DNA from: a virus
Direction: 5' to 3' (one strand)
Length of the DNA stretch: 64,000 nt
IMG/VR virus record: IMGVR_UViG_3300006928_000001
Span: 43,824 to 107,823 of that record
Shown here: positions 1 through 64,000 of the stretch, one piece after another
Layout: each line of letters opens with the position of its first letter
How positions within the stretch are numbered: position 1 is the first letter of the stretch
The notes under the pieces: model-generated
What the model saw: only the letters and a program-made list of their open reading frames with translations
Databases searched by the model: none
What the model was told of the DNA's origin: nothing
Position numbers and translations under genes: made by a program

Positions 1-705
1 TAGCACTACTTTCTTACCACGGACTATGTTAAGAACATCTGCTGTCCAGGTTCCAGCACCACCTGTGATCAGCAAGGTCGGAAGACCTTGCTGGGCCGCT
101 AGAATTCCGTCTGGCTCACCTTCGAACATCCATACTTCATCCGCCTTTTCGATAGATTCGAAGCCAAACGGAATCCATACAGCTTTACGGTTAAGCCCTT
201 CATCATTGGCGTAATGAAACGACTTAACCGTTGATCTTTTGAACGGGTCGTACATACGCGCGTTGATAAGTTTACCAGACTGATCGCGAATCGGTATCCA
301 AAGATGACTACCGTCCCAGCCGATCAAAAGCTTTTCAATCGTAGCCTTAGTCCATCCCCGCTTACGTTCTAGGTCTGTTACGACCTGAGGAGAGTCGACT
401 AGGATACGATGGTATCGTGCAATCAAATCCTCAGACAGAGGGGGCAAGTCGCGTAGAGTTACAACTGTCCCAGCGGACTGAGGAGACTTGACAAACACGT
501 CAAGTGGCGGACCATCATCTCTCGATGATGCTCTGCACCGATGACACCGGTAGTATCCAGTGTCGATGTTTACACGCAGAGATGGCCGCTCATCTGGTCC
601 ACAAGCTGGACACTTAGCCGTCGCCCAACCATTGGACGAGGCTTTAGTTTGGTCCAGCCCAAGAGCCGTCAGAGCGGCGTTCAGCGCAGCTGCTGAGAGC
701 TTCAC
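1..705 (-). CDS. DNA primase (Zn-finger + Toprim); runs off the window edge
   Basis: Manual translation from GTG at 705 gives a CPACGPDERPSLRVNIDTGYYRCHRC Zn-finger, WIPIRDQSGKLINAR and a Toprim FEGEPD motif; frame is open to position 1. Confidence 0.85.
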   Translation of the reverse strand, partial: MKLSAAALNAALTALGLDQTKASSNGWATAKCPACGPDERPSLRVNIDTGYYRCHRCRASSRDDGPPLDVFVKSPQSAGTVVTLRDLPPLSEDLIARYHRILVDSPQVVTDLERKRGWTKATIEKLLIGWDGSHLWIPIRDQSGKLINARMYDPFKRSTVKSFHYANDEGLNRKAVWIPFGFESIEKADEVWMFEGEPDGILAAQQGLPTLLITGGAGTWTADVLNIVRGKKVVL

Positions 706-732
706 CGCTAACCGCCGCTCATGAGGGTTTTA

Positions 733-1761
733 CTAGAACGAATCTTCCGGAGCAGCCTCATCCTCGGAGGGAGGAGCGTCAATCACATCGCCAGACGCGG
801 CCCCGGTCTCGCCGAGATCACCGCCGTCATTCATGTCAGGGACGTAGGACTTATCCTGCGTCGACTCGTAAAGTTCACGAGCCTGATCAGTCAGGGCCTT
901 AACTGCGTATCCAGTCTGAGCCACCGTAGCGACGTAGAAAATACCCTTATCGTTCTGAGTCTTCTTAGCAGCCAGGGTGAAGATCTTAGCCCATGCCGGT
1001 TCGCGCGCAGCCAGCTTAATCATCCCAGCCAAGGAACGTCCCGCGGCAAGGCTACTGCGACTGAAGCTGATGAATGCCGGAACAATCTCTGGAGGCATTC
1101 CGTTGAACGGAGGCAGAGCTACTAGGGCCAAGACGTCAATGCTAGCAGTACACCTGGGAGCCCGCTGTTCGTTCTCAAGTCGGATAGATTCTCCGTCCTG
1201 AACGATGATCTTAGGCAACCAAGAGTTGCCTCGGCCACTGGGGGTACGCCCTGCAGCAGAAGCCGCTGCGCCGGGACCGTAAACACACTCTTCACAAGAG
1301 GAAGTAGGACGTCCACCAACCCACTCAAGGCTAGTAACAACACCCTTACTGTTAACTTCGAGCTTGAGCTTAGCCGCGGCCAGCCCTTCAGCATCCCGAG
1401 CCTGGTAATCGCCATAGGCTGCTTCACACTCGATGCCACCACCTTCAGTAAGAGGGGTCCATCGACGCTGAGCGTTGAAGATGCGAACAACAATAAACTT
1501 GAGACCATCTTCAGCAGACAAGCTAGCCGGTCGGTTGTATGGCGTGGTCCAGTACAGACCAGCCTTAGCACCTTCAATCTCCTCCTGCACGGCCTTACTC
1601 ATTGCCTGCAGCAGAGAAATCCGTGGTAGAACAATATCACCAGTCTGAATATCCTCAGACCCAGCTCCAGCATCACCCGCGTCAAACTGCTGGGTTTCAG
1701 CCGGCATCATAAGGTCTTCGACGCTCACAGCAAGTGCCGTCTCTTCTTTCTTCTTGGCCAT
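733..1761 (-). CDS. Putative ssDNA-binding/annealing protein
   Basis: IVLPRISLLQAMS motif, acidic C-tail ending in F (EDEAAPEDSF), located between primase and helicase, GGGAGG RBS. Confidence 0.6.
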   Translation of the reverse strand: MAKKKEETALAVSVEDLMMPAETQQFDAGDAGAGSEDIQTGDIVLPRISLLQAMSKAVQEEIEGAKAGLYWTTPYNRPASLSAEDGLKFIVVRIFNAQRRWTPLTEGGGIECEAAYGDYQARDAEGLAAAKLKLEVNSKGVVTSLEWVGGRPTSSCEECVYGPGAAASAAGRTPSGRGNSWLPKIIVQDGESIRLENEQRAPRCTASIDVLALVALPPFNGMPPEIVPAFISFSRSSLAAGRSLAGMIKLAAREPAWAKIFTLAAKKTQNDKGIFYVATVAQTGYAVKALTDQARELYESTQDKSYVPDMNDGGDLGETGAASGDVIDAPPSEDEAAPEDSF

Positions 1762-1792
1762 TATGGCCTCCCTTTCGTCAGGTGGACACTGC

Positions 1793-1821
1793 AGTATACC
1801 TCAATGGTCTACGCATTGCCA
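1793..1821 (-). promoter_or_regulatory. sigma70-like promoter
   Basis: TGGCAA-17 nt-TATACT upstream of the SSB-like gene. Confidence 0.5.
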
Positions 1822-1853
1822 TGGTTCAATAGTCGTGTGCCTTCGCCAGAGCA

Positions 1854-2168
1854 TTAAGCCGAAGCGATATTCTTGTTTTTGAAAACGGAATGGTCTTGCC
1901 ATGATTCGATGTGTTCAACAATCTTCTTAGAATCACCATCAGATTCGACAAGGTCTAGCCCATACAAAGCGGCTGCACCCCGTAGAATTTCAATTACATC
2001 TTCATCTTCACCAATGTGGTTTACGGATAGATACCCACCAGGCATCAGCGTAATTTCTACTCTTCCAATACACCCCTTCGGGATACTCGATACTACTGTG
2101 ATCATCTTATCATCGTCAGCCAACAGACACACTCCTCTGTGGAGAAAGGTATACTCTACAGTAACCAT
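1854..2168 (-). CDS. Hypothetical protein
   Basis: ORF in the same run as the helicase. Confidence 0.55.
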   Translation of the reverse strand: MVTVEYTFLHRGVCLLADDDKMITVVSSIPKGCIGRVEITLMPGGYLSVNHIGEDEDVIEILRGAAALYGLDLVESDGDSKKIVEHIESWQDHSVFKNKNIASA

Positions 2169-2208
2169 GAATGGTTCTGCGGAAAAATTACGCTACTGCG
2201 TAGAAGTC

Positions 2209-3873
2209 CTAGCCGTAAATCGTTTCAGCAAGCCAATTTAGTAACGACAGAGCTACGCTTCGTTGTTTTCTATGAGCGATGACTACGGCTTCATCTGGAC
2301 CATTGTCAACTACCAAATCGTAGATGATAGCTTTGTGCTTCAAACCATGCCGGTGCACTCGATCTTCAGACTGTGATCTTGCGATCGTTCCAAGTGGCTG
2401 TGAATAGTACACTGCCGATTTGCTATGCTGCCAGTTCAACCCAGCACCAGCCACACCCGGGTGTGCGATTACGGTATGATATCTTCCTGCTCTCCAGTCC
2501 GATTGAATCATATCTCTTTGACGAGCGGGCGTAGGCCCATGAATAATCGCGACTCCTCTCTTCCCGAGTAGTTCAACTACTCGTTGATATTCAACCCGTG
2601 AAAAGTCTGTTGTTCCGTCTTCTTTGAGAGGTCCATACACTTGACCCCCAACACGAAGGGCGGTGTCTGGTTCTTCCCCAGCCGCGACAAGCGCAGCGGC
2701 GATGACTTCTCTGGACCTCGAGGCCCAAATGTGACGTGGCGCACGGTCACCGTGGGCGTCTTTGATTTCTTCGATAACATCTCGGAGGAGGGCAAGCTTT
2801 CCACTGTGGACAGGTCGCCCTTCAAGATATCCACCCGTAAGCTCAATGGTTCGAAGTCGTTCGATGAGAACATTCTCAGGGACGATTGCGTGCCCGTCGT
2901 CAAGAACGGCACGATCGTCTTCGATGAGATCGAGCATAAGCTTAGCAGCTGACGGCGGAAGATCAAAAGAGCGTTTGAAGTAAATTTTGTCAGGGAGGTC
3001 AAGACACTCGTCCTTACGCCTACGAACTGTGTATGGATGCATTGGGTCAAGTACTTCGTATTGAATGCGTTTTTGATTTACGCCAACTACGAATGATCTA
3101 GACACACTGAACTGTTTACCCTTACTCTCCATCGGGTCATGTAGCTGACCGTATCTATACTTGAACGCATCAAACGAACCTGGGGCACCGGCTGGAAATC
3201 TAGCTTTCCCGATTGTAATGATATCTGGTGGAAGTCTCTTCAAAACGTCTGGGCGTACAAGCTTCGTTAAACCCCAGAGTCTCATATGCTCCGGTCTACC
3301 AATTGGAGTAGCTGTGATACCAGCAGCTCCAATGCAGGCAGACGCAAAAGCTCTAGCTGCTACACCTTGCCCTGAATGAGATAGTGCAACGCCTTGTGCT
3401 TCATCCACGACGATGGCTATACGCCTACCCCTTGCATGTATCATCATAGGATGATCAGCTTTTACGATGTTTTTGCGTCGGTACTTAGTCACCAATAGAC
3501 TACGAAGGCCGGAGAACGTAGTTGCCATTACCGTAAGTTTGTGCTGTTCAGTTCTCAATCCCGACGTGATGACATCTTCAATCAAGTCGTTATCTGGTGG
3601 TCTACAGTCGATGAAGTTCACCAACCCTTCAGGCCACGTTCGCCCATCAAATGTTTCGCGCCAGTCTGGCATCGTCATACTTGGTAGCACCAAGACAACT
3701 TCGTCAATGACACCTCTAAGCCAGAGGGTTTGAAGCCACCAAGCTGTTGTAGCAGTCTTACCAGTACCCAGTTCGTTCCAGATGTTAACCCTAGAAAATC
3801 GAGCTAGTCTTTGAACATCTTCAGCTTGATGTTTAAGCGGAGACCATTCCGCTGGTAGCAACTGGTACGTCAC
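2209..3873 (-). CDS. SNF2-like superfamily 2 helicase
   Basis: ELGTGKT (motif I), VDEAQ (II), TATP (III), GAGLNWQ (V), QSEDRVHRHG (VI). Confidence 0.9.
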   Translation of the reverse strand: MTYQLLPAEWSPLKHQAEDVQRLARFSRVNIWNELGTGKTATTAWWLQTLWLRGVIDEVVLVLPSMTMPDWRETFDGRTWPEGLVNFIDCRPPDNDLIEDVITSGLRTEQHKLTVMATTFSGLRSLLVTKYRRKNIVKADHPMMIHARGRRIAIVVDEAQGVALSHSGQGVAARAFASACIGAAGITATPIGRPEHMRLWGLTKLVRPDVLKRLPPDIITIGKARFPAGAPGSFDAFKYRYGQLHDPMESKGKQFSVSRSFVVGVNQKRIQYEVLDPMHPYTVRRRKDECLDLPDKIYFKRSFDLPPSAAKLMLDLIEDDRAVLDDGHAIVPENVLIERLRTIELTGGYLEGRPVHSGKLALLRDVIEEIKDAHGDRAPRHIWASRSREVIAAALVAAGEEPDTALRVGGQVYGPLKEDGTTDFSRVEYQRVVELLGKRGVAIIHGPTPARQRDMIQSDWRAGRYHTVIAHPGVAGAGLNWQHSKSAVYYSQPLGTIARSQSEDRVHRHGLKHKAIIYDLVVDNGPDEAVVIAHRKQRSVALSLLNWLAETIYG

Positions 3874-4059
3874 AGCTTAATCACGTTCCCGTGTTCGTCG
3901 GTGATGACTTCAACTGTTTCAGACGATTGAAACACAGATGCCATACTGACAACCCAGGTCCCCAAAGCTATCACGAGACATAGTGTAGACGCTGCCTCGT
4001 GTGTGGGCGCCAAGTAACCAGTCAACACTACCAGTGATACAGGAAACAAGTGATGCATT

Positions 4060-4314
4060 TTATCCTCCACAAACAAGAGCTTCACCAAGAGCGTCAGACA
4101 CATCGGTGTCGACTGCACCCTGAAGCTCCATAATCGGAATCCAGCGCCAGTCATCTGGCGGAGTCCCTGTAGAGTGCTGAATGACACGAACCGTGTTATA
4201 ATCGAATGACTCGATCACACTCGTGAACGACTCAACCTCTTCCACGGTAGGAATAGGGTCAGTAGTAGATGGCTTCGCCAGAACCTTCGTTCCACGAATT
4301 ACGATGGCAAGCAT
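4060..4314 (-). CDS. Hypothetical protein
   Basis: AGGGAG RBS, with a GGTATAAG -10-like box at about 4342-4349 upstream. Confidence 0.6.
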   Translation of the reverse strand: MLAIVIRGTKVLAKPSTTDPIPTVEEVESFTSVIESFDYNTVRVIQHSTGTPPDDWRWIPIMELQGAVDTDVSDALGEALVCGG

Positions 4315-4394
4315 TCTTGCTCCCTTAAGGTTTACAAGATACTTATACCACTGCCCTTAAGTGAGGACCATTCCGCAGAATCGTTTGTCTGCGC

Positions 4395-4880
4395 TTAGCC
4401 CCACATCCACTCAGACGTAAAATCGTTTTGCGGACATTCGATTTCATCAATCTGCGGAAATGGTGACTGTCCGTGCTTCACACGTTGAACAGCGACTTCA
4501 AATGTATTTCGCCCAATTGGCTTAAACGTCAGGCCGCCACCAACTCTGGTTTCTGCAGCGCGTCGTTTGTCGCGACTAGTAGCCCATCCGGTCATCAACC
4601 CAATTTTCGTCTTTGGGGAGTGCTCACGAATAGCCTCTCCTAGACCAACACCAACAGGACCACCATTCAACCGTACGTCGATTATAACGATGTTAGGTTG
4701 CCACTGCTCTGCTGTGTCTAGGGCTTCTCTTTTTGAAGTTACGCCACGTACACTCGCACCCAATCCTCGCATATGATTCATATACGATTTTAGTGCAATG
4801 ACGTTATCTTCGACGATAAGAACTCTTAGCTCTTCATTTGGGTCTGGTGGGTCTGGCCAAATATTGGTTCCTGGCATCAT
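4395..4880 (-). CDS. Stand-alone CheY-like response regulator receiver protein
   Basis: VLIVED acidic pocket, IIDVRL phosphoacceptor Asp, LMTGW Thr, FKP Lys-Pro. Confidence 0.9.
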   Translation of the reverse strand: MMPGTNIWPDPPDPNEELRVLIVEDNVIALKSYMNHMRGLGASVRGVTSKREALDTAEQWQPNIVIIDVRLNGGPVGVGLGEAIREHSPKTKIGLMTGWATSRDKRRAAETRVGGGLTFKPIGRNTFEVAVQRVKHGQSPFPQIDEIECPQNDFTSEWMWG

Positions 4881-5581
4881 GGGATTCCTTTAACACGCGT
4901 CTTGAGCGTGTTAGCTGCGGAGCTGATTACCCATCGTGTAAAAGCCGCTCTAGACGAGCGCACAGCAGAATCTTCGCTATCAGGGTCTTCGTCGTCATCC
5001 TCATTTGGCATGACCATCGACGCAGGTGCTGCGTGATGAACTGCTAGGTACACTAGCTTTCTATCGTCTTCGGCTCTCCATAGCGTTTCGATAGATGCAC
5101 TCAGAACGTCAGATACTTGCCACTGATCACGTAGCTGACCAGGATTGACCTCTGACAGATCAAGGATGATAGACTTCTCGTCTTTTTCGATGAGATGAGA
5201 AAGCACAGAAGCTCTGTACGAATCTGTTACTTCTCGTCTACTCCAGTGGTTCTTAATTGGTTCAACTGCCCTAAGCGTGGCTTCTGAGACAATCGTTATG
5301 AACAGGTTAGATTTCGCTTCTCGTAGTGCGCCACCACCATTAGTAACGACTACGATAAACGCTCTTAGAGCAGCAGTTTCATTTACGATTCGTTGAAGCT
5401 GATTCTGAATGGCGAGCATATCACCACCACTAGCTTCTGCGTTAAGCTCTTCCTGCTTATACTTACGCCACCGTGCCCATAGCTCTCTAATCAACTGTCC
5501 AAATGCTACAGACGCAGTTGAGATAGCCGCTGCCACTTCTTTAGGGTGTGACTGAATGATTGCGTCAAACCAAGCAAGCAT
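4877..5581 (-). CDS. N-terminal membrane helix + GAF-like domain protein (T-holin-like fold)
   Basis: Ala/Ser-rich helix followed by RWRKYK; LQRIVNETAALRAFIVVVTNGG and a late beta-strand (LVYLAVHH) fit GAF topology. Confidence 0.55.
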   Translation of the reverse strand: MLAWFDAIIQSHPKEVAAAISTASVAFGQLIRELWARWRKYKQEELNAEASGGDMLAIQNQLQRIVNETAALRAFIVVVTNGGGALREAKSNLFITIVSEATLRAVEPIKNHWSRREVTDSYRASVLSHLIEKDEKSIILDLSEVNPGQLRDQWQVSDVLSASIETLWRAEDDRKLVYLAVHHAAPASMVMPNEDDDEDPDSEDSAVRSSRAAFTRWVISSAANTLKTRVKGIP

Positions 5582-6249
5582 TAGTCCATACCACCACGAA
5601 TAAGTTCAAACGTCTTTTCACCACGATCAGACGCTTGAATGGAATTCATTTTGTGCTGAATCTCATTGAGAATCTGCTCACGGTCACTAGCCTTTTCTGA
5701 CCAGAAGGCGCTAGCACGACCCTTAAGATTGAGGTCCGGCATCATCTCGGCTAGTGATTCTTCAACTGAGGTTAGTTCTCTACATGCATCGCGTAGAGCT
5801 GTAGAGAACTGCGTTTTTCCGCTTTCACACTTTTCTAGTTCCGTCATTACGTATGCCGAAAGAGCTTCCCAGCGTTCCATAACCATGCGAATCTTAGTAG
5901 AATGGAACTCGATACCAAGAATAGCCCACACCTGAGCTTCAGCTTCAAGCAAAGCATCTCGACGAATCGCTGACCGTTTGGACTGAAAGATGGCACGCTT
6001 CTCTCTCCACCGCTCAGCGCGAGACCGTCTGCGTAGTTCACCTGGAACTGTGTGCTGCTCCATCTCTTCGAATTGGTCTGAATACATGCGGACAAGCTGC
6101 TGCATAGTCAATGGCACAGGACTGCAGATGAAAGCATCACCTGGGTCCTGGAAGACCAAGCGCAGATCTTCAATTGAACCATTGCCATTTTGAAGACGAT
6201 TGATCAGTGAAGTCTGACTCTCGTCAAGTCCGTCGTTGTCGTCTCGCAT
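5581..6249 (-). CDS. Putative terminase small subunit-like / HTH protein
   Basis: TMQQLVRMY...LRRRSRAERWREKR HTH-like segment followed by long helices. Confidence 0.35.
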   Translation of the reverse strand: MRDDNDGLDESQTSLINRLQNGNGSIEDLRLVFQDPGDAFICSPVPLTMQQLVRMYSDQFEEMEQHTVPGELRRRSRAERWREKRAIFQSKRSAIRRDALLEAEAQVWAILGIEFHSTKIRMVMERWEALSAYVMTELEKCESGKTQFSTALRDACRELTSVEESLAEMMPDLNLKGRASAFWSEKASDREQILNEIQHKMNSIQASDRGEKTFELIRGGMD

Positions 6250-6268
6250 CTTACCAAGATACCCCGAC

Positions 6269-6751
6269 TTATCCTGTGATTCCAGACCTGTGAGCTCGAC
6301 TGTTTTCGATGTGACGCCAAGATACGTACCGTGCTAACTTAGCATCTTGTGGTGCTACATTTATTTGATTCTCGACAAAGATTCGATACGCATCGATAAC
6401 ATATTGACTGTTACCATCAATCTCTGGAGGTCGTAGCCCCATGATCCATTGTCTAGACATTTCTACGATTTCTTTTGTACGCTTATGGTGAGACCCTAGA
6501 GGTCTGAGATACCGTGCCATCCGTCTGTGCGCGTCAGACGGCGCGAAGGCTACATTATGCGCTCGTGGCCAATCAATGAGAAACTTCCATATAGCTTCGT
6601 CATTGAGTATCATGCTAGCCAGTACTACTCGCCAACTATGCTCGTCTTCATCTTCGCCACCTACCATTTCCTGCGGTAGTAGAAGTGGGCTTTCAGGGTA
6701 CCCTCGGTTCTCAACTTGGAGGAGCAAGTATTCAAACTCGTAGTCAATCAC
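6269..6751 (-). CDS. MBD4-like HhH DNA glycosylase
   Basis: Colinear with the MBD4 catalytic domain: LPQE, WRVVLASMILN, WKFL..WP, LRPLG, IDAYRIF, PQDAKL..YVSW. Confidence 0.8.
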   Translation of the reverse strand: MIDYEFEYLLLQVENRGYPESPLLLPQEMVGGEDEDEHSWRVVLASMILNDEAIWKFLIDWPRAHNVAFAPSDAHRRMARYLRPLGSHHKRTKEIVEMSRQWIMGLRPPEIDGNSQYVIDAYRIFVENQINVAPQDAKLARYVSWRHIENSRAHRSGITG

Positions 6752-6867
6752 GTTTCTGACTCAGTACAGGAGTAGATTCTAGTCGAGCGATTTCGTTGTT
6801 AATTTTACGCAGTTCCTCTTCAAGCTTACGTTTCTTTTGATGAAGAAGCATTAAACGTTGATTATGT

Positions 6868-9051
6868 TCATCCACCGATGAGGAATGCATGGGCCTCTCC
6901 AATAATATCTTCGATAGCGATGTTCCCGACGAATGTATCACCAGTGGGGCTAGTACCACTAGTAGCATCTCGGTAGAATCGAATCCACAACTTGTCTCCA
7001 GGCACGAACGATGAGATGTCGAGCTCGAACTCTGTACGCTGGAGCACGTCATCATCAGCGGGAACAATGGCTGTGATCTCGGTGATCGTGTCGATGGCCA
7101 CACCAGAACCATCGATTGTATCTCCGATTCGAGCTCGGCCATACTCGATGGACAGCGCAACGTTACCGGTGGCTGACGCCCGGGGAAGCCAGTCGATCCG
7201 GAACCGAGCTTTAATTGCTGTGTTCACCCAATTTGGCATGATGACCTTGGCACCACGGGCGTCTACCTGACCATTGTTGTACGAGTTGTCGCCTGGAGAG
7301 AGCGATGTCGTCGAGCTATACGCGATGTTGTTGTTACCAGGGCTTGTCGATGTGTTGACTGTGTCGGCGAAACGGATCAGAGTCCGCCACTGTTGGAGAA
7401 GCCCGTAGAGTTTGGCCCCCACCTGATCCGCGGCCAGACGGCTCGTGCCGATCTCGCATCGGCTGAACTCCATGGGAGTTGTGAACGTGGTGGCCGGTCG
7501 AACTGACAGCCAGTAGTACTCCTGACTGTTATGTGTATCAGCATCCCAGTCGTCAAAAGCCGTTGCATGGTGGTCTAGATGCTGTGCAACCCGCGTTGAC
7601 GTATCGTCTTTGAATACATCGTTTCCGACTGGGTCGACGCCTCGAACCAGACTGGCGTCCATGACGTCGATCTCGTTCCAGCCGCTAGCACCGTCGGACA
7701 GTTCGATCACTACGTCTCCGGAACCTAGTGCCGTAGCCAGAGCGTACACCCAGTTCGTGAACTTGCCAAACTTGTAACCAATGAGAATTCGGTCATTGGT
7801 GTCACCGGGATGCACTACGTTGGTACCATCACTGACGTTGGCTGTGACGTCGGTGTAGACACCAGAGCCTCCTCCAGCGCTGTCGTCGTACGAGAGGACC
7901 ACCATGTTCTCGACGCCGGGTGCACCCTCGACAGCATAGAAGTTCTGCGGGTTTCTGGGTGCACCATGACTGAATCGACCACCTGCGCGTGTAGTTGGCG
8001 GGTTTACCACACCTTCGTCGAAGTAGAATACCCGCAGATCGTCACCAAGACCGGACACGAACGAAGCTGGGACGTCGATCTGCTCGCGCCGCATCTCCAT
8101 GCTGGTGAGCGAAAGAATGGAGCCACTATACGCTGGGCCATCATCTGCTGTGAAGTCATTGGCCGTTCCGTGGAGACGACCGCCGTTCATGACCATCGTG
8201 AATGGTCCGTCGCCGAAGTGAACCGCGTTGTTAATTCCACCACCACCATTCGGTGTGATGATTTTGACATCGACATACGCTCCGGCAGAACCACTGTCGA
8301 ACACAAAGACAGTGTCGGTGATCGTCATGGCAGGGCCACAGTCGATGGTACCTGGTCCTGTCACGTTTGCGTCTGTGTTGAGATTGATTCCCTTCGCCAA
8401 AGAGCCGTTGTTGAAGTTGATGCCTCCAGCGAGAACTCGCACGTTTCCGTCGTTCACCTCGATACCAGCCACAGCTGCCGAACCACTGTTGAACGACAAT
8501 TGGTTGACAACCAAAGCATTGGTGTTCTCGGCTCTGACGCCTTCACCACCACCGGTGGGGACTTGGCAGACTACTCGAGTCAGAAACGAGTTCGCTCCCT
8601 GTGTTAGAATCGAAGGGGACGAACCGTCAGCACCACCATTGACACGAATGTCCTGGATGCTGCTGTTATTGTTCAGCGTGATTGTTGGGCCAGTACCATC
8701 ACCTTCGATGACCGTGGCACTGATAAGTGTCGCGGCCATGATCTTGACACCAGCAGGTGTGTCGACACCAGACCCCACGTTAAAAGTACTCGGCCCAAGT
8801 ACGACCACGTCACCTGATGTTGCGTCTTGAAACGCTTCGGCAATCGTGTCGTAACTTTCCTGCGTAGTAGCCGTCAGAAGGTTTACACCAACAAACGAAT
8901 TGATGTCGTCCAACGCGGCGTTGACTGCCGTGTACCATGCCCACTCAAGTTCTAGATGCTCAGCAACCAAATCAATGTCTGAATATGGACGTGCTGCGTC
9001 AATCATTGTAGTAGCCTCGTGTGTTATATTGAGGCTACTACAGTTGTTCAA
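6868..9051 (-). CDS. Beta-helix (tailspike/pectin-lyase-like) virion protein
   Basis: TIAEAFQDATSGDVVVLGPSTF beta-helix cap, G/N/T-rich coils, C-terminal beta-sandwich; true start may be the MIDAA Met near 9006. Confidence 0.65.
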   Translation of the reverse strand: MNNCSSLNITHEATTMIDAARPYSDIDLVAEHLELEWAWYTAVNAALDDINSFVGVNLLTATTQESYDTIAEAFQDATSGDVVVLGPSTFNVGSGVDTPAGVKIMAATLISATVIEGDGTGPTITLNNNSSIQDIRVNGGADGSSPSILTQGANSFLTRVVCQVPTGGGEGVRAENTNALVVNQLSFNSGSAAVAGIEVNDGNVRVLAGGINFNNGSLAKGINLNTDANVTGPGTIDCGPAMTITDTVFVFDSGSAGAYVDVKIITPNGGGGINNAVHFGDGPFTMVMNGGRLHGTANDFTADDGPAYSGSILSLTSMEMRREQIDVPASFVSGLGDDLRVFYFDEGVVNPPTTRAGGRFSHGAPRNPQNFYAVEGAPGVENMVVLSYDDSAGGGSGVYTDVTANVSDGTNVVHPGDTNDRILIGYKFGKFTNWVYALATALGSGDVVIELSDGASGWNEIDVMDASLVRGVDPVGNDVFKDDTSTRVAQHLDHHATAFDDWDADTHNSQEYYWLSVRPATTFTTPMEFSRCEIGTSRLAADQVGAKLYGLLQQWRTLIRFADTVNTSTSPGNNNIAYSSTTSLSPGDNSYNNGQVDARGAKVIMPNWVNTAIKARFRIDWLPRASATGNVALSIEYGRARIGDTIDGSGVAIDTITEITAIVPADDDVLQRTEFELDISSFVPGDKLWIRFYRDATSGTSPTGDTFVGNIAIEDIIGEAHAFLIGG

Positions 9052-9066
9052 TGAATACCAATCGAT

Positions 9067-9258
9067 TTAATCGTCTGTCACCGCAGCAGCCACAAGCATT
9101 ACGAACGTGTGTAAGACCGCTACCATAACCAATACGACTGTTACAATCGTCATGACAATTGAGACTACTACCATTGCAGCTCGTATTATGAGGTCCATAG
9201 GATCAAACGTCCAAACGTCCAAGTCCGGTGGTTCGGAGTCATTCGAAGTCGTGGGCAT
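9067..9258 (-). CDS. Small membrane protein
   Basis: Long hydrophobic stretch, GAAGGT RBS. Confidence 0.5.
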   Translation of the reverse strand: MPTTSNDSEPPDLDVWTFDPMDLIIRAAMVVVSIVMTIVTVVLVMVAVLHTFVMLVAAAVTDD

Positions 9259-9388
9259 GGCACCTTCGTGGCATCTAGGGTAGTTTACAATTGCCGAATT
9301 AGTTCGGGGCCCGAGCTTGGTGGGACGGGCCGTCGTGGGCTGTAGTAACTGGGTACCCCTTTCCCCGGCTGCTATGGCCCACGGCCGT

Positions 9389-9916
9389 CTACAGAGTGTT
9401 GTTCCTTAGTTCACGCCACATTCTAAGTACATGACGAGCATGCCGTAGAATTTGAACGTTGTCCAAATGAGCAATCCACAATGACCAAGATTTATCGTAC
9501 CTGACCGAGTGCTTGACAATTTCGTCTGGTGTCAAGTTCTTTGTACCAATTTGAGACATGACGTCTCGACCGCACACGTGTGGGTTATTAGCGTATTGTG
9601 CCGTTGCCTTCATGACAGCTGCAACAGTAGCTTCAGACCCTTCCGGTGAAAGAAGTCTTTCTACCGCTTCGGTACGAATCAGAATCTCACGCCTGAAATC
9701 TGCTTCGATCCGTGAAAGTTTGACGATCTGTTCTACATCTGGGAACTTGTCGCAGATATTTTCTGCTGCCTCTTGCCAGACCGCGTCTAGCCAATCTTCA
9801 AACTGACTTGGTGGCATGTCTCCACTGTACCTGTACCAAACCGCACGAAGCAGGTATGAGCAGCAGACTTCTTCTACGTAATTTTCAAGTTGCTTGAGTG
9901 TGGACATCGTTAACAC
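9389..9916 (-). CDS. Hypothetical protein
   Basis: ORF coupled to the upstream gene. Confidence 0.6.
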   Translation of the reverse strand: MLTMSTLKQLENYVEEVCCSYLLRAVWYRYSGDMPPSQFEDWLDAVWQEAAENICDKFPDVEQIVKLSRIEADFRREILIRTEAVERLLSPEGSEATVAAVMKATAQYANNPHVCGRDVMSQIGTKNLTPDEIVKHSVRYDKSWSLWIAHLDNVQILRHARHVLRMWRELRNNTL

Positions 9917-10770
9917 CCCATCCGAATTTCAGCCATTCGCTCTGCGTGATGCGCCGCTTCATCCGCAGCCATTTCATTACGCCAGGTGAGCCATGCGTCG
10001 TACATCGGCTTGTCATCTGGATGAATAGCTGACTCTACCACAGCGATGTCATGGCCACCACCATTACAGCTGTAGCAGCGAACGTCGAAAACACCACTGA
10101 AGTAGTTATCGCGAAAGCCGGGGTCTTCATCGAACTCGCGAGACGAGATACCGCCAGCATCTACACTGGGGTTTACGTGAGTGCCCTTACCACCGCACGT
10201 CTCGCATGGAACACGCTTGACTGGCAGTACCATCTTGCGGAAAGGCCTGTACTCTCTGTCTTCCATGTCAGGGTCAGGCTTCTCTTCGTCTAGACGTACG
10301 AGAACTGAGGACTTTCCGTCGATGCACCACGAATCGTTACACTTTTCCTTACGAAAATTTTCGGGGCTCGTTTCAAACTCGCTTTGATAATTAGCCCACA
10401 TCGGGTCGGTGGGGGTTCCATCTGCACGGAGTGTAACGCCTTGCCACTCTTTATGCCGATACATAACCCTGTGACCTTTACACTTCTGACAAGGCTTGTC
10501 GATTGGTTGACGTTCCATGGAGATTACTGGCCGACCTCCAGCCTCGAAGTCTTCGGGGTCATAACCTGCGTCAGCCAGCAGCTGGTAGTCTGCAGTTGGG
10601 ACCCTGACTACCGCTTCAGTAGGTCCCTTCTCGTTATCGAGGCCGATGTACCAAGCTTCCTTGCCAAGGGCAAGTACCCGGCGGTCATTGTGGTAATTGA
10701 CGTTCTCGAGTGTACTATGCATTTGTAAGCTCCCAATCAGTGATTCTGATATCAGAACTACCACGGACAA
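9910..10770 (-). CDS. DnaJ-type zinc-finger protein
   Basis: CQKCKG, CNDSWCIDG, CETCGGKG and CYSCNGGG motifs; start probably MHSTL near 10722. Confidence 0.65.
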   Translation of the reverse strand: MSVVVLISESLIGSLQMHSTLENVNYHNDRRVLALGKEAWYIGLDNEKGPTEAVVRVPTADYQLLADAGYDPEDFEAGGRPVISMERQPIDKPCQKCKGHRVMYRHKEWQGVTLRADGTPTDPMWANYQSEFETSPENFRKEKCNDSWCIDGKSSVLVRLDEEKPDPDMEDREYRPFRKMVLPVKRVPCETCGGKGTHVNPSVDAGGISSREFDEDPGFRDNYFSGVFDVRCYSCNGGGHDIAVVESAIHPDDKPMYDAWLTWRNEMAADEAAHHAERMAEIRMGC

Positions 10771-10978
10771 TCACACAATCGTACAATCGTCCATTGATAG
10801 TCAGGTTTACGTTGAATTCTTCAATGAGTTTTGAGTCCTCGTCATAGGAACACCCCCAACTATCTTGAAAGAAGAAGTTCACTACTACATGAAGCTCTTC
10901 TTCCTGAATGCCTCTGTTGATGAGATGTTGAAGACGGGACAGGGCTGTGAGGTTATCCATTGATCTTCTCATCAACAT
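10715..10978 (-). CDS. Hypothetical protein
   Basis: Tightly packed ORF run. Confidence 0.5.
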   Translation of the reverse strand: MLMRRSMDNLTALSRLQHLINRGIQEEELHVVVNFFFQDSWGCSYDEDSKLIEEFNVNLTINGRLYDCVIVRGSSDIRITDWELTNA

Positions 10979-11249
10979 CTAGTTTGTCTGTGCGAAAACA
11001 GTTTTCACGAGTATATAGTTCAGGATTTTCAAGCCAATCGAGTACGTCATTTGACCAGTGCATCATCAGGTAAGTCGGATACCAAAGACGAGCATCTATT
11101 TCAGGGTGCTTCTCAAAAGCATCAAGCATGAGTGCTTGTGCTTGATGACCTCTAGTATCGATCTTGGCTTGTTCACAGTACTGCATGAATGTATGTACGA
11201 TCTTCTTTAGCTGTTCTACAGTCATTGTAATCTCACTTCTGCTTTTCAT
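10953..11249 (-). CDS. Hypothetical protein
   Basis: Tightly packed ORF run. Confidence 0.55.
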   Translation of the reverse strand: MKSRSEITMTVEQLKKIVHTFMQYCEQAKIDTRGHQAQALMLDAFEKHPEIDARLWYPTYLMMHWSNDVLDWLENPELYTRENCFRTDKLDVDEKING

Positions 11250-11649
11250 CCTTAATCACGATGCCAGCAGCTCTAGCTGCAGCTTTTGCCATTGTTCGCA
11301 TCGATTGTTCCATTTGAATTACACGGTTCTCCATTTTGTCGATGCCAATCTCTGGAGACCCGTCAAGATTGAAGTTTCTAACGTTGCGTTCTGCTTCAGA
11401 CGCACAAATCCAATGACAAATTTCATGAAGCATGTCATCGGCATTCATCACAGGAAACTCATCTTCTCCACTATTACGCCTATTAGGCTTCTTGATCATC
11501 CATTTACCAAATCCGTCGTAGTAGTAGTCATTACCGCCCCATTCAGACGTGACGTATTTGATGTTTTCTCGTTGGTATGAAGGTTCCCATTCGATAGTGA
11601 AACCCATGGATACCCACAACTCCATGACGATCCAGCGGTACAGATTCAT
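11233..11649 (-). CDS. Hypothetical protein with HExxH motif
   Basis: LHEICHW followed by a distal Glu (MENRV). Confidence 0.55.
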   Translation of the reverse strand: MNLYRWIVMELWVSMGFTIEWEPSYQRENIKYVTSEWGGNDYYYDGFGKWMIKKPNRRNSGEDEFPVMNADDMLHEICHWICASEAERNVRNFNLDGSPEIGIDKMENRVIQMEQSMRTMAKAAARAAGIVIKDEKQK

Positions 11650-12386
11650 TCCGGATACCCCACAGTAATGTAGTCACGCAACTCAGTAAGCATATTAACC
11701 ACAGTCTTATCATCCTCACTGGACTTATACGCCAGCTCAAGAGACTTGACTGCGTCAAGCAGATGAGACCTTGGATTCTCGGGTAGACCATCTTCAGGAA
11801 TACCGGCTACAAATGCAAGTTCTTCGAAGGTTAGGTCAATTCCGTGGCTGCTGAAACTATCGTAGATGAAATCAGCCGGTGACCCTACACAGCAAATCAT
11901 ATCGGCGAGCTGGTACATGATCTCGTTATCTTTGAGACCAGTCCATCGATAGCCGATAGTCATGTCAATTGTATCGCCTCCACAGATACCAAGTGTATCA
12001 GCATGGATTTGAAGTCCAATCTCACAAAGCTCATTTGCCCGTTCTTCAGTGAGTTTAAACGGTCTGCCCTGTGGCAAGTCGTTGAACGCGCGTACCAAAT
12101 CGATGATTGGTACGACACCGTTAATAGACATACGTCCCTCGATCTGAATCGTGTCGTCACCAGACACAATTGTAACATTGGCTACAGACCGAGCGACTAG
12201 AATTGCGGACGGGTTGTTCGGGTCAGCAAAATCTAGTTCTTCAATGGTGATAGCCACAACATTTCCGTACTCAGCTTCCTCAAAGCTAAGCGTCAGACCA
12301 AACTCATCCATGAGGTCTGTAGCAGACATTCCGATGTAACGCGAGTGAAGGTTCATCGCGACAAAAGCATTGAGCAAAGGGTCCAT
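11646..12386 (-). CDS. Hypothetical protein
   Basis: 246-aa ORF with overlapping start/stop codons. Confidence 0.65.
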   Translation of the reverse strand: MDPLLNAFVAMNLHSRYIGMSATDLMDEFGLTLSFEEAEYGNVVAITIEELDFADPNNPSAILVARSVANVTIVSGDDTIQIEGRMSINGVVPIIDLVRAFNDLPQGRPFKLTEERANELCEIGLQIHADTLGICGGDTIDMTIGYRWTGLKDNEIMYQLADMICCVGSPADFIYDSFSSHGIDLTFEELAFVAGIPEDGLPENPRSHLLDAVKSLELAYKSSEDDKTVVNMLTELRDYITVGYPE

Positions 12387-12976
12387 TAGTCAATGTCCTC
12401 TTCAAAAATCACGAAATCGGCTGGGTAACCTGGAAACGATTCGTACACCGTAATTCGCGTACTAGATTGAAACGCGTTGAAATCGTTGCTGTGTAGTAGT
12501 TGGATAACCTCGTCGTTACATGCTGGTGCCTCAATCGCGATGTCTGGTCCATCTTCGAAGTGTGAATCAGCTGGGACTTCGAAGACGTGCTGTGTAGTGA
12601 AGGTGTACTCAACTAGGAGCCTTGCAGGAGGTGCGTTTTTTTCAGGAACTTCAAGTGTGCACTTGTTGGGGTGACCGTCTACCACATTGATGTTGTACGT
12701 AGTTGACATGCGGTTAAACGTAACCTGCCAACAATAATCTGTGAATGGGCTAATGCTTAATGTAAGTTCTGCGGACGTTACCGGCTTGGCTGGATCATTC
12801 GTGAGTAACTGTAGATGCGCGCTTGGGAACAGGTAATTAACAACGGTCTTGAAATCTTCGTCTGTATGTTCAAGACTAACCCACCATTTGTGTAGTTTGG
12901 CTAGATGATCTTTATCATCTTGATTGATTAGGTCATCAAACATTTCGATTAGCTTGAGCTTGTCCATACTACTCAT
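12386..12976 (-). CDS. Hypothetical protein
   Basis: 196-aa ORF, TAATG coupling. Confidence 0.65.
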   Translation of the reverse strand: MSSMDKLKLIEMFDDLINQDDKDHLAKLHKWWVSLEHTDEDFKTVVNYLFPSAHLQLLTNDPAKPVTSAELTLSISPFTDYCWQVTFNRMSTTYNINVVDGHPNKCTLEVPEKNAPPARLLVEYTFTTQHVFEVPADSHFEDGPDIAIEAPACNDEVIQLLHSNDFNAFQSSTRITVYESFPGYPADFVIFEEDID

Positions 12977-13101
12977 TGAGTCACTTCCTTCTGTGAAGTC
13001 AAGAACTTCATGATGGCATCGTACTCAAGCTCTGAGATAACGCCATCATCGTAATTATTCATCGTCAATTCTTCGAGAAGAGTTAAGACGTCAATTTCCA
13101 T
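12973..13101 (-). CDS. 42-aa SHOCT-like peptide (not in ORF track)
   Basis: MEIDVLTLLEELTMNNYDDGVISELEYDAIMKFLTSQKEVTQ; GAAGGTG RBS; ATGA overlap with next gene. Confidence 0.5.
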   Translation of the reverse strand: MEIDVLTLLEELTMNNYDDGVISELEYDAIMKFLTSQKEVTQ

Positions 13102-13333
13102 ACGTCACACCTTCCAAGAGGTTTCCGTCCTCATCATACTCTGCATCATCATTGACTGGTTCATCAAGGCTAGAGGTGAGTCGATGCTCAGCAAACGAAA
13201 TCACGGCCAGTGCTGCTCCATACTCTTCGCTCGTCAAGTACCCGTTTTCTAGGTCAGAACCCAACGCTGACTGAAGTACGAAGATTGCCTCAGCCCATGT
13301 CTTTCTGTTCTTCATGTTGGCCATCCTCAGCAT
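13091..13333 (-). CDS. Small acidic protein, SHOCT-like motif
   Basis: LENGYLTSEEY motif. Confidence 0.55.
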   Translation of the reverse strand: MLRMANMKNRKTWAEAIFVLQSALGSDLENGYLTSEEYGAALAVISFAEHRLTSSLDEPVNDDAEYDEDGNLLEGVTYGN

Positions 13334-13348
13334 GCACCTTATGCATGG

Positions 13349-13380
13349 ACACCCACTTGTCAGAATTGACGAGTGGGTGT
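13349..13380. terminator. Intergenic hairpin
   Basis: ACACCCACTTGTCA-GAAT-TGACGAGTGGGTGT, 14-bp stem with one non-Watson-Crick pair. Confidence 0.5.
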
Positions 13381-13399
13381 TTCGGCCTTTAAGTGAACT

Positions 13400-14017
13400 T
13401 CAGGCAGCTTCGCTCTTAGCCTCAACGATCTTCTTCGCAATCGTCTCAGGCTTCCAGCGGGTAGTGGCCTTGATGCCAAGTGCACCAGCCATTTCTACGA
13501 GGGTCTCATGGTCGTTACCCTCCACCAGGAGAGCAACGGTCAACTCAGGTGCATCCTTGGCCTCTTCCAAGTCTGCCTGGACCTCTTCCTTCTGACGAGT
13601 CTTACGCACCGCGTGCGGAATCGGCGGAAGGTCTTCACGAAGACCCTTCAGTCGACCGTGCCTGGCGTGGCTCATGTAGTGCTTACCATGTCGGTCACTG
13701 ATGTTAGCGTTCGGGAACGCATTCGACAAAGCAGTAGTCAGGTTGCTGTCATTGAACGGGACCCCCTCGCCGATAGTGAGGTTGATAAGCACCGCAGCAA
13801 AGTGACCCTGGGTCGAGATACCCTGCATCCGGAGGTAAGCTTCCGCTCGATCCTCTTCCGTAGAGCCCTTAGTGACAGCAATGTTGGACTTCTCCAGCTC
13901 ACTGTCGATGGTAGAGAGCTCCACAACGGACGTCATGACAGTGGCCGCTGCTCGGACGTCAAAGAAACGGGCGTTCTTGTTGTTGGTGTTAGCGTCAGAC
14001 ATGATGATTCCCCTCAT
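13400..14017 (-). CDS. Hypothetical, possible DNA-binding protein
   Basis: GAGGGG RBS before MSDANT; C-terminal LVEMAGALGIK...ETIAKKI resembles HeH/Rho-N. Confidence 0.6.
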   Translation of the reverse strand: MRGIIMSDANTNNKNARFFDVRAAATVMTSVVELSTIDSELEKSNIAVTKGSTEEDRAEAYLRMQGISTQGHFAAVLINLTIGEGVPFNDSNLTTALSNAFPNANISDRHGKHYMSHARHGRLKGLREDLPPIPHAVRKTRQKEEVQADLEEAKDAPELTVALLVEGNDHETLVEMAGALGIKATTRWKPETIAKKIVEAKSEAA

Positions 14018-14069
14018 CGTGGCCCGGTGGATGATGGAGAAGGAGTGGGCCTTGCCCCTTCCCTAGATT

Positions 14070-14098
14070 AGTATACCTCTCTTTGTGGGAGAAGTACA
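14070..14098 (-). promoter_or_regulatory. sigma70-like promoter
   Basis: TGTACT-17 nt-TATACT with GG directly before the -10. Confidence 0.55.
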
Positions 14099-14122
14099 TA
14101 GGAAAATGCATCTAAGATGCCG

Positions 14123-14443
14123 TTAGTTCCACCTCTCAGGAAGCTTCATGTTCCACAAGGCGTCAAGTCCGATCTCGATCGCTTCCAGATGGTCATCAAG
14201 AGTACGCAAGTCATTAATATTGATCTCAACGCACTGACGTTCGAAGATGATTTCGCCACTGTGTACAGTAATGTCACCAGTTCCACTATCGGGGAAGACG
14301 AGACCGCCACAGGCGCTGTGCGCATAGTGTGCCCAAGAAATTAAGTCATTTTCTTGACGCAAACTACTCCACTTTCCGTCAGCATAACTCTCAATACTAG
14401 GAAAGATGGCGTCGTAGTTGATATCTTCATCATCGGTTGGCAC
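14123..14443 (-). CDS. Hypothetical protein
   Basis: Packed ORF run. Confidence 0.55.
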   Translation of the reverse strand: MPTDDEDINYDAIFPSIESYADGKWSSLRQENDLISWAHYAHSACGGLVFPDSGTGDITVHSGEIIFERQCVEININDLRTLDDHLEAIEIGLDALWNMKLPERWN

Positions 14444-14783
14444 GTTGGTACTCCATAGCTTCTTCGTAAGCCTTAGTCATTTCTTCTTTAGACAGATCCG
14501 TTCTAAGCCAGAGGCCATCGCCAACATACATGTATTTGCTGTAATCGACGCGATCGTTGTTCATACCGAAGATATACCAACCTCGAGGCTTATTATCTTC
14601 AGGATAATCTGTCTTGTCAGATACCAGTTCGGTATCAATTGGAGACATATACTCCAGTCCAGCTTCAACAAACAGTCTACATGCTTCTTTCTGCATGTCA
14701 GTCAAGTTGTCAGCCATGACGTCCCCATCAACTACTTTGCCGACCAGCAAGCCAGCTTCAGCCCATGTGATGTTGGTTTTCAT
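14430..14783 (-). CDS. Hypothetical protein
   Basis: Packed ORF run. Confidence 0.55.
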   Translation of the reverse strand: MKTNITWAEAGLLVGKVVDGDVMADNLTDMQKEACRLFVEAGLEYMSPIDTELVSDKTDYPEDNKPRGWYIFGMNNDRVDYSKYMYVGDGLWLRTDLSKEEMTKAYEEAMEYQRANR

Positions 14784-15073
14784 AGTGATTGACTCACACG
14801 AAATTCAGGGTTAGCCTCGTCTCCAACGTTGTCTTCAGCTGGAATTTCCCATTCCACGGGATAGTGGATTTCATCCAGTGGGGGCTGATAGACGAGAATG
14901 AAGTAGGTACCCCATTTTGGGTCCTTAGACCTATCGAAGAGAACACAAGTCTCACCAAGTGGTGTGGTAGCATAAAAGATTGGGAAATCTTTCGTACCTT
15001 CGTACACCTCCATTGCATGGCGAGCGAAATCGTTGATCTCTCCTCTGGAGGGCTCGAATGTGATGGTGTTCAT
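14780..15073 (-). CDS. Hypothetical protein
   Basis: ATGA overlaps on both sides. Confidence 0.6.
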   Translation of the reverse strand: MNTITFEPSRGEINDFARHAMEVYEGTKDFPIFYATTPLGETCVLFDRSKDPKWGTYFILVYQPPLDEIHYPVEWEIPAEDNVGDEANPEFRVSQSL

Positions 15074-15342
15074 TCCGGCCTCTTAACATTCCAAACGCCA
15101 ATAGCGAATGCGTACATGTCTGGAACATTGATGAGCATCTCGTAGAACCGTTCAACCAGTTCCTTCTCTTCAGGCTCGCAGTGGTCATACAGGCGACCAG
15201 CGTCGTAGCACAGTTCGACGATAGCTTCTTCGTCGTCAGGATCATCCATGAATGGGATACAGTCGGCAGCGATGTATTGCCATGCTTTGTACATGATTCG
15301 ATGCATGGTCCAAGCTTCACCGGGTGTTAGCTCAAGTACCAT
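15070..15342 (-). CDS. Hypothetical protein
   Basis: Coupled ORF. Confidence 0.6.
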   Translation of the reverse strand: MVLELTPGEAWTMHRIMYKAWQYIAADCIPFMDDPDDEEAIVELCYDAGRLYDHCEPEEKELVERFYEMLINVPDMYAFAIGVWNVKRPE

Positions 15343-15710
15343 TACTTCTTCGGCTCCAGCTTGATGACGTTGCCAGACCTGGTGTTGTATGGCTTGTTAG
15401 GGATAAGATGGTCTTCGCTGTAGTTAAACGTCACGAAAGACTCCCAGGGAATCTTGACCCTGTACAGCTTGTCGAAGCTCACAAAAGCGTGAAAGTAGGT
15501 GTCATCGGTCTTAACTTCCATGCCCTGGTGGACGTTGTCGTTAGAGAAGTCGAATCGAAGACCAACAAGAGCACGTCGCTCACGGTGCGCTTTGACAACA
15601 TTCTCCGGAAGTCCAGTTTCCGCGCTACTCAGAAAGGGAGAAACCAGGACAGTACAATCAGCATGTGCTTCGTACGCCCCATCAATCAGCACCTTGAAAA
15701 AGTTCACCAT
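15342..15710 (-). CDS. SspB-like ClpXP adaptor
   Basis: LRFDFS...MEVKTDDTYFHAFVSFDKLYRVKIPWESF matches the SspB core pattern; C-tail GNVIKLEPKK resembles an XB motif; GAGGAGGT RBS. Confidence 0.6.
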   Translation of the reverse strand: MVNFFKVLIDGAYEAHADCTVLVSPFLSSAETGLPENVVKAHRERRALVGLRFDFSNDNVHQGMEVKTDDTYFHAFVSFDKLYRVKIPWESFVTFNYSEDHLIPNKPYNTRSGNVIKLEPKK

Positions 15711-16048
15711 ACCGACACCTCCTCATCATCCAGATAGTCTGGTTCCAAACCGAAGACGCTTTGCATCGCTTCTTCTAGTTGAAACAATCCAGTAGCTCCT
15801 TCAATTTGTTCTTTATACTCAGCGATCATGTCATCAACAACACTGTCATCAACATCATCGCGGTTCTTGATTAATTCACGTAGACTCAATTTCAACCCAC
15901 CTACCAAAGCAGTTATTCTCGTTATGCCTGGACCCAGGCACATTCTTTTCGACGACCTTGCAGTCATCACACCGGCATAGTACGTCAAGGTGGGCAGATT
16001 GATGCCGCCGAATACGAACGGAAGTACCATAAGCACCAATCTGACCAC
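15704..16048 (-). CDS. Hypothetical protein (true start probably internal)
   Basis: C-terminal half EEAMQSVFGLEPDYLDD is typical of small phage proteins. Confidence 0.45.
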   Translation of the reverse strand: MVRLVLMVLPFVFGGINLPTLTYYAGVMTARSSKRMCLGPGITRITALVGGLKLSLRELIKNRDDVDDSVVDDMIAEYKEQIEGATGLFQLEEAMQSVFGLEPDYLDDEEVSVW

Positions 16049-16211
16049 GAATGACGAAGTTTCGCATCGGGAAGTATTCCCGACCGATTAGGTCTGCACA
16101 CTTTGGGCAGTAGAACAGACCCGTGATACTATTCCAGCAACGTGGATCAGCGGAGTTGTGACAGGCTTCACGACCACAACGAAGCCAGGCTTCATCACTT
16201 GGATTGCTCAT
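15876..16211 (-). CDS. Cys-rich zinc-binding protein
   Basis: CGREAC, YCPKC, CRCDDC; ATGA overlap with upstream gene. Confidence 0.5.
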   Translation of the reverse strand: MSNPSDEAWLRCGREACHNSADPRCWNSITGLFYCPKCADLIGREYFPMRNFVIRGQIGAYGTSVRIRRHQSAHLDVLCRCDDCKVVEKNVPGSRHNENNCFGRWVEIEST

Positions 16212-16705
16212 TGTGGGTTCACCTCTATCGGAAAATAAACCGTTTTACGAGCTACACCTTCAGCACGGATTTTGCCACTATTCTTCAGTGTCAACGCGAA
16301 CTTTTGGAACCGCTTGGACTCCAGACCCATGATCTCACGATAAGTCTTGGGTGAGCAACCTGGATGTTCTCTTACGAGCCGAAGTAGTTGCTGTGTACGA
16401 GTCTCTTTCTTCGGTACAGACAGATTTCCGGAAAGCTCAGGCTCAAGAAACGCCAGTAGCACACCAGATTGACTAAAGTCGAGCCTCAGCTGGTACTTCG
16501 GATTGCCTTCGTTCATATCATGGAATCCAGCAGCCAGACCCTTGGAATCTGGGCGTGCCATGACATAGTTAGGTCGTGACGGTTCTGGTTCATACATCAC
16601 TACCGTGACAATTTTGCGGTCAGCTTCCTCAGCAAGTTTCTCGATGACTTGACCGATAAGGAATGACTCATGGTTTTCAGAACCCTTAATGATGAGTTTG
16701 CTCAC
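16208..16705 (-). CDS. C-terminal winged-HTH DNA-binding protein
   Basis: LLRLVREHPG...IMGL...LKNSGKIRAEGVARKTVY. Confidence 0.65.
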   Translation of the reverse strand: MSKLIIKGSENHESFLIGQVIEKLAEEADRKIVTVVMYEPEPSRPNYVMARPDSKGLAAGFHDMNEGNPKYQLRLDFSQSGVLLAFLEPELSGNLSVPKKETRTQQLLRLVREHPGCSPKTYREIMGLESKRFQKFALTLKNSGKIRAEGVARKTVYFPIEVNPQ

Positions 16706-17004
16706 AAGTCCTTCCCAGTCTTAGGATTCCAAAGCCAATCACACTCAGGCTTTACTTCAGCAGACTTCCACTGCTGACGAGTGATGAGCTCACCAGCGTC
16801 GTTGAGCATACACCATTCATTACCATCGAATGATAGGTCAGCGTAATTAACAAACTTTTCGTTGTCAATCCAGGCAAGACAAACGTAAATTCCGCCACTG
16901 TTGTGATGAGCAATTTTCATATCAAAGAGCTCATTCCACTTAACGTCATGCCCGTATTCTTCCCAGTATTCCTTTAGGCCGTTTACATCTTCAACCTTAC
17001 TCAT
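16702..17004 (-). CDS. Hypothetical protein
   Basis: Likely start MSKVEDV with GAGGGT RBS. Confidence 0.55.
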   Translation of the reverse strand: MSKVEDVNGLKEYWEEYGHDVKWNELFDMKIAHHNSGGIYVCLAWIDNEKFVNYADLSFDGNEWCMLNDAGELITRQQWKSAEVKPECDWLWNPKTGKDL

Positions 17005-17252
17005 GCTTCTACCCTCACTGGCTTGATTTTGTCTTTGTCTACAGTGTGTTGAGCGGCGTTCTTTCTGGCGTTGAACAGTGTGGCGTTGCACAAATTGTCT
17101 ACGATACTGTAACGCACAAACTCACGGAGTTCTCCATACTGTCGTTTGGCGGTTCTGCGAACATTCAAGAATCCATCGTCGCGGATGATGACATAAGCTT
17201 TGTCATTCTTCATCTTTGTGCTCCTTAAGAAACTGTTCGAAGCAGTCTCCAC
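17001..17252 (-). CDS. Hypothetical protein
   Basis: AAGGAG RBS before MKNDK. Confidence 0.5.
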   Translation of the reverse strand: METASNSFLRSTKMKNDKAYVIIRDDGFLNVRRTAKRQYGELREFVRYSIVDNLCNATLFNARKNAAQHTVDKDKIKPVRVEA

Positions 17253-17412
17253 ACACTGGTGATGAAAACGGATTGGAGCTCACTTGATGCATATCATCGT
17301 CTGTTGTGACGTTGTCACACTCACAGCGCCAGTAACCAGGCTCAAGGCCTTCCCGCGCATCAAAATAAGCAGATTCTGCAGCGTCTTCCATTGAACTTAG
17401 CCAACACAGCAT
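17203..17412 (-). CDS. Small Zn-ribbon protein
   Basis: WRCEC...VCGDC; AGAGGA RBS before MLCW. Confidence 0.55.
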   Translation of the reverse strand: MLCWLSSMEDAAESAYFDAREGLEPGYWRCECDNVTTDDDMHQVSSNPFSSPVCGDCFEQFLKEHKDEE

Positions 17413-17435
17413 TGTTTTCCTCTTTTTGTTAAAAA

Positions 17436-17623
17436 CGGAGATAATGGGAATCGAACCCACCAGTCTTTCAGTGAGCTGCTCAAGTGACGGAAGCCGTCCG
17501 TTAGGCCTCTACCCCTTACGTCACGAGCACAAAGGTTGCAGGCACACAACCAGTTGGTGGAACACATCTTGACTATCCATGAGCCTACAAAGCTCGGCGG
17601 TCACCAGCTCCGCATGTATCTCC
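17436..17623 (-). ncRNA. 188-nt tRNA-like RNA with a ~120-nt expanded variable region
   Basis: Perfect 7-bp acceptor GGAGATA/TATCTCC plus G discriminator; D-like arm GCGG-AGCTGGTGA-CCGC; anticodon-like arm GAGC-TTTGTAG-GCTC; T arm GTGGG-TTCGATT-CCCAT; lies in an intergenic gap. Confidence 0.6.
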
Positions 17624-17653
17624 TGGATGCCTTAGTCGTCTCGACGCCAGCCA

Positions 17654-18457
17654 TTACGCTGACTCATCGAATTCCCTGTAGACTCGAGAAGGGATGCTCT
17701 TACCTCCAGGAGCTTCTGTGTCGTAGAAGTCTCCGTTGATGAGGTACGTAATGTTTTCTACGTAGCCCCATGGTCCAGATGATTCTGGTTCGATCTCGGC
17801 CTTAGAACGAATCAGCTTGTTATCAACAATGATAACATCACACCCATCCTTCTCGTGCCTAATGAGTTCACACTCATGACTGTAGCCGTCACCAAGCTGG
17901 TTGCTCTCAGGATACCAATTGTAGTCATGACCTCGTTCAACCCAATAGACCACGATCCGTAGCTCTCCATGATGGTCGTAGGCGCCCTTTACATAACTGG
18001 CGAATGCCCACGGTACTGGGGCATCATAAGAGGCTCGGCCACCTAGTACAACTACATCACCAACTACGAATGGACACTTGGCACTACGGGGCTGGTACTC
18101 ACGGACTGGTGCTCCTCGACGAGCTACAGCAGCCATAGTCAAGTCTACAGTCATTCCCGTAAGGTCATCTTCCTCACCGCTATAGCGAAGACGGTATCCC
18201 CACTTTTCATTACTGGTAACAGTAAACCATAGAGTTTGACCAACCAAGTCTTCGTCGATACACTCCTCCACAGTCATGGATGCAACATCTTTCGTAAAAG
18301 ACTGAAGCTTCAATTCGATGTGGAAGTACGGGGTACCAAGAGTGCACCGCTTCGGCAAGAACTCCTTCACACGAGTCTCATAATTGATCCTATCCCAGTC
18401 AGAATCAGGATGGAGGTAATGACAGACAACGCGTTCGTTCGTGTAGTTGTAGAACAT
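17654..18457 (-). CDS. Hypothetical protein
   Basis: 267-aa ORF, AGGAG RBS. Confidence 0.65.
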   Translation of the reverse strand: MFYNYTNERVVCHYLHPDSDWDRINYETRVKEFLPKRCTLGTPYFHIELKLQSFTKDVASMTVEECIDEDLVGQTLWFTVTSNEKWGYRLRYSGEEDDLTGMTVDLTMAAVARRGAPVREYQPRSAKCPFVVGDVVVLGGRASYDAPVPWAFASYVKGAYDHHGELRIVVYWVERGHDYNWYPESNQLGDGYSHECELIRHEKDGCDVIIVDNKLIRSKAEIEPESSGPWGYVENITYLINGDFYDTEAPGGKSIPSRVYREFDESA

Positions 18458-18675
18458 CAGAAGCTCCTGGGGTATTCAACCTTGTAATGGCATTTGCCGT
18501 TGACAGAGACCGTTACCTTGCCTTCTTCGAAACCGATGGAGACATCAGCCATTCCGAGCTGGAGCTCGAGCTTGGCATATGTTGGATCAACATTGTCATG
18601 GACAACAGTACAGTCTTCGCCATTTACAGTTGTCGTGATATTCCCGTTGTTCTCAGTCTTAAGCTCGGCGTACAT
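18457..18675 (-). CDS. Hypothetical protein
   Basis: Coupled ORF. Confidence 0.55.
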   Translation of the reverse strand: MYAELKTENNGNITTTVNGEDCTVVHDNVDPTYAKLELQLGMADVSIGFEEGKVTVSVNGKCHYKVEYPRSF

Positions 18676-19484
18676 TACTTCTTCTCCGTCGGTGGGGTAG
18701 AAAATCCAATGCCCTTCCAGTCACGCAAAGAGTCTTCCAGTCGCCTTCTAGTGTCCAAAGGCGATCCGTTAAGACACATAGCCTCACGGACGAGATCATC
18801 TCGTGACATGCTATTAACACTCCCGAATCCTTCTGAGATAGAGTCGATTACCATGTCACGACTCAACTCAGGCTCAAGCCAACAGTTGGCTACATACCAG
18901 GCGATGACACCATCTGAGTAGCCTTCCAGACAGTCTACTGCCCGAGGGTTAGGATCATCAGTAGACGTAGGCTTCCATGTGAGAGTGCGCATGTCACACA
19001 TCTCATTGATACTACGCGCGGACTTTTCTTTCACGTTGACGAAGTAAACGCCACTAATCGCCTCGTACCATCCATCCTTGGCTGGTTGGGGAGAAGCGCG
19101 GTCGACACGAATCTGCTGTGCAGAGTGCCAAAGCATCATGGCCATACGCTCCATCTCACTCGGTGTCATGGTGAAACCAGCACGATTTCCGATGTTGAGT
19201 AGCGGCAACTGGCCGTCGATCTCGTCGGTTACTGTAACCGGCCCATGGACACTACCGATGTACATCGTGCCGATGTCTTCGACCTCACTGAACTCGTCGT
19301 ACATGTCGAAGATAGCCATGATGAGTGGCGCAAGCGGGTCTGGTGAGTACTGGGTATTATCCTTGATTGATGGCTTCCCATACGTAGCGTAGTACCCAAT
19401 TTCATCCTCGTGCACAGTGATACTACGGATTACTTTGTCCGGAAGTGTGACAGCCGCGGTGATATGCTTTTCTGGCTTAGGCAT
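18675..19484 (-). CDS. Hypothetical protein
   Basis: GAGGTAA RBS, 269 aa. Confidence 0.65.
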   Translation of the reverse strand: MPKPEKHITAAVTLPDKVIRSITVHEDEIGYYATYGKPSIKDNTQYSPDPLAPLIMAIFDMYDEFSEVEDIGTMYIGSVHGPVTVTDEIDGQLPLLNIGNRAGFTMTPSEMERMAMMLWHSAQQIRVDRASPQPAKDGWYEAISGVYFVNVKEKSARSINEMCDMRTLTWKPTSTDDPNPRAVDCLEGYSDGVIAWYVANCWLEPELSRDMVIDSISEGFGSVNSMSRDDLVREAMCLNGSPLDTRRRLEDSLRDWKGIGFSTPPTEKK

Positions 19485-19487
19485 GAT

Positions 19488-19859
19488 TTACCTCTCTTCT
19501 GCGTTATGAAAGTGAACTGTATCCCAGAGCAATTCTGGCATAGAACCTTCTGCTCTAGATCTAACGTTGTACCGTCGGCCGCCATGGTGGATACCAACTC
19601 CGTATGTTACGGTACCTTTATACGGGTATTTCCAGAGCATGATGTGCGCAATTTTCCCATTACACTTGCGAGAAAATGTGTAGATCTGCATTTTATCGAG
19701 TGTACGCATGGCACCAATTTGCGGGAACCGGAGCAGAAAGCTTGTGCTAAGCGCTCGGCACTTCAATTTGAGAGTGCTTCCATCCGCTACGAGCTTGGCC
19801 TTTGTGACGTCTGCCATGATGACGTCATTAGCAAACTGTAGGATTTTCTTGCTCATCAC
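19488..19859 (-). CDS. Basic hypothetical protein
   Basis: Coupled ORF. Confidence 0.55.
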   Translation of the reverse strand: MMSKKILQFANDVIMADVTKAKLVADGSTLKLKCRALSTSFLLRFPQIGAMRTLDKMQIYTFSRKCNGKIAHIMLWKYPYKGTVTYGVGIHHGGRRYNVRSRAEGSMPELLWDTVHFHNAEER

Positions 19860-20071
19860 TCTTCCACGAAGCAGACATCGTCCAACGCCACCTCTGGGCC
19901 TGTTGTGTCCATAGACTCAACGTTCACCAGGTGGAGGTCTGTGATGTTGAGAAGAAGGCGTTCTTGGATTGCTTTCTTGGCCTTTTCGACAGCTTGGTCT
20001 TTTGTTGCACCGCGAGCATCAACAACGACACTCATCTCGACTGTGAGCGTGATTTCGTACAAGTCTTCCAT
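19856..20071 (-). CDS. Small hypothetical protein
   Basis: GAGGTA RBS. Confidence 0.6.
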   Translation of the reverse strand: MEDLYEITLTVEMSVVVDARGATKDQAVEKAKKAIQERLLLNITDLHLVNVESMDTTGPEVALDDVCFVEE

Positions 20072-20079
20072 TATGGGTT

Positions 20080-20346
20080 CTACCTCTTTGCGAGAAGACT
20101 ACGAGCTTCTCGGTCATTTCTGATTTGAATCATTGCTACTGCTGAGCCGTTCAATGTCGCTCTAAGTAGCTTCATGAAAGTCTCATCATCTTCGATGAGT
20201 TCTTTTTGAGCTTTTCTCTCTTCTCGAGATAGTGGCGTTTTGCAGGTGTGTTCCTTGTCAGTTGAACCTGTAAACACAACTTCTGCGCAGGCACCACACT
20301 CTGTATCTACTCCAACGTTGTTTAGACATTGAAGAACTTCGTCCAT
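20080..20346 (-). CDS. Small Cys/His-containing protein
   Basis: ECGAC...HTC; start uncertain. Confidence 0.45.
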   Translation of the reverse strand: MDEVLQCLNNVGVDTECGACAEVVFTGSTDKEHTCKTPLSREERKAQKELIEDDETFMKLLRATLNGSAVAMIQIRNDREARSLLAKR

Positions 20347-20359
20347 TGTTCGACTACAC

Positions 20360-20683
20360 TCATGGGATATCCGTGACAGAAATCTTGATACCAAAATCAC
20401 CTGTATGGGAGATGATGTACCACTGTTGGTTAATGAGCATGACGTCAAGTTCCCGCTTGTGGCTGAACACAGAGTCCAACACGGTGTCACCTTCAGGCGT
20501 ACCAGGAGTACCACCAACCACATAGATGGTTTGTATCATGACTCTATAAGCTTTTGAGGCATCTTCATCGAAGGACCACCTCCAGGCTTCACCCTGGCAG
20601 TCTGACGTAATGTCTTTGACAAAAATGGCGTCAACTTTGAGGATGCAGTTTTCTTTCTCAGTGTCGATGTGGTAGCGTTGCAT
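20360..20683 (-). CDS. Hypothetical protein
   Basis: AAAGGA RBS before MQRYH. Confidence 0.55.
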   Translation of the reverse strand: MQRYHIDTEKENCILKVDAIFVKDITSDCQGEAWRWSFDEDASKAYRVMIQTIYVVGGTPGTPEGDTVLDSVFSHKRELDVMLINQQWYIISHTGDFGIKISVTDIP

Positions 20684-20910
20684 TGTGGTTCCTTTCTCTA
20701 AGACAGAGAGACATGGTCCACCCACAACCATCAGACCAGCGAGGTAAAATTACCGGGAGGTTGTGGGTGGCCAGTCTCCAGAAGTGGGCCCAAGTTGGGG
20801 TGGTCGAATACCCCTAGTTTTGGGCTGAGTGGATTTCTAGGGCCTACGAAAGGGTTGGGCTGGTAGTTTCCTCAGGTCCAACTTTTGGAGTGGTTCGTAG
20901 GGGCTAGAGA

Positions 20911-21117
20911 TTAGTCTAGTTTTTCACGAATAGTCTGCTCGATCAACACGTGGTCAACTAAACTAGACGAAGGTTCGTACACGAATGTGACAGTACACTT
21001 ATCAGGATCGATGTGTACGTCAGACACGCTACTGGCAAGCTCGATCAAAGTTTTGTCGACTAGGTTGCCCGAAAGTTTCACAGAAGTCTTGTGCTCGACG
21101 ATTGCGCTATTCTTCAT
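20911..21117 (-). CDS. Small hypothetical protein
   Basis: GGAGT RBS. Confidence 0.55.
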   Translation of the reverse strand: MKNSAIVEHKTSVKLSGNLVDKTLIELASSVSDVHIDPDKCTVTFVYEPSSSLVDHVLIEQTIREKLD

Positions 21118-21121
21118 TCAT

Positions 21122-21610
21122 TTACTCCATAGACTGGAAGTCAATATCCATTGCCCATCGACGAATCAACGCCCTCAAGATGCGCTGAGACTCATCTTTC
21201 ACAGGACCCTTTCCACGCTTCTTAACATGGGCAACAGCCTCATCCAAGAAGTCATTCATACACACGTGCTTGACGTTGTGCATGAGTCGGCGGACCTCTT
21301 CTGTGCGCTCGGCAACAGTTTCGTCCATTCCGCGCTTGGTTCGAACGGTCTTGTACAGAGACCCATCATTCCAACCGTAGTCATGGGTAGACTTGACGCC
21401 AAACGACAGAGTCTTCTTAGCGATTTCGCACCAGAGGTACTCAGCCATGTAGAGAGCCATCCAGCCGGAGCCTTCACTCTCTTGAGCGTCGAACTCTTCA
21501 CCCTTGTACATGAGCTTTGAGTAGACGATACGAATCTTAACGTCGAATTCGATAGGCTCTGGGGTAGCGGTAAACCCAGCAGTGCTGAGTGCAGCTTTGA
21601 GTTGGTCCAT
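21122..21610 (-). CDS. Hypothetical protein
   Basis: TAATG coupling. Confidence 0.6.
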   Translation of the reverse strand: MDQLKAALSTAGFTATPEPIEFDVKIRIVYSKLMYKGEEFDAQESEGSGWMALYMAEYLWCEIAKKTLSFGVKSTHDYGWNDGSLYKTVRTKRGMDETVAERTEEVRRLMHNVKHVCMNDFLDEAVAHVKKRGKGPVKDESQRILRALIRRWAMDIDFQSME

Positions 21611-22206
21611 TACTCATCCTCCTCAGACCAGCACCAGTTCTGGCTGAACAATTGCATTACTGTCACTACTTTGTTGTTCCACTCATGATTGAGTGTCTTA
21701 CTTGGTACGAGTAGGTTGACGAAACAACAAACTTCCACAGAGAGGCTGTTGTGGTCTTTGATGATGAGGTCATCGTGAAACCATTCAAACTCGTAACTGG
21801 TTTCACCGAATTCCTTATCACTTTCGGTAACTTCGTCGATGATGGCCTGAACTTCCTTGCGTTCGAAATACGGGTTAGCCCAGCCGTTCCAACGCCGTTC
21901 AGACGGAACAACGTACCCTGGCTGGCTAAACATCGAACCTTCGCCATCGATGCTGAAACGATTGGGCTGTGCTCGGAACAGTTTGCTAGTAAGGCCCAGG
22001 TCGTGCTCACGTGGATGCTTGAACTGAGTTACTAGCGTTTCCACTGTCCCATCATCGTCAACGGGACGAGTGACATGAAACAGACCGACCAAGTCTTTTG
22101 TGACGTTGTTGTAGAAGTCACGGTAGTGAGTACGCCTGGTACTAGCAGCCACGCGACTATTGTGCCAGATGGTGAGGTTGCGGTCTCGAAGTTCTGTACT
22201 AGTCAT
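21610..22206 (-). CDS. Phage protein with WNGWxxPxF motif
   Basis: RWNGWANPYFER. Confidence 0.6.
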   Translation of the reverse strand: MTSTELRDRNLTIWHNSRVAASTRRTHYRDFYNNVTKDLVGLFHVTRPVDDDGTVETLVTQFKHPREHDLGLTSKLFRAQPNRFSIDGEGSMFSQPGYVVPSERRWNGWANPYFERKEVQAIIDEVTESDKEFGETSYEFEWFHDDLIIKDHNSLSVEVCCFVNLLVPSKTLNHEWNNKVVTVMQLFSQNWCWSEEDE

Positions 22207-22460
22207 TAGAACAGCTCCTTTTCGATTAGCTCGTCACTAACTTCTGTCCACCTGGCTGTAACAGTCTCGCTGATCTCAGTTCCAGAGTAGTCTCCGCCAC
22301 TAGGAACCTTCATGACCAGTTTTGCATCATTTGGAATGCTAATTCCTAGATGCTGAAGCGCAGCAATCATGACTTCGTTTGGTACGGTTAGTTCTACGTT
22401 TTCGTGTGTCTTGACCTTTCGAGTGACCTTTAGTCCAAGGGGCTTATGTTGATTCATCAC
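22206..22460 (-). CDS. Hypothetical protein
   Basis: VPSGGDYSG motif; coupled ORF. Confidence 0.6.
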   Translation of the reverse strand: MMNQHKPLGLKVTRKVKTHENVELTVPNEVMIAALQHLGISIPNDAKLVMKVPSGGDYSGTEISETVTARWTEVSDELIEKELF

Positions 22461-23098
22461 GCATCTCCTGCTGTGTTGACCATCTGCAAAGAAGCTTGCA
22501 TGGTAATCATTTTGTGAGCCTCTTCGTACATCTCAGCTACCTCTCCCGCCAGGGCCATGTACAGTTGTGCTTCACAGAATACCACCGCTTCTGGGTGCAT
22601 AGTCTTTCGTACTAGATCTGCCTCGTCGATGGCTGATCCGTCTTTGAGCATGAACCTTGTGCAGTTGACTGTAACGTGTGGTGGTTGCTGCATGGTAAAG
22701 CCGGAGTAGATCGATGAACCCATCGGCTCAAAGACTTGAATGATGCTTTCGTACAAGCCGTGTGGGCATCCCTTCTCAAGTTGTTCGAGTGCAGGCTTTG
22801 TACAGGCTTGGTACGGCAGACATCCTAGCTGAGGAGTGTAGATTGCTAGTCCGACCTTGCCAGCTTCATTGATGCACTGTTCTGTATCGAATGTGACAGG
22901 AAGCGCGTCATTAACACACTTGACCAAGACGTCTACGAGTAGCTGAGGGTTCTTGACTCCGTATCGGAGTACATCCGCGTTGGACCGAACCATGAATCTA
23001 ACCGCCTCGAACATCTTAGCGTGCGTCTCACAGCAGATGTGGTCAGGGTTCATCTGGCCTGACTTTAGGAACCAACGAATGTCATTGGGGTCTAGCAT
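22457..23098 (-). CDS. Hypothetical protein
   Basis: GAGGTAA RBS. Confidence 0.65.
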   Translation of the reverse strand: MLDPNDIRWFLKSGQMNPDHICCETHAKMFEAVRFMVRSNADVLRYGVKNPQLLVDVLVKCVNDALPVTFDTEQCINEAGKVGLAIYTPQLGCLPYQACTKPALEQLEKGCPHGLYESIIQVFEPMGSSIYSGFTMQQPPHVTVNCTRFMLKDGSAIDEADLVRKTMHPEAVVFCEAQLYMALAGEVAEMYEEAHKMITMQASLQMVNTAGDA

Positions 23099-23111
23099 TG
23101 TTTTACCTCTT

Positions 23112-23348
23112 TCAGAGTTGAGATTCTAGTCGTACTTGAACAGGAACAACTTCCCAGGTTTTGCCAAGAAAGAACCTGTCTTTCTTCGGTAGCTTTCTGT
23201 CAATCCACTTAGCAGCAGTCTTGGCTGCTGTTGGACTAGAGAATACACGAGCTGCACTGAACCGTGATACGTACATCCGATACCGTGACCCGCCAATGAA
23301 GAACTGCCTGTTGTCAGAGCAACGGAGTATCCAGCGTGTAGTGGTCAC
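23112..23348 (-). CDS. Small basic protein
   Basis: Coupled ORF. Confidence 0.55.
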   Translation of the reverse strand: MTTTRWILRCSDNRQFFIGGSRYRMYVSRFSAARVFSSPTAAKTAAKWIDRKLPKKDRFFLGKTWEVVPVQVRLESQL

Positions 23349-24184
23349 TTGTGCGTGACCTCAATCTCAATGATACCATCGTCAGTGTCTCGCAGTTGAC
23401 CCTTCAGACCCTTCTGGATTAGAGCGTTCTTTGCTGCATCATCTGTCATGCAGCCTAGTGGAGCGAATGAACCACGACCAAACTTGCCGTACTGGTCATC
23501 GGGCAGGATTGGACCATAAAACACGGCCTTCTTGCCTTCCCAGCACCAGGACCAGTCAGGGTCGAGCCAGATGATCATGAATGTAACAGGGACAACATCG
23601 TAGTCCTTAAACGCCCGGTAGTGTGTGAACCCCAGGTTGTACAGAAACTCATGGAATCCTGGGTGTTCAGATGGAACCTCTGACGCATTACAGAGCTCGT
23701 AGTACATGTCGTACAAGGTCTTGTCGTTAGTCAACTCGCCATTGACAAGCAGACCTCCGCCGGAGCCTTCCATAGTGGTGTCATCAAACACCTTGGCGCC
23801 GTATGGGAAGTTCATCATGTAATTGTTCATTTCAAGTACTCCTCGTAAGCATCCAAGTCGACAAACTCGTGGAGAGTGTGCAGAACCCGGGCCGTAGTAG
23901 TCGAGTGTTGCTCCAGCTAGGCGTTCTTGCATCATCTGCAGAGTGGCTTTCTGGGCGTCCGTCAAGTTGAAATTCTTCTTGTCACTAACAAGCTCGCGGC
24001 ACTTCGGACAGGTGATGGTAGAAAGTGGCCTGTCTTCGTTTAGCCAGGATGGTGCGACGAAGTCGTGACCTTCTGGTGAGGTAACGCCTTCATAATCAAT
24101 ACGAAGTGTCATGCCACAGTACGTATCAACAGTTGCTAGACTGACTTTGCAGTCATGCTTCTCAATGTGAATGACTCCGGTCAT
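23345..24184 (-). CDS. Hypothetical protein with N-terminal Zn-binding motif
   Basis: H...TYCG...ITCPKC; likely start MTGVIH. Confidence 0.6.
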   Translation of the reverse strand: MTGVIHIEKHDCKVSLATVDTYCGMTLRIDYEGVTSPEGHDFVAPSWLNEDRPLSTITCPKCRELVSDKKNFNLTDAQKATLQMMQERLAGATLDYYGPGSAHSPRVCRLGCLRGVLEMNNYMMNFPYGAKVFDDTTMEGSGGGLLVNGELTNDKTLYDMYYELCNASEVPSEHPGFHEFLYNLGFTHYRAFKDYDVVPVTFMIIWLDPDWSWCWEGKKAVFYGPILPDDQYGKFGRGSFAPLGCMTDDAAKNALIQKGLKGQLRDTDDGIIEIEVTHK

Positions 24185-24462
24185 TGTGCTTGCCTCTTTC
24201 TGATGTTGTCTGCCCAAATTGCACCTAGCGTGTCAAAGTCTTCTGAGAAGAACACGTTGAATCCATATCCGTGCTCTTCAAATTCGATGTTGAGCTCTAT
24301 TGTTCCTTTGATGAAGTCTTGATACAGCTGGCCTAGAACACAGCGTGTACACGTTGTCATATCAAGCACGTCTAGGTCGATTTCATGGTGCCAACCAGGT
24401 CGCTTTGCGTCTAGTAGCGCGATGCCATTGCTAACACACAACTCTAGGTTTTTTCTATTCAT
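24181..24462 (-). CDS. Conserved-type phage protein
   Basis: GIALLDAKRPGW...CVLGQLY; GAGGTA RBS before MNRKN. Confidence 0.6.
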   Translation of the reverse strand: MNRKNLELCVSNGIALLDAKRPGWHHEIDLDVLDMTTCTRCVLGQLYQDFIKGTIELNIEFEEHGYGFNVFFSEDFDTLGAIWADNIRKRQAQ

Positions 24463-24929
24463 GACTGTACCTCTTTCAAGTAGTTGAACGCGTCTTCGTT
24501 CCTCAAAATACCTAGGTTTTGTGTCTCGCATGACAGGTGGCCATGTTTACCGATAAACACACGGGTTTCGTGCATCTTGAAGTGTAAGGTGCCTTTCGCC
24601 GATTGCTTCGTAATGTCGCTGAATGCTAAACCGAGATCTTCCATCGTGTTGAGTTGTGGCTCAAGCACTTGGTAAGCGGTCTTTTCCTGAAGGAAGTGTG
24701 CCTTCAGCTCTTTGATGAGGTCACCTGGTGTAATCCAGGAGTGTCGTCCCCAGGTGACACGCCCAGTTGTACCAATATAAATAGTCGTATGGACATCGTT
24801 GTGAGACGCTTTTAGGCACACAGTGCCGCGGGCTGTTTGCTCGATGAGCTTGAGCTTAACGCCGGGGATGGCTGTGTAGAGGGCATTCTGCATGTCCTCT
24901 TGACTAGCTGTGAGTGGCTTGTGGAGCAT
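24459..24929 (-). CDS. Hypothetical protein
   Basis: Coupled ORF; apparent internal duplication (RGTVCLK..IYIGTTGRVT / KGTLHFK..VFIGKHGHLS). Confidence 0.6.
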   Translation of the reverse strand: MLHKPLTASQEDMQNALYTAIPGVKLKLIEQTARGTVCLKASHNDVHTTIYIGTTGRVTWGRHSWITPGDLIKELKAHFLQEKTAYQVLEPQLNTMEDLGLAFSDITKQSAKGTLHFKMHETRVFIGKHGHLSCETQNLGILRNEDAFNYLKEVQS

Positions 24930-25345
24930 CAGTCATCCCAACCTGAGAGGTTTTCAATCCTGTGTACCGCTTCTACGTTACCTGATAGCATAGCGTGAGT
25001 CAGCATCAGGTGTGTTGCGTCCTTGTACTCTTCTGAGTAGACTACCGATGGTCTCTTGCCTTCTTGGCAGAACTCGAGCGGTAGTTTCTCTATGACAGAT
25101 GGGTCGATGAAGTCAACGATTGACTCAGGCAGGTTCAGCATCGCCTCGACCTGCCAGTAGTCAGCGTCTGGACGGTTGGTGTTCCGCGCCTCTTCTTCGT
25201 CCTCTTCGATTTCTTCTGGAGTTCTGTCGCAGAAGTTGTCGTGGCGGGTGTATGACAGTTGACCACACCGTTTGCATGGAACCATGCCGAGGGTGTCGGC
25301 GCGGATTTGACAGATGAAGATGTCTGGCATTTCTAGTTGTGCCAC
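24929..25345 (-). CDS. Hypothetical Zn-binding protein
   Basis: CKRCG...H..FC. Confidence 0.55.
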   Translation of the reverse strand: MAQLEMPDIFICQIRADTLGMVPCKRCGQLSYTRHDNFCDRTPEEIEEDEEEARNTNRPDADYWQVEAMLNLPESIVDFIDPSVIEKLPLEFCQEGKRPSVVYSEEYKDATHLMLTHAMLSGNVEAVHRIENLSGWDD

Positions 25346-25686
25346 CTTTCATTGATGTAATCATACTTGATGACGCTGCCTTCGAAGAACAAGTAGCTTT
25401 CTGGTAACAGGTCAGGTGGAGGTTCACACTTCGCTTCTGCCAGGCGCTTGAGTTCGCCTGGCAGGTTGTTGAGGTAGCACTCGTTCCAGTTCTCGTCGTC
25501 TGGGTCGATGCAGATGGAGTCTCCGTTCGGAGATGGGTAGAGGTGGAACGTTGCTTGCATTTTCAACTCACAGTATACATCAACCGGGTCACATACGCTC
25601 ACCCAGATGATTCCCCACACAGCATGTACCAAGGCGTCCACCATGTCATTGCCCGTTTCTGGTTTTAGCGTGGAGCACTTTGTCAT
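25333..25686 (-). CDS. Hypothetical protein
   Basis: AAGGA RBS. Confidence 0.55.
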   Translation of the reverse strand: MTKCSTLKPETGNDMVDALVHAVWGIIWVSVCDPVDVYCELKMQATFHLYPSPNGDSICIDPDDENWNECYLNNLPGELKRLAEAKCEPPPDLLPESYLFFEGSVIKYDYINERWHN

Positions 25687-25698
25687 TTACATGTCCTT

Positions 25699-26355
25699 TT
25701 AGTCTGTGACTACAAGTCTTCCTGTAACACTCTCATAAATAAGATCCATCATCGTAGAATCGTAGGGGGACTCATCTGGAGTCATGTTTTGCTCGATGAG
25801 CAGGAATCGTTGTGCTGCCAGATAGGCATCCTCAGGCGTACCATCGTCACAGACGTATTCACCGGCTGAGGGGTGGCCTTCCGGGCACTTGATGTGCCGA
25901 GACCTCCATGGTGCCTTCGCGTGAGCTGCCTCATGGACAGTTGCGACACTCAACTGCTCAGGAGATGAGTATCTTGGTGAGCGAAACACCACACGTCGGC
26001 CGGAGTAGTAGATGGCTGCTTTGTGTGTTGCGCCTGGGTCATACTCAGGTGAGACTTCAACTTCGTCGAACTCAACCAGGCTGTCACCGTAGTAGTCTTG
26101 GTCTGCTACCAGGAGCATGTGCCATGTAGTGAGGAGGGCGTTGATGTCGTCTTCGTACGCGTCGTATGGTTGATTGTGTGAATCAATCTGCAGGTTAGCA
26201 TCTGCCGCGATGCTGTACGCGCAGTCTCCGGTTGGAGGGAGTGCTTCGAACGCGAGATGACGTTGATTTTCGCAAGAATCAAGCGTGGCACTGATGTCCA
26301 ACTGGTAGTCGCTGGAACAGGCTGCGAATACTAGCAAAGTTGTGATACTGCGCAT
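25699..26355 (-). CDS. Lipoprotein with HExxH zinc-peptidase motif
   Basis: Lipobox MRSITTLLVFAA-C; TVHEAAH...HIKC...CD. Confidence 0.7.
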   Translation of the reverse strand: MRSITTLLVFAACSSDYQLDISATLDSCENQRHLAFEALPPTGDCAYSIAADANLQIDSHNQPYDAYEDDINALLTTWHMLLVADQDYYGDSLVEFDEVEVSPEYDPGATHKAAIYYSGRRVVFRSPRYSSPEQLSVATVHEAAHAKAPWRSRHIKCPEGHPSAGEYVCDDGTPEDAYLAAQRFLLIEQNMTPDESPYDSTMMDLIYESVTGRLVVTD

Positions 26356-26379
26356 GACATTTCCTTTCTGTTTAAAGAG

Positions 26380-26703
26380 TTATACCTTCTTTGCGAGCAG
26401 CCCGTCATCACCCCAAGACAGGACGAGACTAGCTTTTTCGAGCCTTCTGGAACTGAATGTATCCTTCTTGACATTTCTCAGTTGTCCGGGTAGGTGGTCT
26501 AGAAAGTCACACGCTTCTTCCAAGCTAAAGTGATGATAGTTTCTTAGGGCCGTAATTCCGTCAGCCCTATCGGCACAGTCGATGACTGTTACCGTGGACG
26601 CCATGTTGTTGGTGGTGATAAGCACGTCGGTCAGAGCTAGAGCAGAAGCCAGGACACGTCGTAGGTCCTTCAAAGCGAGCAGTGGGTCGTGCACTTCCAT
26701 CAT
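26380..26703 (-). CDS. Ribosomal protein bL12 C-terminal-domain-like protein
   Basis: VTVIDCADRADGITALRNYHHFSLEEACDFLDHLP...RRLEKA aligns with the L7/L12 CTD; GGAG RBS before ATG at 26703. Confidence 0.55.
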   Translation of the reverse strand: MMEVHDPLLALKDLRRVLASALALTDVLITTNNMASTVTVIDCADRADGITALRNYHHFSLEEACDFLDHLPGQLRNVKKDTFSSRRLEKASLVLSWGDDGLLAKKV

Positions 26704-26999
26704 TTCTCCAATTGGTGGTTGGTTGGGGTGTAGCCCAGGGGTCAGATTGGTCCATTGGTGGCCAGATTGGGGTGATCTGGCCATTTTAGGGGGTTGGGGT
26801 GGGGTAGGTTGGGGGTTGGAAGTTTCGCAGGGCTCAGAAATGGACTGGTAAAAAGCAGGAGGTTTGCTGAGTGTTTTTCTTAAGTAAAGCAAGAGGGTTT
26901 GCTGGGTGAGCTGTAAGAGAAGCACGGGCCGTAGGTTCGTCTGGCAAGTTGTCTGCTAACAGGTTGTCTGCTGTTCGACTAATGGGTTGTTACCTGTAC

Positions 27000-27295
27000 C
27001 ATACACACGCGGACGGCTAGACAGCCCCAGCAAGCTTTTTCTCTTTCTCTTGGTCTCTCTTATTTAATCACTCAGAGTATTTAAGTTAAATCTGATCAGA
27101 TGTCTGATATAGAATACAGTAACAGTATTATGTAATTGACCTCGAGAACAGTATCAGAACAGGTATCAGATATATAAGGTTGAATACTGTTACAGAAGTC
27201 GTAGTCTGAAGTGATACTTTCTGACCTTGTCTCGAGAAAGAGCAAGAGAAAGAGAAAGAGCTGGTTGGGGCTGTCTAGCCGTCCGCGTGTGTATG
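27000..27295. repeat. 61-bp inverted repeats flanking a 174-bp AT-rich core (candidate replication origin)
   Basis: 27000-27060 vs 27235-27295: outer 30 bp are a perfect inverted match; core has repeated TCTGA/TCAGA and an 11-bp inverted pair GTAACAGTATT/AATACTGTTAC. Confidence 0.85.
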
Positions 27296-27391
27296 AGGTT
27301 GGCGCCACAGACGGCAGAGTTGTTAATATCAGCATTCTGGGCCAGTTTCGGCCGTGTGGAACACCTAAACCCCAACCCTTGCCGTTGTGGT

Positions 27392-27772
27392 TTAGAAATC
27401 ACCCTCGATAATCCGGTGTCGGGCGATCTTTTTGGCATCATCAACATTGACGACGTCGTACTCGAAATCACCGTAGAAGTGCTGCCACTTCCATTCGTCG
27501 GTGTCGCGGTAGTGAATAACCACTACTCCACGGCGTTCGAAGTTGTCACTGAACGTCGCAGCCTCTCGGCCATCGCGTGGGCCTACCTTGATATGGACTC
27601 GGCTTATCGACTCTTCGAACGTGGAGACCAATTCGATATCATGGAGTGCCCTAGCGACAGCCTGGTGGACAGACTTTTCGTCGTCCGTAAGGGACTCTAG
27701 AGCAGCCTTTCGCTTGGCTTCGAGAGCCTTTTGAGTGGAGTCGATTTGGTTGGCGATGAATTCGTCGAACAT
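27392..27772 (-). CDS. Hypothetical protein
   Basis: GAGGTAA RBS. Confidence 0.65.
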   Translation of the reverse strand: MFDEFIANQIDSTQKALEAKRKAALESLTDDEKSVHQAVARALHDIELVSTFEESISRVHIKVGPRDGREAATFSDNFERRGVVVIHYRDTDEWKWQHFYGDFEYDVVNVDDAKKIARHRIIEGDF

Positions 27773-28110
27773 GGTTTACCTCTTTTGATTAGACTAATCA
27801 GTTTAATTATGCTATCTTGTGGACAAGTTTTGGCCTACGACTGGGTAGATTCGTTGGTATTCGTGAGTGGTCGAGTGGGGTCGATTGGTAGACTGGCTGG
27901 TCTTTTTATGAATTCGGATGGGCTTCGTGGACACTTTTTGGTCTACGAGGTGAGTTCTCGTTGTATTAAACCAGGCGGTCTATTAATGAGGTTCATAAGG
28001 TAGGCGCGCGGGCGATTTTGCGACTTGTCGTGCGGCCCTCGATCAACCATGCCCCAACCTCGCGCATCGTTTTTCGCACTCTCCACAGTCCAATTTCGCA
28101 CTCAACACAA

Positions 28111-28311
28111 TTACGCCTTGCCTCGGCGCGCCCTCCGATTGTGCGGCGGACGCCAGGCCGGCACCTCTTCGGGCCACCCCACCACGCACATCGCGAACAT
28201 CAACGCGTCAGGCCTCAGCTGAGGATGCTTGAGCTTCGCACGGTACATGTGGAGCACCCGACGGCTCTGACTCTCGCGAGAAAGAGCGTCGGTGATGATG
28301 ACATCAATCAC
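28111..28311 (-). CDS. Small basic protein
   Basis: GTGA overlap with the upstream ORF. Confidence 0.4.
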   Translation of the reverse strand: MIDVIITDALSRESQSRRVLHMYRAKLKHPQLRPDALMFAMCVVGWPEEVPAWRPPHNRRARRGKA

Positions 28312-28601
28312 TGCGACACCACAAAGTGCACCGTGGTGGGCACCCCACAAACATCGACGTTACTGTGCAGGTTGCCATGCGGAATAACCTTGGCGTATCG
28401 CTCGTGGTGACAGGACTCGAAGTCGAATGCCTCACCCACACCAGCCACGGCCAGAGCAAGGTTATGCTCGTCTCGCGGCCAGTGGACACGCATTCCGACA
28501 ACGCGGCCCTTTTCGTCCTCAGCAAGATCGAACTCAACGGTCAGCTCGATGCAGTAGTAAAAACCGAGGGCGATGAATGCGTTTTCAACTGGGTGAGTCA
28601 T
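28308..28601 (-). CDS. Hypothetical protein
   Basis: AGGAGGTAA RBS and TATACT box at 28618-28623. Confidence 0.65.
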   Translation of the reverse strand: MTHPVENAFIALGFYYCIELTVEFDLAEDEKGRVVGMRVHWPRDEHNLALAVAGVGEAFDFESCHHERYAKVIPHGNLHSNVDVCGVPTTVHFVVSQ

Positions 28602-28661
28602 GTTTACCTCCTATGATAGTATAACCCGTACGAGCTACGCTACCAGAGTTTTTTCGAAAAT

Positions 28662-28904
28662 CTATTCGAATGAACCGTGCATCACGGTAATGTACCACAC
28701 ACCGTCACCGTGCTTGACAAATCGAACCACACCGTTTGGGATGGTGGCTTCGTACGTCGAACAGTCAGCACGAATGCGTTCGAGCTTTGTGTAGTAACAC
28801 CGCTCAACATCAGCCTGAATGCCCGCAGCCTCTTCGGCTGAGAAGATCATCGTGAGACTGAGTTTGACACCGCGCTCAACAGACAGGATGGCTTGCCAGA
28901 ACAT
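28662..28904 (-). CDS. Hypothetical protein
   Basis: AAGGAGG RBS before MFWQA. Confidence 0.55.
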   Translation of the reverse strand: MFWQAILSVERGVKLSLTMIFSAEEAAGIQADVERCYYTKLERIRADCSTYEATIPNGVVRFVKHGDGVWYITVMHGSFE

Positions 28905-28929
28905 TGGTCTGTTCCTCCTTGAAAGAGTT

Positions 28930-29394
28930 CTACTTGCGCTCCCACGGCGGGCGGGTGTCACCACCAACCCAGTCGTGCTCGTACCGGTCCCGCATCCGAG
29001 CGATGGCCTCCACCGGCACACCGTGCGCGTTCCTGGCGGCCAGCTCTTCGTTGGACAGTCCACCGTCGAACATGTCGAGGACGTGCACCCGAGCACCGAG
29101 CTCTTCGGCGAGCTCCAGATAGGGCTGCATCTCCCAACGCTGGGTGAAGGTGTTCGAGACGATCGCCTTGCCATGACTAACAAGCGCCTGACGGGTCTTA
29201 CCAAGGCACCAGGCGTGCGCCTCGGGCAGCTTCTTCGGGTCGAAGTTGTACTCGCCAGTATCGCGGTCGACGAAGTACATGTCGGCCTCGACCATTTCGT
29301 GACCGAGCATCCCGGCCACGGTCGTCTTACCGACGCCCGAGAGCCCGCGGACGAGAATCAAGACCTTCTTACCAGAAAACTCAGTGTTGTCCAT
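28930..29394 (-). CDS. AAA_33 / NEDD4-BP2-like P-loop kinase
   Basis: RGLSGVGKTT, EADMYF, AHAWC, VSNTF, RNAHGVP. Confidence 0.85.
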   Translation of the reverse strand: MDNTEFSGKKVLILVRGLSGVGKTTVAGMLGHEMVEADMYFVDRDTGEYNFDPKKLPEAHAWCLGKTRQALVSHGKAIVSNTFTQRWEMQPYLELAEELGARVHVLDMFDGGLSNEELAARNAHGVPVEAIARMRDRYEHDWVGGDTRPPWERK

Positions 29395-29410
29395 GTTTAC
29401 CTCCTACGGT

Positions 29411-29440
29411 AGTGTAACACACTTTTCGAAGCTGTGTACA
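29411..29440 (-). promoter_or_regulatory. sigma70-like promoter
   Basis: TGTACA-18 nt-TACACT just upstream of the AGGAGGTAA RBS. Confidence 0.5.
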
Positions 29441-29457
29441 AACTTGTCGTGCTTTTT

Positions 29458-30276
29458 CTACAGAGGACGCACGTCCACATCATCACCGGTGATGCACGAC
29501 AGCCGTTCGCCATCATTTCCATGAAGCAAAACGTACATCTCCGTGTTGTACACATAGACCTCACGGTCTTCCTTCGTGTACCCACAGAGATCGAACACCC
29601 TCTTGCAGCCAGGGTCAGGATGGACCATGACTTCGGTGATGATCATCCGCTTGTTGCGGTGAATGACCACGTGGACCTCATCATCAATCCAGATCGGGTC
29701 GTCGTCCTCAAGGCACCCAGGGTCCACGAGCACCTTGGTCAGGTTACCCTGGTACACCTCGAGGAATTCTCGAAGCATCTCCCACTCAGTTGAGCCTGGC
29801 CCTTCGATCGGGTCGTCGTCAGACTGGACGTCCTCGGCGGCCTTCAGGCAGGACAGGGCCTCGTCGACATGCTTGAGCGAGTGGATCGCGTAGTCCGCGT
29901 AGTCGAACTCCTTGATGCCAACGTGGAGACCATTCAGCTCAGGCACGAGCTCTCCACCCATCGGAGTGCCCGATCCATCGCGTGGTCCCTCGGCTCTGTA
30001 TCCGAGCGTCTCGTCACTGGTGTTGGAGATGAAACCATCATCCCACTCAACCTCAGCGACGTAGGAGACGAACGACTCATCATCGATGATGTCGACTTCG
30101 ACACAGTCGATCAGCTTGCCAACCAGGTGTGGGTGCGATTCGCACTTCGTAACCCTCAGTTGGTACCAGGTAACACCCGCGGCGGTCGCTCCGTTCACTT
30201 CGACCTCCAGGCCGATCAGCCAGGAGCCGCGAACGTTGATGTCGGTCTTGTGATGAAATGCTCTGTTTTGTGTCAT
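29458..30276 (-). CDS. Acidic hypothetical early protein
   Basis: GAGGTAA RBS, GC3-rich codons. Confidence 0.65.
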   Translation of the reverse strand: MTQNRAFHHKTDINVRGSWLIGLEVEVNGATAAGVTWYQLRVTKCESHPHLVGKLIDCVEVDIIDDESFVSYVAEVEWDDGFISNTSDETLGYRAEGPRDGSGTPMGGELVPELNGLHVGIKEFDYADYAIHSLKHVDEALSCLKAAEDVQSDDDPIEGPGSTEWEMLREFLEVYQGNLTKVLVDPGCLEDDDPIWIDDEVHVVIHRNKRMIITEVMVHPDPGCKRVFDLCGYTKEDREVYVYNTEMYVLLHGNDGERLSCITGDDVDVRPL

Positions 30277-30299
30277 TTGAGTTACCTCTCTAGACTAGT

Positions 30300-30596
30300 T
30301 TAGAGACTAGACTTATTATCAATAGTAGGTTGCCACGAAGGTGTGGACGGACCCTCATGACCGGAATGGTCAGAGTGTTCCCAGTACGTCCCGTCCGGTT
30401 CGATCAAAGCGTTGTAACCTTGCTCTTCAGCCAGGTCGAGGGCAGCCGAGAAGGCCTCATCTTCGAAGTAGTCCGGGTAGCGGTCGACATCATCACCTCG
30501 AATCGGCGCGTCGTGCACTTCACCATCCGAGAGATGCAGGCGAACCGTGTCAGACTCGATTCGTTCGTACTTGACGACATGAAGCAGCTTGCTCAC
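30300..30596 (-). CDS. Hypothetical protein
   Basis: GGGGGT RBS, GTG start. Confidence 0.55.
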   Translation of the reverse strand: MSKLLHVVKYERIESDTVRLHLSDGEVHDAPIRGDDVDRYPDYFEDEAFSAALDLAEEQGYNALIEPDGTYWEHSDHSGHEGPSTPSWQPTIDNKSSL

Positions 30597-30748
30597 TTGG
30601 ACCCCCTGAACTGTCGCCAGGCCGAGACAAACAGGTTGATGAGCGCGAAGGTCACACTGACCATGCCAGCCAGGAGCATCAGGCAGGCGACCATGAACTT
30701 GACGAGCAGAAGGCCGATGGTCAGAACATTTTTGATGGTGTCGATCAT
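30593..30748 (-). CDS. Small membrane protein (not in ORF track)
   Basis: MIDTIKNVLTIGLLLVKFMVACLMLLAGMVSVTFALINLFVSAWRQFRGSK; GAGGTAA RBS. Confidence 0.55.
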   Translation of the reverse strand: MIDTIKNVLTIGLLLVKFMVACLMLLAGMVSVTFALINLFVSAWRQFRGSK

Positions 30749-30763
30749 GTTGGTTACCTCAGA

Positions 30764-31039
30764 CTAGTTGTTGAAGAAGTTGGCCACATCGGCCGAGTGA
30801 GCTCCCACATTGACCTTCATCTTGCCATTGTGGTTGGGCTGGTCATCCGTGAGATCAGCCTTATCGATACCATACAGGCTGCACAGGTCATTGGCTGTTC
30901 TCTCGCGCTCATCATCATTGAGCTCACGAGCTCCCAGACTCAGGCCGAGCAGGAAGGCCTTGCGTTCAGCCTTGGTGTTCAGTCGCTCGAGGTTGTCCTC
31001 GGCGAGCTTTCGGAAGGTCAGTCGGTCGAGCTTGGTCAT
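30764..31039 (-). CDS. Hypothetical early protein
   Basis: GAGGTAA RBS. Confidence 0.65.
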   Translation of the reverse strand: MTKLDRLTFRKLAEDNLERLNTKAERKAFLLGLSLGARELNDDERERTANDLCSLYGIDKADLTDDQPNHNGKMKVNVGAHSADVANFFNN

Positions 31040-31338
31040 TTGGTTACCTCTTCGGTTTGTTGGCTGGCTAGCCAGGTTTCTTTATCAATTTGGCCAATAA
31101 TCCGTTTCTTATACCAGAAACGGATTATTTGGTTTTTCTTATCGAATTCCGTTGTTACCCCAGCTTTATTTGCTAATTTAGCGGCGGGGTTGATTTGACG
31201 GATTTTGGCCCCTTTACGGTGCACCTTCCAAACGTCGGACGGGCCCCACCCTATAGAGGATGCGCCATTCTGGGCATTTTCTAGACCCCTTTCGGGGTCA
31301 TACTCGACGGTGGAAACCATAGGTACACACTTTATCAC
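31036..31338 (-). CDS. Basic hypothetical protein
   Basis: ATGA overlap with downstream gene. Confidence 0.5.
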   Translation of the reverse strand: MIKCVPMVSTVEYDPERGLENAQNGASSIGWGPSDVWKVHRKGAKIRQINPAAKLANKAGVTTEFDKKNQIIRFWYKKRIIGQIDKETWLASQQTEEVTK

Positions 31339-31366
31339 GGGTTGGTCGAAAACAGGGGCTATAAAC

Positions 31367-31412
31367 GAAATAACCCCGGTAAATAGCCAAAGGGCTAATC
31401 CGGGGTTATTTC
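31367..31412. terminator. Intergenic 13-bp hairpin
   Basis: GAAATAACCCCGG...CCGGGGTTATTTC with inner TAGCC/GGCTA; T-run follows on the + side. Confidence 0.65.
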
Positions 31413-31735
31413 TTTTGGTTTTTAATCAGGTTTCGGTTTTGCTGACGTTGCCTTTCTGCTAGTCGTTTGTGCAAATCCGAATGTTTGGAAACTTGGAATT
31501 TACCAGCGTTTGGGGCTGGATATTTCCTTTTCCATTCGATATCAGTTAGCCATTTACGGTCGTTAGCATCCCATGTCCATTCTAGAGATATTCTAGATTC
31601 TTTAATTGGAATCCATACCGTTTGCCCACTAGGGGCTTTCCACGGGAACCGTTTACCAGTCTTTACCCGATAAGTTAGGGTTCTGGTTTGGCCGTGGAAA
31701 GCCCCTATATATTCTGGTTTAGGCAATTGAGGCAT
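31406..31735 (-). CDS. Basic hypothetical protein
   Basis: TAATG coupling. Confidence 0.55.
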   Translation of the reverse strand: MPQLPKPEYIGAFHGQTRTLTYRVKTGKRFPWKAPSGQTVWIPIKESRISLEWTWDANDRKWLTDIEWKRKYPAPNAGKFQVSKHSDLHKRLAERQRQQNRNLIKNQKK

Positions 31736-31935
31736 TATGCCGCCAATTGGTCAAACCAAATTTTATCGAGTACGGCTGTTACCTCCATTTGGACGATATA
31801 GGTTAGCCAATCCTCCGGATGATACCAATCCTCCAAAAGTGGGGTTATATACTCCATTACAATCTCCCCATTATAGTACGCAATAAGTACACGTTCGTTG
31901 GGGTCGATATGGTCAATTTGGGCGACACTCCACAT
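31735..31935 (-). CDS. Small acidic protein
   Basis: GGAGGTAAAT RBS before MWSVA. Confidence 0.6.
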   Translation of the reverse strand: MWSVAQIDHIDPNERVLIAYYNGEIVMEYITPLLEDWYHPEDWLTYIVQMEVTAVLDKIWFDQLAA

Positions 31936-31965
31936 ATTTACCTCCAATTTGGGTTGGTTTAGAAA

Positions 31966-32015
31966 CCCAAATAGCCCTTGGATTAATCATATGACTAATC
32001 CAAGGGCTATTTGGG
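31966..32015. repeat. 20-bp perfect inverted repeat
   Basis: CCCAAATAGCCCTTGGATTA-N10-TAATCCAAGGGCTATTTGGG. Confidence 0.85.
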
Positions 32016-32047
32016 GCCCTAAGGCCCCACCAGATAACCAATCTGGT

Positions 32048-32452
32048 TTACTTTCCGAAGAAACTAGAGATAGCGTCTGCCATCTTTCCGGTGGTAGGGA
32101 TATCCAGGTTCATTCGGCCACCCCGTCCGGAGGTTACCGGGTAATGAGTAGAGTACTTCGGACGGTACTTATCCGGGTTACGGAATCGACACAGGTGGTG
32201 AGAAGCCGTCTTAGTAGACCCTTCCGGGTCGATGGTATCCAGGATAGACTGAATATCCTCGGTAGTACCCTTACCCAGCAGGATATCCCAGAATACTGCG
32301 ACGGTGTGTTCCTTGGTTTCCAAGGTGGAAAGGATAATAGCCGTACCCGTTTCCAGGTTAGGGGCTTCCTTACCGTACTTACGGTTAAGGTAATCGTTGA
32401 TTCCAGCGAGAGTAAGCTTAGAAGCGACGGCCTTAACGATATCGGTGGACAT
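32048..32452 (-). CDS. Hypothetical early protein
   Basis: GAGGTAAAT RBS before MSTDIV. Confidence 0.65.
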   Translation of the reverse strand: MSTDIVKAVASKLTLAGINDYLNRKYGKEAPNLETGTAIILSTLETKEHTVAVFWDILLGKGTTEDIQSILDTIDPEGSTKTASHHLCRFRNPDKYRPKYSTHYPVTSGRGGRMNLDIPTTGKMADAISSFFGK

Positions 32453-32487
32453 ATTTACCTCATTCTCTATTGGGGTTGGATTACCCC

Positions 32488-32524
32488 TATCAGTACCTAA
32501 CCGTTTGGTGGTTAGGTACTGATA
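32488..32524. repeat. 15-bp perfect inverted repeat
   Basis: TATCAGTACCTAACC-N7-GGTTAGGTACTGATA. Confidence 0.85.
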
Positions 32525-32555
32525 CCGGTAATCCATCCGGTAGCTATCTACTAGG

Positions 32556-32750
32556 TTAGTTCCAATAAATAGCGTTAGCTGCGTATACCCTATCGGTATA
32601 CTCACGTTGCTTACGGGTTAGGTGCCTAGTATGGTGATAGCTATTGGTTAGATTAAAGAACCAACCAATAAGTCTAAAGGAAGTGGAAGCTAGAAGGCTA
32701 GCCAAGGTGACTAGCCCAATAGCAGTAACGGTGATAAGGAAGCCTCTCAC
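32556..32750 (-). CDS. Small membrane protein
   Basis: N-terminal TM helix. Confidence 0.45.
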   Translation of the reverse strand: MRGFLITVTAIGLVTLASLLASTSFRLIGWFFNLTNSYHHTRHLTRKQREYTDRVYAANAIYWN

Positions 32751-32751
32751 C

Positions 32752-32835
32752 TTACCAACCTACCCAATACCGGGTAGACCGGTAAGAGAGATAGAGACCG
32801 ACCAACAGGACCAACATGGACATAAGACACAACAT
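32752..32835 (-). CDS. 27-aa hydrophobic peptide
   Basis: MLCLMSMLVLLVGLYLSYRSTRYWVGW with GGAGGTAA RBS. Confidence 0.45.
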   Translation of the reverse strand: MLCLMSMLVLLVGLYLSYRSTRYWVGW

Positions 32836-33234
32836 CTTCTTTACCTCCATTAGAACCATCGGTTAGCTAACCGTCCGATACAAGAGGACGGTTCGGTTAG
32901 TAACCGATAGCTCTAAGGGAGGGGCCACCCTAAAGGTGGCCAATGCCCAATACATATAGAGCTTTCAAAGAAGATGACCGCCGGGGCGTCCATCGCTCGG
33001 ATACCCCCTCTGGGGCCTCACCCATGCTACCCAAAAAATATTTTCATGATGTTTTCCAAACTGGTTTTCTAATTAATTAAAAAGAAAAAAATCTATTTCA
33101 AACTCACTTTTCCATTTCGGACCATCGACCCTCTCAATCCTCGTGCCGTCACACCGCACCCCAACGAACCTACGAACACCCTCCGCCTAAGCTATGAGGG
33201 TTACTATCCTTCCATCATGCAAGGAGTGCATAAT

Positions 33235-33462
33235 ATGGCCAGAGGACAAGTCATCAGAGGAACGATGGACGGCGGTAGCATGTCTGACGACACGGTGCCA
33301 GCATACGTCACGGTCTACTCAACTGACGACCAGGTGGGTAACATTCCTCTTGGTTCTGAAGTTGTCGTGATGCAGCTCAAAGACGTCGAGAACCTGTTGT
33401 CACTAGAGCTGCTTAAGCACACCGCTGCTGCGTCTTTCCTGGAGGAAATCATCAATGGATGA
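33235..33462 (+). CDS. Hypothetical protein
   Basis: AAGGAG RBS before MARGQ; first rightward gene. Confidence 0.6.
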   Translation: MARGQVIRGTMDGGSMSDDTVPAYVTVYSTDDQVGNIPLGSEVVVMQLKDVENLLSLELLKHTAAASFLEEIING

Positions 33463-33709
33463 CAAGCGAGTCTACATGTTTGACACAGCAATCGAAGACA
33501 ACGACCTTCGCAAAGACCTTGAGATGAAGGCCCAAGCAACCGGTCGAGAAGCCGTTTTTGGAACCCCTCCGTCGGATGCCCGACGATTCGATTCTCCTGA
33601 CGAGCTCCAACAGGCGCTCCTTGCAGAGCTGGAACGTCGGCCTGGTGAAAACAGGAAGCAGCATAGGAAGCGTCTTCGTGACATGCGAAGTAAGAGGAAC
33701 CGCAAATGA
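33455..33709 (+). CDS. Hypothetical protein with basic tail
   Basis: GGAGG RBS. Confidence 0.6.
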   Translation: MDDKRVYMFDTAIEDNDLRKDLEMKAQATGREAVFGTPPSDARRFDSPDELQQALLAELERRPGENRKQHRKRLRDMRSKRNRK

Positions 33710-34230
33710 GTACTTACACCATTCGCTGCAGCCGTTGTCAAGCTAGTACTCGAATTTCGAGAAACCACGTCGGTGACGTACATTGTTCTAGCTGTGGACA
33801 TCAGTTCTCGGTAGAGAACGATAATTTCAGCGAAATGTCTACGGAAGATTTGACACAGCTATTCAATGACCTTGAGCCAGCAGCAGCAGACTTTGTTCCT
33901 GGTACTGGTATGAGCATGGCTTCGGTTCTTCGCAGGAACGCGATTCTTGAAGAGCTACTTAAGCGGGCTAAGCAGGAAGTGCCATCTATCGGTGCTAAGA
34001 TTCAAGTTCTCAGTAAGGACCATGACGCTGGAGCATTCGAGTTGCAGGGCATGGAAGGCCGGTCAATTCCATGCAACATCAGGGCGTACCGTGATATTGA
34101 TGCGTCCGTCGAAGTCATGCTAACAATGGAAGTCAACAAGGGCGCAGACGTAATGTGGCGGCTAACCGCTGTCGGCGCACACCAGTTGATTACTGAATTG
34201 CAGTCTATCCTTGTGGAGATTACAGCGTAA
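33706..34230 (+). CDS. Zn-ribbon protein
   Basis: CSRC...CSSCG. Confidence 0.65.
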   Translation: MSTYTIRCSRCQASTRISRNHVGDVHCSSCGHQFSVENDNFSEMSTEDLTQLFNDLEPAAADFVPGTGMSMASVLRRNAILEELLKRAKQEVPSIGAKIQVLSKDHDAGAFELQGMEGRSIPCNIRAYRDIDASVEVMLTMEVNKGADVMWRLTAVGAHQLITELQSILVEITA

Positions 34231-34305
34231 CTGAAAAAATCCCCGACGCCGCACGGCGAAGGAACCTCCATCCACCAATAGAGGAAATCAAAAAGGAGAG
34301 GAGTA

Positions 34306-34656
34306 ATGTCTCGCACCAGAAGTCTTGAGGATCCGTTCACAGTAATGATGCCGCGGTTTCTCACTGTAGGCGAAGCAGTTTGGCTAGAGCGGCCGTGGCA
34401 CTTCGAGCTTATCAAGGAAAAGCGTAACCAAGCGTTTGGACTGCATCTAACTGGCTCTGCGCTGTGGGAACAGCAAAAAGTCACCATCCCGGGTGGTACG
34501 TTGCTTGTGGTTAAGCGGGTGTACATTCGTGCAGGAGCCCAAGCAGACTTTAACAGTGTGACGTTTCAGGTGAATCCAGGTCTGAAGAACACCAAGTTGA
34601 AGGGTCGCTTTTTCGTACGCCTTGATGACGTACACAACATGAGATTTTACCAGTAG
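34306..34656 (+). CDS. Conserved-type phage protein
   Basis: IPGGTLLVVKRVYIR..DFNSVTF...RFFVRLDD. Confidence 0.65.
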   Translation: MSRTRSLEDPFTVMMPRFLTVGEAVWLERPWHFELIKEKRNQAFGLHLTGSALWEQQKVTIPGGTLLVVKRVYIRAGAQADFNSVTFQVNPGLKNTKLKGRFFVRLDDVHNMRFYQ

Positions 34657-34664
34657 GAGGAGTA

Positions 34665-34901
34665 GTGCAGTCAGTTACAATACAATTTGAATACGAGACA
34701 CGTATCCTCACTGCCGAAGGCATCCAGGAAATGGAAAACGAGTCAGGATGGTCACTTGTGTCAGCCAGTGTGCTTGACCCAGATAAACATGAGCAATTCA
34801 TCAAATGGGTTTGTCTTGTAAGACGTCCCATTGTACGTAACACTTTGACGCTTGACGCAATTCGTGAAATGAAGAGGAGTCACTCCGATGAACAGTCGTA
34901 A
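34665..34901 (+). CDS. Hypothetical protein
   Basis: AGGAGGAG RBS. Confidence 0.55.
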   Translation: MQSVTIQFEYETRILTAEGIQEMENESGWSLVSASVLDPDKHEQFIKWVCLVRRPIVRNTLTLDAIREMKRSHSDEQS

Positions 34902-36690
34902 CTTGAAGCCCAGCGACCAGCTGGAGATGATCGCGGATAACATCCGTACCGGCAATAAGGCCGGTGAAATCACAGCCCTTGGAGCCTGCGTGTTCGCTGG
35001 TGGGTTTAGCTTCGGCTTGGAAGAAGCTGGGTTGAAGGTGTGCGGGCATTTTGAGCTCACTGACCTTGAGCTAGGTGCAGAGACTTCGGCAGCGAAGTGG
35101 CCTGTTCTAGTGGCTCCGCTGGAGAAGGGGTACGAGCCGAATAGTGCGTTTCCTACTGACCCCACGACCTGGCAGAGTGCTATTACGTACCTGAAGGATA
35201 ACGACGCCATCCCTCGGGTGATGTTCTGCAATCCCCCATGTGCTGCTTTCGCCAAGAATGGTGCTCGTGGTGGCATGGATGATAACGACAACATGTGTTA
35301 CAGTCGTTACGTCACCTACCAGCTATGTATGAAGATTCAGCCGGAAGTGTGGATGTGGGAGCTCGTGCCTGGCATCTTCGAGGATACCAAGGATGGTGGC
35401 CGTGACTTCCTCGACAAGATGGCTGAGGAGGCTCAGGCCAACGGCTATGAGGTTCACTACTTCCTGACCTCCGCTGCTCACCACGGTGGGTACCAGAATC
35501 GTCCTCGGTTCCACTTTGTGGCCTCCAAGGTAGGTCTGGACTGGGCTGGTACCTACAAGGAGGATGGAGATGAGCATAAGGGGTGGAAAACGCTAGGAGA
35601 ATGCCTTGATAAGCTCGAGCAATACATCGCAGAGAACGGCCCAGTGCCGAATCATGAAGGTGAACGCATCTCTGGAGGGGCACTCCTGGACATTATCCCG
35701 TTTTGCCCGCCCGGTGGCTACCTCCGGGACGTCAAAGACGAACTCATGGAGAAGCATTATCGGCCCCGTGGACAGCCGTGGAATGGTCAGAGTCGTGCCG
35801 GTGTGACACAGTTGCGCGGTCGTCGAGACCGTACTAGTCCAGTCATCATCGGTGGTCACACAGTTATTCATCCTGAGAAGAACCGTTTCCTTACGATCCG
35901 TGAATCCGCAGCTGTTATGGGTTTCCCGTACGACTACCAGTTCAGTCACGGTAGCAAGGGCTACGCAGAAGTCGGCAAGGGACTCTGTACGCACAACGCT
36001 AGGTTCCTTGGTCTGACGGTGAAGACTGGCATCGAGCTTCAGGAAGCTGGTAACGGCATTACGGTCGACACGACCAAGGTGCACGTCGTTGACTGGCGTG
36101 GCCAGGTCAAGGTTCCTAGTCAGTCCTCTACTGACGAGGAGCGAATCGAGTGGTTCAAGAAGCGTCACCCTGAGTTGGACCCGCAGCTTGGTTTGGCTCG
36201 GCCTAAGCGTGGGCCTGGTCGCCCGAAGGGTGGTAGTTCGCGACGTGGTCGTCGTGGCCGCGGAGGTCCTAAGACTGTTCTCATTATCGGTGACAACGAA
36301 GAGCTCCAGGAAACCTTGGAGAAGATGGAGTTTAACGTCGAGATGGATGACCTCGACAACATCGAGATGGACGACCTTCCTGAGGTTCTCGGTAAGGCGG
36401 GGCGCTCTCACTGCATTGTCGTGAGGGGGCCTTCCTGGGATACACAGGAGTTTATGGTTCTCGGTGCGTGTCTGGCTCAAGGGACGCGACTGGTTCTGTA
36501 CAACTTTGCAGGACTTCCGGAAGGAGTCCCGGATCATGCGTCTATTACCGTGTCTGGTAAGAACAAGACGACGGCTGTGGCACCAATTATCGCGCAGGCT
36601 CTTGGTATGAGTGCCGAGGATGTGCTTAGCAAGATGATGGAAGGGCAGGATGCTGCATCTCTCCTGGCGAAGCTGTTGGAGGCGTCGTAA
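34888..36690 (+). CDS. C5-cytosine DNA methyltransferase with AT-hook/RGG linker and extra C-terminal domain
   Basis: FAGGFSFG (I), NPPC (IV), ELV (VI), QNRPR (VIII), RFLTIRESAAVMGFP (IX), VGKGL (X). Confidence 0.9.
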   Translation: MNSRNLKPSDQLEMIADNIRTGNKAGEITALGACVFAGGFSFGLEEAGLKVCGHFELTDLELGAETSAAKWPVLVAPLEKGYEPNSAFPTDPTTWQSAITYLKDNDAIPRVMFCNPPCAAFAKNGARGGMDDNDNMCYSRYVTYQLCMKIQPEVWMWELVPGIFEDTKDGGRDFLDKMAEEAQANGYEVHYFLTSAAHHGGYQNRPRFHFVASKVGLDWAGTYKEDGDEHKGWKTLGECLDKLEQYIAENGPVPNHEGERISGGALLDIIPFCPPGGYLRDVKDELMEKHYRPRGQPWNGQSRAGVTQLRGRRDRTSPVIIGGHTVIHPEKNRFLTIRESAAVMGFPYDYQFSHGSKGYAEVGKGLCTHNARFLGLTVKTGIELQEAGNGITVDTTKVHVVDWRGQVKVPSQSSTDEERIEWFKKRHPELDPQLGLARPKRGPGRPKGGSSRRGRRGRGGPKTVLIIGDNEELQETLEKMEFNVEMDDLDNIEMDDLPEVLGKAGRSHCIVVRGPSWDTQEFMVLGACLAQGTRLVLYNFAGLPEGVPDHASITVSGKNKTTAVAPIIAQALGMSAEDVLSKMMEGQDAASLLAKLLEAS

Positions 36691-37136
36691 TGGCTGACTT
36701 TTGTCATGACTTCGACCCTGGTGGTCTCGGTGGGTATCACCCGTTAGGCGATTTTTCTTGGGCTCTTGAAAAGTGGGGATCGAAGCTAAAGGTGGACGAA
36801 TTTGTTAGACTTGGTCTTTGCGAAGGTCATGGATGCGGGGTTGCCCTAGAGAGGCACGAAGATGGTTTAACATTAGTCCACTACGAGTTTTCCGACTTCC
36901 CTCTTACAGATGGTGAAGAAGTTCCTCCACCAAAGAAGATTCCTGAGTCGTTTACAGTGACTCCTGAAGTCATACTAGAGGTTGAAATACAGAATTTTAC
37001 TCAGCAGATGCTAGTTCAGCAAATTAGTGAGGGGCACTTCGACGAAAATCTTGATCACGTACTAAAGGTGGCGGATAAGTTCGAGCGGTATGAAGTTGTT
37101 GAGGCTGTTCATTCGCGTCAGGAGAAAATTCAATGA
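36690..37136 (+). CDS. Hypothetical protein
   Basis: TAATG coupling to the MTase. Confidence 0.6.
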   Translation: MADFCHDFDPGGLGGYHPLGDFSWALEKWGSKLKVDEFVRLGLCEGHGCGVALERHEDGLTLVHYEFSDFPLTDGEEVPPPKKIPESFTVTPEVILEVEIQNFTQQMLVQQISEGHFDENLDHVLKVADKFERYEVVEAVHSRQEKIQ

Positions 37137-37435
37137 GTTCTGAAGAAGAAACCAAGACCACTGAAATTCAGCTCGACCCTGAACGAGTTCAGTATCTTGC
37201 TACTAAGGTCATGGAACTGCTGGAAGAAGAAGGCGCTAAGAACGAAGAACTGATGGTCGTCCTGCCGATTGTCGCGTCTTCTGTCATTCTCAACTTTACT
37301 GCGGACTATCAGTGCGCCGTTGGTTCTGCTGCTAGTACGTTCATGCAAAAAGTGGACCATTTTGTCATGGTTTCCATCCAGGATGCACTTGAGAAGGGCA
37401 CTGCTGACCTTGTGGAACCTAAGTCTGATGGTTAA
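37133..37435 (+). CDS. Hypothetical protein
   Basis: AGGAG RBS. Confidence 0.6.
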   Translation: MSSEEETKTTEIQLDPERVQYLATKVMELLEEEGAKNEELMVVLPIVASSVILNFTADYQCAVGSAASTFMQKVDHFVMVSIQDALEKGTADLVEPKSDG

Positions 37436-37677
37436 GGTACCAGGATTTGATATTGCAGCAGCCACTCTCTGGGCGTTCCATGAGAGTGGCTGCTGGATGG
37501 CTCTACGTTGTAATATCGCGTGCAACGGGTGGGAAAGTTCGCTAGGTCAATTCTTCGAGCCTGGTTCTATGCTCGGTGATGGATGGACCTTCATTCCGGG
37601 CCGGTCTGAGGACCAACTACCAATCAAACCTGAAAGACGCATCCAAGTACAGCAGATTAAATGGGAGAACATGACGC

Positions 37678-38106
37678 ATGTCTACGGAAATTTCACGACA
37701 GGAATTCATCAAGTCGATCGCACCTACTTCGCGCGTATGTCTAGTCGGGAGTACCCGGTATTTGGCCGACTTCATTAAGTGGAATGCTGAGCTGACGAAG
37801 GTTGGTAGTATCGTACTGTCCATTTCGTGTGTTTTGCATGACAAAGATGCTAACGAATTCATGGCTGACAGGCTGGATGATGTACACAAGAGGAAAATTG
37901 ACATTAGCCACTGCGTTCTGGTGATGGACCCGTTGCCAGACGTGTATACAGGGAAGTCTACGGCTAGCGAGCTTGAGTACGCTGAATCTAGGCAGAAAGA
38001 AGTGTTCCGGTTGTCGAAGTGGGGTGTGCACGAAGTAAATCTAGAGGACGAGCTTCGAAGGCAGCTGTGTATCACTCCGAAGATGAGGTTTGACCGTGGG
38101 AAGTAA
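37678..38106 (+). CDS. Nucleoside 2-deoxyribosyltransferase-like protein
   Basis: CLVGSTRY...HKRKIDISHCVLV...YTGKSTASELEYA. Confidence 0.7.
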   Translation: MSTEISRQEFIKSIAPTSRVCLVGSTRYLADFIKWNAELTKVGSIVLSISCVLHDKDANEFMADRLDDVHKRKIDISHCVLVMDPLPDVYTGKSTASELEYAESRQKEVFRLSKWGVHEVNLEDELRRQLCITPKMRFDRGK

Positions 38107-38560
38107 GCAGGCGTACACCTTGGGATTTGGTATCGGCCCTTTTCAAGACGATATTCAAACCATCATGGTGCGGAAGCGAGCATCTAGTGAAGTTCCTGCC
38201 TCCGTTAGAGGGATGCTCAATGCCCCTGGTGGTCATGTTGAACCGAACGAGATGCCTGTTGAAGGGATGATCCGTGAGTATGAGGAGGAGACTGGGCTCT
38301 ATGTAGCAGTCCAGAGATGGCATCAGTTTGCCACTGTTTTCGGCAATAATTACAGGCTTCACTGTTTCAGGGCAGTAATCTCCCCGATTGAGTTTGGAGC
38401 GGCGCTGATGCATACTGGTACTAGTGAGCCTACTGAGGCTGTTTCAATTCCTCTGATGGGTCAAATGAATGATTTGGCACTCCACGTGGTTTGGCTAGCA
38501 CCAATGGCCTGTGATATGACCATTAAGGGCTGTGCTAACATTCATCTGGAGGGCGCGTGA
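38090..38560 (+). CDS. NUDIX hydrolase
   Basis: Nudix box GHVEPNEMPVEGMIREYEEETGL. Confidence 0.9.
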   Translation: MTVGSKQAYTLGFGIGPFQDDIQTIMVRKRASSEVPASVRGMLNAPGGHVEPNEMPVEGMIREYEEETGLYVAVQRWHQFATVFGNNYRLHCFRAVISPIEFGAALMHTGTSEPTEAVSIPLMGQMNDLALHVVWLAPMACDMTIKGCANIHLEGA

Positions 38561-39345
38561 ATATCTATCCTACTAGTTTGGACCCTGAAAAGGCCGCTAG
38601 GGCATGTTGTGACGTCCATACTAGCAAAATGATGCTCGAAACAGCTCAGATGCTCAATACTGCGGCTCTAGCCCTTGGATACGATGATCCAGTTTACGGA
38701 AAGATGTCGCCAGGCGACAAGTGTACCGTGTGGGTTGGTAAGTCTCGTGAAAATTGGGACTGGATGGTTGAGCACGGCATGGCTTACTTTGACGAATTTC
38801 AAAAGAGAAAGAAAAAGGGCCATAAGGCGTTTATCGGGCTACTTTGGGCTAAGCAGCTCAACCCAGAGAAGGATAGGTTCCCATTCGAGGGCCTAACCCC
38901 CTTCCCGATGAAGGTTTGGCCGCGCGTAGAACTTGTTCCACAGCACCCTCAGGAGTGCGTGCCCGTGTACAAGAGGTACTACGGACGCAAAGAAGAGGCT
39001 TGGATGATCGTGGCGAAGGCTGAGGCACTTATCCGTCTAGCGGCTGGACATCGCCTCAGTAAAGGCTCTAGGCCCATTATGGAATGGACTGAGCCTGGTT
39101 TTCGACCAGATTGGATGCCGGAAAGGCCTGAAAGTTGGTCGTGGATTCCAAATGATCAGTTTATCTCTGAAGCGATTCAGTACGCGGACAGCAATCCTGA
39201 CATGTTTGATAGATCACAAATGGGGTTTGCTGCCTTTAAGCGGGTAGCTGTTAACCACCGGCAGTGGTTTGTCAATCTCGCGTCGCAGGACTTCGAAAAC
39301 GTTGATGTGGAAGTCGCCAAAGAACTGATTAGACTCGCCTCTTAG
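38557..39345 (+). CDS. Pyrimidine-dimer DNA glycosylase-like protein
   Basis: MNIY..DPEKAA...DVHTSKMMLETAQMLNTA...CTVWV..SRENW. Confidence 0.8.
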   Translation: MNIYPTSLDPEKAARACCDVHTSKMMLETAQMLNTAALALGYDDPVYGKMSPGDKCTVWVGKSRENWDWMVEHGMAYFDEFQKRKKKGHKAFIGLLWAKQLNPEKDRFPFEGLTPFPMKVWPRVELVPQHPQECVPVYKRYYGRKEEAWMIVAKAEALIRLAAGHRLSKGSRPIMEWTEPGFRPDWMPERPESWSWIPNDQFISEAIQYADSNPDMFDRSQMGFAAFKRVAVNHRQWFVNLASQDFENVDVEVAKELIRLAS

Positions 39346-39354
39346 GAGGCAGTA

Positions 39355-39903
39355 ATGCGTATTCTGCTCTACGATAATACTCAGGGCTTTATGTCGTGGA
39401 TTTGGTGGCTTGGGTCTTTCCTGTCTTCGTGGGACCACAAGGCAGGCGTAGCTTCTTGGGATGAAGCTATCACTGAAGCCGCTAAGTGTAGAGCGCCAGT
39501 ACGAGAAATCCAGTTTTGGGGACATGGTGTCGCCGGGTCCCCACTCATTAACGGTTTCTCTGTTTCGTCAGAGATGTTGTATGGGCTAGCAGAAGCGGCT
39601 AGATTTCGACGGGTAGCTAACCCGTTTATTTGGTTCCGCTGCTGCGAAGTTTTTTCGCGGTCCAGTGGTGAGCGATTCGCTATCGCAGCTGTTCGTGCAA
39701 CAAACGCCACGATTATTGCTCATACAAGAGTAATCGGCATTTTTCAGTCCGGTGGTTACGCACTTCGACCCGGAGAGTGTGTTTGGTGGGACTCGTACGA
39801 GGGCATTGATAATAATACGGGTAGAACAACTAGATCACAGCCGTGGTATAAGAATACCATTTTCGCTTTTCGAATGAGTGTTCCGCATTCCTGGTGGAGA
39901 TAA
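39355..39903 (+). CDS. DUF4347-like protein
   Basis: EIQFWGHG...IWFRCC...IAHT. Confidence 0.55.
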   Translation: MRILLYDNTQGFMSWIWWLGSFLSSWDHKAGVASWDEAITEAAKCRAPVREIQFWGHGVAGSPLINGFSVSSEMLYGLAEAARFRRVANPFIWFRCCEVFSRSSGERFAIAAVRATNATIIAHTRVIGIFQSGGYALRPGECVWWDSYEGIDNNTGRTTRSQPWYKNTIFAFRMSVPHSWWR

Positions 39904-40580
39904 ACATGCTTACGTACTTTCTACTGGTCTTCTTTCTGATCGTGGTCGGTGTACCAGTGGTGAATTTTTTCATCAATTTCATCGACCAAAAGAAGCTCGG
40001 TTTGGTGGTTTTTGGTGCAGTTACCACAGTTGTTGTTGGTTCCATTTTCTACGGTGTTTTTCTTGTAGAACCTGTTGTACCTAAGGTTAGGTACTCGAAA
40101 GACGCCATTCCAGTTCGTCTATGTGGTTCTATGCTAGACCAGATGATGATTTTGGAATCTATTCGTGAAGATACTGTTCCTCAGTGCGAGATTGAGTGGC
40201 TTTACGCTGAAGGTGCCTGCGGTTGTCAGCCCGCGGGCAAGCATGATGTTCCTTACCACTTTGTAGAGTGGGTTGAGAGCCCTACAGACGAAAATAGAGG
40301 CTTTACACCACGAGTTGCTGGATCACAGAAGTGGATTGACGAAGACGGTAAAGAAGTTACCGTTGGTGAGCTTAAGGGTGGTTGTACGCGTAGTACTCAG
40401 AACCTTAAGAGCATGCGACATGAACTCGTTCACATTTGTGGATACCATCACGCAATTGGTAATGCCGTTACAAAAAATGTGCGTGGTCACGTGATGAGTC
40501 GAGACACTGATTCGATTGGGGACGATACACGTGGTCTGGACGTCGACCATGATGCCCTGTACACTCCATTTATCGAGTAG
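39894..40580 (+). CDS. Membrane-anchored metzincin-like zinc protease
   Basis: Two N-terminal TM helices; HELVHICGYHH (HExxHxxGxxH) with a downstream HVM Met-turn. Confidence 0.7.
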   Translation: MEINMLTYFLLVFFLIVVGVPVVNFFINFIDQKKLGLVVFGAVTTVVVGSIFYGVFLVEPVVPKVRYSKDAIPVRLCGSMLDQMMILESIREDTVPQCEIEWLYAEGACGCQPAGKHDVPYHFVEWVESPTDENRGFTPRVAGSQKWIDEDGKEVTVGELKGGCTRSTQNLKSMRHELVHICGYHHAIGNAVTKNVRGHVMSRDTDSIGDDTRGLDVDHDALYTPFIE

Positions 40581-40589
40581 GAGTCAGTC

Positions 40590-40916
40590 TTGGCCGCGAC
40601 CCCGATTGCTGTTGATGGCACTACCACTAAAATCACGTTGCCATTGAACACTGCTGGTAAGCAGTTGATTCCGATGAAGGGTGCTGATTTTGAGGACAAG
40701 GTCATTTTGTTCCATTGGCCTGTTGCCAGTGAGGACGTTGCCAACGTGGTTTACGTCCTCATGGGCGCCGAAGATGCAGCAGACGACTCTTCTGCTCTTC
40801 TTGCTGTGCCTCTAAGGCCCGATTCCGAATGGAAGGCAGTTTGGCCCATCACGTCTGACGCTAACCTAGTGGTGTATGGCTCTTCTGATTTTGACATTCT
40901 CACCACGGTGCTCTGA
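40590..40916 (+). CDS. Small beta-rich virion-associated protein
   Basis: AGGAGT RBS, TTG start, TGATG-coupled to the next gene. Confidence 0.5.
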   Translation: MAATPIAVDGTTTKITLPLNTAGKQLIPMKGADFEDKVILFHWPVASEDVANVVYVLMGAEDAADDSSALLAVPLRPDSEWKAVWPITSDANLVVYGSSDFDILTTVL

Positions 40917-42703
40917 TGCGTAGAGGTTCCAACGTCTGGAACACACTCGCTAGACTGGGTGGAGGCGTCAACCTAGGTCTGTACGCCGTTATTGCGGCAC
41001 TTTCCAGTAGCGGCAGTGGCGGAGCTGCTGTTACGTACGCTGTCGCCGATCAAGGCGGCCAGAGCGCGGGCGACCGCTACGGATCCTGGCCCACGCTCAC
41101 GGTGGGCGCCGACGACATTGTGCTCGACCCCTACACCGGCGAGTATGCGGCGGTCGATGCCGGATACGAGGTCGGCGACGAGGTGGGTGAAGGCCAGGCG
41201 TACGTGGGCGGCGTCGGGAAGGGTGACGGCACCTTCGCCATCTATGGTGAGCCTGCGAGCCAGCGGCGGCAAGGCTTCGACCAGATGGATTTCACCAACA
41301 ATGTTGGCGTGACGCTGGCCGGCGACGCCCATACCTTCATCGGTCGAGCAGCTCTCGGCCCTGGGTCTTCGACAGGAGAGAACCCATTTTTCGGCATCGA
41401 CGCGTCCGACCATCGGTGGGGGATTCAGTTCGTCAGCGCCAACGAGTTGAATGCGCGCCTGTTCGACAACTCCACGGTGCGGGCAACGGCTACGATCACG
41501 AGTGGCTCTGCGTTTGCCGCTGGCGAGACCGTCGTTGTTGCGGGCACGCAGGACAGTGAAGCCACGGCGACGACGCAGCTGATCGCCTGGCAGGACGATG
41601 GAAACGAGATCGACCGAGCGTCCGCGACATGGGGTGGCGGCGTCACCTCGCTTGCTGGCGAGTACCGAATCGGCCGAGGTCGTGGAGGCGGGGACTTCGT
41701 CAACGGCACCGTCCAGGTCTTGGGGGGAGTCGATGGATCGGCGCTCACCTTCGCACAGATGGAAGCGCTAGAACTACTGGTCAACGCGTCCCAGGATGCT
41801 GACGAGTTGACGCTGCTGGCCCCCATCGCGTGGGTCGACGGCGAGATCCGCGGCCTCTACTCCCGCGCGGCCGATGAGATCCTACCCGAGCTGTCCGGCG
41901 CTGGGGATCTGCCCCTCGTCGTGGTGCCCGAGGAGGCCGGGCCGACGTACACGCAGCCGTCCGAGGTGGCGGGGCTCGTCGCCGACTTCGATGCCTACCG
42001 AGGCGCGACCTACTCGGGAACGACGCTGACGGGGTGCCGCGACTTCGGACCGAATCGCTGGGACCTAACACACGCATCCACCGTGGGTCAGCGAACCGTC
42101 GACATGATCGGTCGCAGCGTCTTCCTGCCAGGGACCGGTGGTGGCACCTACCTGGAGCGGGCGATCACCACGACGGTGGAGGATTTCACCCTCATCTGTT
42201 CCATTCCGATCTCGTCGTACAGCTCGACAGGACGGAAGTATTTTTCCTGGAACGTCGCCGCAATCGCCACGTGGGGTCTGGAAATCGGCCAGGCCAGCTC
42301 GACCACGATGTCGGTGCTGGACCACACCGGCGCAGTCGTTGGCTCTCCCATCGTGCACGGGTCTCGGACGTCGGGCAACGGCGCACAGGCCCATGCAGTG
42401 CTCGTCGTGCGTCGGACCGTTGGTGGTAACGTCCTGATCGACGCCTGGTACGACCAGGACACGGGTGCCGGGGTCGTGCGCTCTACGCAGGTGGTCGCGG
42501 CCGACAGCTTCGCCGCGGCGATCGCCGTCACGGGCGTGTCGCTCGGTGGCCGGTACGGCTCCAGCCCGGGCAGCTGGAACGCGTTCAGTGGCGTCCATCG
42601 GGTCACCTGGCACGACAGCGCCCTCGATGATGACGACGTGGTAGCATTGGTGAAGGCCGCTATGGCACGTACCGGAAATGATCCTGACTCCGTGACTATT
42701 TAA
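40916..42703 (+). CDS. Concanavalin/LamG-like adhesin or fibre protein
   Basis: Two G/T/A-rich beta-sandwich-like modules (LVADFDA...WHDSALDDDDV). Confidence 0.6.
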   Translation: MRRGSNVWNTLARLGGGVNLGLYAVIAALSSSGSGGAAVTYAVADQGGQSAGDRYGSWPTLTVGADDIVLDPYTGEYAAVDAGYEVGDEVGEGQAYVGGVGKGDGTFAIYGEPASQRRQGFDQMDFTNNVGVTLAGDAHTFIGRAALGPGSSTGENPFFGIDASDHRWGIQFVSANELNARLFDNSTVRATATITSGSAFAAGETVVVAGTQDSEATATTQLIAWQDDGNEIDRASATWGGGVTSLAGEYRIGRGRGGGDFVNGTVQVLGGVDGSALTFAQMEALELLVNASQDADELTLLAPIAWVDGEIRGLYSRAADEILPELSGAGDLPLVVVPEEAGPTYTQPSEVAGLVADFDAYRGATYSGTTLTGCRDFGPNRWDLTHASTVGQRTVDMIGRSVFLPGTGGGTYLERAITTTVEDFTLICSIPISSYSSTGRKYFSWNVAAIATWGLEIGQASSTTMSVLDHTGAVVGSPIVHGSRTSGNGAQAHAVLVVRRTVGGNVLIDAWYDQDTGAGVVRSTQVVAADSFAAAIAVTGVSLGGRYGSSPGSWNAFSGVHRVTWHDSALDDDDVVALVKAAMARTGNDPDSVTI

Positions 42704-42715
42704 ACGGGACTTAAG

Positions 42716-42943
42716 ATGTTCATTATGTTTACTGCTAACGGCTTTGGTGCTGTTCAACTAGACGGAGCTATTGGTGATCTTTCTTGGGAACCCAACCAAG
42801 ACTTTGATGATGACGACAAGAACGGGCGTAAACCTCGTGGTGACGCTATTCAGTACGGCTCTGATTCTGGCGAGAGTCGTCGTCGGAAGCGTAATCAGCG
42901 GCGTAACAACCGTATGCTTGGGCGAGGAATGGTTCTAGTCTGA
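42716..42943 (+). CDS. Hypothetical protein
   Basis: Coupled ORF. Confidence 0.5.
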   Translation: MFIMFTANGFGAVQLDGAIGDLSWEPNQDFDDDDKNGRKPRGDAIQYGSDSGESRRRKRNQRRNNRMLGRGMVLV

Positions 42944-43353
42944 TGGTGTACCGTGCTATTGAAAAGCCTAAGCCTCCTGAGAATCCAAAAGTTCGATTGA
43001 GTAGGTTTAAGCGTGATCATGTTAGAATTATCGAGGTTCTTAGATGGTTGCGCCGCCATAATGGAATGGCACATATCGATACCAACGATTTTTTTAGGCA
43101 CATGGCCTTTCGCGGCATGGTTGACCCATTTGAAGGGATGATTGGAGGCATTGAACGCCCACTCAGCTCTACGAATAAGACTAGAGCGGTGTTCAACAGA
43201 GTCAAGACTCTTATGCTAGATTTGGGTCTAGCAGAAAAAGCCCCATCTAAGAAGGCAGATCGTATCAATCACAAGTTGATCATGACTCATGACGGTGCCG
43301 ATACCCTCAGGGACTGGGAGAACGAAGATGCTAGAGGCATCTACGTGCCATGA
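42943..43353 (+). CDS. Putative winged-helix DNA-binding protein
   Basis: VKTLMLDLGLAE...LIMTHDG pattern. Confidence 0.5.
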   Translation: MVYRAIEKPKPPENPKVRLSRFKRDHVRIIEVLRWLRRHNGMAHIDTNDFFRHMAFRGMVDPFEGMIGGIERPLSSTNKTRAVFNRVKTLMLDLGLAEKAPSKKADRINHKLIMTHDGADTLRDWENEDARGIYVP

Positions 43354-43392
43354 AGTTCGAACTGTAGCGAACTTCGCAGTACCCTTTCGGTA

Positions 43393-43421
43393 TGGACGCA
43401 ACCATCATCAAGAGGTAAACT
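43393..43421 (+). promoter_or_regulatory. Promoter of the head operon
   Basis: TGGACG-17 nt-TAAACT with GG before the -10; 8-bp inverted repeat GAAGTTCG/CGAACTTC just upstream. Confidence 0.5.
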
Positions 43422-43449
43422 GTCTAGGTACGAAGTCGGAGCGCTGGTC

Positions 43450-44373
43450 TTGAGTACTGAAGCTGCCACTCAGATTGCCATTCAGATCGCCATGAAGGCA
43501 GACCTACTTAGGTCTGATCTTCGTGAGGGTCTTGTGTGGTTTGTCAACTACGCAGCGCTTGATCCGACTTCCATCAAGGTCGATGACCTGGACCTTCATG
43601 GTGCAGGAATGCTTCCTGAAGACGTCGAAAAGTTCGCTCATCGTTGGCTTGGGTACAGTCGTTCTATCGACATCAATCATGATGGAGTCGGTCGACCTAT
43701 CCATGTTATCGAGTCCTTCTTTAACTCCGAAGATGTTAAGGCTGCATCATGGCCTATCAACTCCCATGCAGTTCGGTTTAACATCTCTCAAAGTCAGGAA
43801 GCCATGGACGGAATGCGTAATGGAACACTCAACAGTGTTTCTCTAGACGCATTGACCTTTAACAAGGTTGTAAGGCTTCCTGCCGCAGAAGCTAAGGCGT
43901 TCGCTCCAAATCAGGAGCCATTCGTCCCGCCCACTACGGTTAAGAAGTGGGCGGAAGAGCTTGCGCAAGATGGATATCCTGGTATTACCGGGGTTAAGCA
44001 AGTTGGTGACGGGATGTTTATTGCACAGCGATCGTGCGGACTTCCCGTTGCTATCACCATAAAGAACGGTGGCCTTGAAGCCAGTGCGGCATCTGGACCT
44101 TGGGCTCACATCGGAATGGCTCTCTGTACGTCTCCTTCTTTGACCAGGAACGCTATTCGACTTCCTGATGGCCCACAAGGTCAGCAGACCACCTTGATTG
44201 ACTCTTCTGTAGTTGACAAGATGCTTGCAGAACAGGGACTTTCCACCCCGGAACAGCGTGTTTCGGCGCTAGAAGCCTATATCGAATCTATCTCTGGCGG
44301 AATTGCTGGAGCTGCAGGCGGCGACCCTGATCCCATTCCTGGACTTCTCGAAGACGGGATGGAGATTACATGA
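43450..44373 (+). CDS. XkdF-like prohead protease
   Basis: DLHG...EDVEKFAHRW...IDINHDG...IESF...GTLNSVSL. Confidence 0.75.
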   Translation: MSTEAATQIAIQIAMKADLLRSDLREGLVWFVNYAALDPTSIKVDDLDLHGAGMLPEDVEKFAHRWLGYSRSIDINHDGVGRPIHVIESFFNSEDVKAASWPINSHAVRFNISQSQEAMDGMRNGTLNSVSLDALTFNKVVRLPAAEAKAFAPNQEPFVPPTTVKKWAEELAQDGYPGITGVKQVGDGMFIAQRSCGLPVAITIKNGGLEASAASGPWAHIGMALCTSPSLTRNAIRLPDGPQGQQTTLIDSSVVDKMLAEQGLSTPEQRVSALEAYIESISGGIAGAAGGDPDPIPGLLEDGMEIT

Positions 44374-45722
44374 CTACTAGGCGCAAGCTCGAAATCGGTC
44401 CTGATGGGATGGCTGATGTCATGATTCTCACTGAGCCTATTCCTAGGCATCTATCAGTGGTGAATTGGGGTGCTAATAACCGCCCCGCTGAGTCTTGGAA
44501 AAGCGCAGAGATGACAGAAACCTCTAAGAGTACTCTACGAGAATTTCCTGCAGAAGTACTTCGCATGGACGGTTTCAATATGGAACGTGTTCAAGGGTTC
44601 CTTAGCGAGACTCTCGACGCGTTTTCCACAGTCGCTGCAGATATTCTCAGCAAGCCTTTGACTGCTGCTGAACGTTCTGCTCAAATTCGCGCAATTGCAA
44701 GTCAGGCTGGAGCCCGAGTCGCAGCATTCGCTTTTGCGGCTGGTCCAGCTGTTAAGGCTATCGCTAAGACTTACAAGACTGTCGGTCTTAAGCCCCCTGC
44801 ACCTCAGGAAAATTCGACGCTTCAGGCTGAGCTTGATCGTCGTCAATTCATGTCTGCCGTTGAGCAGTACAACGCGTCTATTACTGACGAAGTTCTTTCC
44901 GTCATTCGCGACGCATCCACTCCGTCTTCTGCTACCGAGTCCATTCTGTCACTATTCGGTGATATGGGCAGTCTTTTCTCTAAGTGGGCAGCAGCCCTTC
45001 CTGATGGTGTTGTCGGCGTTAAGCAGACTGCTCCTGAAGAGACTAAGAACGCTGGAGCCCGTCACAGTAAGGGTGATAAGGCTAAGCTGAAGGCGGCGCT
45101 AGACGCCATTTCTGCTCTCCTCGACGGGGACGACGAAAATCAACCGACTTCTACGGAGAATTCCGCCATGAACATCAGCATTAAGGACCTTCAGGCTCTC
45201 GCTGAAGAGAACCCCGTCGGTCTGGTCCACGCGATCAAGACCGCTTTCGAGCAGGCTGCTAAGATGGCTCCTGAAACGACCAAGAAGTTCTCTTGGGGCG
45301 ATACTGGAGTTGAGCAGCACGATCCTTCGGCTATCATCAACGAGCTTATCGGCTTCCAGGGTGGCGAAGCCATTGGTCGTGTCATTGCTGGTGCTGTCGC
45401 TGGTATCGACGTTGGCTCGATGGCAGAGCGTGATAACGTCCAGGTCGCTTCTACTATGCGCTCCGGTATTGTCGCTCACTGCGCAGCCGAGATTAAGGCT
45501 AACCCTAAGGGTGAGCTCGCTGAAGCACTCAAGACGGCTATGGCTGAGGATATCGGCGAGGCTGTTGAGGCTTCCCTCAAGGCTCTGCTTGAAGGCATGA
45601 CGCCTGATGATGGCGGTACTGATTCCGCGCCTGGTGCGTTTGGTCTCGGTGGCCTTCGCCCCGCTCCGACTGAGAAGTCGGAATCTGATCCTTTCAAGGT
45701 TGTGTACCCCGGTCAGGGCTGA
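44370..45722 (+). CDS. Capsid scaffold / maturation protein
   Basis: LSVVNWGAN motif, Ala-rich helical body, directly upstream of the capsid gene. Confidence 0.6.
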   Translation: MTTRRKLEIGPDGMADVMILTEPIPRHLSVVNWGANNRPAESWKSAEMTETSKSTLREFPAEVLRMDGFNMERVQGFLSETLDAFSTVAADILSKPLTAAERSAQIRAIASQAGARVAAFAFAAGPAVKAIAKTYKTVGLKPPAPQENSTLQAELDRRQFMSAVEQYNASITDEVLSVIRDASTPSSATESILSLFGDMGSLFSKWAAALPDGVVGVKQTAPEETKNAGARHSKGDKAKLKAALDAISALLDGDDENQPTSTENSAMNISIKDLQALAEENPVGLVHAIKTAFEQAAKMAPETTKKFSWGDTGVEQHDPSAIINELIGFQGGEAIGRVIAGAVAGIDVGSMAERDNVQVASTMRSGIVAHCAAEIKANPKGELAEALKTAMAEDIGEAVEASLKALLEGMTPDDGGTDSAPGAFGLGGLRPAPTEKSESDPFKVVYPGQG

Positions 45723-45766
45723 TACTTTAACCACGATTCCTTCCTCTTCGATCCAGGAGACTCACG

Positions 45767-47185
45767 ATGGGCGACGCCATCAAGAACCAGGCCCTTGCGG
45801 CCGTTCAGAACCTCATCGGTGGCGGCATGCCGGTTCGCACCGAGAACAACGCGAGCCCTGTGACCCCACAAGGTAGCCAGAATCCCGGGGAAGCTCCTGT
45901 AGCTACTTTCCGCGGTACAGGCTATCTGGGTGTCGACGACGAGCCTGCTGGCTCGGCTTTGAACCCTCAGGCACAGCTCGGACTTTTCAGCAAGATTCGT
46001 AGTGAGAGTCAGTGGCTTCGGTACACGACTTTCCGGCCGGTCGACGCTTCTCAGGGCTTTATTGACCTGTGGGATGATCGTGGCTTTCGGATGAAGCCTA
46101 CTGCGAAGGAAGGCCCGCGTCCGAATATTCCTCTGCACAAGCCCGATGTGTCGCAGACTCAGTTCAGTACGAACACTCTTTCCGGTGCTTTTGGACTTCG
46201 TTTGCCGTCTATTCGTGCAGCAGCCAAGGCTGGTCAGAACGTCAACGCACTCGTTCAGCGTGGTGTGTCTGCGGGGATTGCTAATGTCCTCGCTGATATT
46301 GGTGTGAACGGCAACTCTGGTCTTCCTTCTGATACTGATGAGAACGCTCAGCGTTCTACTTGTGACGGTTGGTATCAGAAGATGCGGGATAACAGCCCGA
46401 ACTATCAGGGTCAGGCGAACGGTTTTGGGTACCACAATGGTCTGTGGGCTGGTATGCTGCATCAGATTGATAAGGCATACCGTAACCATCCTGGTCTTGC
46501 GTGGGGTCTTACCGACACTCTGTCCAGCCGGTGGCTGACTGAGCTCTCTGCTACTGGTTCTAACCCCAGTAACGCTCATCCGAGTATCGTTAACAACCTC
46601 GGTAGCAACCTGCTTAACGCTGTTGGTACCCAGGCGAATCCACTCGGTAAGTTTGGTGTCATCATGCCGCAGCTTGATGACCAGATGTGGAGCTCTGATG
46701 AGGGTTACGACGGTATCGCTCCTACGTCTATCACGGACAATGGTGATGGCACTCTGACGATTAACGTCAACTCGCTTGCTGATAGCGGTACTGACCGCTC
46801 CAGCACTGGTGACGACGGTCAGCGTTACATGGTCATTGGTTGCGCCGATACTGGCGTTGAAGAGATCGTTGAAGTCGATTACTCTGCGCCAAACAACACG
46901 GTGGATACTACCTCTCTGCTTGGTCAGAACACGGCTAGCACGACCGCTAGTGACTACTACATCCGTTGGGCTGATTGTCAGTCTCTCTTCCTTGGGCCCT
47001 GGCAGTACCTTGCTCTGGTCGCTCAGCACGGAATGCGCATCTACACGGTGTTCTACCCGCACGATGAGACCATCGAGGTTATCATCCACGCTGATATTGA
47101 CTACGTCGTTATTGATTACGAGGCGACTAGCCTTGTTGACGACCTCATCTCCCCGCAGTTCGACATTCTCCCCGTCACCGTCTGA
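45767..47185 (+). CDS. Major capsid protein (HK97 fold, XkdG/P2-like) with insertion domain
   Basis: LNPQAQ..F..I..ES..L, DIGVNG, DGWY; position in module; highly expressed codon bias. Confidence 0.8.
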   Translation: MGDAIKNQALAAVQNLIGGGMPVRTENNASPVTPQGSQNPGEAPVATFRGTGYLGVDDEPAGSALNPQAQLGLFSKIRSESQWLRYTTFRPVDASQGFIDLWDDRGFRMKPTAKEGPRPNIPLHKPDVSQTQFSTNTLSGAFGLRLPSIRAAAKAGQNVNALVQRGVSAGIANVLADIGVNGNSGLPSDTDENAQRSTCDGWYQKMRDNSPNYQGQANGFGYHNGLWAGMLHQIDKAYRNHPGLAWGLTDTLSSRWLTELSATGSNPSNAHPSIVNNLGSNLLNAVGTQANPLGKFGVIMPQLDDQMWSSDEGYDGIAPTSITDNGDGTLTINVNSLADSGTDRSSTGDDGQRYMVIGCADTGVEEIVEVDYSAPNNTVDTTSLLGQNTASTTASDYYIRWADCQSLFLGPWQYLALVAQHGMRIYTVFYPHDETIEVIIHADIDYVVIDYEATSLVDDLISPQFDILPVTV

Positions 47186-47253
47186 GGTTAATCGTTCTTG
47201 AGTTCACTGTCATAACTGCCAAAGCTCAACATCCGTTTCATTCTTGTCGTAGA

Positions 47254-47499
47254 GTGAAACGGGGTTATACGGTGGTTCTGGAACCAAACAAATACCCAAA
47301 ACATGCTAAAGCGGTTGAAAAGCTGCGAGCTGACTCGGGTAGATGGAAAGAGACAGAAAAGACTGAACTCAAGAAGCCTGAGCCTGAGTCAGAGGCGGAA
47401 CCCACCTCAGAGGTCCTCCTCCCGCATCAAGCTAGGGCGATCGAAGAGATTAGACGAAACCGAGAAAACTTCACTCACTCTACGGAGACGACAAAATGA
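47254..47499 (+). CDS. Small post-capsid protein (start uncertain)
   Basis: Frame open back to 47140; ATGA overlap downstream. Confidence 0.5.
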   Translation: MKRGYTVVLEPNKYPKHAKAVEKLRADSGRWKETEKTELKKPEPESEAEPTSEVLLPHQARAIEEIRRNRENFTHSTETTK

Positions 47500-48455
47500 G
47501 TCTCGATGTTTACAACGCGTCGATGGTTGCGGGTGGCGAAAGCAGCCTGTCCATGCCCCCGCTTGAGGTTCGCGGCCTGGAGGTTATCCCGGCTGTTGAG
47601 ACCCTTTCCTCTCAGCTGACTGGTGATACCGACTCGGTTCTCACTATCGCATACAAGAAGGGCGCTGTCCGTATGTTCGGATACGTCAAGGAGTTTCAGC
47701 AGACTGAACTGACGCTGATCAGTACTTCTGGTGAAGCTCATATGACTGCTGGCCAGGCACAGTGGTACACCTTGTGTGCAGTTCAGCATCGTAATGCCGG
47801 AGCAATTTCTGTGATTGCTGTTGCCGGTACGATTGCTGCATTCGCTTCTGTCGCGAAGCTCACCTTTGCCGAGATTCTTGCAGCTCTCGGTAAGGGAGAT
47901 GCTGACGCCAACGTGGTGATTCTTGGTGATGCGCGCTTCTACCGCAGTGCTGACACCGTGATGGAAGTTGCTGTTGACGGTGATCGCCGAGGTTGGTTCG
48001 TCGATGAAGCTGATAAGACCATGTTGGGTGTTAAGACGACTGCTGATGTCTCGACTCTCAACGAGGTTTACGGCGGTTTCATGGACTTTCCGGTTGATCT
48101 GACCACTCTGTCCGGTGTTACCCCTGGTAACCTTGCAGTTGATGGTGCTGATCTGCCTAAGTGGCCGTTCGGTGGAACCATTCAGGGTCTTGAGTACATT
48201 GGTACTGTTGACGGCGCTAACTCCGGTGCAGACATCACCCTCAAGGCGCAGATTGATGGTACCGCGGTGACCGATTCCGATCTGAATCTGACGCTGGCCA
48301 ACACGGCTGTTCCGTCTACTGTTGACGGTAGTACTCCTAGTGCTAACGACAGTTGGGCCCCTGGTGATGGGTTTGACATTGAGGTTGACGCTGTTGATAC
48401 GGCGTTCACTGCTGGTTCTGGAATCGTGCGCGTCCATCTTGGCCGCTACGAGTGA
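47496..48455 (+). CDS. Head decoration / structural protein
   Basis: A/G/T/D-rich beta protein after the capsid gene. Confidence 0.55.
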   Translation: MSLDVYNASMVAGGESSLSMPPLEVRGLEVIPAVETLSSQLTGDTDSVLTIAYKKGAVRMFGYVKEFQQTELTLISTSGEAHMTAGQAQWYTLCAVQHRNAGAISVIAVAGTIAAFASVAKLTFAEILAALGKGDADANVVILGDARFYRSADTVMEVAVDGDRRGWFVDEADKTMLGVKTTADVSTLNEVYGGFMDFPVDLTTLSGVTPGNLAVDGADLPKWPFGGTIQGLEYIGTVDGANSGADITLKAQIDGTAVTDSDLNLTLANTAVPSTVDGSTPSANDSWAPGDGFDIEVDAVDTAFTAGSGIVRVHLGRYE

Positions 48456-48481
48456 TCATCTCCGGCCGGTAGGAGGCCGGT

Positions 48482-49507
48482 ATGCGTCACGAAGTTCAGC
48501 AGCGGGATAAGATCCGCGTTTACATGCAGGTCATCTCGTCGGGGGCAGGCCAAACTGGTCTGTCCCCTGTCGCGCTTTTGAAGCGCGTTTCTGACGGACA
48601 ATACTGGAGTGGGTCAGCTTGGCAAGCTTCTGCTACAACTTTCACGTTGGCAGAAGTTGATGCCACAGACCAACCAGGTTTGTACCTTAACGAAGTAAGT
48701 GCCGACTCAGACTTTTTTGACGCCCTACTCGGCGCAGAAGGGTATGAAGCCGTAGTTTCTGAAGCGACGACTCCTTTGGAGGAGCACGTTCGTATCGAGG
48801 TGATACCTGAGGTGCGAGCTGGTGCTGTGTTGGCATTTGACGTAGATGTTGACGTAGTTTCTCAAACTGAAGCGGTCATGGTGAGTGAAACTCGTCGGAT
48901 TCCACTAACACTTGTCACTTCGCCTCCCCAGTACGGGCATGCTGGCGCGTTCGACTTGGCACACGCTCTACTAACTGTTTCCGGCACTACTGATGATCTC
49001 ATCGCTGATGCCGTGGCAGTTAGCGAGTTTGTCGAGTCTGGAGCCCCTGTTGCTACTACTGCTGCTGCTGTTAGTAGTACACCAGCATTTTCGGCTGGTG
49101 GAGGCCCTAATTCAGAAGATGTCTATGACATCACAGTTGATGACTCCGGTGTGTTTTCTGTAGGCCAATTTGTGCGTGCGGTAGATAAGGATGCTGGTGA
49201 AGGTCTCATCCATGAGATTCTTGAACTACCGGACGGAACCTCCATTCTGGTTCATGCTATTTCTGGCAAGATCGATATTGTAGACGGCGATATACTTGAG
49301 CGCGTCATCCCTACGGGGGTGTACACTGGGTACATTGATATTCCAATTAGCGATTATCTATCGTTTACCAATAGTACTGGTACACTCATTATGGTAGGAG
49401 AACCTGTAATCACCGGTGATGGGCCGGTGTTTAGCACCGACTTCAAGGTGACTTGGATTCGTGAGCTGCGGGTTGATCCGACAGGGAGTGGATTCCGTGC
49501 AGGCTGA
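48482..49507 (+). CDS. Virion structural protein (Ig-like)
   Basis: GQTGLSP...LAEVDATDQPGLY module. Confidence 0.55.
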   Translation: MRHEVQQRDKIRVYMQVISSGAGQTGLSPVALLKRVSDGQYWSGSAWQASATTFTLAEVDATDQPGLYLNEVSADSDFFDALLGAEGYEAVVSEATTPLEEHVRIEVIPEVRAGAVLAFDVDVDVVSQTEAVMVSETRRIPLTLVTSPPQYGHAGAFDLAHALLTVSGTTDDLIADAVAVSEFVESGAPVATTAAAVSSTPAFSAGGGPNSEDVYDITVDDSGVFSVGQFVRAVDKDAGEGLIHEILELPDGTSILVHAISGKIDIVDGDILERVIPTGVYTGYIDIPISDYLSFTNSTGTLIMVGEPVITGDGPVFSTDFKVTWIRELRVDPTGSGFRAG

Positions 49508-50816
49508 TGTAGTTGCTACTAGGCAAGAAGCATTCGACCTTACGTATGCGACTAGTCCCGCTCGTACTGGTTCTACGGTACAGATTGAAACCATTTACGG
49601 TATTGATGGTGTAGATACTGGTGTAGACAGTAGCGGCGACGATTTGGTATTCCCTTTGTCTATGACTGAGGGCGGAACTGGTGTCTATTCCGTTGAAGTT
49701 AGGTTGGATAGCTCTGGACCGTATTGGGTTCGTATCAGCATCGATGGTACTGTTGAAGACGTTCTGTTGGTTAGAGTTCATGCCAATGACGTTGCCGATG
49801 ACGCTCAAGTAGATGTAGCAACGACTATTGGACTAGTGGCGTCGACATCTCCAACATCTGTACAGCTCACCATTACCGATTCGGCCGGGTCAGGTGCCGG
49901 TGCTGATGATAATGGAGACGATATTTCTTGGCCTGAAGCTATGATTCAGGTTCCAGGATACACCGATAGTTGGTACTACGAAGATGTAACCTTCTCTGAA
50001 GGCGGCACATACCAGGTAGTTATCGCCCCTACTCCTGGGTCGATTCGTACTGATGCTTTTACGGTATATGAATCTCCAGCTTCAGTCGCACTGGCACACT
50101 ATAACGGCTGGGAGCCTACTACACTTCTTGAGTCTAACCAGTGGCTAACCCTATCGTATATTCGTCGTTGGACTGGATGGGATGTTAATGCTATTGGGAA
50201 TGAAAATCTGCGTGAACTTCGTAGAATGGCTATCGATACGTTCATCGGCGAAACTAACATTTGGGCTCCAGCATGGGTAGGCACCTGGTACGGTCTAAAG
50301 GGCCAAGGTTCTCGTCTAGATTTGCCAGTTTCTCTCCTTCTACCTAGTGATGGAGGTTCAGTACCAAGCGTAAGTTATTACGAGCCGTACGGCGATCAAA
50401 CGGTTGTTGATAACATCGATAACGGTGATCTCATTTGGCGTGTACGCGGAAGGCATATTAAGCAACCGTACATTGAGCGAGTGCACGGTAGCTGGTGGAA
50501 CAGTGCGTACGATGTAAAAATCACTGGAACATTTGGTCTGGTTGACCACGATCGAAAGCTTCCTACAGACATTCGTCAAGCGGTCGTTGGTCTCATCAGA
50601 TGGCATAGTTTGTCGTTTGGTGTAGATGCAGACGAGGCACGTGACCAAGCTACCTTGAACCGTATTGCCCGTGAATCTTCACGAGACATGGGCGTTATGT
50701 ACTCAGAATCAGCAATTGGCCGAGGTATTACCGGTGACGTAACAGTTGATCGCATCATCAATAAATACAGAGTGTCTGCTGGCTCGTGGGTAAGGAAGTG
50801 CGGTGATGCGGGATAG
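49497..50816 (+). CDS. Head-tail adaptor with N-terminal Ig-like domains
   Basis: C-terminal VKITGTFG...LPTDIRQAV...TGDVTVDRIINKYR is typical of adaptors. Confidence 0.65.
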   Translation: MQADVVATRQEAFDLTYATSPARTGSTVQIETIYGIDGVDTGVDSSGDDLVFPLSMTEGGTGVYSVEVRLDSSGPYWVRISIDGTVEDVLLVRVHANDVADDAQVDVATTIGLVASTSPTSVQLTITDSAGSGAGADDNGDDISWPEAMIQVPGYTDSWYYEDVTFSEGGTYQVVIAPTPGSIRTDAFTVYESPASVALAHYNGWEPTTLLESNQWLTLSYIRRWTGWDVNAIGNENLRELRRMAIDTFIGETNIWAPAWVGTWYGLKGQGSRLDLPVSLLLPSDGGSVPSVSYYEPYGDQTVVDNIDNGDLIWRVRGRHIKQPYIERVHGSWWNSAYDVKITGTFGLVDHDRKLPTDIRQAVVGLIRWHSLSFGVDADEARDQATLNRIARESSRDMGVMYSESAIGRGITGDVTVDRIINKYRVSAGSWVRKCGDAG

Positions 50817-51237
50817 AACACGACGACCGCAGATGATCACGATCCGACCGCTGGAAGAACCTACTACGGACGTGTTTGGTGACGTATCAATTATGTCTCA
50901 AACACACCGTGCAGCGTCCTTTCGGATGAAAGGACAAGTGACTCATACTGGTGGACTCTTGTTTGACGACGGTCGTCCTGGTCGAAGTATCTCATACGCC
51001 GCGACTGTGATGCTACGTAAACGAGATGTACCGGCAGCTGCTCCAGTTGATTGGTCACCAAGTTCTAACGATCTATTTGACCTAGCTGATGGCAGAAAAT
51101 TGTTCGTTGTAGACGTCCAACCAGCGTACCCGAAAAAGATCTCTATCCGAAACCCAAATGGTGGTTTTGCCGGATGGCGCGTCACACTGAGTGACAGACA
51201 GCCTACCCTGTCGGCTGCGGATCAGTACGAATCATGA
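50803..51237 (+). CDS. Head closure (stopper) protein
   Basis: Size, position, DVFG...MKGQV. Confidence 0.55.
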   Translation: MMRDRTRRPQMITIRPLEEPTTDVFGDVSIMSQTHRAASFRMKGQVTHTGGLLFDDGRPGRSISYAATVMLRKRDVPAAAPVDWSPSSNDLFDLADGRKLFVVDVQPAYPKKISIRNPNGGFAGWRVTLSDRQPTLSAADQYES

Positions 51238-51297
51238 GCCGTGGACTCATCGAAAGTCTCGGGGTACACTACAGGTCTGAAGCATGGTTGACGGTTA

Positions 51298-52083
51298 ATG
51301 GGTACCGAATTTGTCGACAGCGACATGCTGGGAATCATGGGCCAAGTGTCCAAACCTTCTCAGTCACGCCAGAGTAAGGCAGCAGCCAAGCTCGCGGGTG
51401 TTGGTGTATCGGCAGTTTCTGGTTCGAAGAATGACTTCATCATTCTGCAAAATCTCATTAGCCCGATTCAGAAGTTTTACGGTCAGTTGGCGGCACTCAG
51501 TAACCGTCTTCGAAACAAGCCACCTGAGGTTCAGAACAAAGTTGCGTACGCTATTGCTCAGGTGTATCGAAACCGACTTCGTAGAGGTGTTGGCCAAAAG
51601 TTGAGCCCGTTGACTAAGGTCTTGACAGATGACCATAAACCTCTGTCTACGCTAGCTGACCATGTTGTCGTACGCCAGGCTCAAGGGTATCGTCCAGCAG
51701 TTGTTACGTTCGAAAATAGTGGTGGAAAGAGCTGGGCTCGTATTGCTTGGATGCTAGAAAATGGGTATTGGATTGATGTTAAGGCACGACCTGACATCAA
51801 AGCCCGTCTTTTCTGGATTGCTCAACAGCGTGCAGGCACTACTGATCTTCTGCGTATTCTTGATGACCCAGGGAGCGGGCGTCAATACTGGGAGGTTCCA
51901 CCACGACCACACCAGCATTTTCTACGTGATAAGAAGCTAGATGCTATTTTACGAGAATTTAGTATGTATGTCTTCTTCGGCCAACCGATGTCGCCACAGG
52001 CGACTTGGATGCTAAAGAACACCACACCTGCTAAGCGCACTCAGTTCAAGATTATCGAGAAGGAACAATTCGTTGAGCGTTGA
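51298..52083 (+). CDS. Neck / tail completion protein
   Basis: LSPLT...PL, IAWMLENG, VPPRP motifs. Confidence 0.6.
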   Translation: MGTEFVDSDMLGIMGQVSKPSQSRQSKAAAKLAGVGVSAVSGSKNDFIILQNLISPIQKFYGQLAALSNRLRNKPPEVQNKVAYAIAQVYRNRLRRGVGQKLSPLTKVLTDDHKPLSTLADHVVVRQAQGYRPAVVTFENSGGKSWARIAWMLENGYWIDVKARPDIKARLFWIAQQRAGTTDLLRILDDPGSGRQYWEVPPRPHQHFLRDKKLDAILREFSMYVFFGQPMSPQATWMLKNTTPAKRTQFKIIEKEQFVER

Positions 52084-53341
52084 TGTCATGGCCCTTGATG
52101 CACGCTATGCCACTGCTAGTGGCGATGTATACGTGCATCTCGGTATTGCCAGGCTAAACCTCAACAAGTCCGCTGAACCTTCTGGTACACTTGTTTTTCC
52201 TGAAGTTGAGAGTACGGGAACAGTAGTCAACTGGTTGGCTGCTGAGATTATCGGTCTTGAAGACCCGAGTCTTGATGGAATTCGTATCAGGCTTCAGCGC
52301 GAAGACGGGGGTCAATTCTATATCGATCGAGCTGATGGTAAGGTTAAGTCTGTCTCTGACACATCTACGTGGGACAGTGAGTATACCCCGCCGTATGCTC
52401 TGTCTCTGCTTGATGGGTGGACCGGTCCACACTTGACTGTAGTTGTTTATCTAGTTAGTACAGAAAACCAACCAGACCCTCGGTTTAGTCGTGTGTCAAT
52501 CCTTGTAGATTTTCCGGCTTGGGAAGGTGCAATCGCCCAGTGCGTCCGTGAAGTGGCTGAATTTGTTAGAGACCTTGAACCGATCATCATTCATCGTGAA
52601 ACAGTCTCATCCGATACTCAATCGTGGAAGCCTGGGAAACCATATTCTGAACAAGGAATTCAGGTAACTGATGTCGTGCAAGTCACTCTTGACGGAGTAC
52701 ATAAGAGTTCAACGTACTCTAACGGTGTGGTAACACTATCGGGTCCTCCTGCTAAAACCGGTCAAGTCGTAGAAATTGCGATGAAGATTCGGGCGACTAT
52801 GACATTTCGTCGTGTAGACCAAAGCAGGATTCTTCACTATACGCCCGCTTGGCTGTTGCGTAATGCTGTTGTTTCTGGCGGACTTGTCGGTAAGGCCCCG
52901 GGAATTGAAGTTGGCGGTTACAAGGTTGAGGAACGCCATCATGAACTTCGAATCACTATTCAAGGCGTCGCTACACAGCTTAATCATGCTTTTGCCATGC
53001 GGTTGGCTCTTCAGACCGGATTTGCTGATGGCCTCAACGTCATTTTCCCAGGTGGACGATGTGTCAACGCTCAACTTGACGGTCTAATCGAGATTGTAGA
53101 AGCTGGAACGGACGAGAGTCTTCCTATGGCCCAAGGCGTGGTCATTCTTCCAGTCAACGAATTTGTGAAAGCGACCAGTTTTCGAAAGCAACGTGTCACC
53201 GCGGAAGACGTGGTGTCTAATCCATCCTTGGTTGAAGGTGCGTATGTTAATACGAACCTCAACATCACTTTGCCTACCGGACAAGTCATCTTTTCGTTTG
53301 ACGACGATGGTGATTTTGTCAACGAATCTCCAAACCAGTAG
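52073..53341 (+). CDS. Tail terminator-like protein
   Basis: Position immediately before the sheath gene. Confidence 0.45.
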   Translation: MSVDVMALDARYATASGDVYVHLGIARLNLNKSAEPSGTLVFPEVESTGTVVNWLAAEIIGLEDPSLDGIRIRLQREDGGQFYIDRADGKVKSVSDTSTWDSEYTPPYALSLLDGWTGPHLTVVVYLVSTENQPDPRFSRVSILVDFPAWEGAIAQCVREVAEFVRDLEPIIIHRETVSSDTQSWKPGKPYSEQGIQVTDVVQVTLDGVHKSSTYSNGVVTLSGPPAKTGQVVEIAMKIRATMTFRRVDQSRILHYTPAWLLRNAVVSGGLVGKAPGIEVGGYKVEERHHELRITIQGVATQLNHAFAMRLALQTGFADGLNVIFPGGRCVNAQLDGLIEIVEAGTDESLPMAQGVVILPVNEFVKATSFRKQRVTAEDVVSNPSLVEGAYVNTNLNITLPTGQVIFSFDDDGDFVNESPNQ

Positions 53342-53352
53342 CGGAGGCCTAG

Positions 53353-56115
53353 ATGTCCCTCGTTCTTACTCCTGATGGTCCCGGTACGACTATCATCGTT
53401 CGTGATGGTGCTCAGGGACTTCCCACAGCTCCTCGTGGAACCTCGGCTCTTCTTGGCCAGTACCCTTCTGGCCCGGTGACCCATGCTGCGCTGGCACTAA
53501 CTAAGTCGTCTGCTCGTCTGATCAGTGGTGGTCCTGACGACGACTTTGAAGCTAGTCTCGCTCTTGACGATTTGTACTCTGAGTACGAGCCTCCTGTTCT
53601 TTTGACCCGTATCACCGACGGAAACGAGATTCAGGCTCAGTCGTATCTGTGGGACCGTGCTCCGGCTCGATCTTACTCTCGGTCCGAGAGTGGAACTCTG
53701 TTCTCTGATCGAGCTCCACTAGCTACCATGAAGGCTCATAATGGCGGACGTTGGGGTGGTGCTAAGCATATTATCGTTGGCGATCTGAACGATATCACCG
53801 CTGACCTTACCTCCACCACCATTGACATCTCTACCGCGTCTGAGACTCCCGCTGCTGGTAGCTACTTGGTTGACCGGTACAAGGGAGCTTCCATTTACAT
53901 GGAAGGTGACAGCGACGGACCTTACACCATCGCTTCTAACGACGCCAACGGTGTCTGTACGCTTGAAGGTACGTTCAGCCAGGCCGTGCAGGATGCGGAT
54001 GGTACCGGCTCTATTGATGGTGAATTTCGTATCGTCGTTCCTCACCAGAAGGAATTGGCGGTTGTCATTGGTCAGGACAGCGCCACTTCTGAGTTGTTTA
54101 GCCTTGTCGCTAAGCGTAAGTTTACCGAAACGTCTGACTGGGAGACTGTGTCTTCGTACGACGATCTCGGTCTTAGTTCGAACGATGATAAGCCTTGGCT
54201 TACGACTATTCTTGAGCAGGAAGAAGAGCTTCGACTGTATCAGCTGGAAGTGTCATCTAGCTACACTGGTGCTACTGTGGAGGCCAAGCTTCCTGCTAAC
54301 TTCTGCGAGATTCCAACTGATGTTTCTGGGGCTACTCTGACGTTCCAGTGGTACCGTTGGAGTGCAGACTCTACGAATACTGGTGACCCTTTTCTTGGCG
54401 ATATTACTGCCGTAGACACGTCGTTCATTGAGCCTCATGTTTACACAGTTGATTTCACTGCTGCCACTACGTTTGACGTTACTGTTACTTGGCCTGATGG
54501 CACTTCGCAGGCACTTGGTTCCGGTACTGTTGGTACTACGTTCGCACCGGCGCATCCTCAGCTTACTACTTTTACGATTGAAGCTGGCGGTACTGCTGCG
54601 GTTGATGGTGATCAGCTAACGGTTCGTGTTGATCCTCTTCCGTTGGATCTATACAAGCGGGAGGCGTTTGTTTATCCCGTTGCTGTGTCGGCTGATGGTA
54701 ACAATAACCAGCGCATTCGTATCGTCAGTAACACGTACAACTCCATTACGGTCAGGTCTGACTTGGTTCTGACTAGCTTCGGTGCGGTTGCGGCTGTGGC
54801 TCCGTCTGTAACCACCGGTGATCTCAGTGCTGTGTCGTTTAGTGGCAGTGAGACTATCATTCTGACCCCTGACTCTGGTGACGCAGTCACCCTGACCATT
54901 TCCGGTGCAGTTGGACCTGGTGCAGCAGCTATCAAGGCTGAACTTGATACTCTTGATACGGATAGTCTGTTCACTTTCACCGTAAGTGGTGACACTATCA
55001 TTATTAGTGTCAACGGGTCTTACGGCTCTCAGTCTACCATCACCCTTGGTAATGGTACGGGCCATGGTGATCTGAGTATCGCTACTTCTGGTACCGTTAC
55101 CGGTACTGATGGCGTCCCCGCTCGAGTTGAAGCTCGCATGCCAATGTGGGGTGGGTACGACGGCGATACGCCGGCTGCTGCTGATTACATCGTGGCTATG
55201 GACCTCAGCGAGAACCGTTTCAACAGGTGGTTTGATACTAATCTTGGACTGGTTCGGTTTGCTACTGTCGGTATCACCGCAACTACCGTCAAGGACGCTG
55301 CACGTCCTCTGGCCGCTAAGCACGGCTGGAAGTACATGGCTGAGTTCGCGTCTAGTCTCGAATCTCAGGCTCTGCCTGGTGAGGCTGCGTTGGCTGACAT
55401 GATCGCTAACGAAGAAGAAAGTGACTACGTTGATCATATCTTCCCGAGCCGCGTTAAGTACCTAAACGTCGCAAAGACCAAGACGGTCACTCGATCGCCT
55501 GTTGGTCAGTTCATGGGGATTAAGGCCCGACTTGCGAATGCCGGTGTCGATGGTGAACGAGGGTTCCATATTGCTGCGGCTAACAACAACCTTCAGGGCA
55601 AGCTTAGTCCGAGGTGTAAGGGTCTGTCTGACGATCTTGGACGTTGGACTCCACCTAAGAAGCTGCTTAACGACCATGGCGTTGTCATGATTCTATGGGA
55701 AGGCCCTAACGTGTACCTGTGGGGCAACCGCATGTACAGCAAGGGTAGGACCCCCAAGGGTAAGCGGTACACTATCACAGAGCGTGACGTGTACTACCAC
55801 GTGGCTCGCGATTTGTTCGTTACTACTCGCCCGTTTTTCTTCAAGAGCATCTCGGCTCGCCGTCTTGGTGACGTGAGCCGAGCACTTCGTGAGAAGATGA
55901 AGGTGTACTACCACGATGGTTGGTTCAGTGATGAGGGTGGTCGAGCACCTGGTTTTGAGCAGCAGTGTTCTGTTCAGGTGCCTTTGTCGCTAAACACTGC
56001 GGCCGAACTCAATGAAGGAAATGTTTACGCAAGCGTGACGTTTACTCCACGCCCCGCACTTGAGAGTCTTACTATCGTGCTCTCCCCAACTCAGACGACG
56101 GCTACTGACAGCTGA
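53353..56115 (+). CDS. Contractile tail sheath
   Basis: N-terminal PGTTI, GGYDG, LWGNRM, C-terminal VTFTPRPALE; 920 aa. Confidence 0.9.
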   Translation: MSLVLTPDGPGTTIIVRDGAQGLPTAPRGTSALLGQYPSGPVTHAALALTKSSARLISGGPDDDFEASLALDDLYSEYEPPVLLTRITDGNEIQAQSYLWDRAPARSYSRSESGTLFSDRAPLATMKAHNGGRWGGAKHIIVGDLNDITADLTSTTIDISTASETPAAGSYLVDRYKGASIYMEGDSDGPYTIASNDANGVCTLEGTFSQAVQDADGTGSIDGEFRIVVPHQKELAVVIGQDSATSELFSLVAKRKFTETSDWETVSSYDDLGLSSNDDKPWLTTILEQEEELRLYQLEVSSSYTGATVEAKLPANFCEIPTDVSGATLTFQWYRWSADSTNTGDPFLGDITAVDTSFIEPHVYTVDFTAATTFDVTVTWPDGTSQALGSGTVGTTFAPAHPQLTTFTIEAGGTAAVDGDQLTVRVDPLPLDLYKREAFVYPVAVSADGNNNQRIRIVSNTYNSITVRSDLVLTSFGAVAAVAPSVTTGDLSAVSFSGSETIILTPDSGDAVTLTISGAVGPGAAAIKAELDTLDTDSLFTFTVSGDTIIISVNGSYGSQSTITLGNGTGHGDLSIATSGTVTGTDGVPARVEARMPMWGGYDGDTPAAADYIVAMDLSENRFNRWFDTNLGLVRFATVGITATTVKDAARPLAAKHGWKYMAEFASSLESQALPGEAALADMIANEEESDYVDHIFPSRVKYLNVAKTKTVTRSPVGQFMGIKARLANAGVDGERGFHIAAANNNLQGKLSPRCKGLSDDLGRWTPPKKLLNDHGVVMILWEGPNVYLWGNRMYSKGRTPKGKRYTITERDVYYHVARDLFVTTRPFFFKSISARRLGDVSRALREKMKVYYHDGWFSDEGGRAPGFEQQCSVQVPLSLNTAAELNEGNVYASVTFTPRPALESLTIVLSPTQTTATDS

Positions 56116-56137
56116 TTCAACGTAATAGGAGAACCTG

Positions 56138-56578
56138 ATGCCTGCACGTACTATCGCGGATGGAGCAGCTGTCACTAACCACTTTGCGGCATCATTTGCC
56201 CCATGGGTTGTTGATGGTAACTTCATCTCTGTTACTGGTCTCGGCGATGAGACAGAAATTATCGATGGCCCAGACGGTCGTGGATATTCTACTGGTAAGA
56301 AGACTAAGCGAGAACTGACCGTTGTTCTGGCTGATCATGAAGATGCCATTGCTGGTATGCACGATTGGAAGGAGGCTGTTGAAAATGGCGGTCTGAACAA
56401 TGCGGTTAATGGTACTGTTACCCGGATGGATGCAGGTGGAAACCCCATCGCTATCTGGGAGTTGGAGCGATGCCTTTGTAAGATGGTAGAGCCTAACGAC
56501 ATGTCGTTGGACGGTGCCGAAGTCGGACAGTCGACTTTCACTATCACGTACTATCAGGCTAAGCTCATCGGACCTTGA
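56138..56578 (+). CDS. Tail tube (T4 gp19-like)
   Basis: FISVTGL...W...GTVTRMDAGGNPIAIWEL. Confidence 0.85.
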   Translation: MPARTIADGAAVTNHFAASFAPWVVDGNFISVTGLGDETEIIDGPDGRGYSTGKKTKRELTVVLADHEDAIAGMHDWKEAVENGGLNNAVNGTVTRMDAGGNPIAIWELERCLCKMVEPNDMSLDGAEVGQSTFTITYYQAKLIGP

Positions 56579-56646
56579 TTGATGCCGTGGCTCAAGCAGG
56601 TCCACCAACTGTTTGAGTCTTTACCTCTATTACCTGGGAGATAGAA

Positions 56647-57423
56647 ATGGGACAGGAAGATACAAGCGGGCTGATTACTTCTACGTTCAAGGAGCTTTAC
56701 GAGCAAAGTAAGCTCCCTAGCGGTTTGGAGTTTGAGCTTCAGCCAGATACCGTAGAGAACGCTCTTGCTGTGGCAGAGATTGACGATCCTCAGCCATGGA
56801 AGAAGAAGGCTCTTCAAGTTTTTACCGTTACTAAGAGTGTGAATGGCGTTCCATTTCACGATGATGACGGGTCTGTCAGTCTAGTTAACAACATGCTCGA
56901 CACAGACATTCAGTTTCTTAGTCTAGCGTGGACCGCACAGCTTAACGGTACCAAGATGGATCTCGATGGAGGAGCTCCGTGCCCATCATGCAATAAGCTG
57001 ATTCTTAACATCGATTACGGCAACCTTAAGGTTCATCATCGTGATACGCCAGCTACTGGTCCTGGAATGCACGAAGTTGAAGGCATTGACCCTGCCATGC
57101 TTCCCAAGACTCTTGTCGGTGGTAAGATGGCCGTGGCGGATACCAGCTGGATGAACGCACGAAAGCGTGTTACAGAAAAGAGTTGGGAAAATCTCGATGC
57201 CATTATGATGCACCGTATCATGTCTGCACTGTACGTCATTAAGGGTGATTCTGGTAACCGTATCGTTACCAATCATGAAGCTATGGCCATGCGATCTAAG
57301 GTTTTGCTTCTTGCTAAGGACGTGATGGATCAACACGTTCCTCATTTTGACTTGCACATGATTCTCACCTGTCCTCATTGCAAGGAGGATAGCATGATCC
57401 CTTTCACCCAGGGTCTGGGCTGA
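56647..57423 (+). CDS. Tail assembly chaperone (T4 gp26-like, CxxC)
   Basis: LPSG, CPSC, CPHC; located between tube and tape measure. Confidence 0.65.
   Translation: MGQEDTSGLITSTFKELYEQSKLPSGLEFELQPDTVENALAVAEIDDPQPWKKKALQVFTVTKSVNGVPFHDDDGSVSLVNNMLDTDIQFLSLAWTAQLNGTKMDLDGGAPCPSCNKLILNIDYGNLKVHHRDTPATGPGMHEVEGIDPAMLPKTLVGGKMAVADTSWMNARKRVTEKSWENLDAIMMHRIMSALYVIKGDSGNRIVTNHEAMAMRSKVLLLAKDVMDQHVPHFDLHMILTCPHCKEDSMIPFTQGLG
57382..57405 (+). promoter_or_regulatory. Programmed -1 frameshift signal
   Basis: AAGGAGG (57382-88) 10 nt before slippery C CCT TTC (57399-57405); the -1 frame is open into ORF 57450-57632. Confidence 0.75.
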
Positions 57424-57449
57424 ACGTCCTAGACCCTCCTGTCTTTTAC

Positions 57450-57632
57450 ATGGACCTGGAAGACTACGCCAATCTAGTGTACATGTTCATGACTGGTGTA
57501 CCTGGTTGGGGTTCGTCTGGATTTTGCATGATGGGCCCGGAGGAACTAAAAAAACAGCGCTGGACGTACGTTAAGTACTGGGCCAATTTGCTTGTTAAGC
57601 AAAGGTCTGAAGCGATATCAGCGTTGTCTTAG
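57450..57632 (+). CDS. Tail assembly chaperone frameshift extension (T-like)
   Basis: In the -1 frame of the upstream chaperone; no obvious RBS of its own. Confidence 0.65.
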   Translation: MDLEDYANLVYMFMTGVPGWGSSGFCMMGPEELKKQRWTYVKYWANLLVKQRSEAISALS

Positions 57633-57644
57633 GAAGGTGCCCGT

Positions 57645-60020
57645 ATGATGAACATCGGCGCAAAGATCGTCATTAATCCGCTTAAGGCTCTTTGGGCCAT
57701 GGCGCGGATGACGAAGTCTACTCGATTCCTCATCAAGACGTACGGATCGTGGCAGATTGCTTCGGCTAGGACTGGTGCATCAGTTAAAGAACTGATGAAC
57801 ATCGTCAAGACGGAGCGCTCTACGACACAGATGCAGCGTAATGTCAATCTGCTGAACCGTAGCGTTCGCACGACAACTGCTGCTGTAAAAGAACTTCGTA
57901 TTTCTAGTAGCAAGCTGTACGGATTCTTTAGCGGTGGTAAAGCACGTGGTCCTGTTAAGTCACTAAAGAAGATCAATAAGACTGCGAAGCAGGTACAACA
58001 CACCATCAGACGGACGACGCAATCGTCTCATGACTTGATTGCCACGTTTGCTGGTGCTATTGCTGCCATCGGTGGTGTAAAGCTAGCTAGATCTTTTGGC
58101 TCGTTTTTTCAAAGTGCTGTCGCTTCAGCAGCTCATACCGAAGCGAACAGAGTTACGTTTGACGCTCTGCTAGGGGATAAGGGCAAGTCGAAAGAGCTCA
58201 TGAGTCGTATCACATCCTACTCTGCGGCCACTCCGTTCCAACGGTCTGACCTCATTGAAGGCTCTAAGATGCTACTTAACGTGACTAAGGACAATCTCGA
58301 TGAAAACGAGAAGTTGTTCAAACTGTCTGCTAATATCGCTGCACTCCGGCCAGGTAAGAAGGTTGCAGAGGTATCACGAGGAATTGTAAACGCCACAGTT
58401 GGTGAATTCGACATTCTGAAGTCGTCGTTTGGCTTGGTCCTTAGAGCAGAACAGTTTAAGAAGTACGGTACACCAGGCGGCAAGGCGTACTCTGAGGCAG
58501 TCATCAAGGAGATTCAACGTCAGTTCACGGAAAAAACTGGTGGCGCCGATCTCGTTGGTGAATTGTCTAAGACGCTACAGGGTAAAGTCTCAACGCTGAT
58601 TGATAATCTTGATATTCTTCGAGATTACTTCGGCGAAAAGATGATTGAAATCTTCGACATCAAAGAAGTCGTTGACGTACTCATCAAGGGAGCTAGCGAT
58701 TTCATTTTCGCATTCCGTGGCCTGATGGGCGAAGGTGTCTTGAACGGCACTCAAGACATGGCAAGGTGGATGGACATTCATCCGTTTATCAAAGACCTTG
58801 CGTTTTTTACCGTTGAAGGTATGAAGAAACTTGAAATGTTCGTGTCGTTTACTAAGCACAGCGTTATCAAGCCTCTTTACGACATGTTTAGTAACCTGAG
58901 TGAAGGTGTACGTCAGGCTGTCATCGGGATCGGGTTTAGCGGGCTAGCGGCGTCACTCGGGACTGGTATCATCGTACCGACTATTACGATGATCGGACTA
59001 GTGTTTAGCGCTCTAGTTGCCGTATTGTCTCCGCTATCCTCGTTTATCATCCCAGGTATTGTTGCCGGAATTGGTGCTCTGCTCGGTATTCTACCGTCCG
59101 GTGGTATCGTCGGTATATTTGGCGTTGGATTTGCTGTATTCAGAAAGGACGGTGAATCTGTTGCGACCACGTTTAAGCGAATGGCGTGGTGGCTTACATG
59201 GTTCAAGGATAGCGCCGTCGCTGCGATGAAGGCATTCTGGACTCCGTTCATTAAGGAAGTGATGCCTGTAGTTAAGGAGAACTTCGGTAATACCATGAAA
59301 GCTCTAAACGAGCTGAAGGTGCCATTGCAAGAGTTCTTTGCGCAGTTTACTGGTCAGCGTGTTACTTCAATCAAAGACTTTGCTATCTTGGGCAAGGAGC
59401 TTGGAATTGCATTCGGAAAGTTCCTCGCTTGGAACGCCGAAAAAGCAGTCAAGTGGATTAACCGACTTACGGCTGTGCTTAAGTTCGCGCAAAGCTCTGG
59501 GTTCTTCCAGGCATACGCTAGTGATATCATTAATCTAGGTAAGTCGTTTTTCGGCCTGTTGACTGGCGCTGACCGTAGTACCAAGAGTCTAAAAACGTTC
59601 ATGCTAGCATTGGCTGACGTAGTGACTAATCCGTTTAGGTTGATTATCGTCGGCCTGATTGATATGCTAGATGGTGCATTCAAAAAGCTTCAACCCATTG
59701 TTGCGGCATTCAGTACTGACATGGCAGAGAAAATCGGTTCGACCATTGAATCACTGAAGGGTATGAAAGAGACGATTAAGGAAGGGTTCTTGAAGACGAA
59801 CATTCCTATCGGGTTGGAAGTCGAACCATTTGAAGACACGTTGTCTGTAGAAATTGACGGAGAAAAGGTCGCTGAAACTACTCGTAAGCGCGATATGCGT
59901 GCTCGTCATGGTGGCCGTGGCGGTAATCCGGTTAACCCAGAAGAATTGGGCTTCGTTTTGACGTCTGGTGGTGCGGGAATCAAGGTGGTTACTTCTGACC
60001 AAATCGTCGAGGAGCTCTGA
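57645..60020 (+). CDS. Tape measure protein
   Basis: FDALLG...AATPF...LSKTLQGKVSTLIDN, hydrophobic central segment. Confidence 0.9.
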   Translation: MMNIGAKIVINPLKALWAMARMTKSTRFLIKTYGSWQIASARTGASVKELMNIVKTERSTTQMQRNVNLLNRSVRTTTAAVKELRISSSKLYGFFSGGKARGPVKSLKKINKTAKQVQHTIRRTTQSSHDLIATFAGAIAAIGGVKLARSFGSFFQSAVASAAHTEANRVTFDALLGDKGKSKELMSRITSYSAATPFQRSDLIEGSKMLLNVTKDNLDENEKLFKLSANIAALRPGKKVAEVSRGIVNATVGEFDILKSSFGLVLRAEQFKKYGTPGGKAYSEAVIKEIQRQFTEKTGGADLVGELSKTLQGKVSTLIDNLDILRDYFGEKMIEIFDIKEVVDVLIKGASDFIFAFRGLMGEGVLNGTQDMARWMDIHPFIKDLAFFTVEGMKKLEMFVSFTKHSVIKPLYDMFSNLSEGVRQAVIGIGFSGLAASLGTGIIVPTITMIGLVFSALVAVLSPLSSFIIPGIVAGIGALLGILPSGGIVGIFGVGFAVFRKDGESVATTFKRMAWWLTWFKDSAVAAMKAFWTPFIKEVMPVVKENFGNTMKALNELKVPLQEFFAQFTGQRVTSIKDFAILGKELGIAFGKFLAWNAEKAVKWINRLTAVLKFAQSSGFFQAYASDIINLGKSFFGLLTGADRSTKSLKTFMLALADVVTNPFRLIIVGLIDMLDGAFKKLQPIVAAFSTDMAEKIGSTIESLKGMKETIKEGFLKTNIPIGLEVEPFEDTLSVEIDGEKVAETTRKRDMRARHGGRGGNPVNPEELGFVLTSGGAGIKVVTSDQIVEEL

Positions 60021-60718
60021 TGCCATCACCAATTGCGTTTCCTCCTGGACCATCATGGGTTCTTGTTAACGCAGATCAGCCTCTTAGTCTACCGGTTCTA
60101 GGTCAATTCGATCCAGAACTGCGTGTACAGAAGGGCCGACCTAAGTGGCAGTCAAAAGATGGCATCGCTGGAGGTATGCCATGGTTGAAGTACACAGGAA
60201 AAGGTCTTGGGTACTTTACGTTTGTATTTCACGCGATCTCACTGACAACGTTCGACCAGTACCCGTTGTTGGCATGGGAACGTATCAATGAACTAGCAGA
60301 TTATGATAGTACTTTCGGCCGACCACCAAGAGTTTGGTGGTGGCATGGACTTCATTTTTTCGAAGGCTTCATCGTCGATATCCCAGATGCACCAATCAAG
60401 CACTGGGGACCCGGGATCATTAATTCTCGACTTGTCCGCGAGATTGGCCCGGTTACTATTACTGTTAAGCGCATTCCTAAGGAGAAGACCGAACTTTCTA
60501 TTAGTACAAACTACGTAACTAAGACAGATGATACTTTGTACGAAGAGCTAGCGCTACAGCAGTATGGTGACGCTAGGTACGGTCATACCCTTGAAGAACA
60601 CAATCAAGGGGTTCAAGTCGAAGAGACTATAGAACTACCGCGTAAGAATAGTGGGCTAATCTCAAAAACGACCGAGGTCGCTCCGTTCTTTGATGACCCA
60701 GTTGACCCGAGACTCTAA
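60020..60718 (+). CDS. Tube initiator / baseplate protein with LysM-like end
   Basis: GQFDP...RPPRV; DDTLYEELALQQYGD..Y..L..HN. Confidence 0.65.
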   Translation: MPSPIAFPPGPSWVLVNADQPLSLPVLGQFDPELRVQKGRPKWQSKDGIAGGMPWLKYTGKGLGYFTFVFHAISLTTFDQYPLLAWERINELADYDSTFGRPPRVWWWHGLHFFEGFIVDIPDAPIKHWGPGIINSRLVREIGPVTITVKRIPKEKTELSISTNYVTKTDDTLYEELALQQYGDARYGHTLEEHNQGVQVEETIELPRKNSGLISKTTEVAPFFDDPVDPRL

Positions 60719-61950
60719 TGCCACTCGGTGATAAACTCAAATTCGAAAAGTTCTCTGGACCAGAGTCAGAGATTTACGCACAGGTACAGTTTAAGACTTC
60801 AGGCGGGTATGATATTGATACCCAAGGTCTTTCTAGCGTCAAAGTGCGTTTGCAGCTTGGTTCGGCTGACGAGCTAACTATGGCTTTGCCATCTAGGGTC
60901 ATGGACAAAGAGTATAACATGGTTTGGCGGCCGGATATGTCTATTTGGCAAAACGGTTCGATCATTCATGTTGACATGGGGTACGATGGTGAATTTACGC
61001 CTATGCAACACTTTGAAATCGTTAGCAGTACAAATCAGTACCAAGGCTCAGAAGCTGAGATGCTAACCATTCGTGGTGTGTCTGAGTTGGCACGTGCTGC
61101 TAGAAATCAGAAGCATCGAACTTGGGATCAGTCCCCCGGTGATGATCTTAGGGTTATCGATGATGTCGCTGCTGAATATGGCTGGACCGTCGACGTTGAC
61201 GGTAGTGACATGTTGAATCTCAAGCAACGGGTTAAAAAGGCTGGGAAGACTGATCTTGATTTGTTGAAGCTTATCGCTAGTCAAGCACGCCTAGGCGGCC
61301 CACGCGTCGACTACTACAATACGCTATTCATGCCAAAGCCGGTGGTTGGTAAGCTGAAGTTTACTCGTGGTATTGGTGACCCAGACGCTAGACGCCTTCA
61401 TACTCTAAGTATGGAGCGTGATGGTGGTGCCTCAACTCGTGTTCTTGTAGTTTCATGGGACCCGACTAACCAGACTTGGGTCGAGAAGGAATTTCAGGCT
61501 GACAAATTCAGTGGCGACCCAGTACTTACGTTTGAGGGTGCCAAGTCTGAGAAAGAACTACGTCTCAAGCCTGGCGGCGACATTAAGACTCAGACTTTAA
61601 CCCTAGCGGCAGTCGAACACAGTGGCCATGGTAGTAGTGAGCGTGTAGATGTCTTGAACTCTGCTGTGTATGAAAAGGAAGATGGACTCACGGCAGAAGA
61701 GCTAGCCAAGCGATACTTCGAACTACGTGAGAAGCTATCTCGTTGGGCTACTGTTACTGTAGATGGTCATCCTGACATCGTGCCATACGTGTCTATCGAG
61801 TTGCAAGGTGACCTGGCAGAAATTGATAAAGGTCATTGGCTTCCGCTATGGGTTGAGCATACGATTGATAGCAACGGTTGGATGACTACGTGCCGTGTAG
61901 TTCGAATCGTCGATGAACGAAACTTCCCCGTCAGTTCAGTGGAGTCCTAG
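60718..61950 (+). CDS. Baseplate hub (gpD/late control D-like)
   Basis: VDMGYDG, TDLDLLK.IA, GHPDI, VEHTID..GWMT. Confidence 0.75.
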   Translation: MPLGDKLKFEKFSGPESEIYAQVQFKTSGGYDIDTQGLSSVKVRLQLGSADELTMALPSRVMDKEYNMVWRPDMSIWQNGSIIHVDMGYDGEFTPMQHFEIVSSTNQYQGSEAEMLTIRGVSELARAARNQKHRTWDQSPGDDLRVIDDVAAEYGWTVDVDGSDMLNLKQRVKKAGKTDLDLLKLIASQARLGGPRVDYYNTLFMPKPVVGKLKFTRGIGDPDARRLHTLSMERDGGASTRVLVVSWDPTNQTWVEKEFQADKFSGDPVLTFEGAKSEKELRLKPGGDIKTQTLTLAAVEHSGHGSSERVDVLNSAVYEKEDGLTAEELAKRYFELREKLSRWATVTVDGHPDIVPYVSIELQGDLAEIDKGHWLPLWVEHTIDSNGWMTTCRVVRIVDERNFPVSSVES

Positions 61951-61972
61951 AGGCTTACGAAAACTTAGGGGG

Positions 61973-61978
61973 TATACT
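61973..61978 (+). promoter_or_regulatory. -10 box upstream of the lysis cassette
   Basis: GG-TATACT inside a GGGGG/CCCCC inverted repeat. Confidence 0.4.
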
Positions 61979-62055
61979 AACCCCCTCCCAAGGACCTTCG
62001 TGGCCTCCTGGAGTGAGCTAGGGCTACGAAAGTCCCTAAATAGGAGGCCCAAACC

Positions 62056-62355
62056 ATGGCCCTTACTCCCAAGACCACCAAGTATGTGATCACGGCGATT
62101 GTAGTGATCACGCTTCTTATCGTCGGGTACGCTATGTACCAGAATGGGTACGCAGAAGGTGCGACTGCTGCTGCTGGTGCAGCTACCGCGGCCGGTGCTG
62201 CTGCGTATGCCACCGGACGCGAACGTCAACGCGTTGATGACGTAGTTGATGACGCTCGAGAGTTCGTGGCTGACAGTAGTCAACCGGTAGTGAGTCCTGA
62301 ACCGGTTAAGAGCGTAGATAACGTTGCTGATAAGGCTAACGAGTTGTCGTCGTGA
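62056..62355 (+). CDS. Membrane lysis protein (holin/spanin-like)
   Basis: TM helix plus Ala-rich helix, AGGAGG RBS, upstream of the endolysin. Confidence 0.55.
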   Translation: MALTPKTTKYVITAIVVITLLIVGYAMYQNGYAEGATAAAGAATAAGAAAYATGRERQRVDDVVDDAREFVADSSQPVVSPEPVKSVDNVADKANELSS

Positions 62356-62732
62356 TAGCTCTTATCCTATCTTTAGCGTTGGCTCAAGACTTGCCATTAG
62401 TTAAGTGTAACGATGAAACTAAAATGTGTGATGTACATGTAGAGCGGCTTAACGTACTTAACCACAAAGCAGGTCAGTACGAAGATGTCAAGCTTAAGCT
62501 TGATGACGCACTTGTCAAGATTAGCAGACTTGCTGACGAGCTGGAGAAAGCAAATGACACGCTATCTGAGCAAGATGCCAGGTTGCTGGCCCTTCAGGTC
62601 CAGCTTGCCGATGCCGGAATCAGAACCCAACAAGCTACCAGACAACGCAACACCGCCTACGTCATTGCCGGAACCACATTCGCCTCGATCCTTGGAGGAG
62701 GTTACCTTGTCTTACGAGCTACCAGGCGATAA
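62352..62732 (+). CDS. Spanin-like coiled-coil protein
   Basis: Signal peptide, coiled coil, C-terminal TM with RATRR. Confidence 0.55.
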   Translation: MIALILSLALAQDLPLVKCNDETKMCDVHVERLNVLNHKAGQYEDVKLKLDDALVKISRLADELEKANDTLSEQDARLLALQVQLADAGIRTQQATRQRNTAYVIAGTTFASILGGGYLVLRATRR

Positions 62733-63417
62733 GAAGCGTATCATCGAGAGTGTAGTCGGTCTTTTTGAAACTGGCAAGCCAGGTGGTGGAGACTACACTA
62801 CTTGTGTATACCTCGCTGACGGTGCTGGTATCACGTATGGTAAGCACCAGGCTATTGACCGTAGTGGTAGCCTAGACGCTATTGTACAAAGATACATTCT
62901 ACTTGGTGGAGTATACAGGGACGATCTCAAGAAGTTTCAGACTCTTCTTGAAGAAAACGGTACCGTTGGTTTCGAGCCTGATGATCTTCCAGCACAAGTG
63001 ACAGATCTAATGCATCTGTTGTTTATTACAGGTAGTGACCCAGTCATGCACCAGGCCCAAGACGAGGTCTTTGACGAATGGTACTGGAACCCGATGGAAG
63101 TCAAGTGCAAGGAGCTTAAGCTAGAGCTCCCGTTAAGTTGGCTCGTTATGTACGACAGTTCCATCCATAGTGGTCCAGCCGGTATCGACCGTACTCGAAA
63201 CCTGTTTCCGCAGGTCCCACCGTCTAAGGGTGGCACTGAGAAAGTGTGGACTACCGCGTATATTGAAGCTCGACGCGAGTGGTTGGCGACCCATAGCAAA
63301 ACCATCCTGCACGGTACAGTGTACCGGCAGGATGCTATGCTTGATCTTGTAGCCGCTGGAAATTGGGACTTGACAACTCCATTTCAAGTTGCCAAGCCTA
63401 GAGCTACGATTACTTAG
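62707..63417 (+). CDS. Endolysin, GH46 chitosanase-like (lysozyme fold)
   Basis: VGLFETG...DY....LADGAGITYGKHQ, QAQD, YDSSIHSG; GGAGGAGG RBS before TTG at 62707. Confidence 0.75.
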   Translation: MSYELPGDKKRIIESVVGLFETGKPGGGDYTTCVYLADGAGITYGKHQAIDRSGSLDAIVQRYILLGGVYRDDLKKFQTLLEENGTVGFEPDDLPAQVTDLMHLLFITGSDPVMHQAQDEVFDEWYWNPMEVKCKELKLELPLSWLVMYDSSIHSGPAGIDRTRNLFPQVPPSKGGTEKVWTTAYIEARREWLATHSKTILHGTVYRQDAMLDLVAAGNWDLTTPFQVAKPRATIT

Positions 63418-64000
63418 CAGTCGCGTCAGCGAATGTCAAAGTTTGCGAAGAATCAAGTAGACTGCTGTAATCAACACCACACTCTCCGCTTGGGCATTCC
63501 AACGCGGAGAGTACTTGCATGGGCTTGCTTCGGTCACGGTACACAGTAGTTCCTGGAATACCCATCTTCCAAGACAATCGGTATGCATGCTCAACGTCTT
63601 CGATAGACGCGTCATTCGGCATGTTGATAGTTTTGCTCACGCTCATGCATGTAAACGCACAGACTGCGGCCTGCATACGAACGTGCTCAACAGCAGAAAG
63701 TTTGTTAGCCGTAATCATCCACGGCTTACCTCGGTGCTCATCTGTGTGCCAAAGGTCATGGTAGGTGATGTCCTTTCCAGCGCTATCAGTACGCTTGATG
63801 CCCCAATCAAATGGAGGCTCCAGTCCACCAGAAATCGTTACTGGTGTATCAGCCCCAATAGCACGGGTCATTGTCCATCCAGCGATCATAGAGATCGTTC
63901 CAGTTGGGGCGACCGAAGTTACGCACGTATTGGTTGCGTATTCACCAGCTTGAGTTCGCTTAATGAGCGAATTCCAACGGTCTAGATGACTCTGAGGACA
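63410..64000 (-). CDS. nrdJ: Ribonucleotide reductase large subunit, C-terminal part (probably class II)
   Basis: VAPTGTISMIAG, GLEP, HVRMQAA, SVSKTINMP, GTTVYRD, CPSGEC; frame open to the window end. Confidence 0.8.
   Translation of the reverse strand, partial: CPQSHLDRWNSLIKRTQAGEYATNTCVTSVAPTGTISMIAGWTMTRAIGADTPVTISGGLEPPFDWGIKRTDSAGKDITYHDLWHTDEHRGKPWMITANKLSAVEHVRMQAAVCAFTCMSVSKTINMPNDASIEDVEHAYRLSWKMGIPGTTVYRDRSKPMQVLSALECPSGECGVDYSSLLDSSQTLTFADATAK

Follow-up and report, generated by a model that had tools for sequence, protein, structure and literature searches.

To our knowledge, the timing of phage lysis is understood for very few systems, namely lambda S, T4 T/RI/RIII, and ICP1 TeaA/ArrA. 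The T4 antiholin RI is a periplasmic protein. Bacterial single-domain response regulators such as CheY (with FliM), DivK, and CpdR act through the binding of partners, and GAF domains are classical sensors of small molecules. An operon that combines a GAF-containing kinase with a single-domain receiver is a layout reportedly known from Cph1-Rcp1. In T4, small partner proteins control the activity of the holin T by binding to its soluble domains, and the antiholin RIII is cytoplasmic (PMC11413866). Stand-alone CheY-like genes of approximately 150 aa, considered auxiliary, are carried by the cultured Alteromonas phages V22 (gp30) and A5 (gp11) (PMC10579305, PMC7289586). These genes are located downstream of tail-fiber genes among small hypothetical genes, and no phage kinase was reported (PMC10579305).

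The locus analyzed here, from an uncultured phage, lies in a window of 64,000 nucleotides, which corresponds to positions 43,824 to 107,823 of the IMG/VR virus record IMGVR_UViG_3300006928_000001. Two open reading frames were present on its minus strand: p234 (4877..5581; 234 aa), which encodes an anchor helix, a stalk, and a GAF-fold domain, and RR161 (4395..4880; 161 aa), which encodes a stand-alone response-regulator receiver. RR161 has the same fold and catalytic residues as CheY, DivK, and CpdR and likewise carries no output domain, but it is virus encoded without a cognate kinase and is presumed to partner with a viral GAF protein. The CheY-like genes of V22 and A5 differ from RR161 in that their neighbors, at 87–136 aa, are below the size of a GAF protein, and these receivers are not known to have a conserved partner gene. 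Our literature search turned up no publication about phage lysis proteins of the GAF type or about this pair. The reading that we favor, tentatively and as a possibility rather than a probability, is that the receiver supplies a lysis-accessory GAF protein with a lineage-specific phospho-input.

Organization of the Gene Pair

The TGA stop codon of p234 and the first ATG of RR161 have bases in common (junction sequence, CCCATGATGCC), and the resulting 4-bp ATGA overlap is the one that a first-pass annotation of the window had claimed between a GAF-like gene and a receiver gene. When the second ATG of RR161 is taken as the start, the overlap with p234 is 1 bp. A Shine–Dalgarno sequence, AAGGA, was found upstream. 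As judged from this junction, p234 and RR161 are predicted to be a co-translated pair.

The gene upstream of p234, p222 (5581..6249, minus strand), encodes an all-helical protein of 222 aa and is coupled to p234 via a TAATG overlap. Searches against Pfam, PHROG, NCBIfam, PADLOC, and PDB returned no match for p222, its single-sequence AF2 model (pLDDT 58.5) was too poor for use, and no counterpart was found in L006, a metagenome contig that carries a second copy of the pair. p222 is outside the conserved GAF-receiver pair. When positions 3700–9400 were scanned, promoter-like sites were no commoner than in shuffled sequences; terminator-like sites were enriched about twofold (9 versus 4.0 ± 2.0 in shuffles), with none at an operon boundary.

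The first-pass annotation had proposed to check the co-occurrence of the two genes in other phages, and the pair did recur in contig L006. There, a GAF homolog (33% identity class) is followed by a receiver with the same ATGA junction and its own Shine–Dalgarno sequence. The L006 receiver matched Pfam with 36 bits, shares 28% identity with RR161 (E value, 3e-7), and retains DD, D, T, and K at the catalytic positions. The remainder of L006 showed no tblastx similarity to this phage. That the pair and its 4-bp overlap recur in a contig with nothing else in common with this phage speaks for a functional unit. The pair was seen in two independent instances only, both from the same subclade, a count that weighs against reading it as an input to lysis.

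A DNA similarity search with the p234/RR161 region gave no match, and word-indexed homolog searches with p234 or RR161 returned the query alone. In tblastn searches against GenBank phages, p234 had chance-level matches alone, the L006 receiver had a single chance-level match, and RR161, P0047, and P0032 had none. Scans of IMG/VR and of genomes with p234, the subclade alignment, P0036, P0057, P0029, and P0021 gave no match.

Predicted Structure and Topology of p234

Structure prediction bore out the GAF-like domain that had been claimed for 4877–5581. The AF2 model of p234 had a pLDDT of 94.1 and a pTM of 0.82. When it was searched against the PDB with Foldseek, the top matches were all GAF domains, with 178 matches at E ≤ 1e-3 (4glq; E value, 3.7e-6), and VIA aligned it to 6mgh_A over 139 aa (Z 13.3, 3.1 Å), with 98 chains at Z ≥ 8. 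The model thus predicts a GAF fold for p234 with confidence. At the sequence level, neither p234 nor its 34 relatives matched the Pfam GAF profiles (PF01590, PF13185, and PF13492) at E ≤ 0.1; PF01590 is carried by 26–44% of the members in Atlas clusters related to p234. Pfam, PHROGs, NCBIfam, PADLOC, and PDB profile searches likewise gave no annotation for p234, which is the single copy of its family in the phage genome.

The N-terminal part of p234 comprises a short helix, an Ala/Ser-rich anchor helix (residues 16–34), and a basic/aromatic belt, WARWRKYK. A long stalk helix then extends to residue 68 and is followed by the GAF-fold domain (71–183), an acidic insertion (about 190–205), and a C-terminal helix (203–232). 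The conserved residues N81, G83, E100, and Y122 may line the GAF pocket. Sensor modules of phytochromes, cyanobacteriochromes, and kinases head the list of fold matches, with cyanobacteriochromes at the top. Cyanobacteriochromes attach bilin covalently through Cys, and covalent bilin attachment by p234 was rejected because the protein contains no Cys.

The first-pass annotation had described a transmembrane helix with RWRKYK after it. This basic stretch was confirmed, but the transmembrane part of the claim is marginal: the best 19-residue Kyte–Doolittle mean is 1.19 (residues 16–34), under the usual 1.6, a value passed by 18 of the 34 family members. The anchor helices of p234 and its closest relatives are too weakly hydrophobic for a transmembrane call, and a membrane location of p234 is at most putative. 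The weakness of this helix also counts against a lysis input. On average across the family, K/R counts are 0.38 in the N flank and 4.1 in the C flank, and the GAF domain is predicted to be cytoplasmic because of this bias to the C flank (positive-inside rule), in agreement with the placement originally suggested.

An Anchored GAF Family Beside Endolysin Genes

HMMER and phmmer searches identified 34 relatives of p234 (E values, 1e-27 to 1e-3), and comparison of p234 with 30 viral Atlas clusters gave scores of 0.95–0.97. The family to which p234 belongs, as a divergent member, is large and virus specific; its proteins have approximately 200 aa and are composed of an N-terminal anchor, a stalk helix, and a GAF domain. 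Homologous small GAF proteins with the same architecture include phrog_29276 (matched by the L021 and L009 members, while p234 itself matches no PHROG), UniProt entries named “GAF domain-containing protein” from uncultured Caudovirales, and gp31 of the cultured Polaribacter phage P12002L. They differ from p234 in that no receiver adjoins them, their anchor helix is mostly more hydrophobic, and they do not have the acidic insertion and conserved His-His of the p234 subclade. The receiver-coupled subclade matches the lysis-cassette members (hhalign probability 98.4%; E value, 6e-15). All four full-length members of this subclade carry the hydrophobic-acidic insertion after the last strand, which we infer to be a candidate docking element.

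A link to lysis had been suggested from the outset, and homologs of p234 were found to adjoin endolysins in Bacteroidota prophages and in P12002L, which lends this link independent support. An endolysin gene adjoins the family gene or lies within 1.2 kb of it in four Bacteroidota genomes and in this Polaribacter phage. In L019, the family gene overlaps an M15C L-Ala-D-Glu endopeptidase gene that comes after it; in L020, it follows a Peptidase_M15_3 gene with a 1-nt overlap; in L021, it precedes an Amidase_2 gene (1-nt overlap) and then spanin-like genes; and in L017, a GH108 endolysin gene lies 1.2 kb downstream. In P12002L, gp30 is a small multi-TM protein, gp31 is the family member (hhalign 95.8%), and gp32 is the endolysin; a small multi-TM protein also precedes the family gene in L021. 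A small membrane protein, phrog_15610, is common to contig L006 and the L021 lysis cassette, where it precedes the family gene. These neighborhoods suggest that the family is a lysis-cassette component located beside the endolysin in many (pro)phages.

Some relatives are encoded after tail-fiber genes. Three family contexts fall outside lysis cassettes (exonuclease/SocA, portal, and tail fiber/S8 protease), which is a point against a lysis input. No receiver adjoined the family gene in any of the eight other contexts examined (0/8), nor was one present anywhere in G001 and G003, two complete viral genomes. The receiver is an add-on to the family gene in one lineage.

In the present phage, p234 sits among early/replication genes; the late genes are on the other strand, and the endolysin is about 57 kb away, the distance given in the first-pass annotation. 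The SNF2 helicase of this phage has at most about 24% identity, to Pseudomonas and Serratia phages, and a host assignment on this basis was rejected. The lysis cassette (62056..63417, plus strand) consists of three genes encoding a 99-aa single-TM holin candidate (62056–62355) with a strongly hydrophobic segment (Hessa-type sum −0.8; all such sums are approximate), a 126-aa membrane protein (62352–62732), and a GH46-type endolysin (within 62485–63417; Glyco_hydro_46, 47.7 bits). Both the early position of p234 and the presence of a conventional holin candidate beside the endolysin speak against a lysis input.

The position of p234 among early/replication genes, together with its GAF fold, the virus-specific nature of its family, and one relative adjoining a SocA/Panacea gene, would also suit a small-molecule (e.g., cyclic-nucleotide) sponge or an anti-defense protein that acts early and has no role in lysis. 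We regard this as improbable, given that no PADLOC or other defense-related match was obtained, that the family repeatedly adjoins endolysins with its anchor helix and stalk conserved, and that its conserved N-G-G, E, and Y correspond to no cyclic-nucleotide motif known to us.

The RR161 Receiver and the Search for a Kinase

RR161 matched the Pfam Response_reg profile (PF00072) with 48.3 bits (cut-off, 30.2; E value, 1.3e-12), and the genome search gave 48.9 bits. Alignment to solved receivers showed that the catalytic positions are filled by E24/D25, D68, T97, and K120-P121. The protein has a 17-aa N-terminal and an approximately 30-aa C-terminal extension, and no output domain was found in its 161 aa. 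These data uphold the initial description of a stand-alone receiver with all phosphorylation residues and no output domain. Judged by its sequence, RR161 is a true receiver with the full catalytic residue set, and its phosphorylation is predicted. Against the NCBIfam subfamilies, every score was far under the family cut-off, and the best NCBIfam and PDB matches were to the single-domain partner-binding class (PRK13435-type, e.g., Sma0114, PDB 2lpm).

The Atlas clusters nearest to RR161 are all bacterial stand-alone receivers. This resemblance is consistent with an independent auxiliary role, in which RR161 alone acts as a phosphate sink, a decoy for host kinases, or a CheY-like modulator and p234 is an operon neighbor with a separate function. 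The kinase-less stand-alone CheY-like genes of V22 and A5 point in the same direction (PMC10579305), as do receiver families without an assigned function in PHROGs, such as phrog_731. However, the recurrence of the pair with its overlap in L006 speaks against an independent receiver, and translational coupling implies a fixed stoichiometry; we consider this role unlikely. The draining of host phosphorelays and the control of host motility or development, which the first-pass annotation had also suggested, are speculative.

The first-pass annotation had noted that the window holds no histidine kinase. This is true, and it extends to the complete 107,823-bp, terminally repeated phage genome, in which HisKA, HisKA_2, and Hpt domains were all absent. 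One HWE_HK match (14.8 bits) was below the cut-off and contained an internal stop, and the sole HATPase_c match was rejected as a histidine kinase since it belongs to a topoisomerase VI-like fusion. By these searches, the phage does not appear to encode a complete two-component system, and RR161 has no cognate kinase or Hpt in the phage genome.

These results also bear on the direction of signaling. The earlier proposal had a GAF sensor acting on the receiver: p234 would sense a small molecule and, perhaps as a phosphatase or through sequestration, control how far RR161 is phosphorylated or available, and RR161 would act on host targets. Such a role would fit the classical sensor function of GAF domains, the sensor modules among the top fold matches, and the Cph1-Rcp1-type operon layout mentioned above. 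Nevertheless, DHp, catalytic, and Hpt modules are all absent from p234, no longer fused forms of it were found (a word-indexed search, which is weak evidence), and RR161 has neither an output domain nor a known target. Signaling from RR161 to p234 is more likely than the reverse because in most phages the GAF family functions in the absence of a receiver, and it contains no phosphotransfer domain. The direction first proposed is thus disfavored, and we rate the sensor role as quite unlikely.

Comparison With T4 Holin T

The first-pass annotation had drawn a parallel with T4 holin T, of which the likeness in fold stood and the kinship in sequence did not. T is similar to p234 in size and layout, with approximately 220 aa, a single N-terminal helix, and one alpha/beta globular domain of GAF-like shape. 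Its periplasmic domain (6pxe_T) aligned to the p234 model over 135 aa (Z 10.5, 3.5 Å), but it ranked 44th and was outscored by generic GAF domains. The relatives of p234 are found in lysis cassettes or after tail-fiber genes, as is T4 t, and BFVD matches to p234 include annotated T/class III holins (E values, 1e-5 to 1e-3). These features, together with the holin-like positions of the family beside endolysins and the existence of a cytoplasmic antiholin in T4, RIII (PMC11413866), would fit a reading of p234 as a holin of class III (T4 T-like), with RR161 as its cytoplasmic antiholin.

Several lines of evidence argue against this. Kinship of p234 with T holins was rejected at the sequence level: the family profile reached an hhalign probability of 0.2% against seven T holins, and neither p234 nor its relatives matched Pfam Phage_holin_T. 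The anchor helix of p234 is far less hydrophobic, as T-type holins have 19-residue Kyte–Doolittle maxima of 2.19–2.86 versus 1.19 in p234, and approximate Hessa-type sums of −2.1 to +0.8 versus +7.9. The globular domain of T is periplasmic (N-in/C-out), whereas the charge bias predicts the opposite topology for the p234 GAF domain. T holins share an invariant Cys pair, C175 and C207, which p234 lacks. In addition, a separate, strongly hydrophobic holin candidate adjoins the phage endolysin; the small multi-TM protein that precedes the family gene in P12002L and L021 is a further point against a holin. A T-like holin with RR161 as antiholin has a low probability. p234 also differs from T in the distance of its gene from the lysis genes and in its presumed partner, a receiver of the phosphorylatable type rather than RI or RIII.

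A Possible Phospho-Input Onto a Lysis-Accessory Protein

In the tentatively favored reading, a lineage-specific phospho-input, the p234 gene would have left the lysis cassette in this phage lineage and would now be co-translated with the receiver. Phosphate would reach D68 of RR161 from a host histidine kinase or from acetyl phosphate, sources proposed because the phage has no kinase. RR161 would then bind a partner, as other single-domain receivers do, and the partner would be p234, made with it in stoichiometric amounts. The phospho-signaling state of the host would thereby feed into the process under the control of p234; from the family context, this process is probably the timing of lysis or some other late event near the membrane. 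We infer the physical interaction of p234 with RR161, the direction of signaling, the phosphate source, and the effect on lysis.

A more specific form of this reading is that the pair is a lysis-clock component that reads host two-component signaling, in which the cytoplasm-facing GAF protein, from a widespread lysis-cassette family, is gated by the host-phosphorylated receiver, so that the phage times or vetoes lysis. This form is conceivable, and we hold it as rather doubtful. If it is true, the anchor-helix and GAF family would constitute a new class of lysis regulators, which sense in the cytoplasm and whose topology is inverted relative to T4 T.

The anchored GAF family is large and virus specific, has no described function, and is located beside the endolysin in several (pro)phages, and one lineage has added a receiver to it. 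Even if the link to lysis fails, the pair would still illustrate, in compact form, how a virus can carry a receiver together with its dedicated partner. If the receiver gates the GAF protein, it would represent a direct entry of host two-component signaling into a phage decision, and a D68 mutant would provide a testable handle on an opaque protein family.

Genomic Context of p234 and RR161

The window covers positions 43824-107823 of an IMG/VR virus record that is 107,823 bp long with direct terminal repeats and has an estimated completeness of 100%. Three minus-strand genes of the window are translationally coupled: p222 (222 aa; 5581-6249) overlaps p234 (234 aa; 4877-5581) at a TAATG junction, and p234 overlaps the receiver gene RR161 (161 aa; 4395-4880), which is preceded by an AAGGA Shine-Dalgarno sequence, at an ATGA junction. 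Pfam and PHROG searches around these genes identified a SNF2-type helicase (2209-3873) and a Pam3 gp34-like protein, both also on the minus strand, and found no match for a 160-aa ORF (6269-6751) or for a 727-aa repetitive, beta-helix-like protein (6868-9051), both on the same strand as the three genes. Late genes are carried by the plus strand from approximately 27 to 64 kb of the window, and the region around p234 and RR161 is an early/replication block.

Several other features of the window were recorded. The 727-aa protein has a tailspike-like look, yet it is coded on the early strand, distant from the structural block. A 62-aa ORF (3870-4058, minus strand) with a single strongly hydrophobic segment (Kyte-Doolittle 2.06) lies approximately 300 nt downstream of RR161, wedged between the helicase start and the stop of an 84-aa ORF (4060-4314); its product may be a small membrane protein cotranscribed with RR161. 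A 286-aa protein (9910-10770, minus strand) has repeated CxxCxGxG-type zinc-finger motifs and matched the DnaJ central domain below the cut-off (24.5 bits), and a 600-aa protein whose gene opens the plus-strand block (34888-36690) contains a C-5 cytosine DNA methylase domain (70 bits).

Predicted Fold and Membrane Anchor of p234

p234 was not named by any sequence library searched (Pfam, PHROGs, NCBIfam, PADLOC, and a PDB profile search). An exhaustive HMMER search retrieved 34 relatives of approximately 200 aa (E values, 5e-27 to 9e-4), and an AlphaFold2 model built on their alignment reached a pLDDT of 94.1. From the N terminus, it shows a short helix, a long helix (residues 13-68), a sheet of five to six strands with helices (71-183), and a C-terminal helix (203-232). 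The top Foldseek matches in the PDB were all GAF-family domains, including cyanobacteriochromes, phytochromes, and GAF-derived fluorescent proteins, with 178 matches at E ≤ 1e-3. An independent structure search gave 98 chains at Z ≥ 8, with 6mgh_A matched at Z 13.3 (139 aa, 3.1 Å) and GAF domains making up most of the 50 matches listed. The GAF-like character proposed in the first-pass annotation is thus borne out at the level of the predicted fold. Residues N81, G83, E100, and Y122 are conserved in the family. The top-scoring cyanobacteriochromes attach their bilin covalently through a cysteine; p234 has no cysteine, which argues against this type of attachment.

The putative anchor of p234 is an Ala/Ser-rich segment (residues 16-34) whose best 19-residue Kyte-Doolittle mean is 1.19, and the four closest relatives range from 0.86 to 1.43. 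A value of 1.6 was reached by 18 of the 34 family members. Lysine and arginine average 0.38 in the 15 residues preceding the helix versus 4.1 in the 15 following it across the family; the GAF domain would therefore face the cytoplasm, if the helix spans the membrane. The cytoplasmic orientation proposed earlier from the positive-inside rule is accordingly supported for the family by its charge bias, but membrane insertion of p234 itself is doubtful, given its low hydrophobicity and a Hessa-type sum of +7.9.

RR161 and the Search for a Cognate Kinase

RR161 matched Pfam Response_reg at 48.3 bits (cut-off, 30.2), and alignment to solved receivers placed the canonical residues at E24/D25, D68, T97, and K120-P121. 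RR161 has no output domain. NCBIfam gave sub-threshold matches only, the best being PRK13435-type stand-alone receivers and PhyR, and the 30 nearest Atlas clusters were all Response_reg, those listed being bacterial stand-alone receivers. Cultured Alteromonas phages are already known to carry stand-alone receivers, regarded as putative auxiliary genes (PMC10579305).

Profile searches of the complete phage genome detected no HisKA, HisKA_2, or Hpt domain. A single HWE_HK match (14.8 bits) lay below the cut-off and contained an internal stop, and the sole HATPase_c match was an 874-aa GHKL-Toprim (topoisomerase VI-like) fusion. By these searches, the complete genome is without any kinase. The 874-aa protein is encoded outside the window (genome positions 22123-24747, minus strand; L003:5124-7748). 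In this fused phage enzyme of topoisomerase VI/VIII-like type, an N-terminal GHKL ATPase (HATPase_c, with a trace of the Topo-VIb transducer) is joined to a Topo VI-A/Spo11 Toprim domain at the C terminus.

Conservation of the Pair

The closest clade to p234 is approximately 33% identical, and the locus of one member, metagenome contig Ga0114918_10003755 (L006), was read. A GAF homologue (5459-6109) is followed there by a 132-aa receiver gene (6106-6504) with a cgATGAaa junction and its own GAGGAAA Shine-Dalgarno sequence. This receiver (Pfam, 36 bits) shares 28% identity with RR161 (E value, 3e-7) and keeps the DD, D, T, and K residues. The remainder of the 13.3-kb contig showed no resemblance to this phage by tblastx, and no p222 counterpart was found in it; therefore, the conserved unit is the two-gene pair, as seen in two independent instances, this phage and L006. 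No receiver lay beside the family gene at three IMG/VR loci (L007-L009), at four loci from Bacteroidota genomes, or in Polaribacter phage P12002L, and two complete family-carrying viral genomes contained no receiver anywhere. The receiver is a lineage-specific addition to the family.

In all four full-length members of the receiver-coupled subclade, the last strand is followed by a hydrophobic-acidic insertion. FliM and CheZ bind CheY through acidic peptides, and by loose analogy this insertion is a candidate docking element.

Lysis-Cassette Context of the Family

The family profile matched 4 of 401 sampled Bacteroidota genomes, with an endolysin close by at all four loci. The family gene overlaps a following M15C L-Ala-D-Glu endopeptidase (PDB 8q2g; E value, 2.6e-8) at L019 and follows Peptidase_M15_3 with a 1-nt overlap at L020. 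At L021, it stands between a small phrog_15610 membrane protein and an Amidase_2 gene (1-nt overlap), followed by two spanin-like genes, and at L017 it follows tail-fibre genes, with a GH108 + PG_binding_3 enzyme 1.2 kb downstream. P12002L (NC_028924.1, 3652-4941) encodes, in order, gp30 (95 aa, several hydrophobic segments), the family member gp31 (207 aa; hhalign 95.8%, E value 7e-9), and gp32, annotated as an endolysin. Comparison by hhalign showed that these lysis-cassette members and the receiver-coupled subclade are homologous (98.4%, E value 6e-15).

Three contexts were not lysis cassettes: upstream of a portal gene, beside tail fibre/S8 protease genes, and, in a complete 51.5-kb IMG/VR phage (L007:5818-6453, plus strand), between an exonuclease (phrog_284) and a SocA/Panacea-domain protein (72.9 bits). 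Approximately 30 virus-only Atlas clusters share the p234 architecture, part of them carrying Pfam GAF, and full-length look-alikes in BFVD came from Tenacibaculum, Cellulophaga, Cronobacter GAP32, Klebsiella RaK2, and crAss-like phages. This uncharacterised family of phage proteins is widespread, and its genes turn up repeatedly in lysis cassettes. A small multi-TM protein is often encoded ahead of the family gene, an arrangement that points to a role in assisting or regulating lysis more than in forming the hole.

The phrog_15610 gene (approximately 105 aa, HExxH motif, labelled "protease") directly precedes the anchored-GAF gene in the L021 cassette (2280-2597, minus strand). It also occurs in L006 (7016-7342, plus strand), 0.5 kb past the receiver and 37% identical to the L021 copy, and is absent from this phage.

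Comparison with T4 Holin T and Proposed Role

p234 resembles T4 holin T in architecture and fold only. The T periplasmic domain (6pxe_T) matched the p234 model at Z 10.5, ranking 44th, whereas the profile-profile probability between the p234 family and seven T holins (T4 to T5-like) was 0.2%. The invariant cysteine pair of T holins is missing from p234, its predicted topology is the inverse of that of T, and its helix is far less hydrophobic than theirs (Kyte-Doolittle, 2.19-2.86; Hessa-type sum, −2.1 to +0.8). RI regulates T through the periplasmic domain, and RIII through the cytoplasmic domain (PMC11413866). This arrangement is the best functional analogy for a small partner protein that acts on a membrane protein of lysis by binding one of its soluble domains.

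The lysis cassette of this phage (62056-63417, plus strand), 57 kb from p234 and on the opposite strand, encodes a 99-aa holin candidate with one strongly hydrophobic helix (Hessa-type sum, −0.8), a 126-aa membrane protein, and a GH46-type endolysin, and looks self-sufficient. From the family context, control of lysis timing is the best-supported guess for p234 in this phage; the early-block location and weak anchor leave room for a changed role. RR161 would be phosphorylated by a host kinase or acetyl phosphate and would act through partner binding, as other single-domain receivers do, with the co-translated p234 as its proposed partner. Elsewhere the family manages with no receiver, and it lacks any phosphotransfer module; on these grounds, RR161 would be an input added onto a pre-existing effector.

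Cultured P12002L offers a tractable system for probing the role of the family in lysis. GAF domains and receivers are each common; what is new is the placement of p234 in a large viral family that recurs in lysis cassettes and is predicted to have an inverted topology, and the evidence for receiver pairing as a conserved, lineage-specific module.
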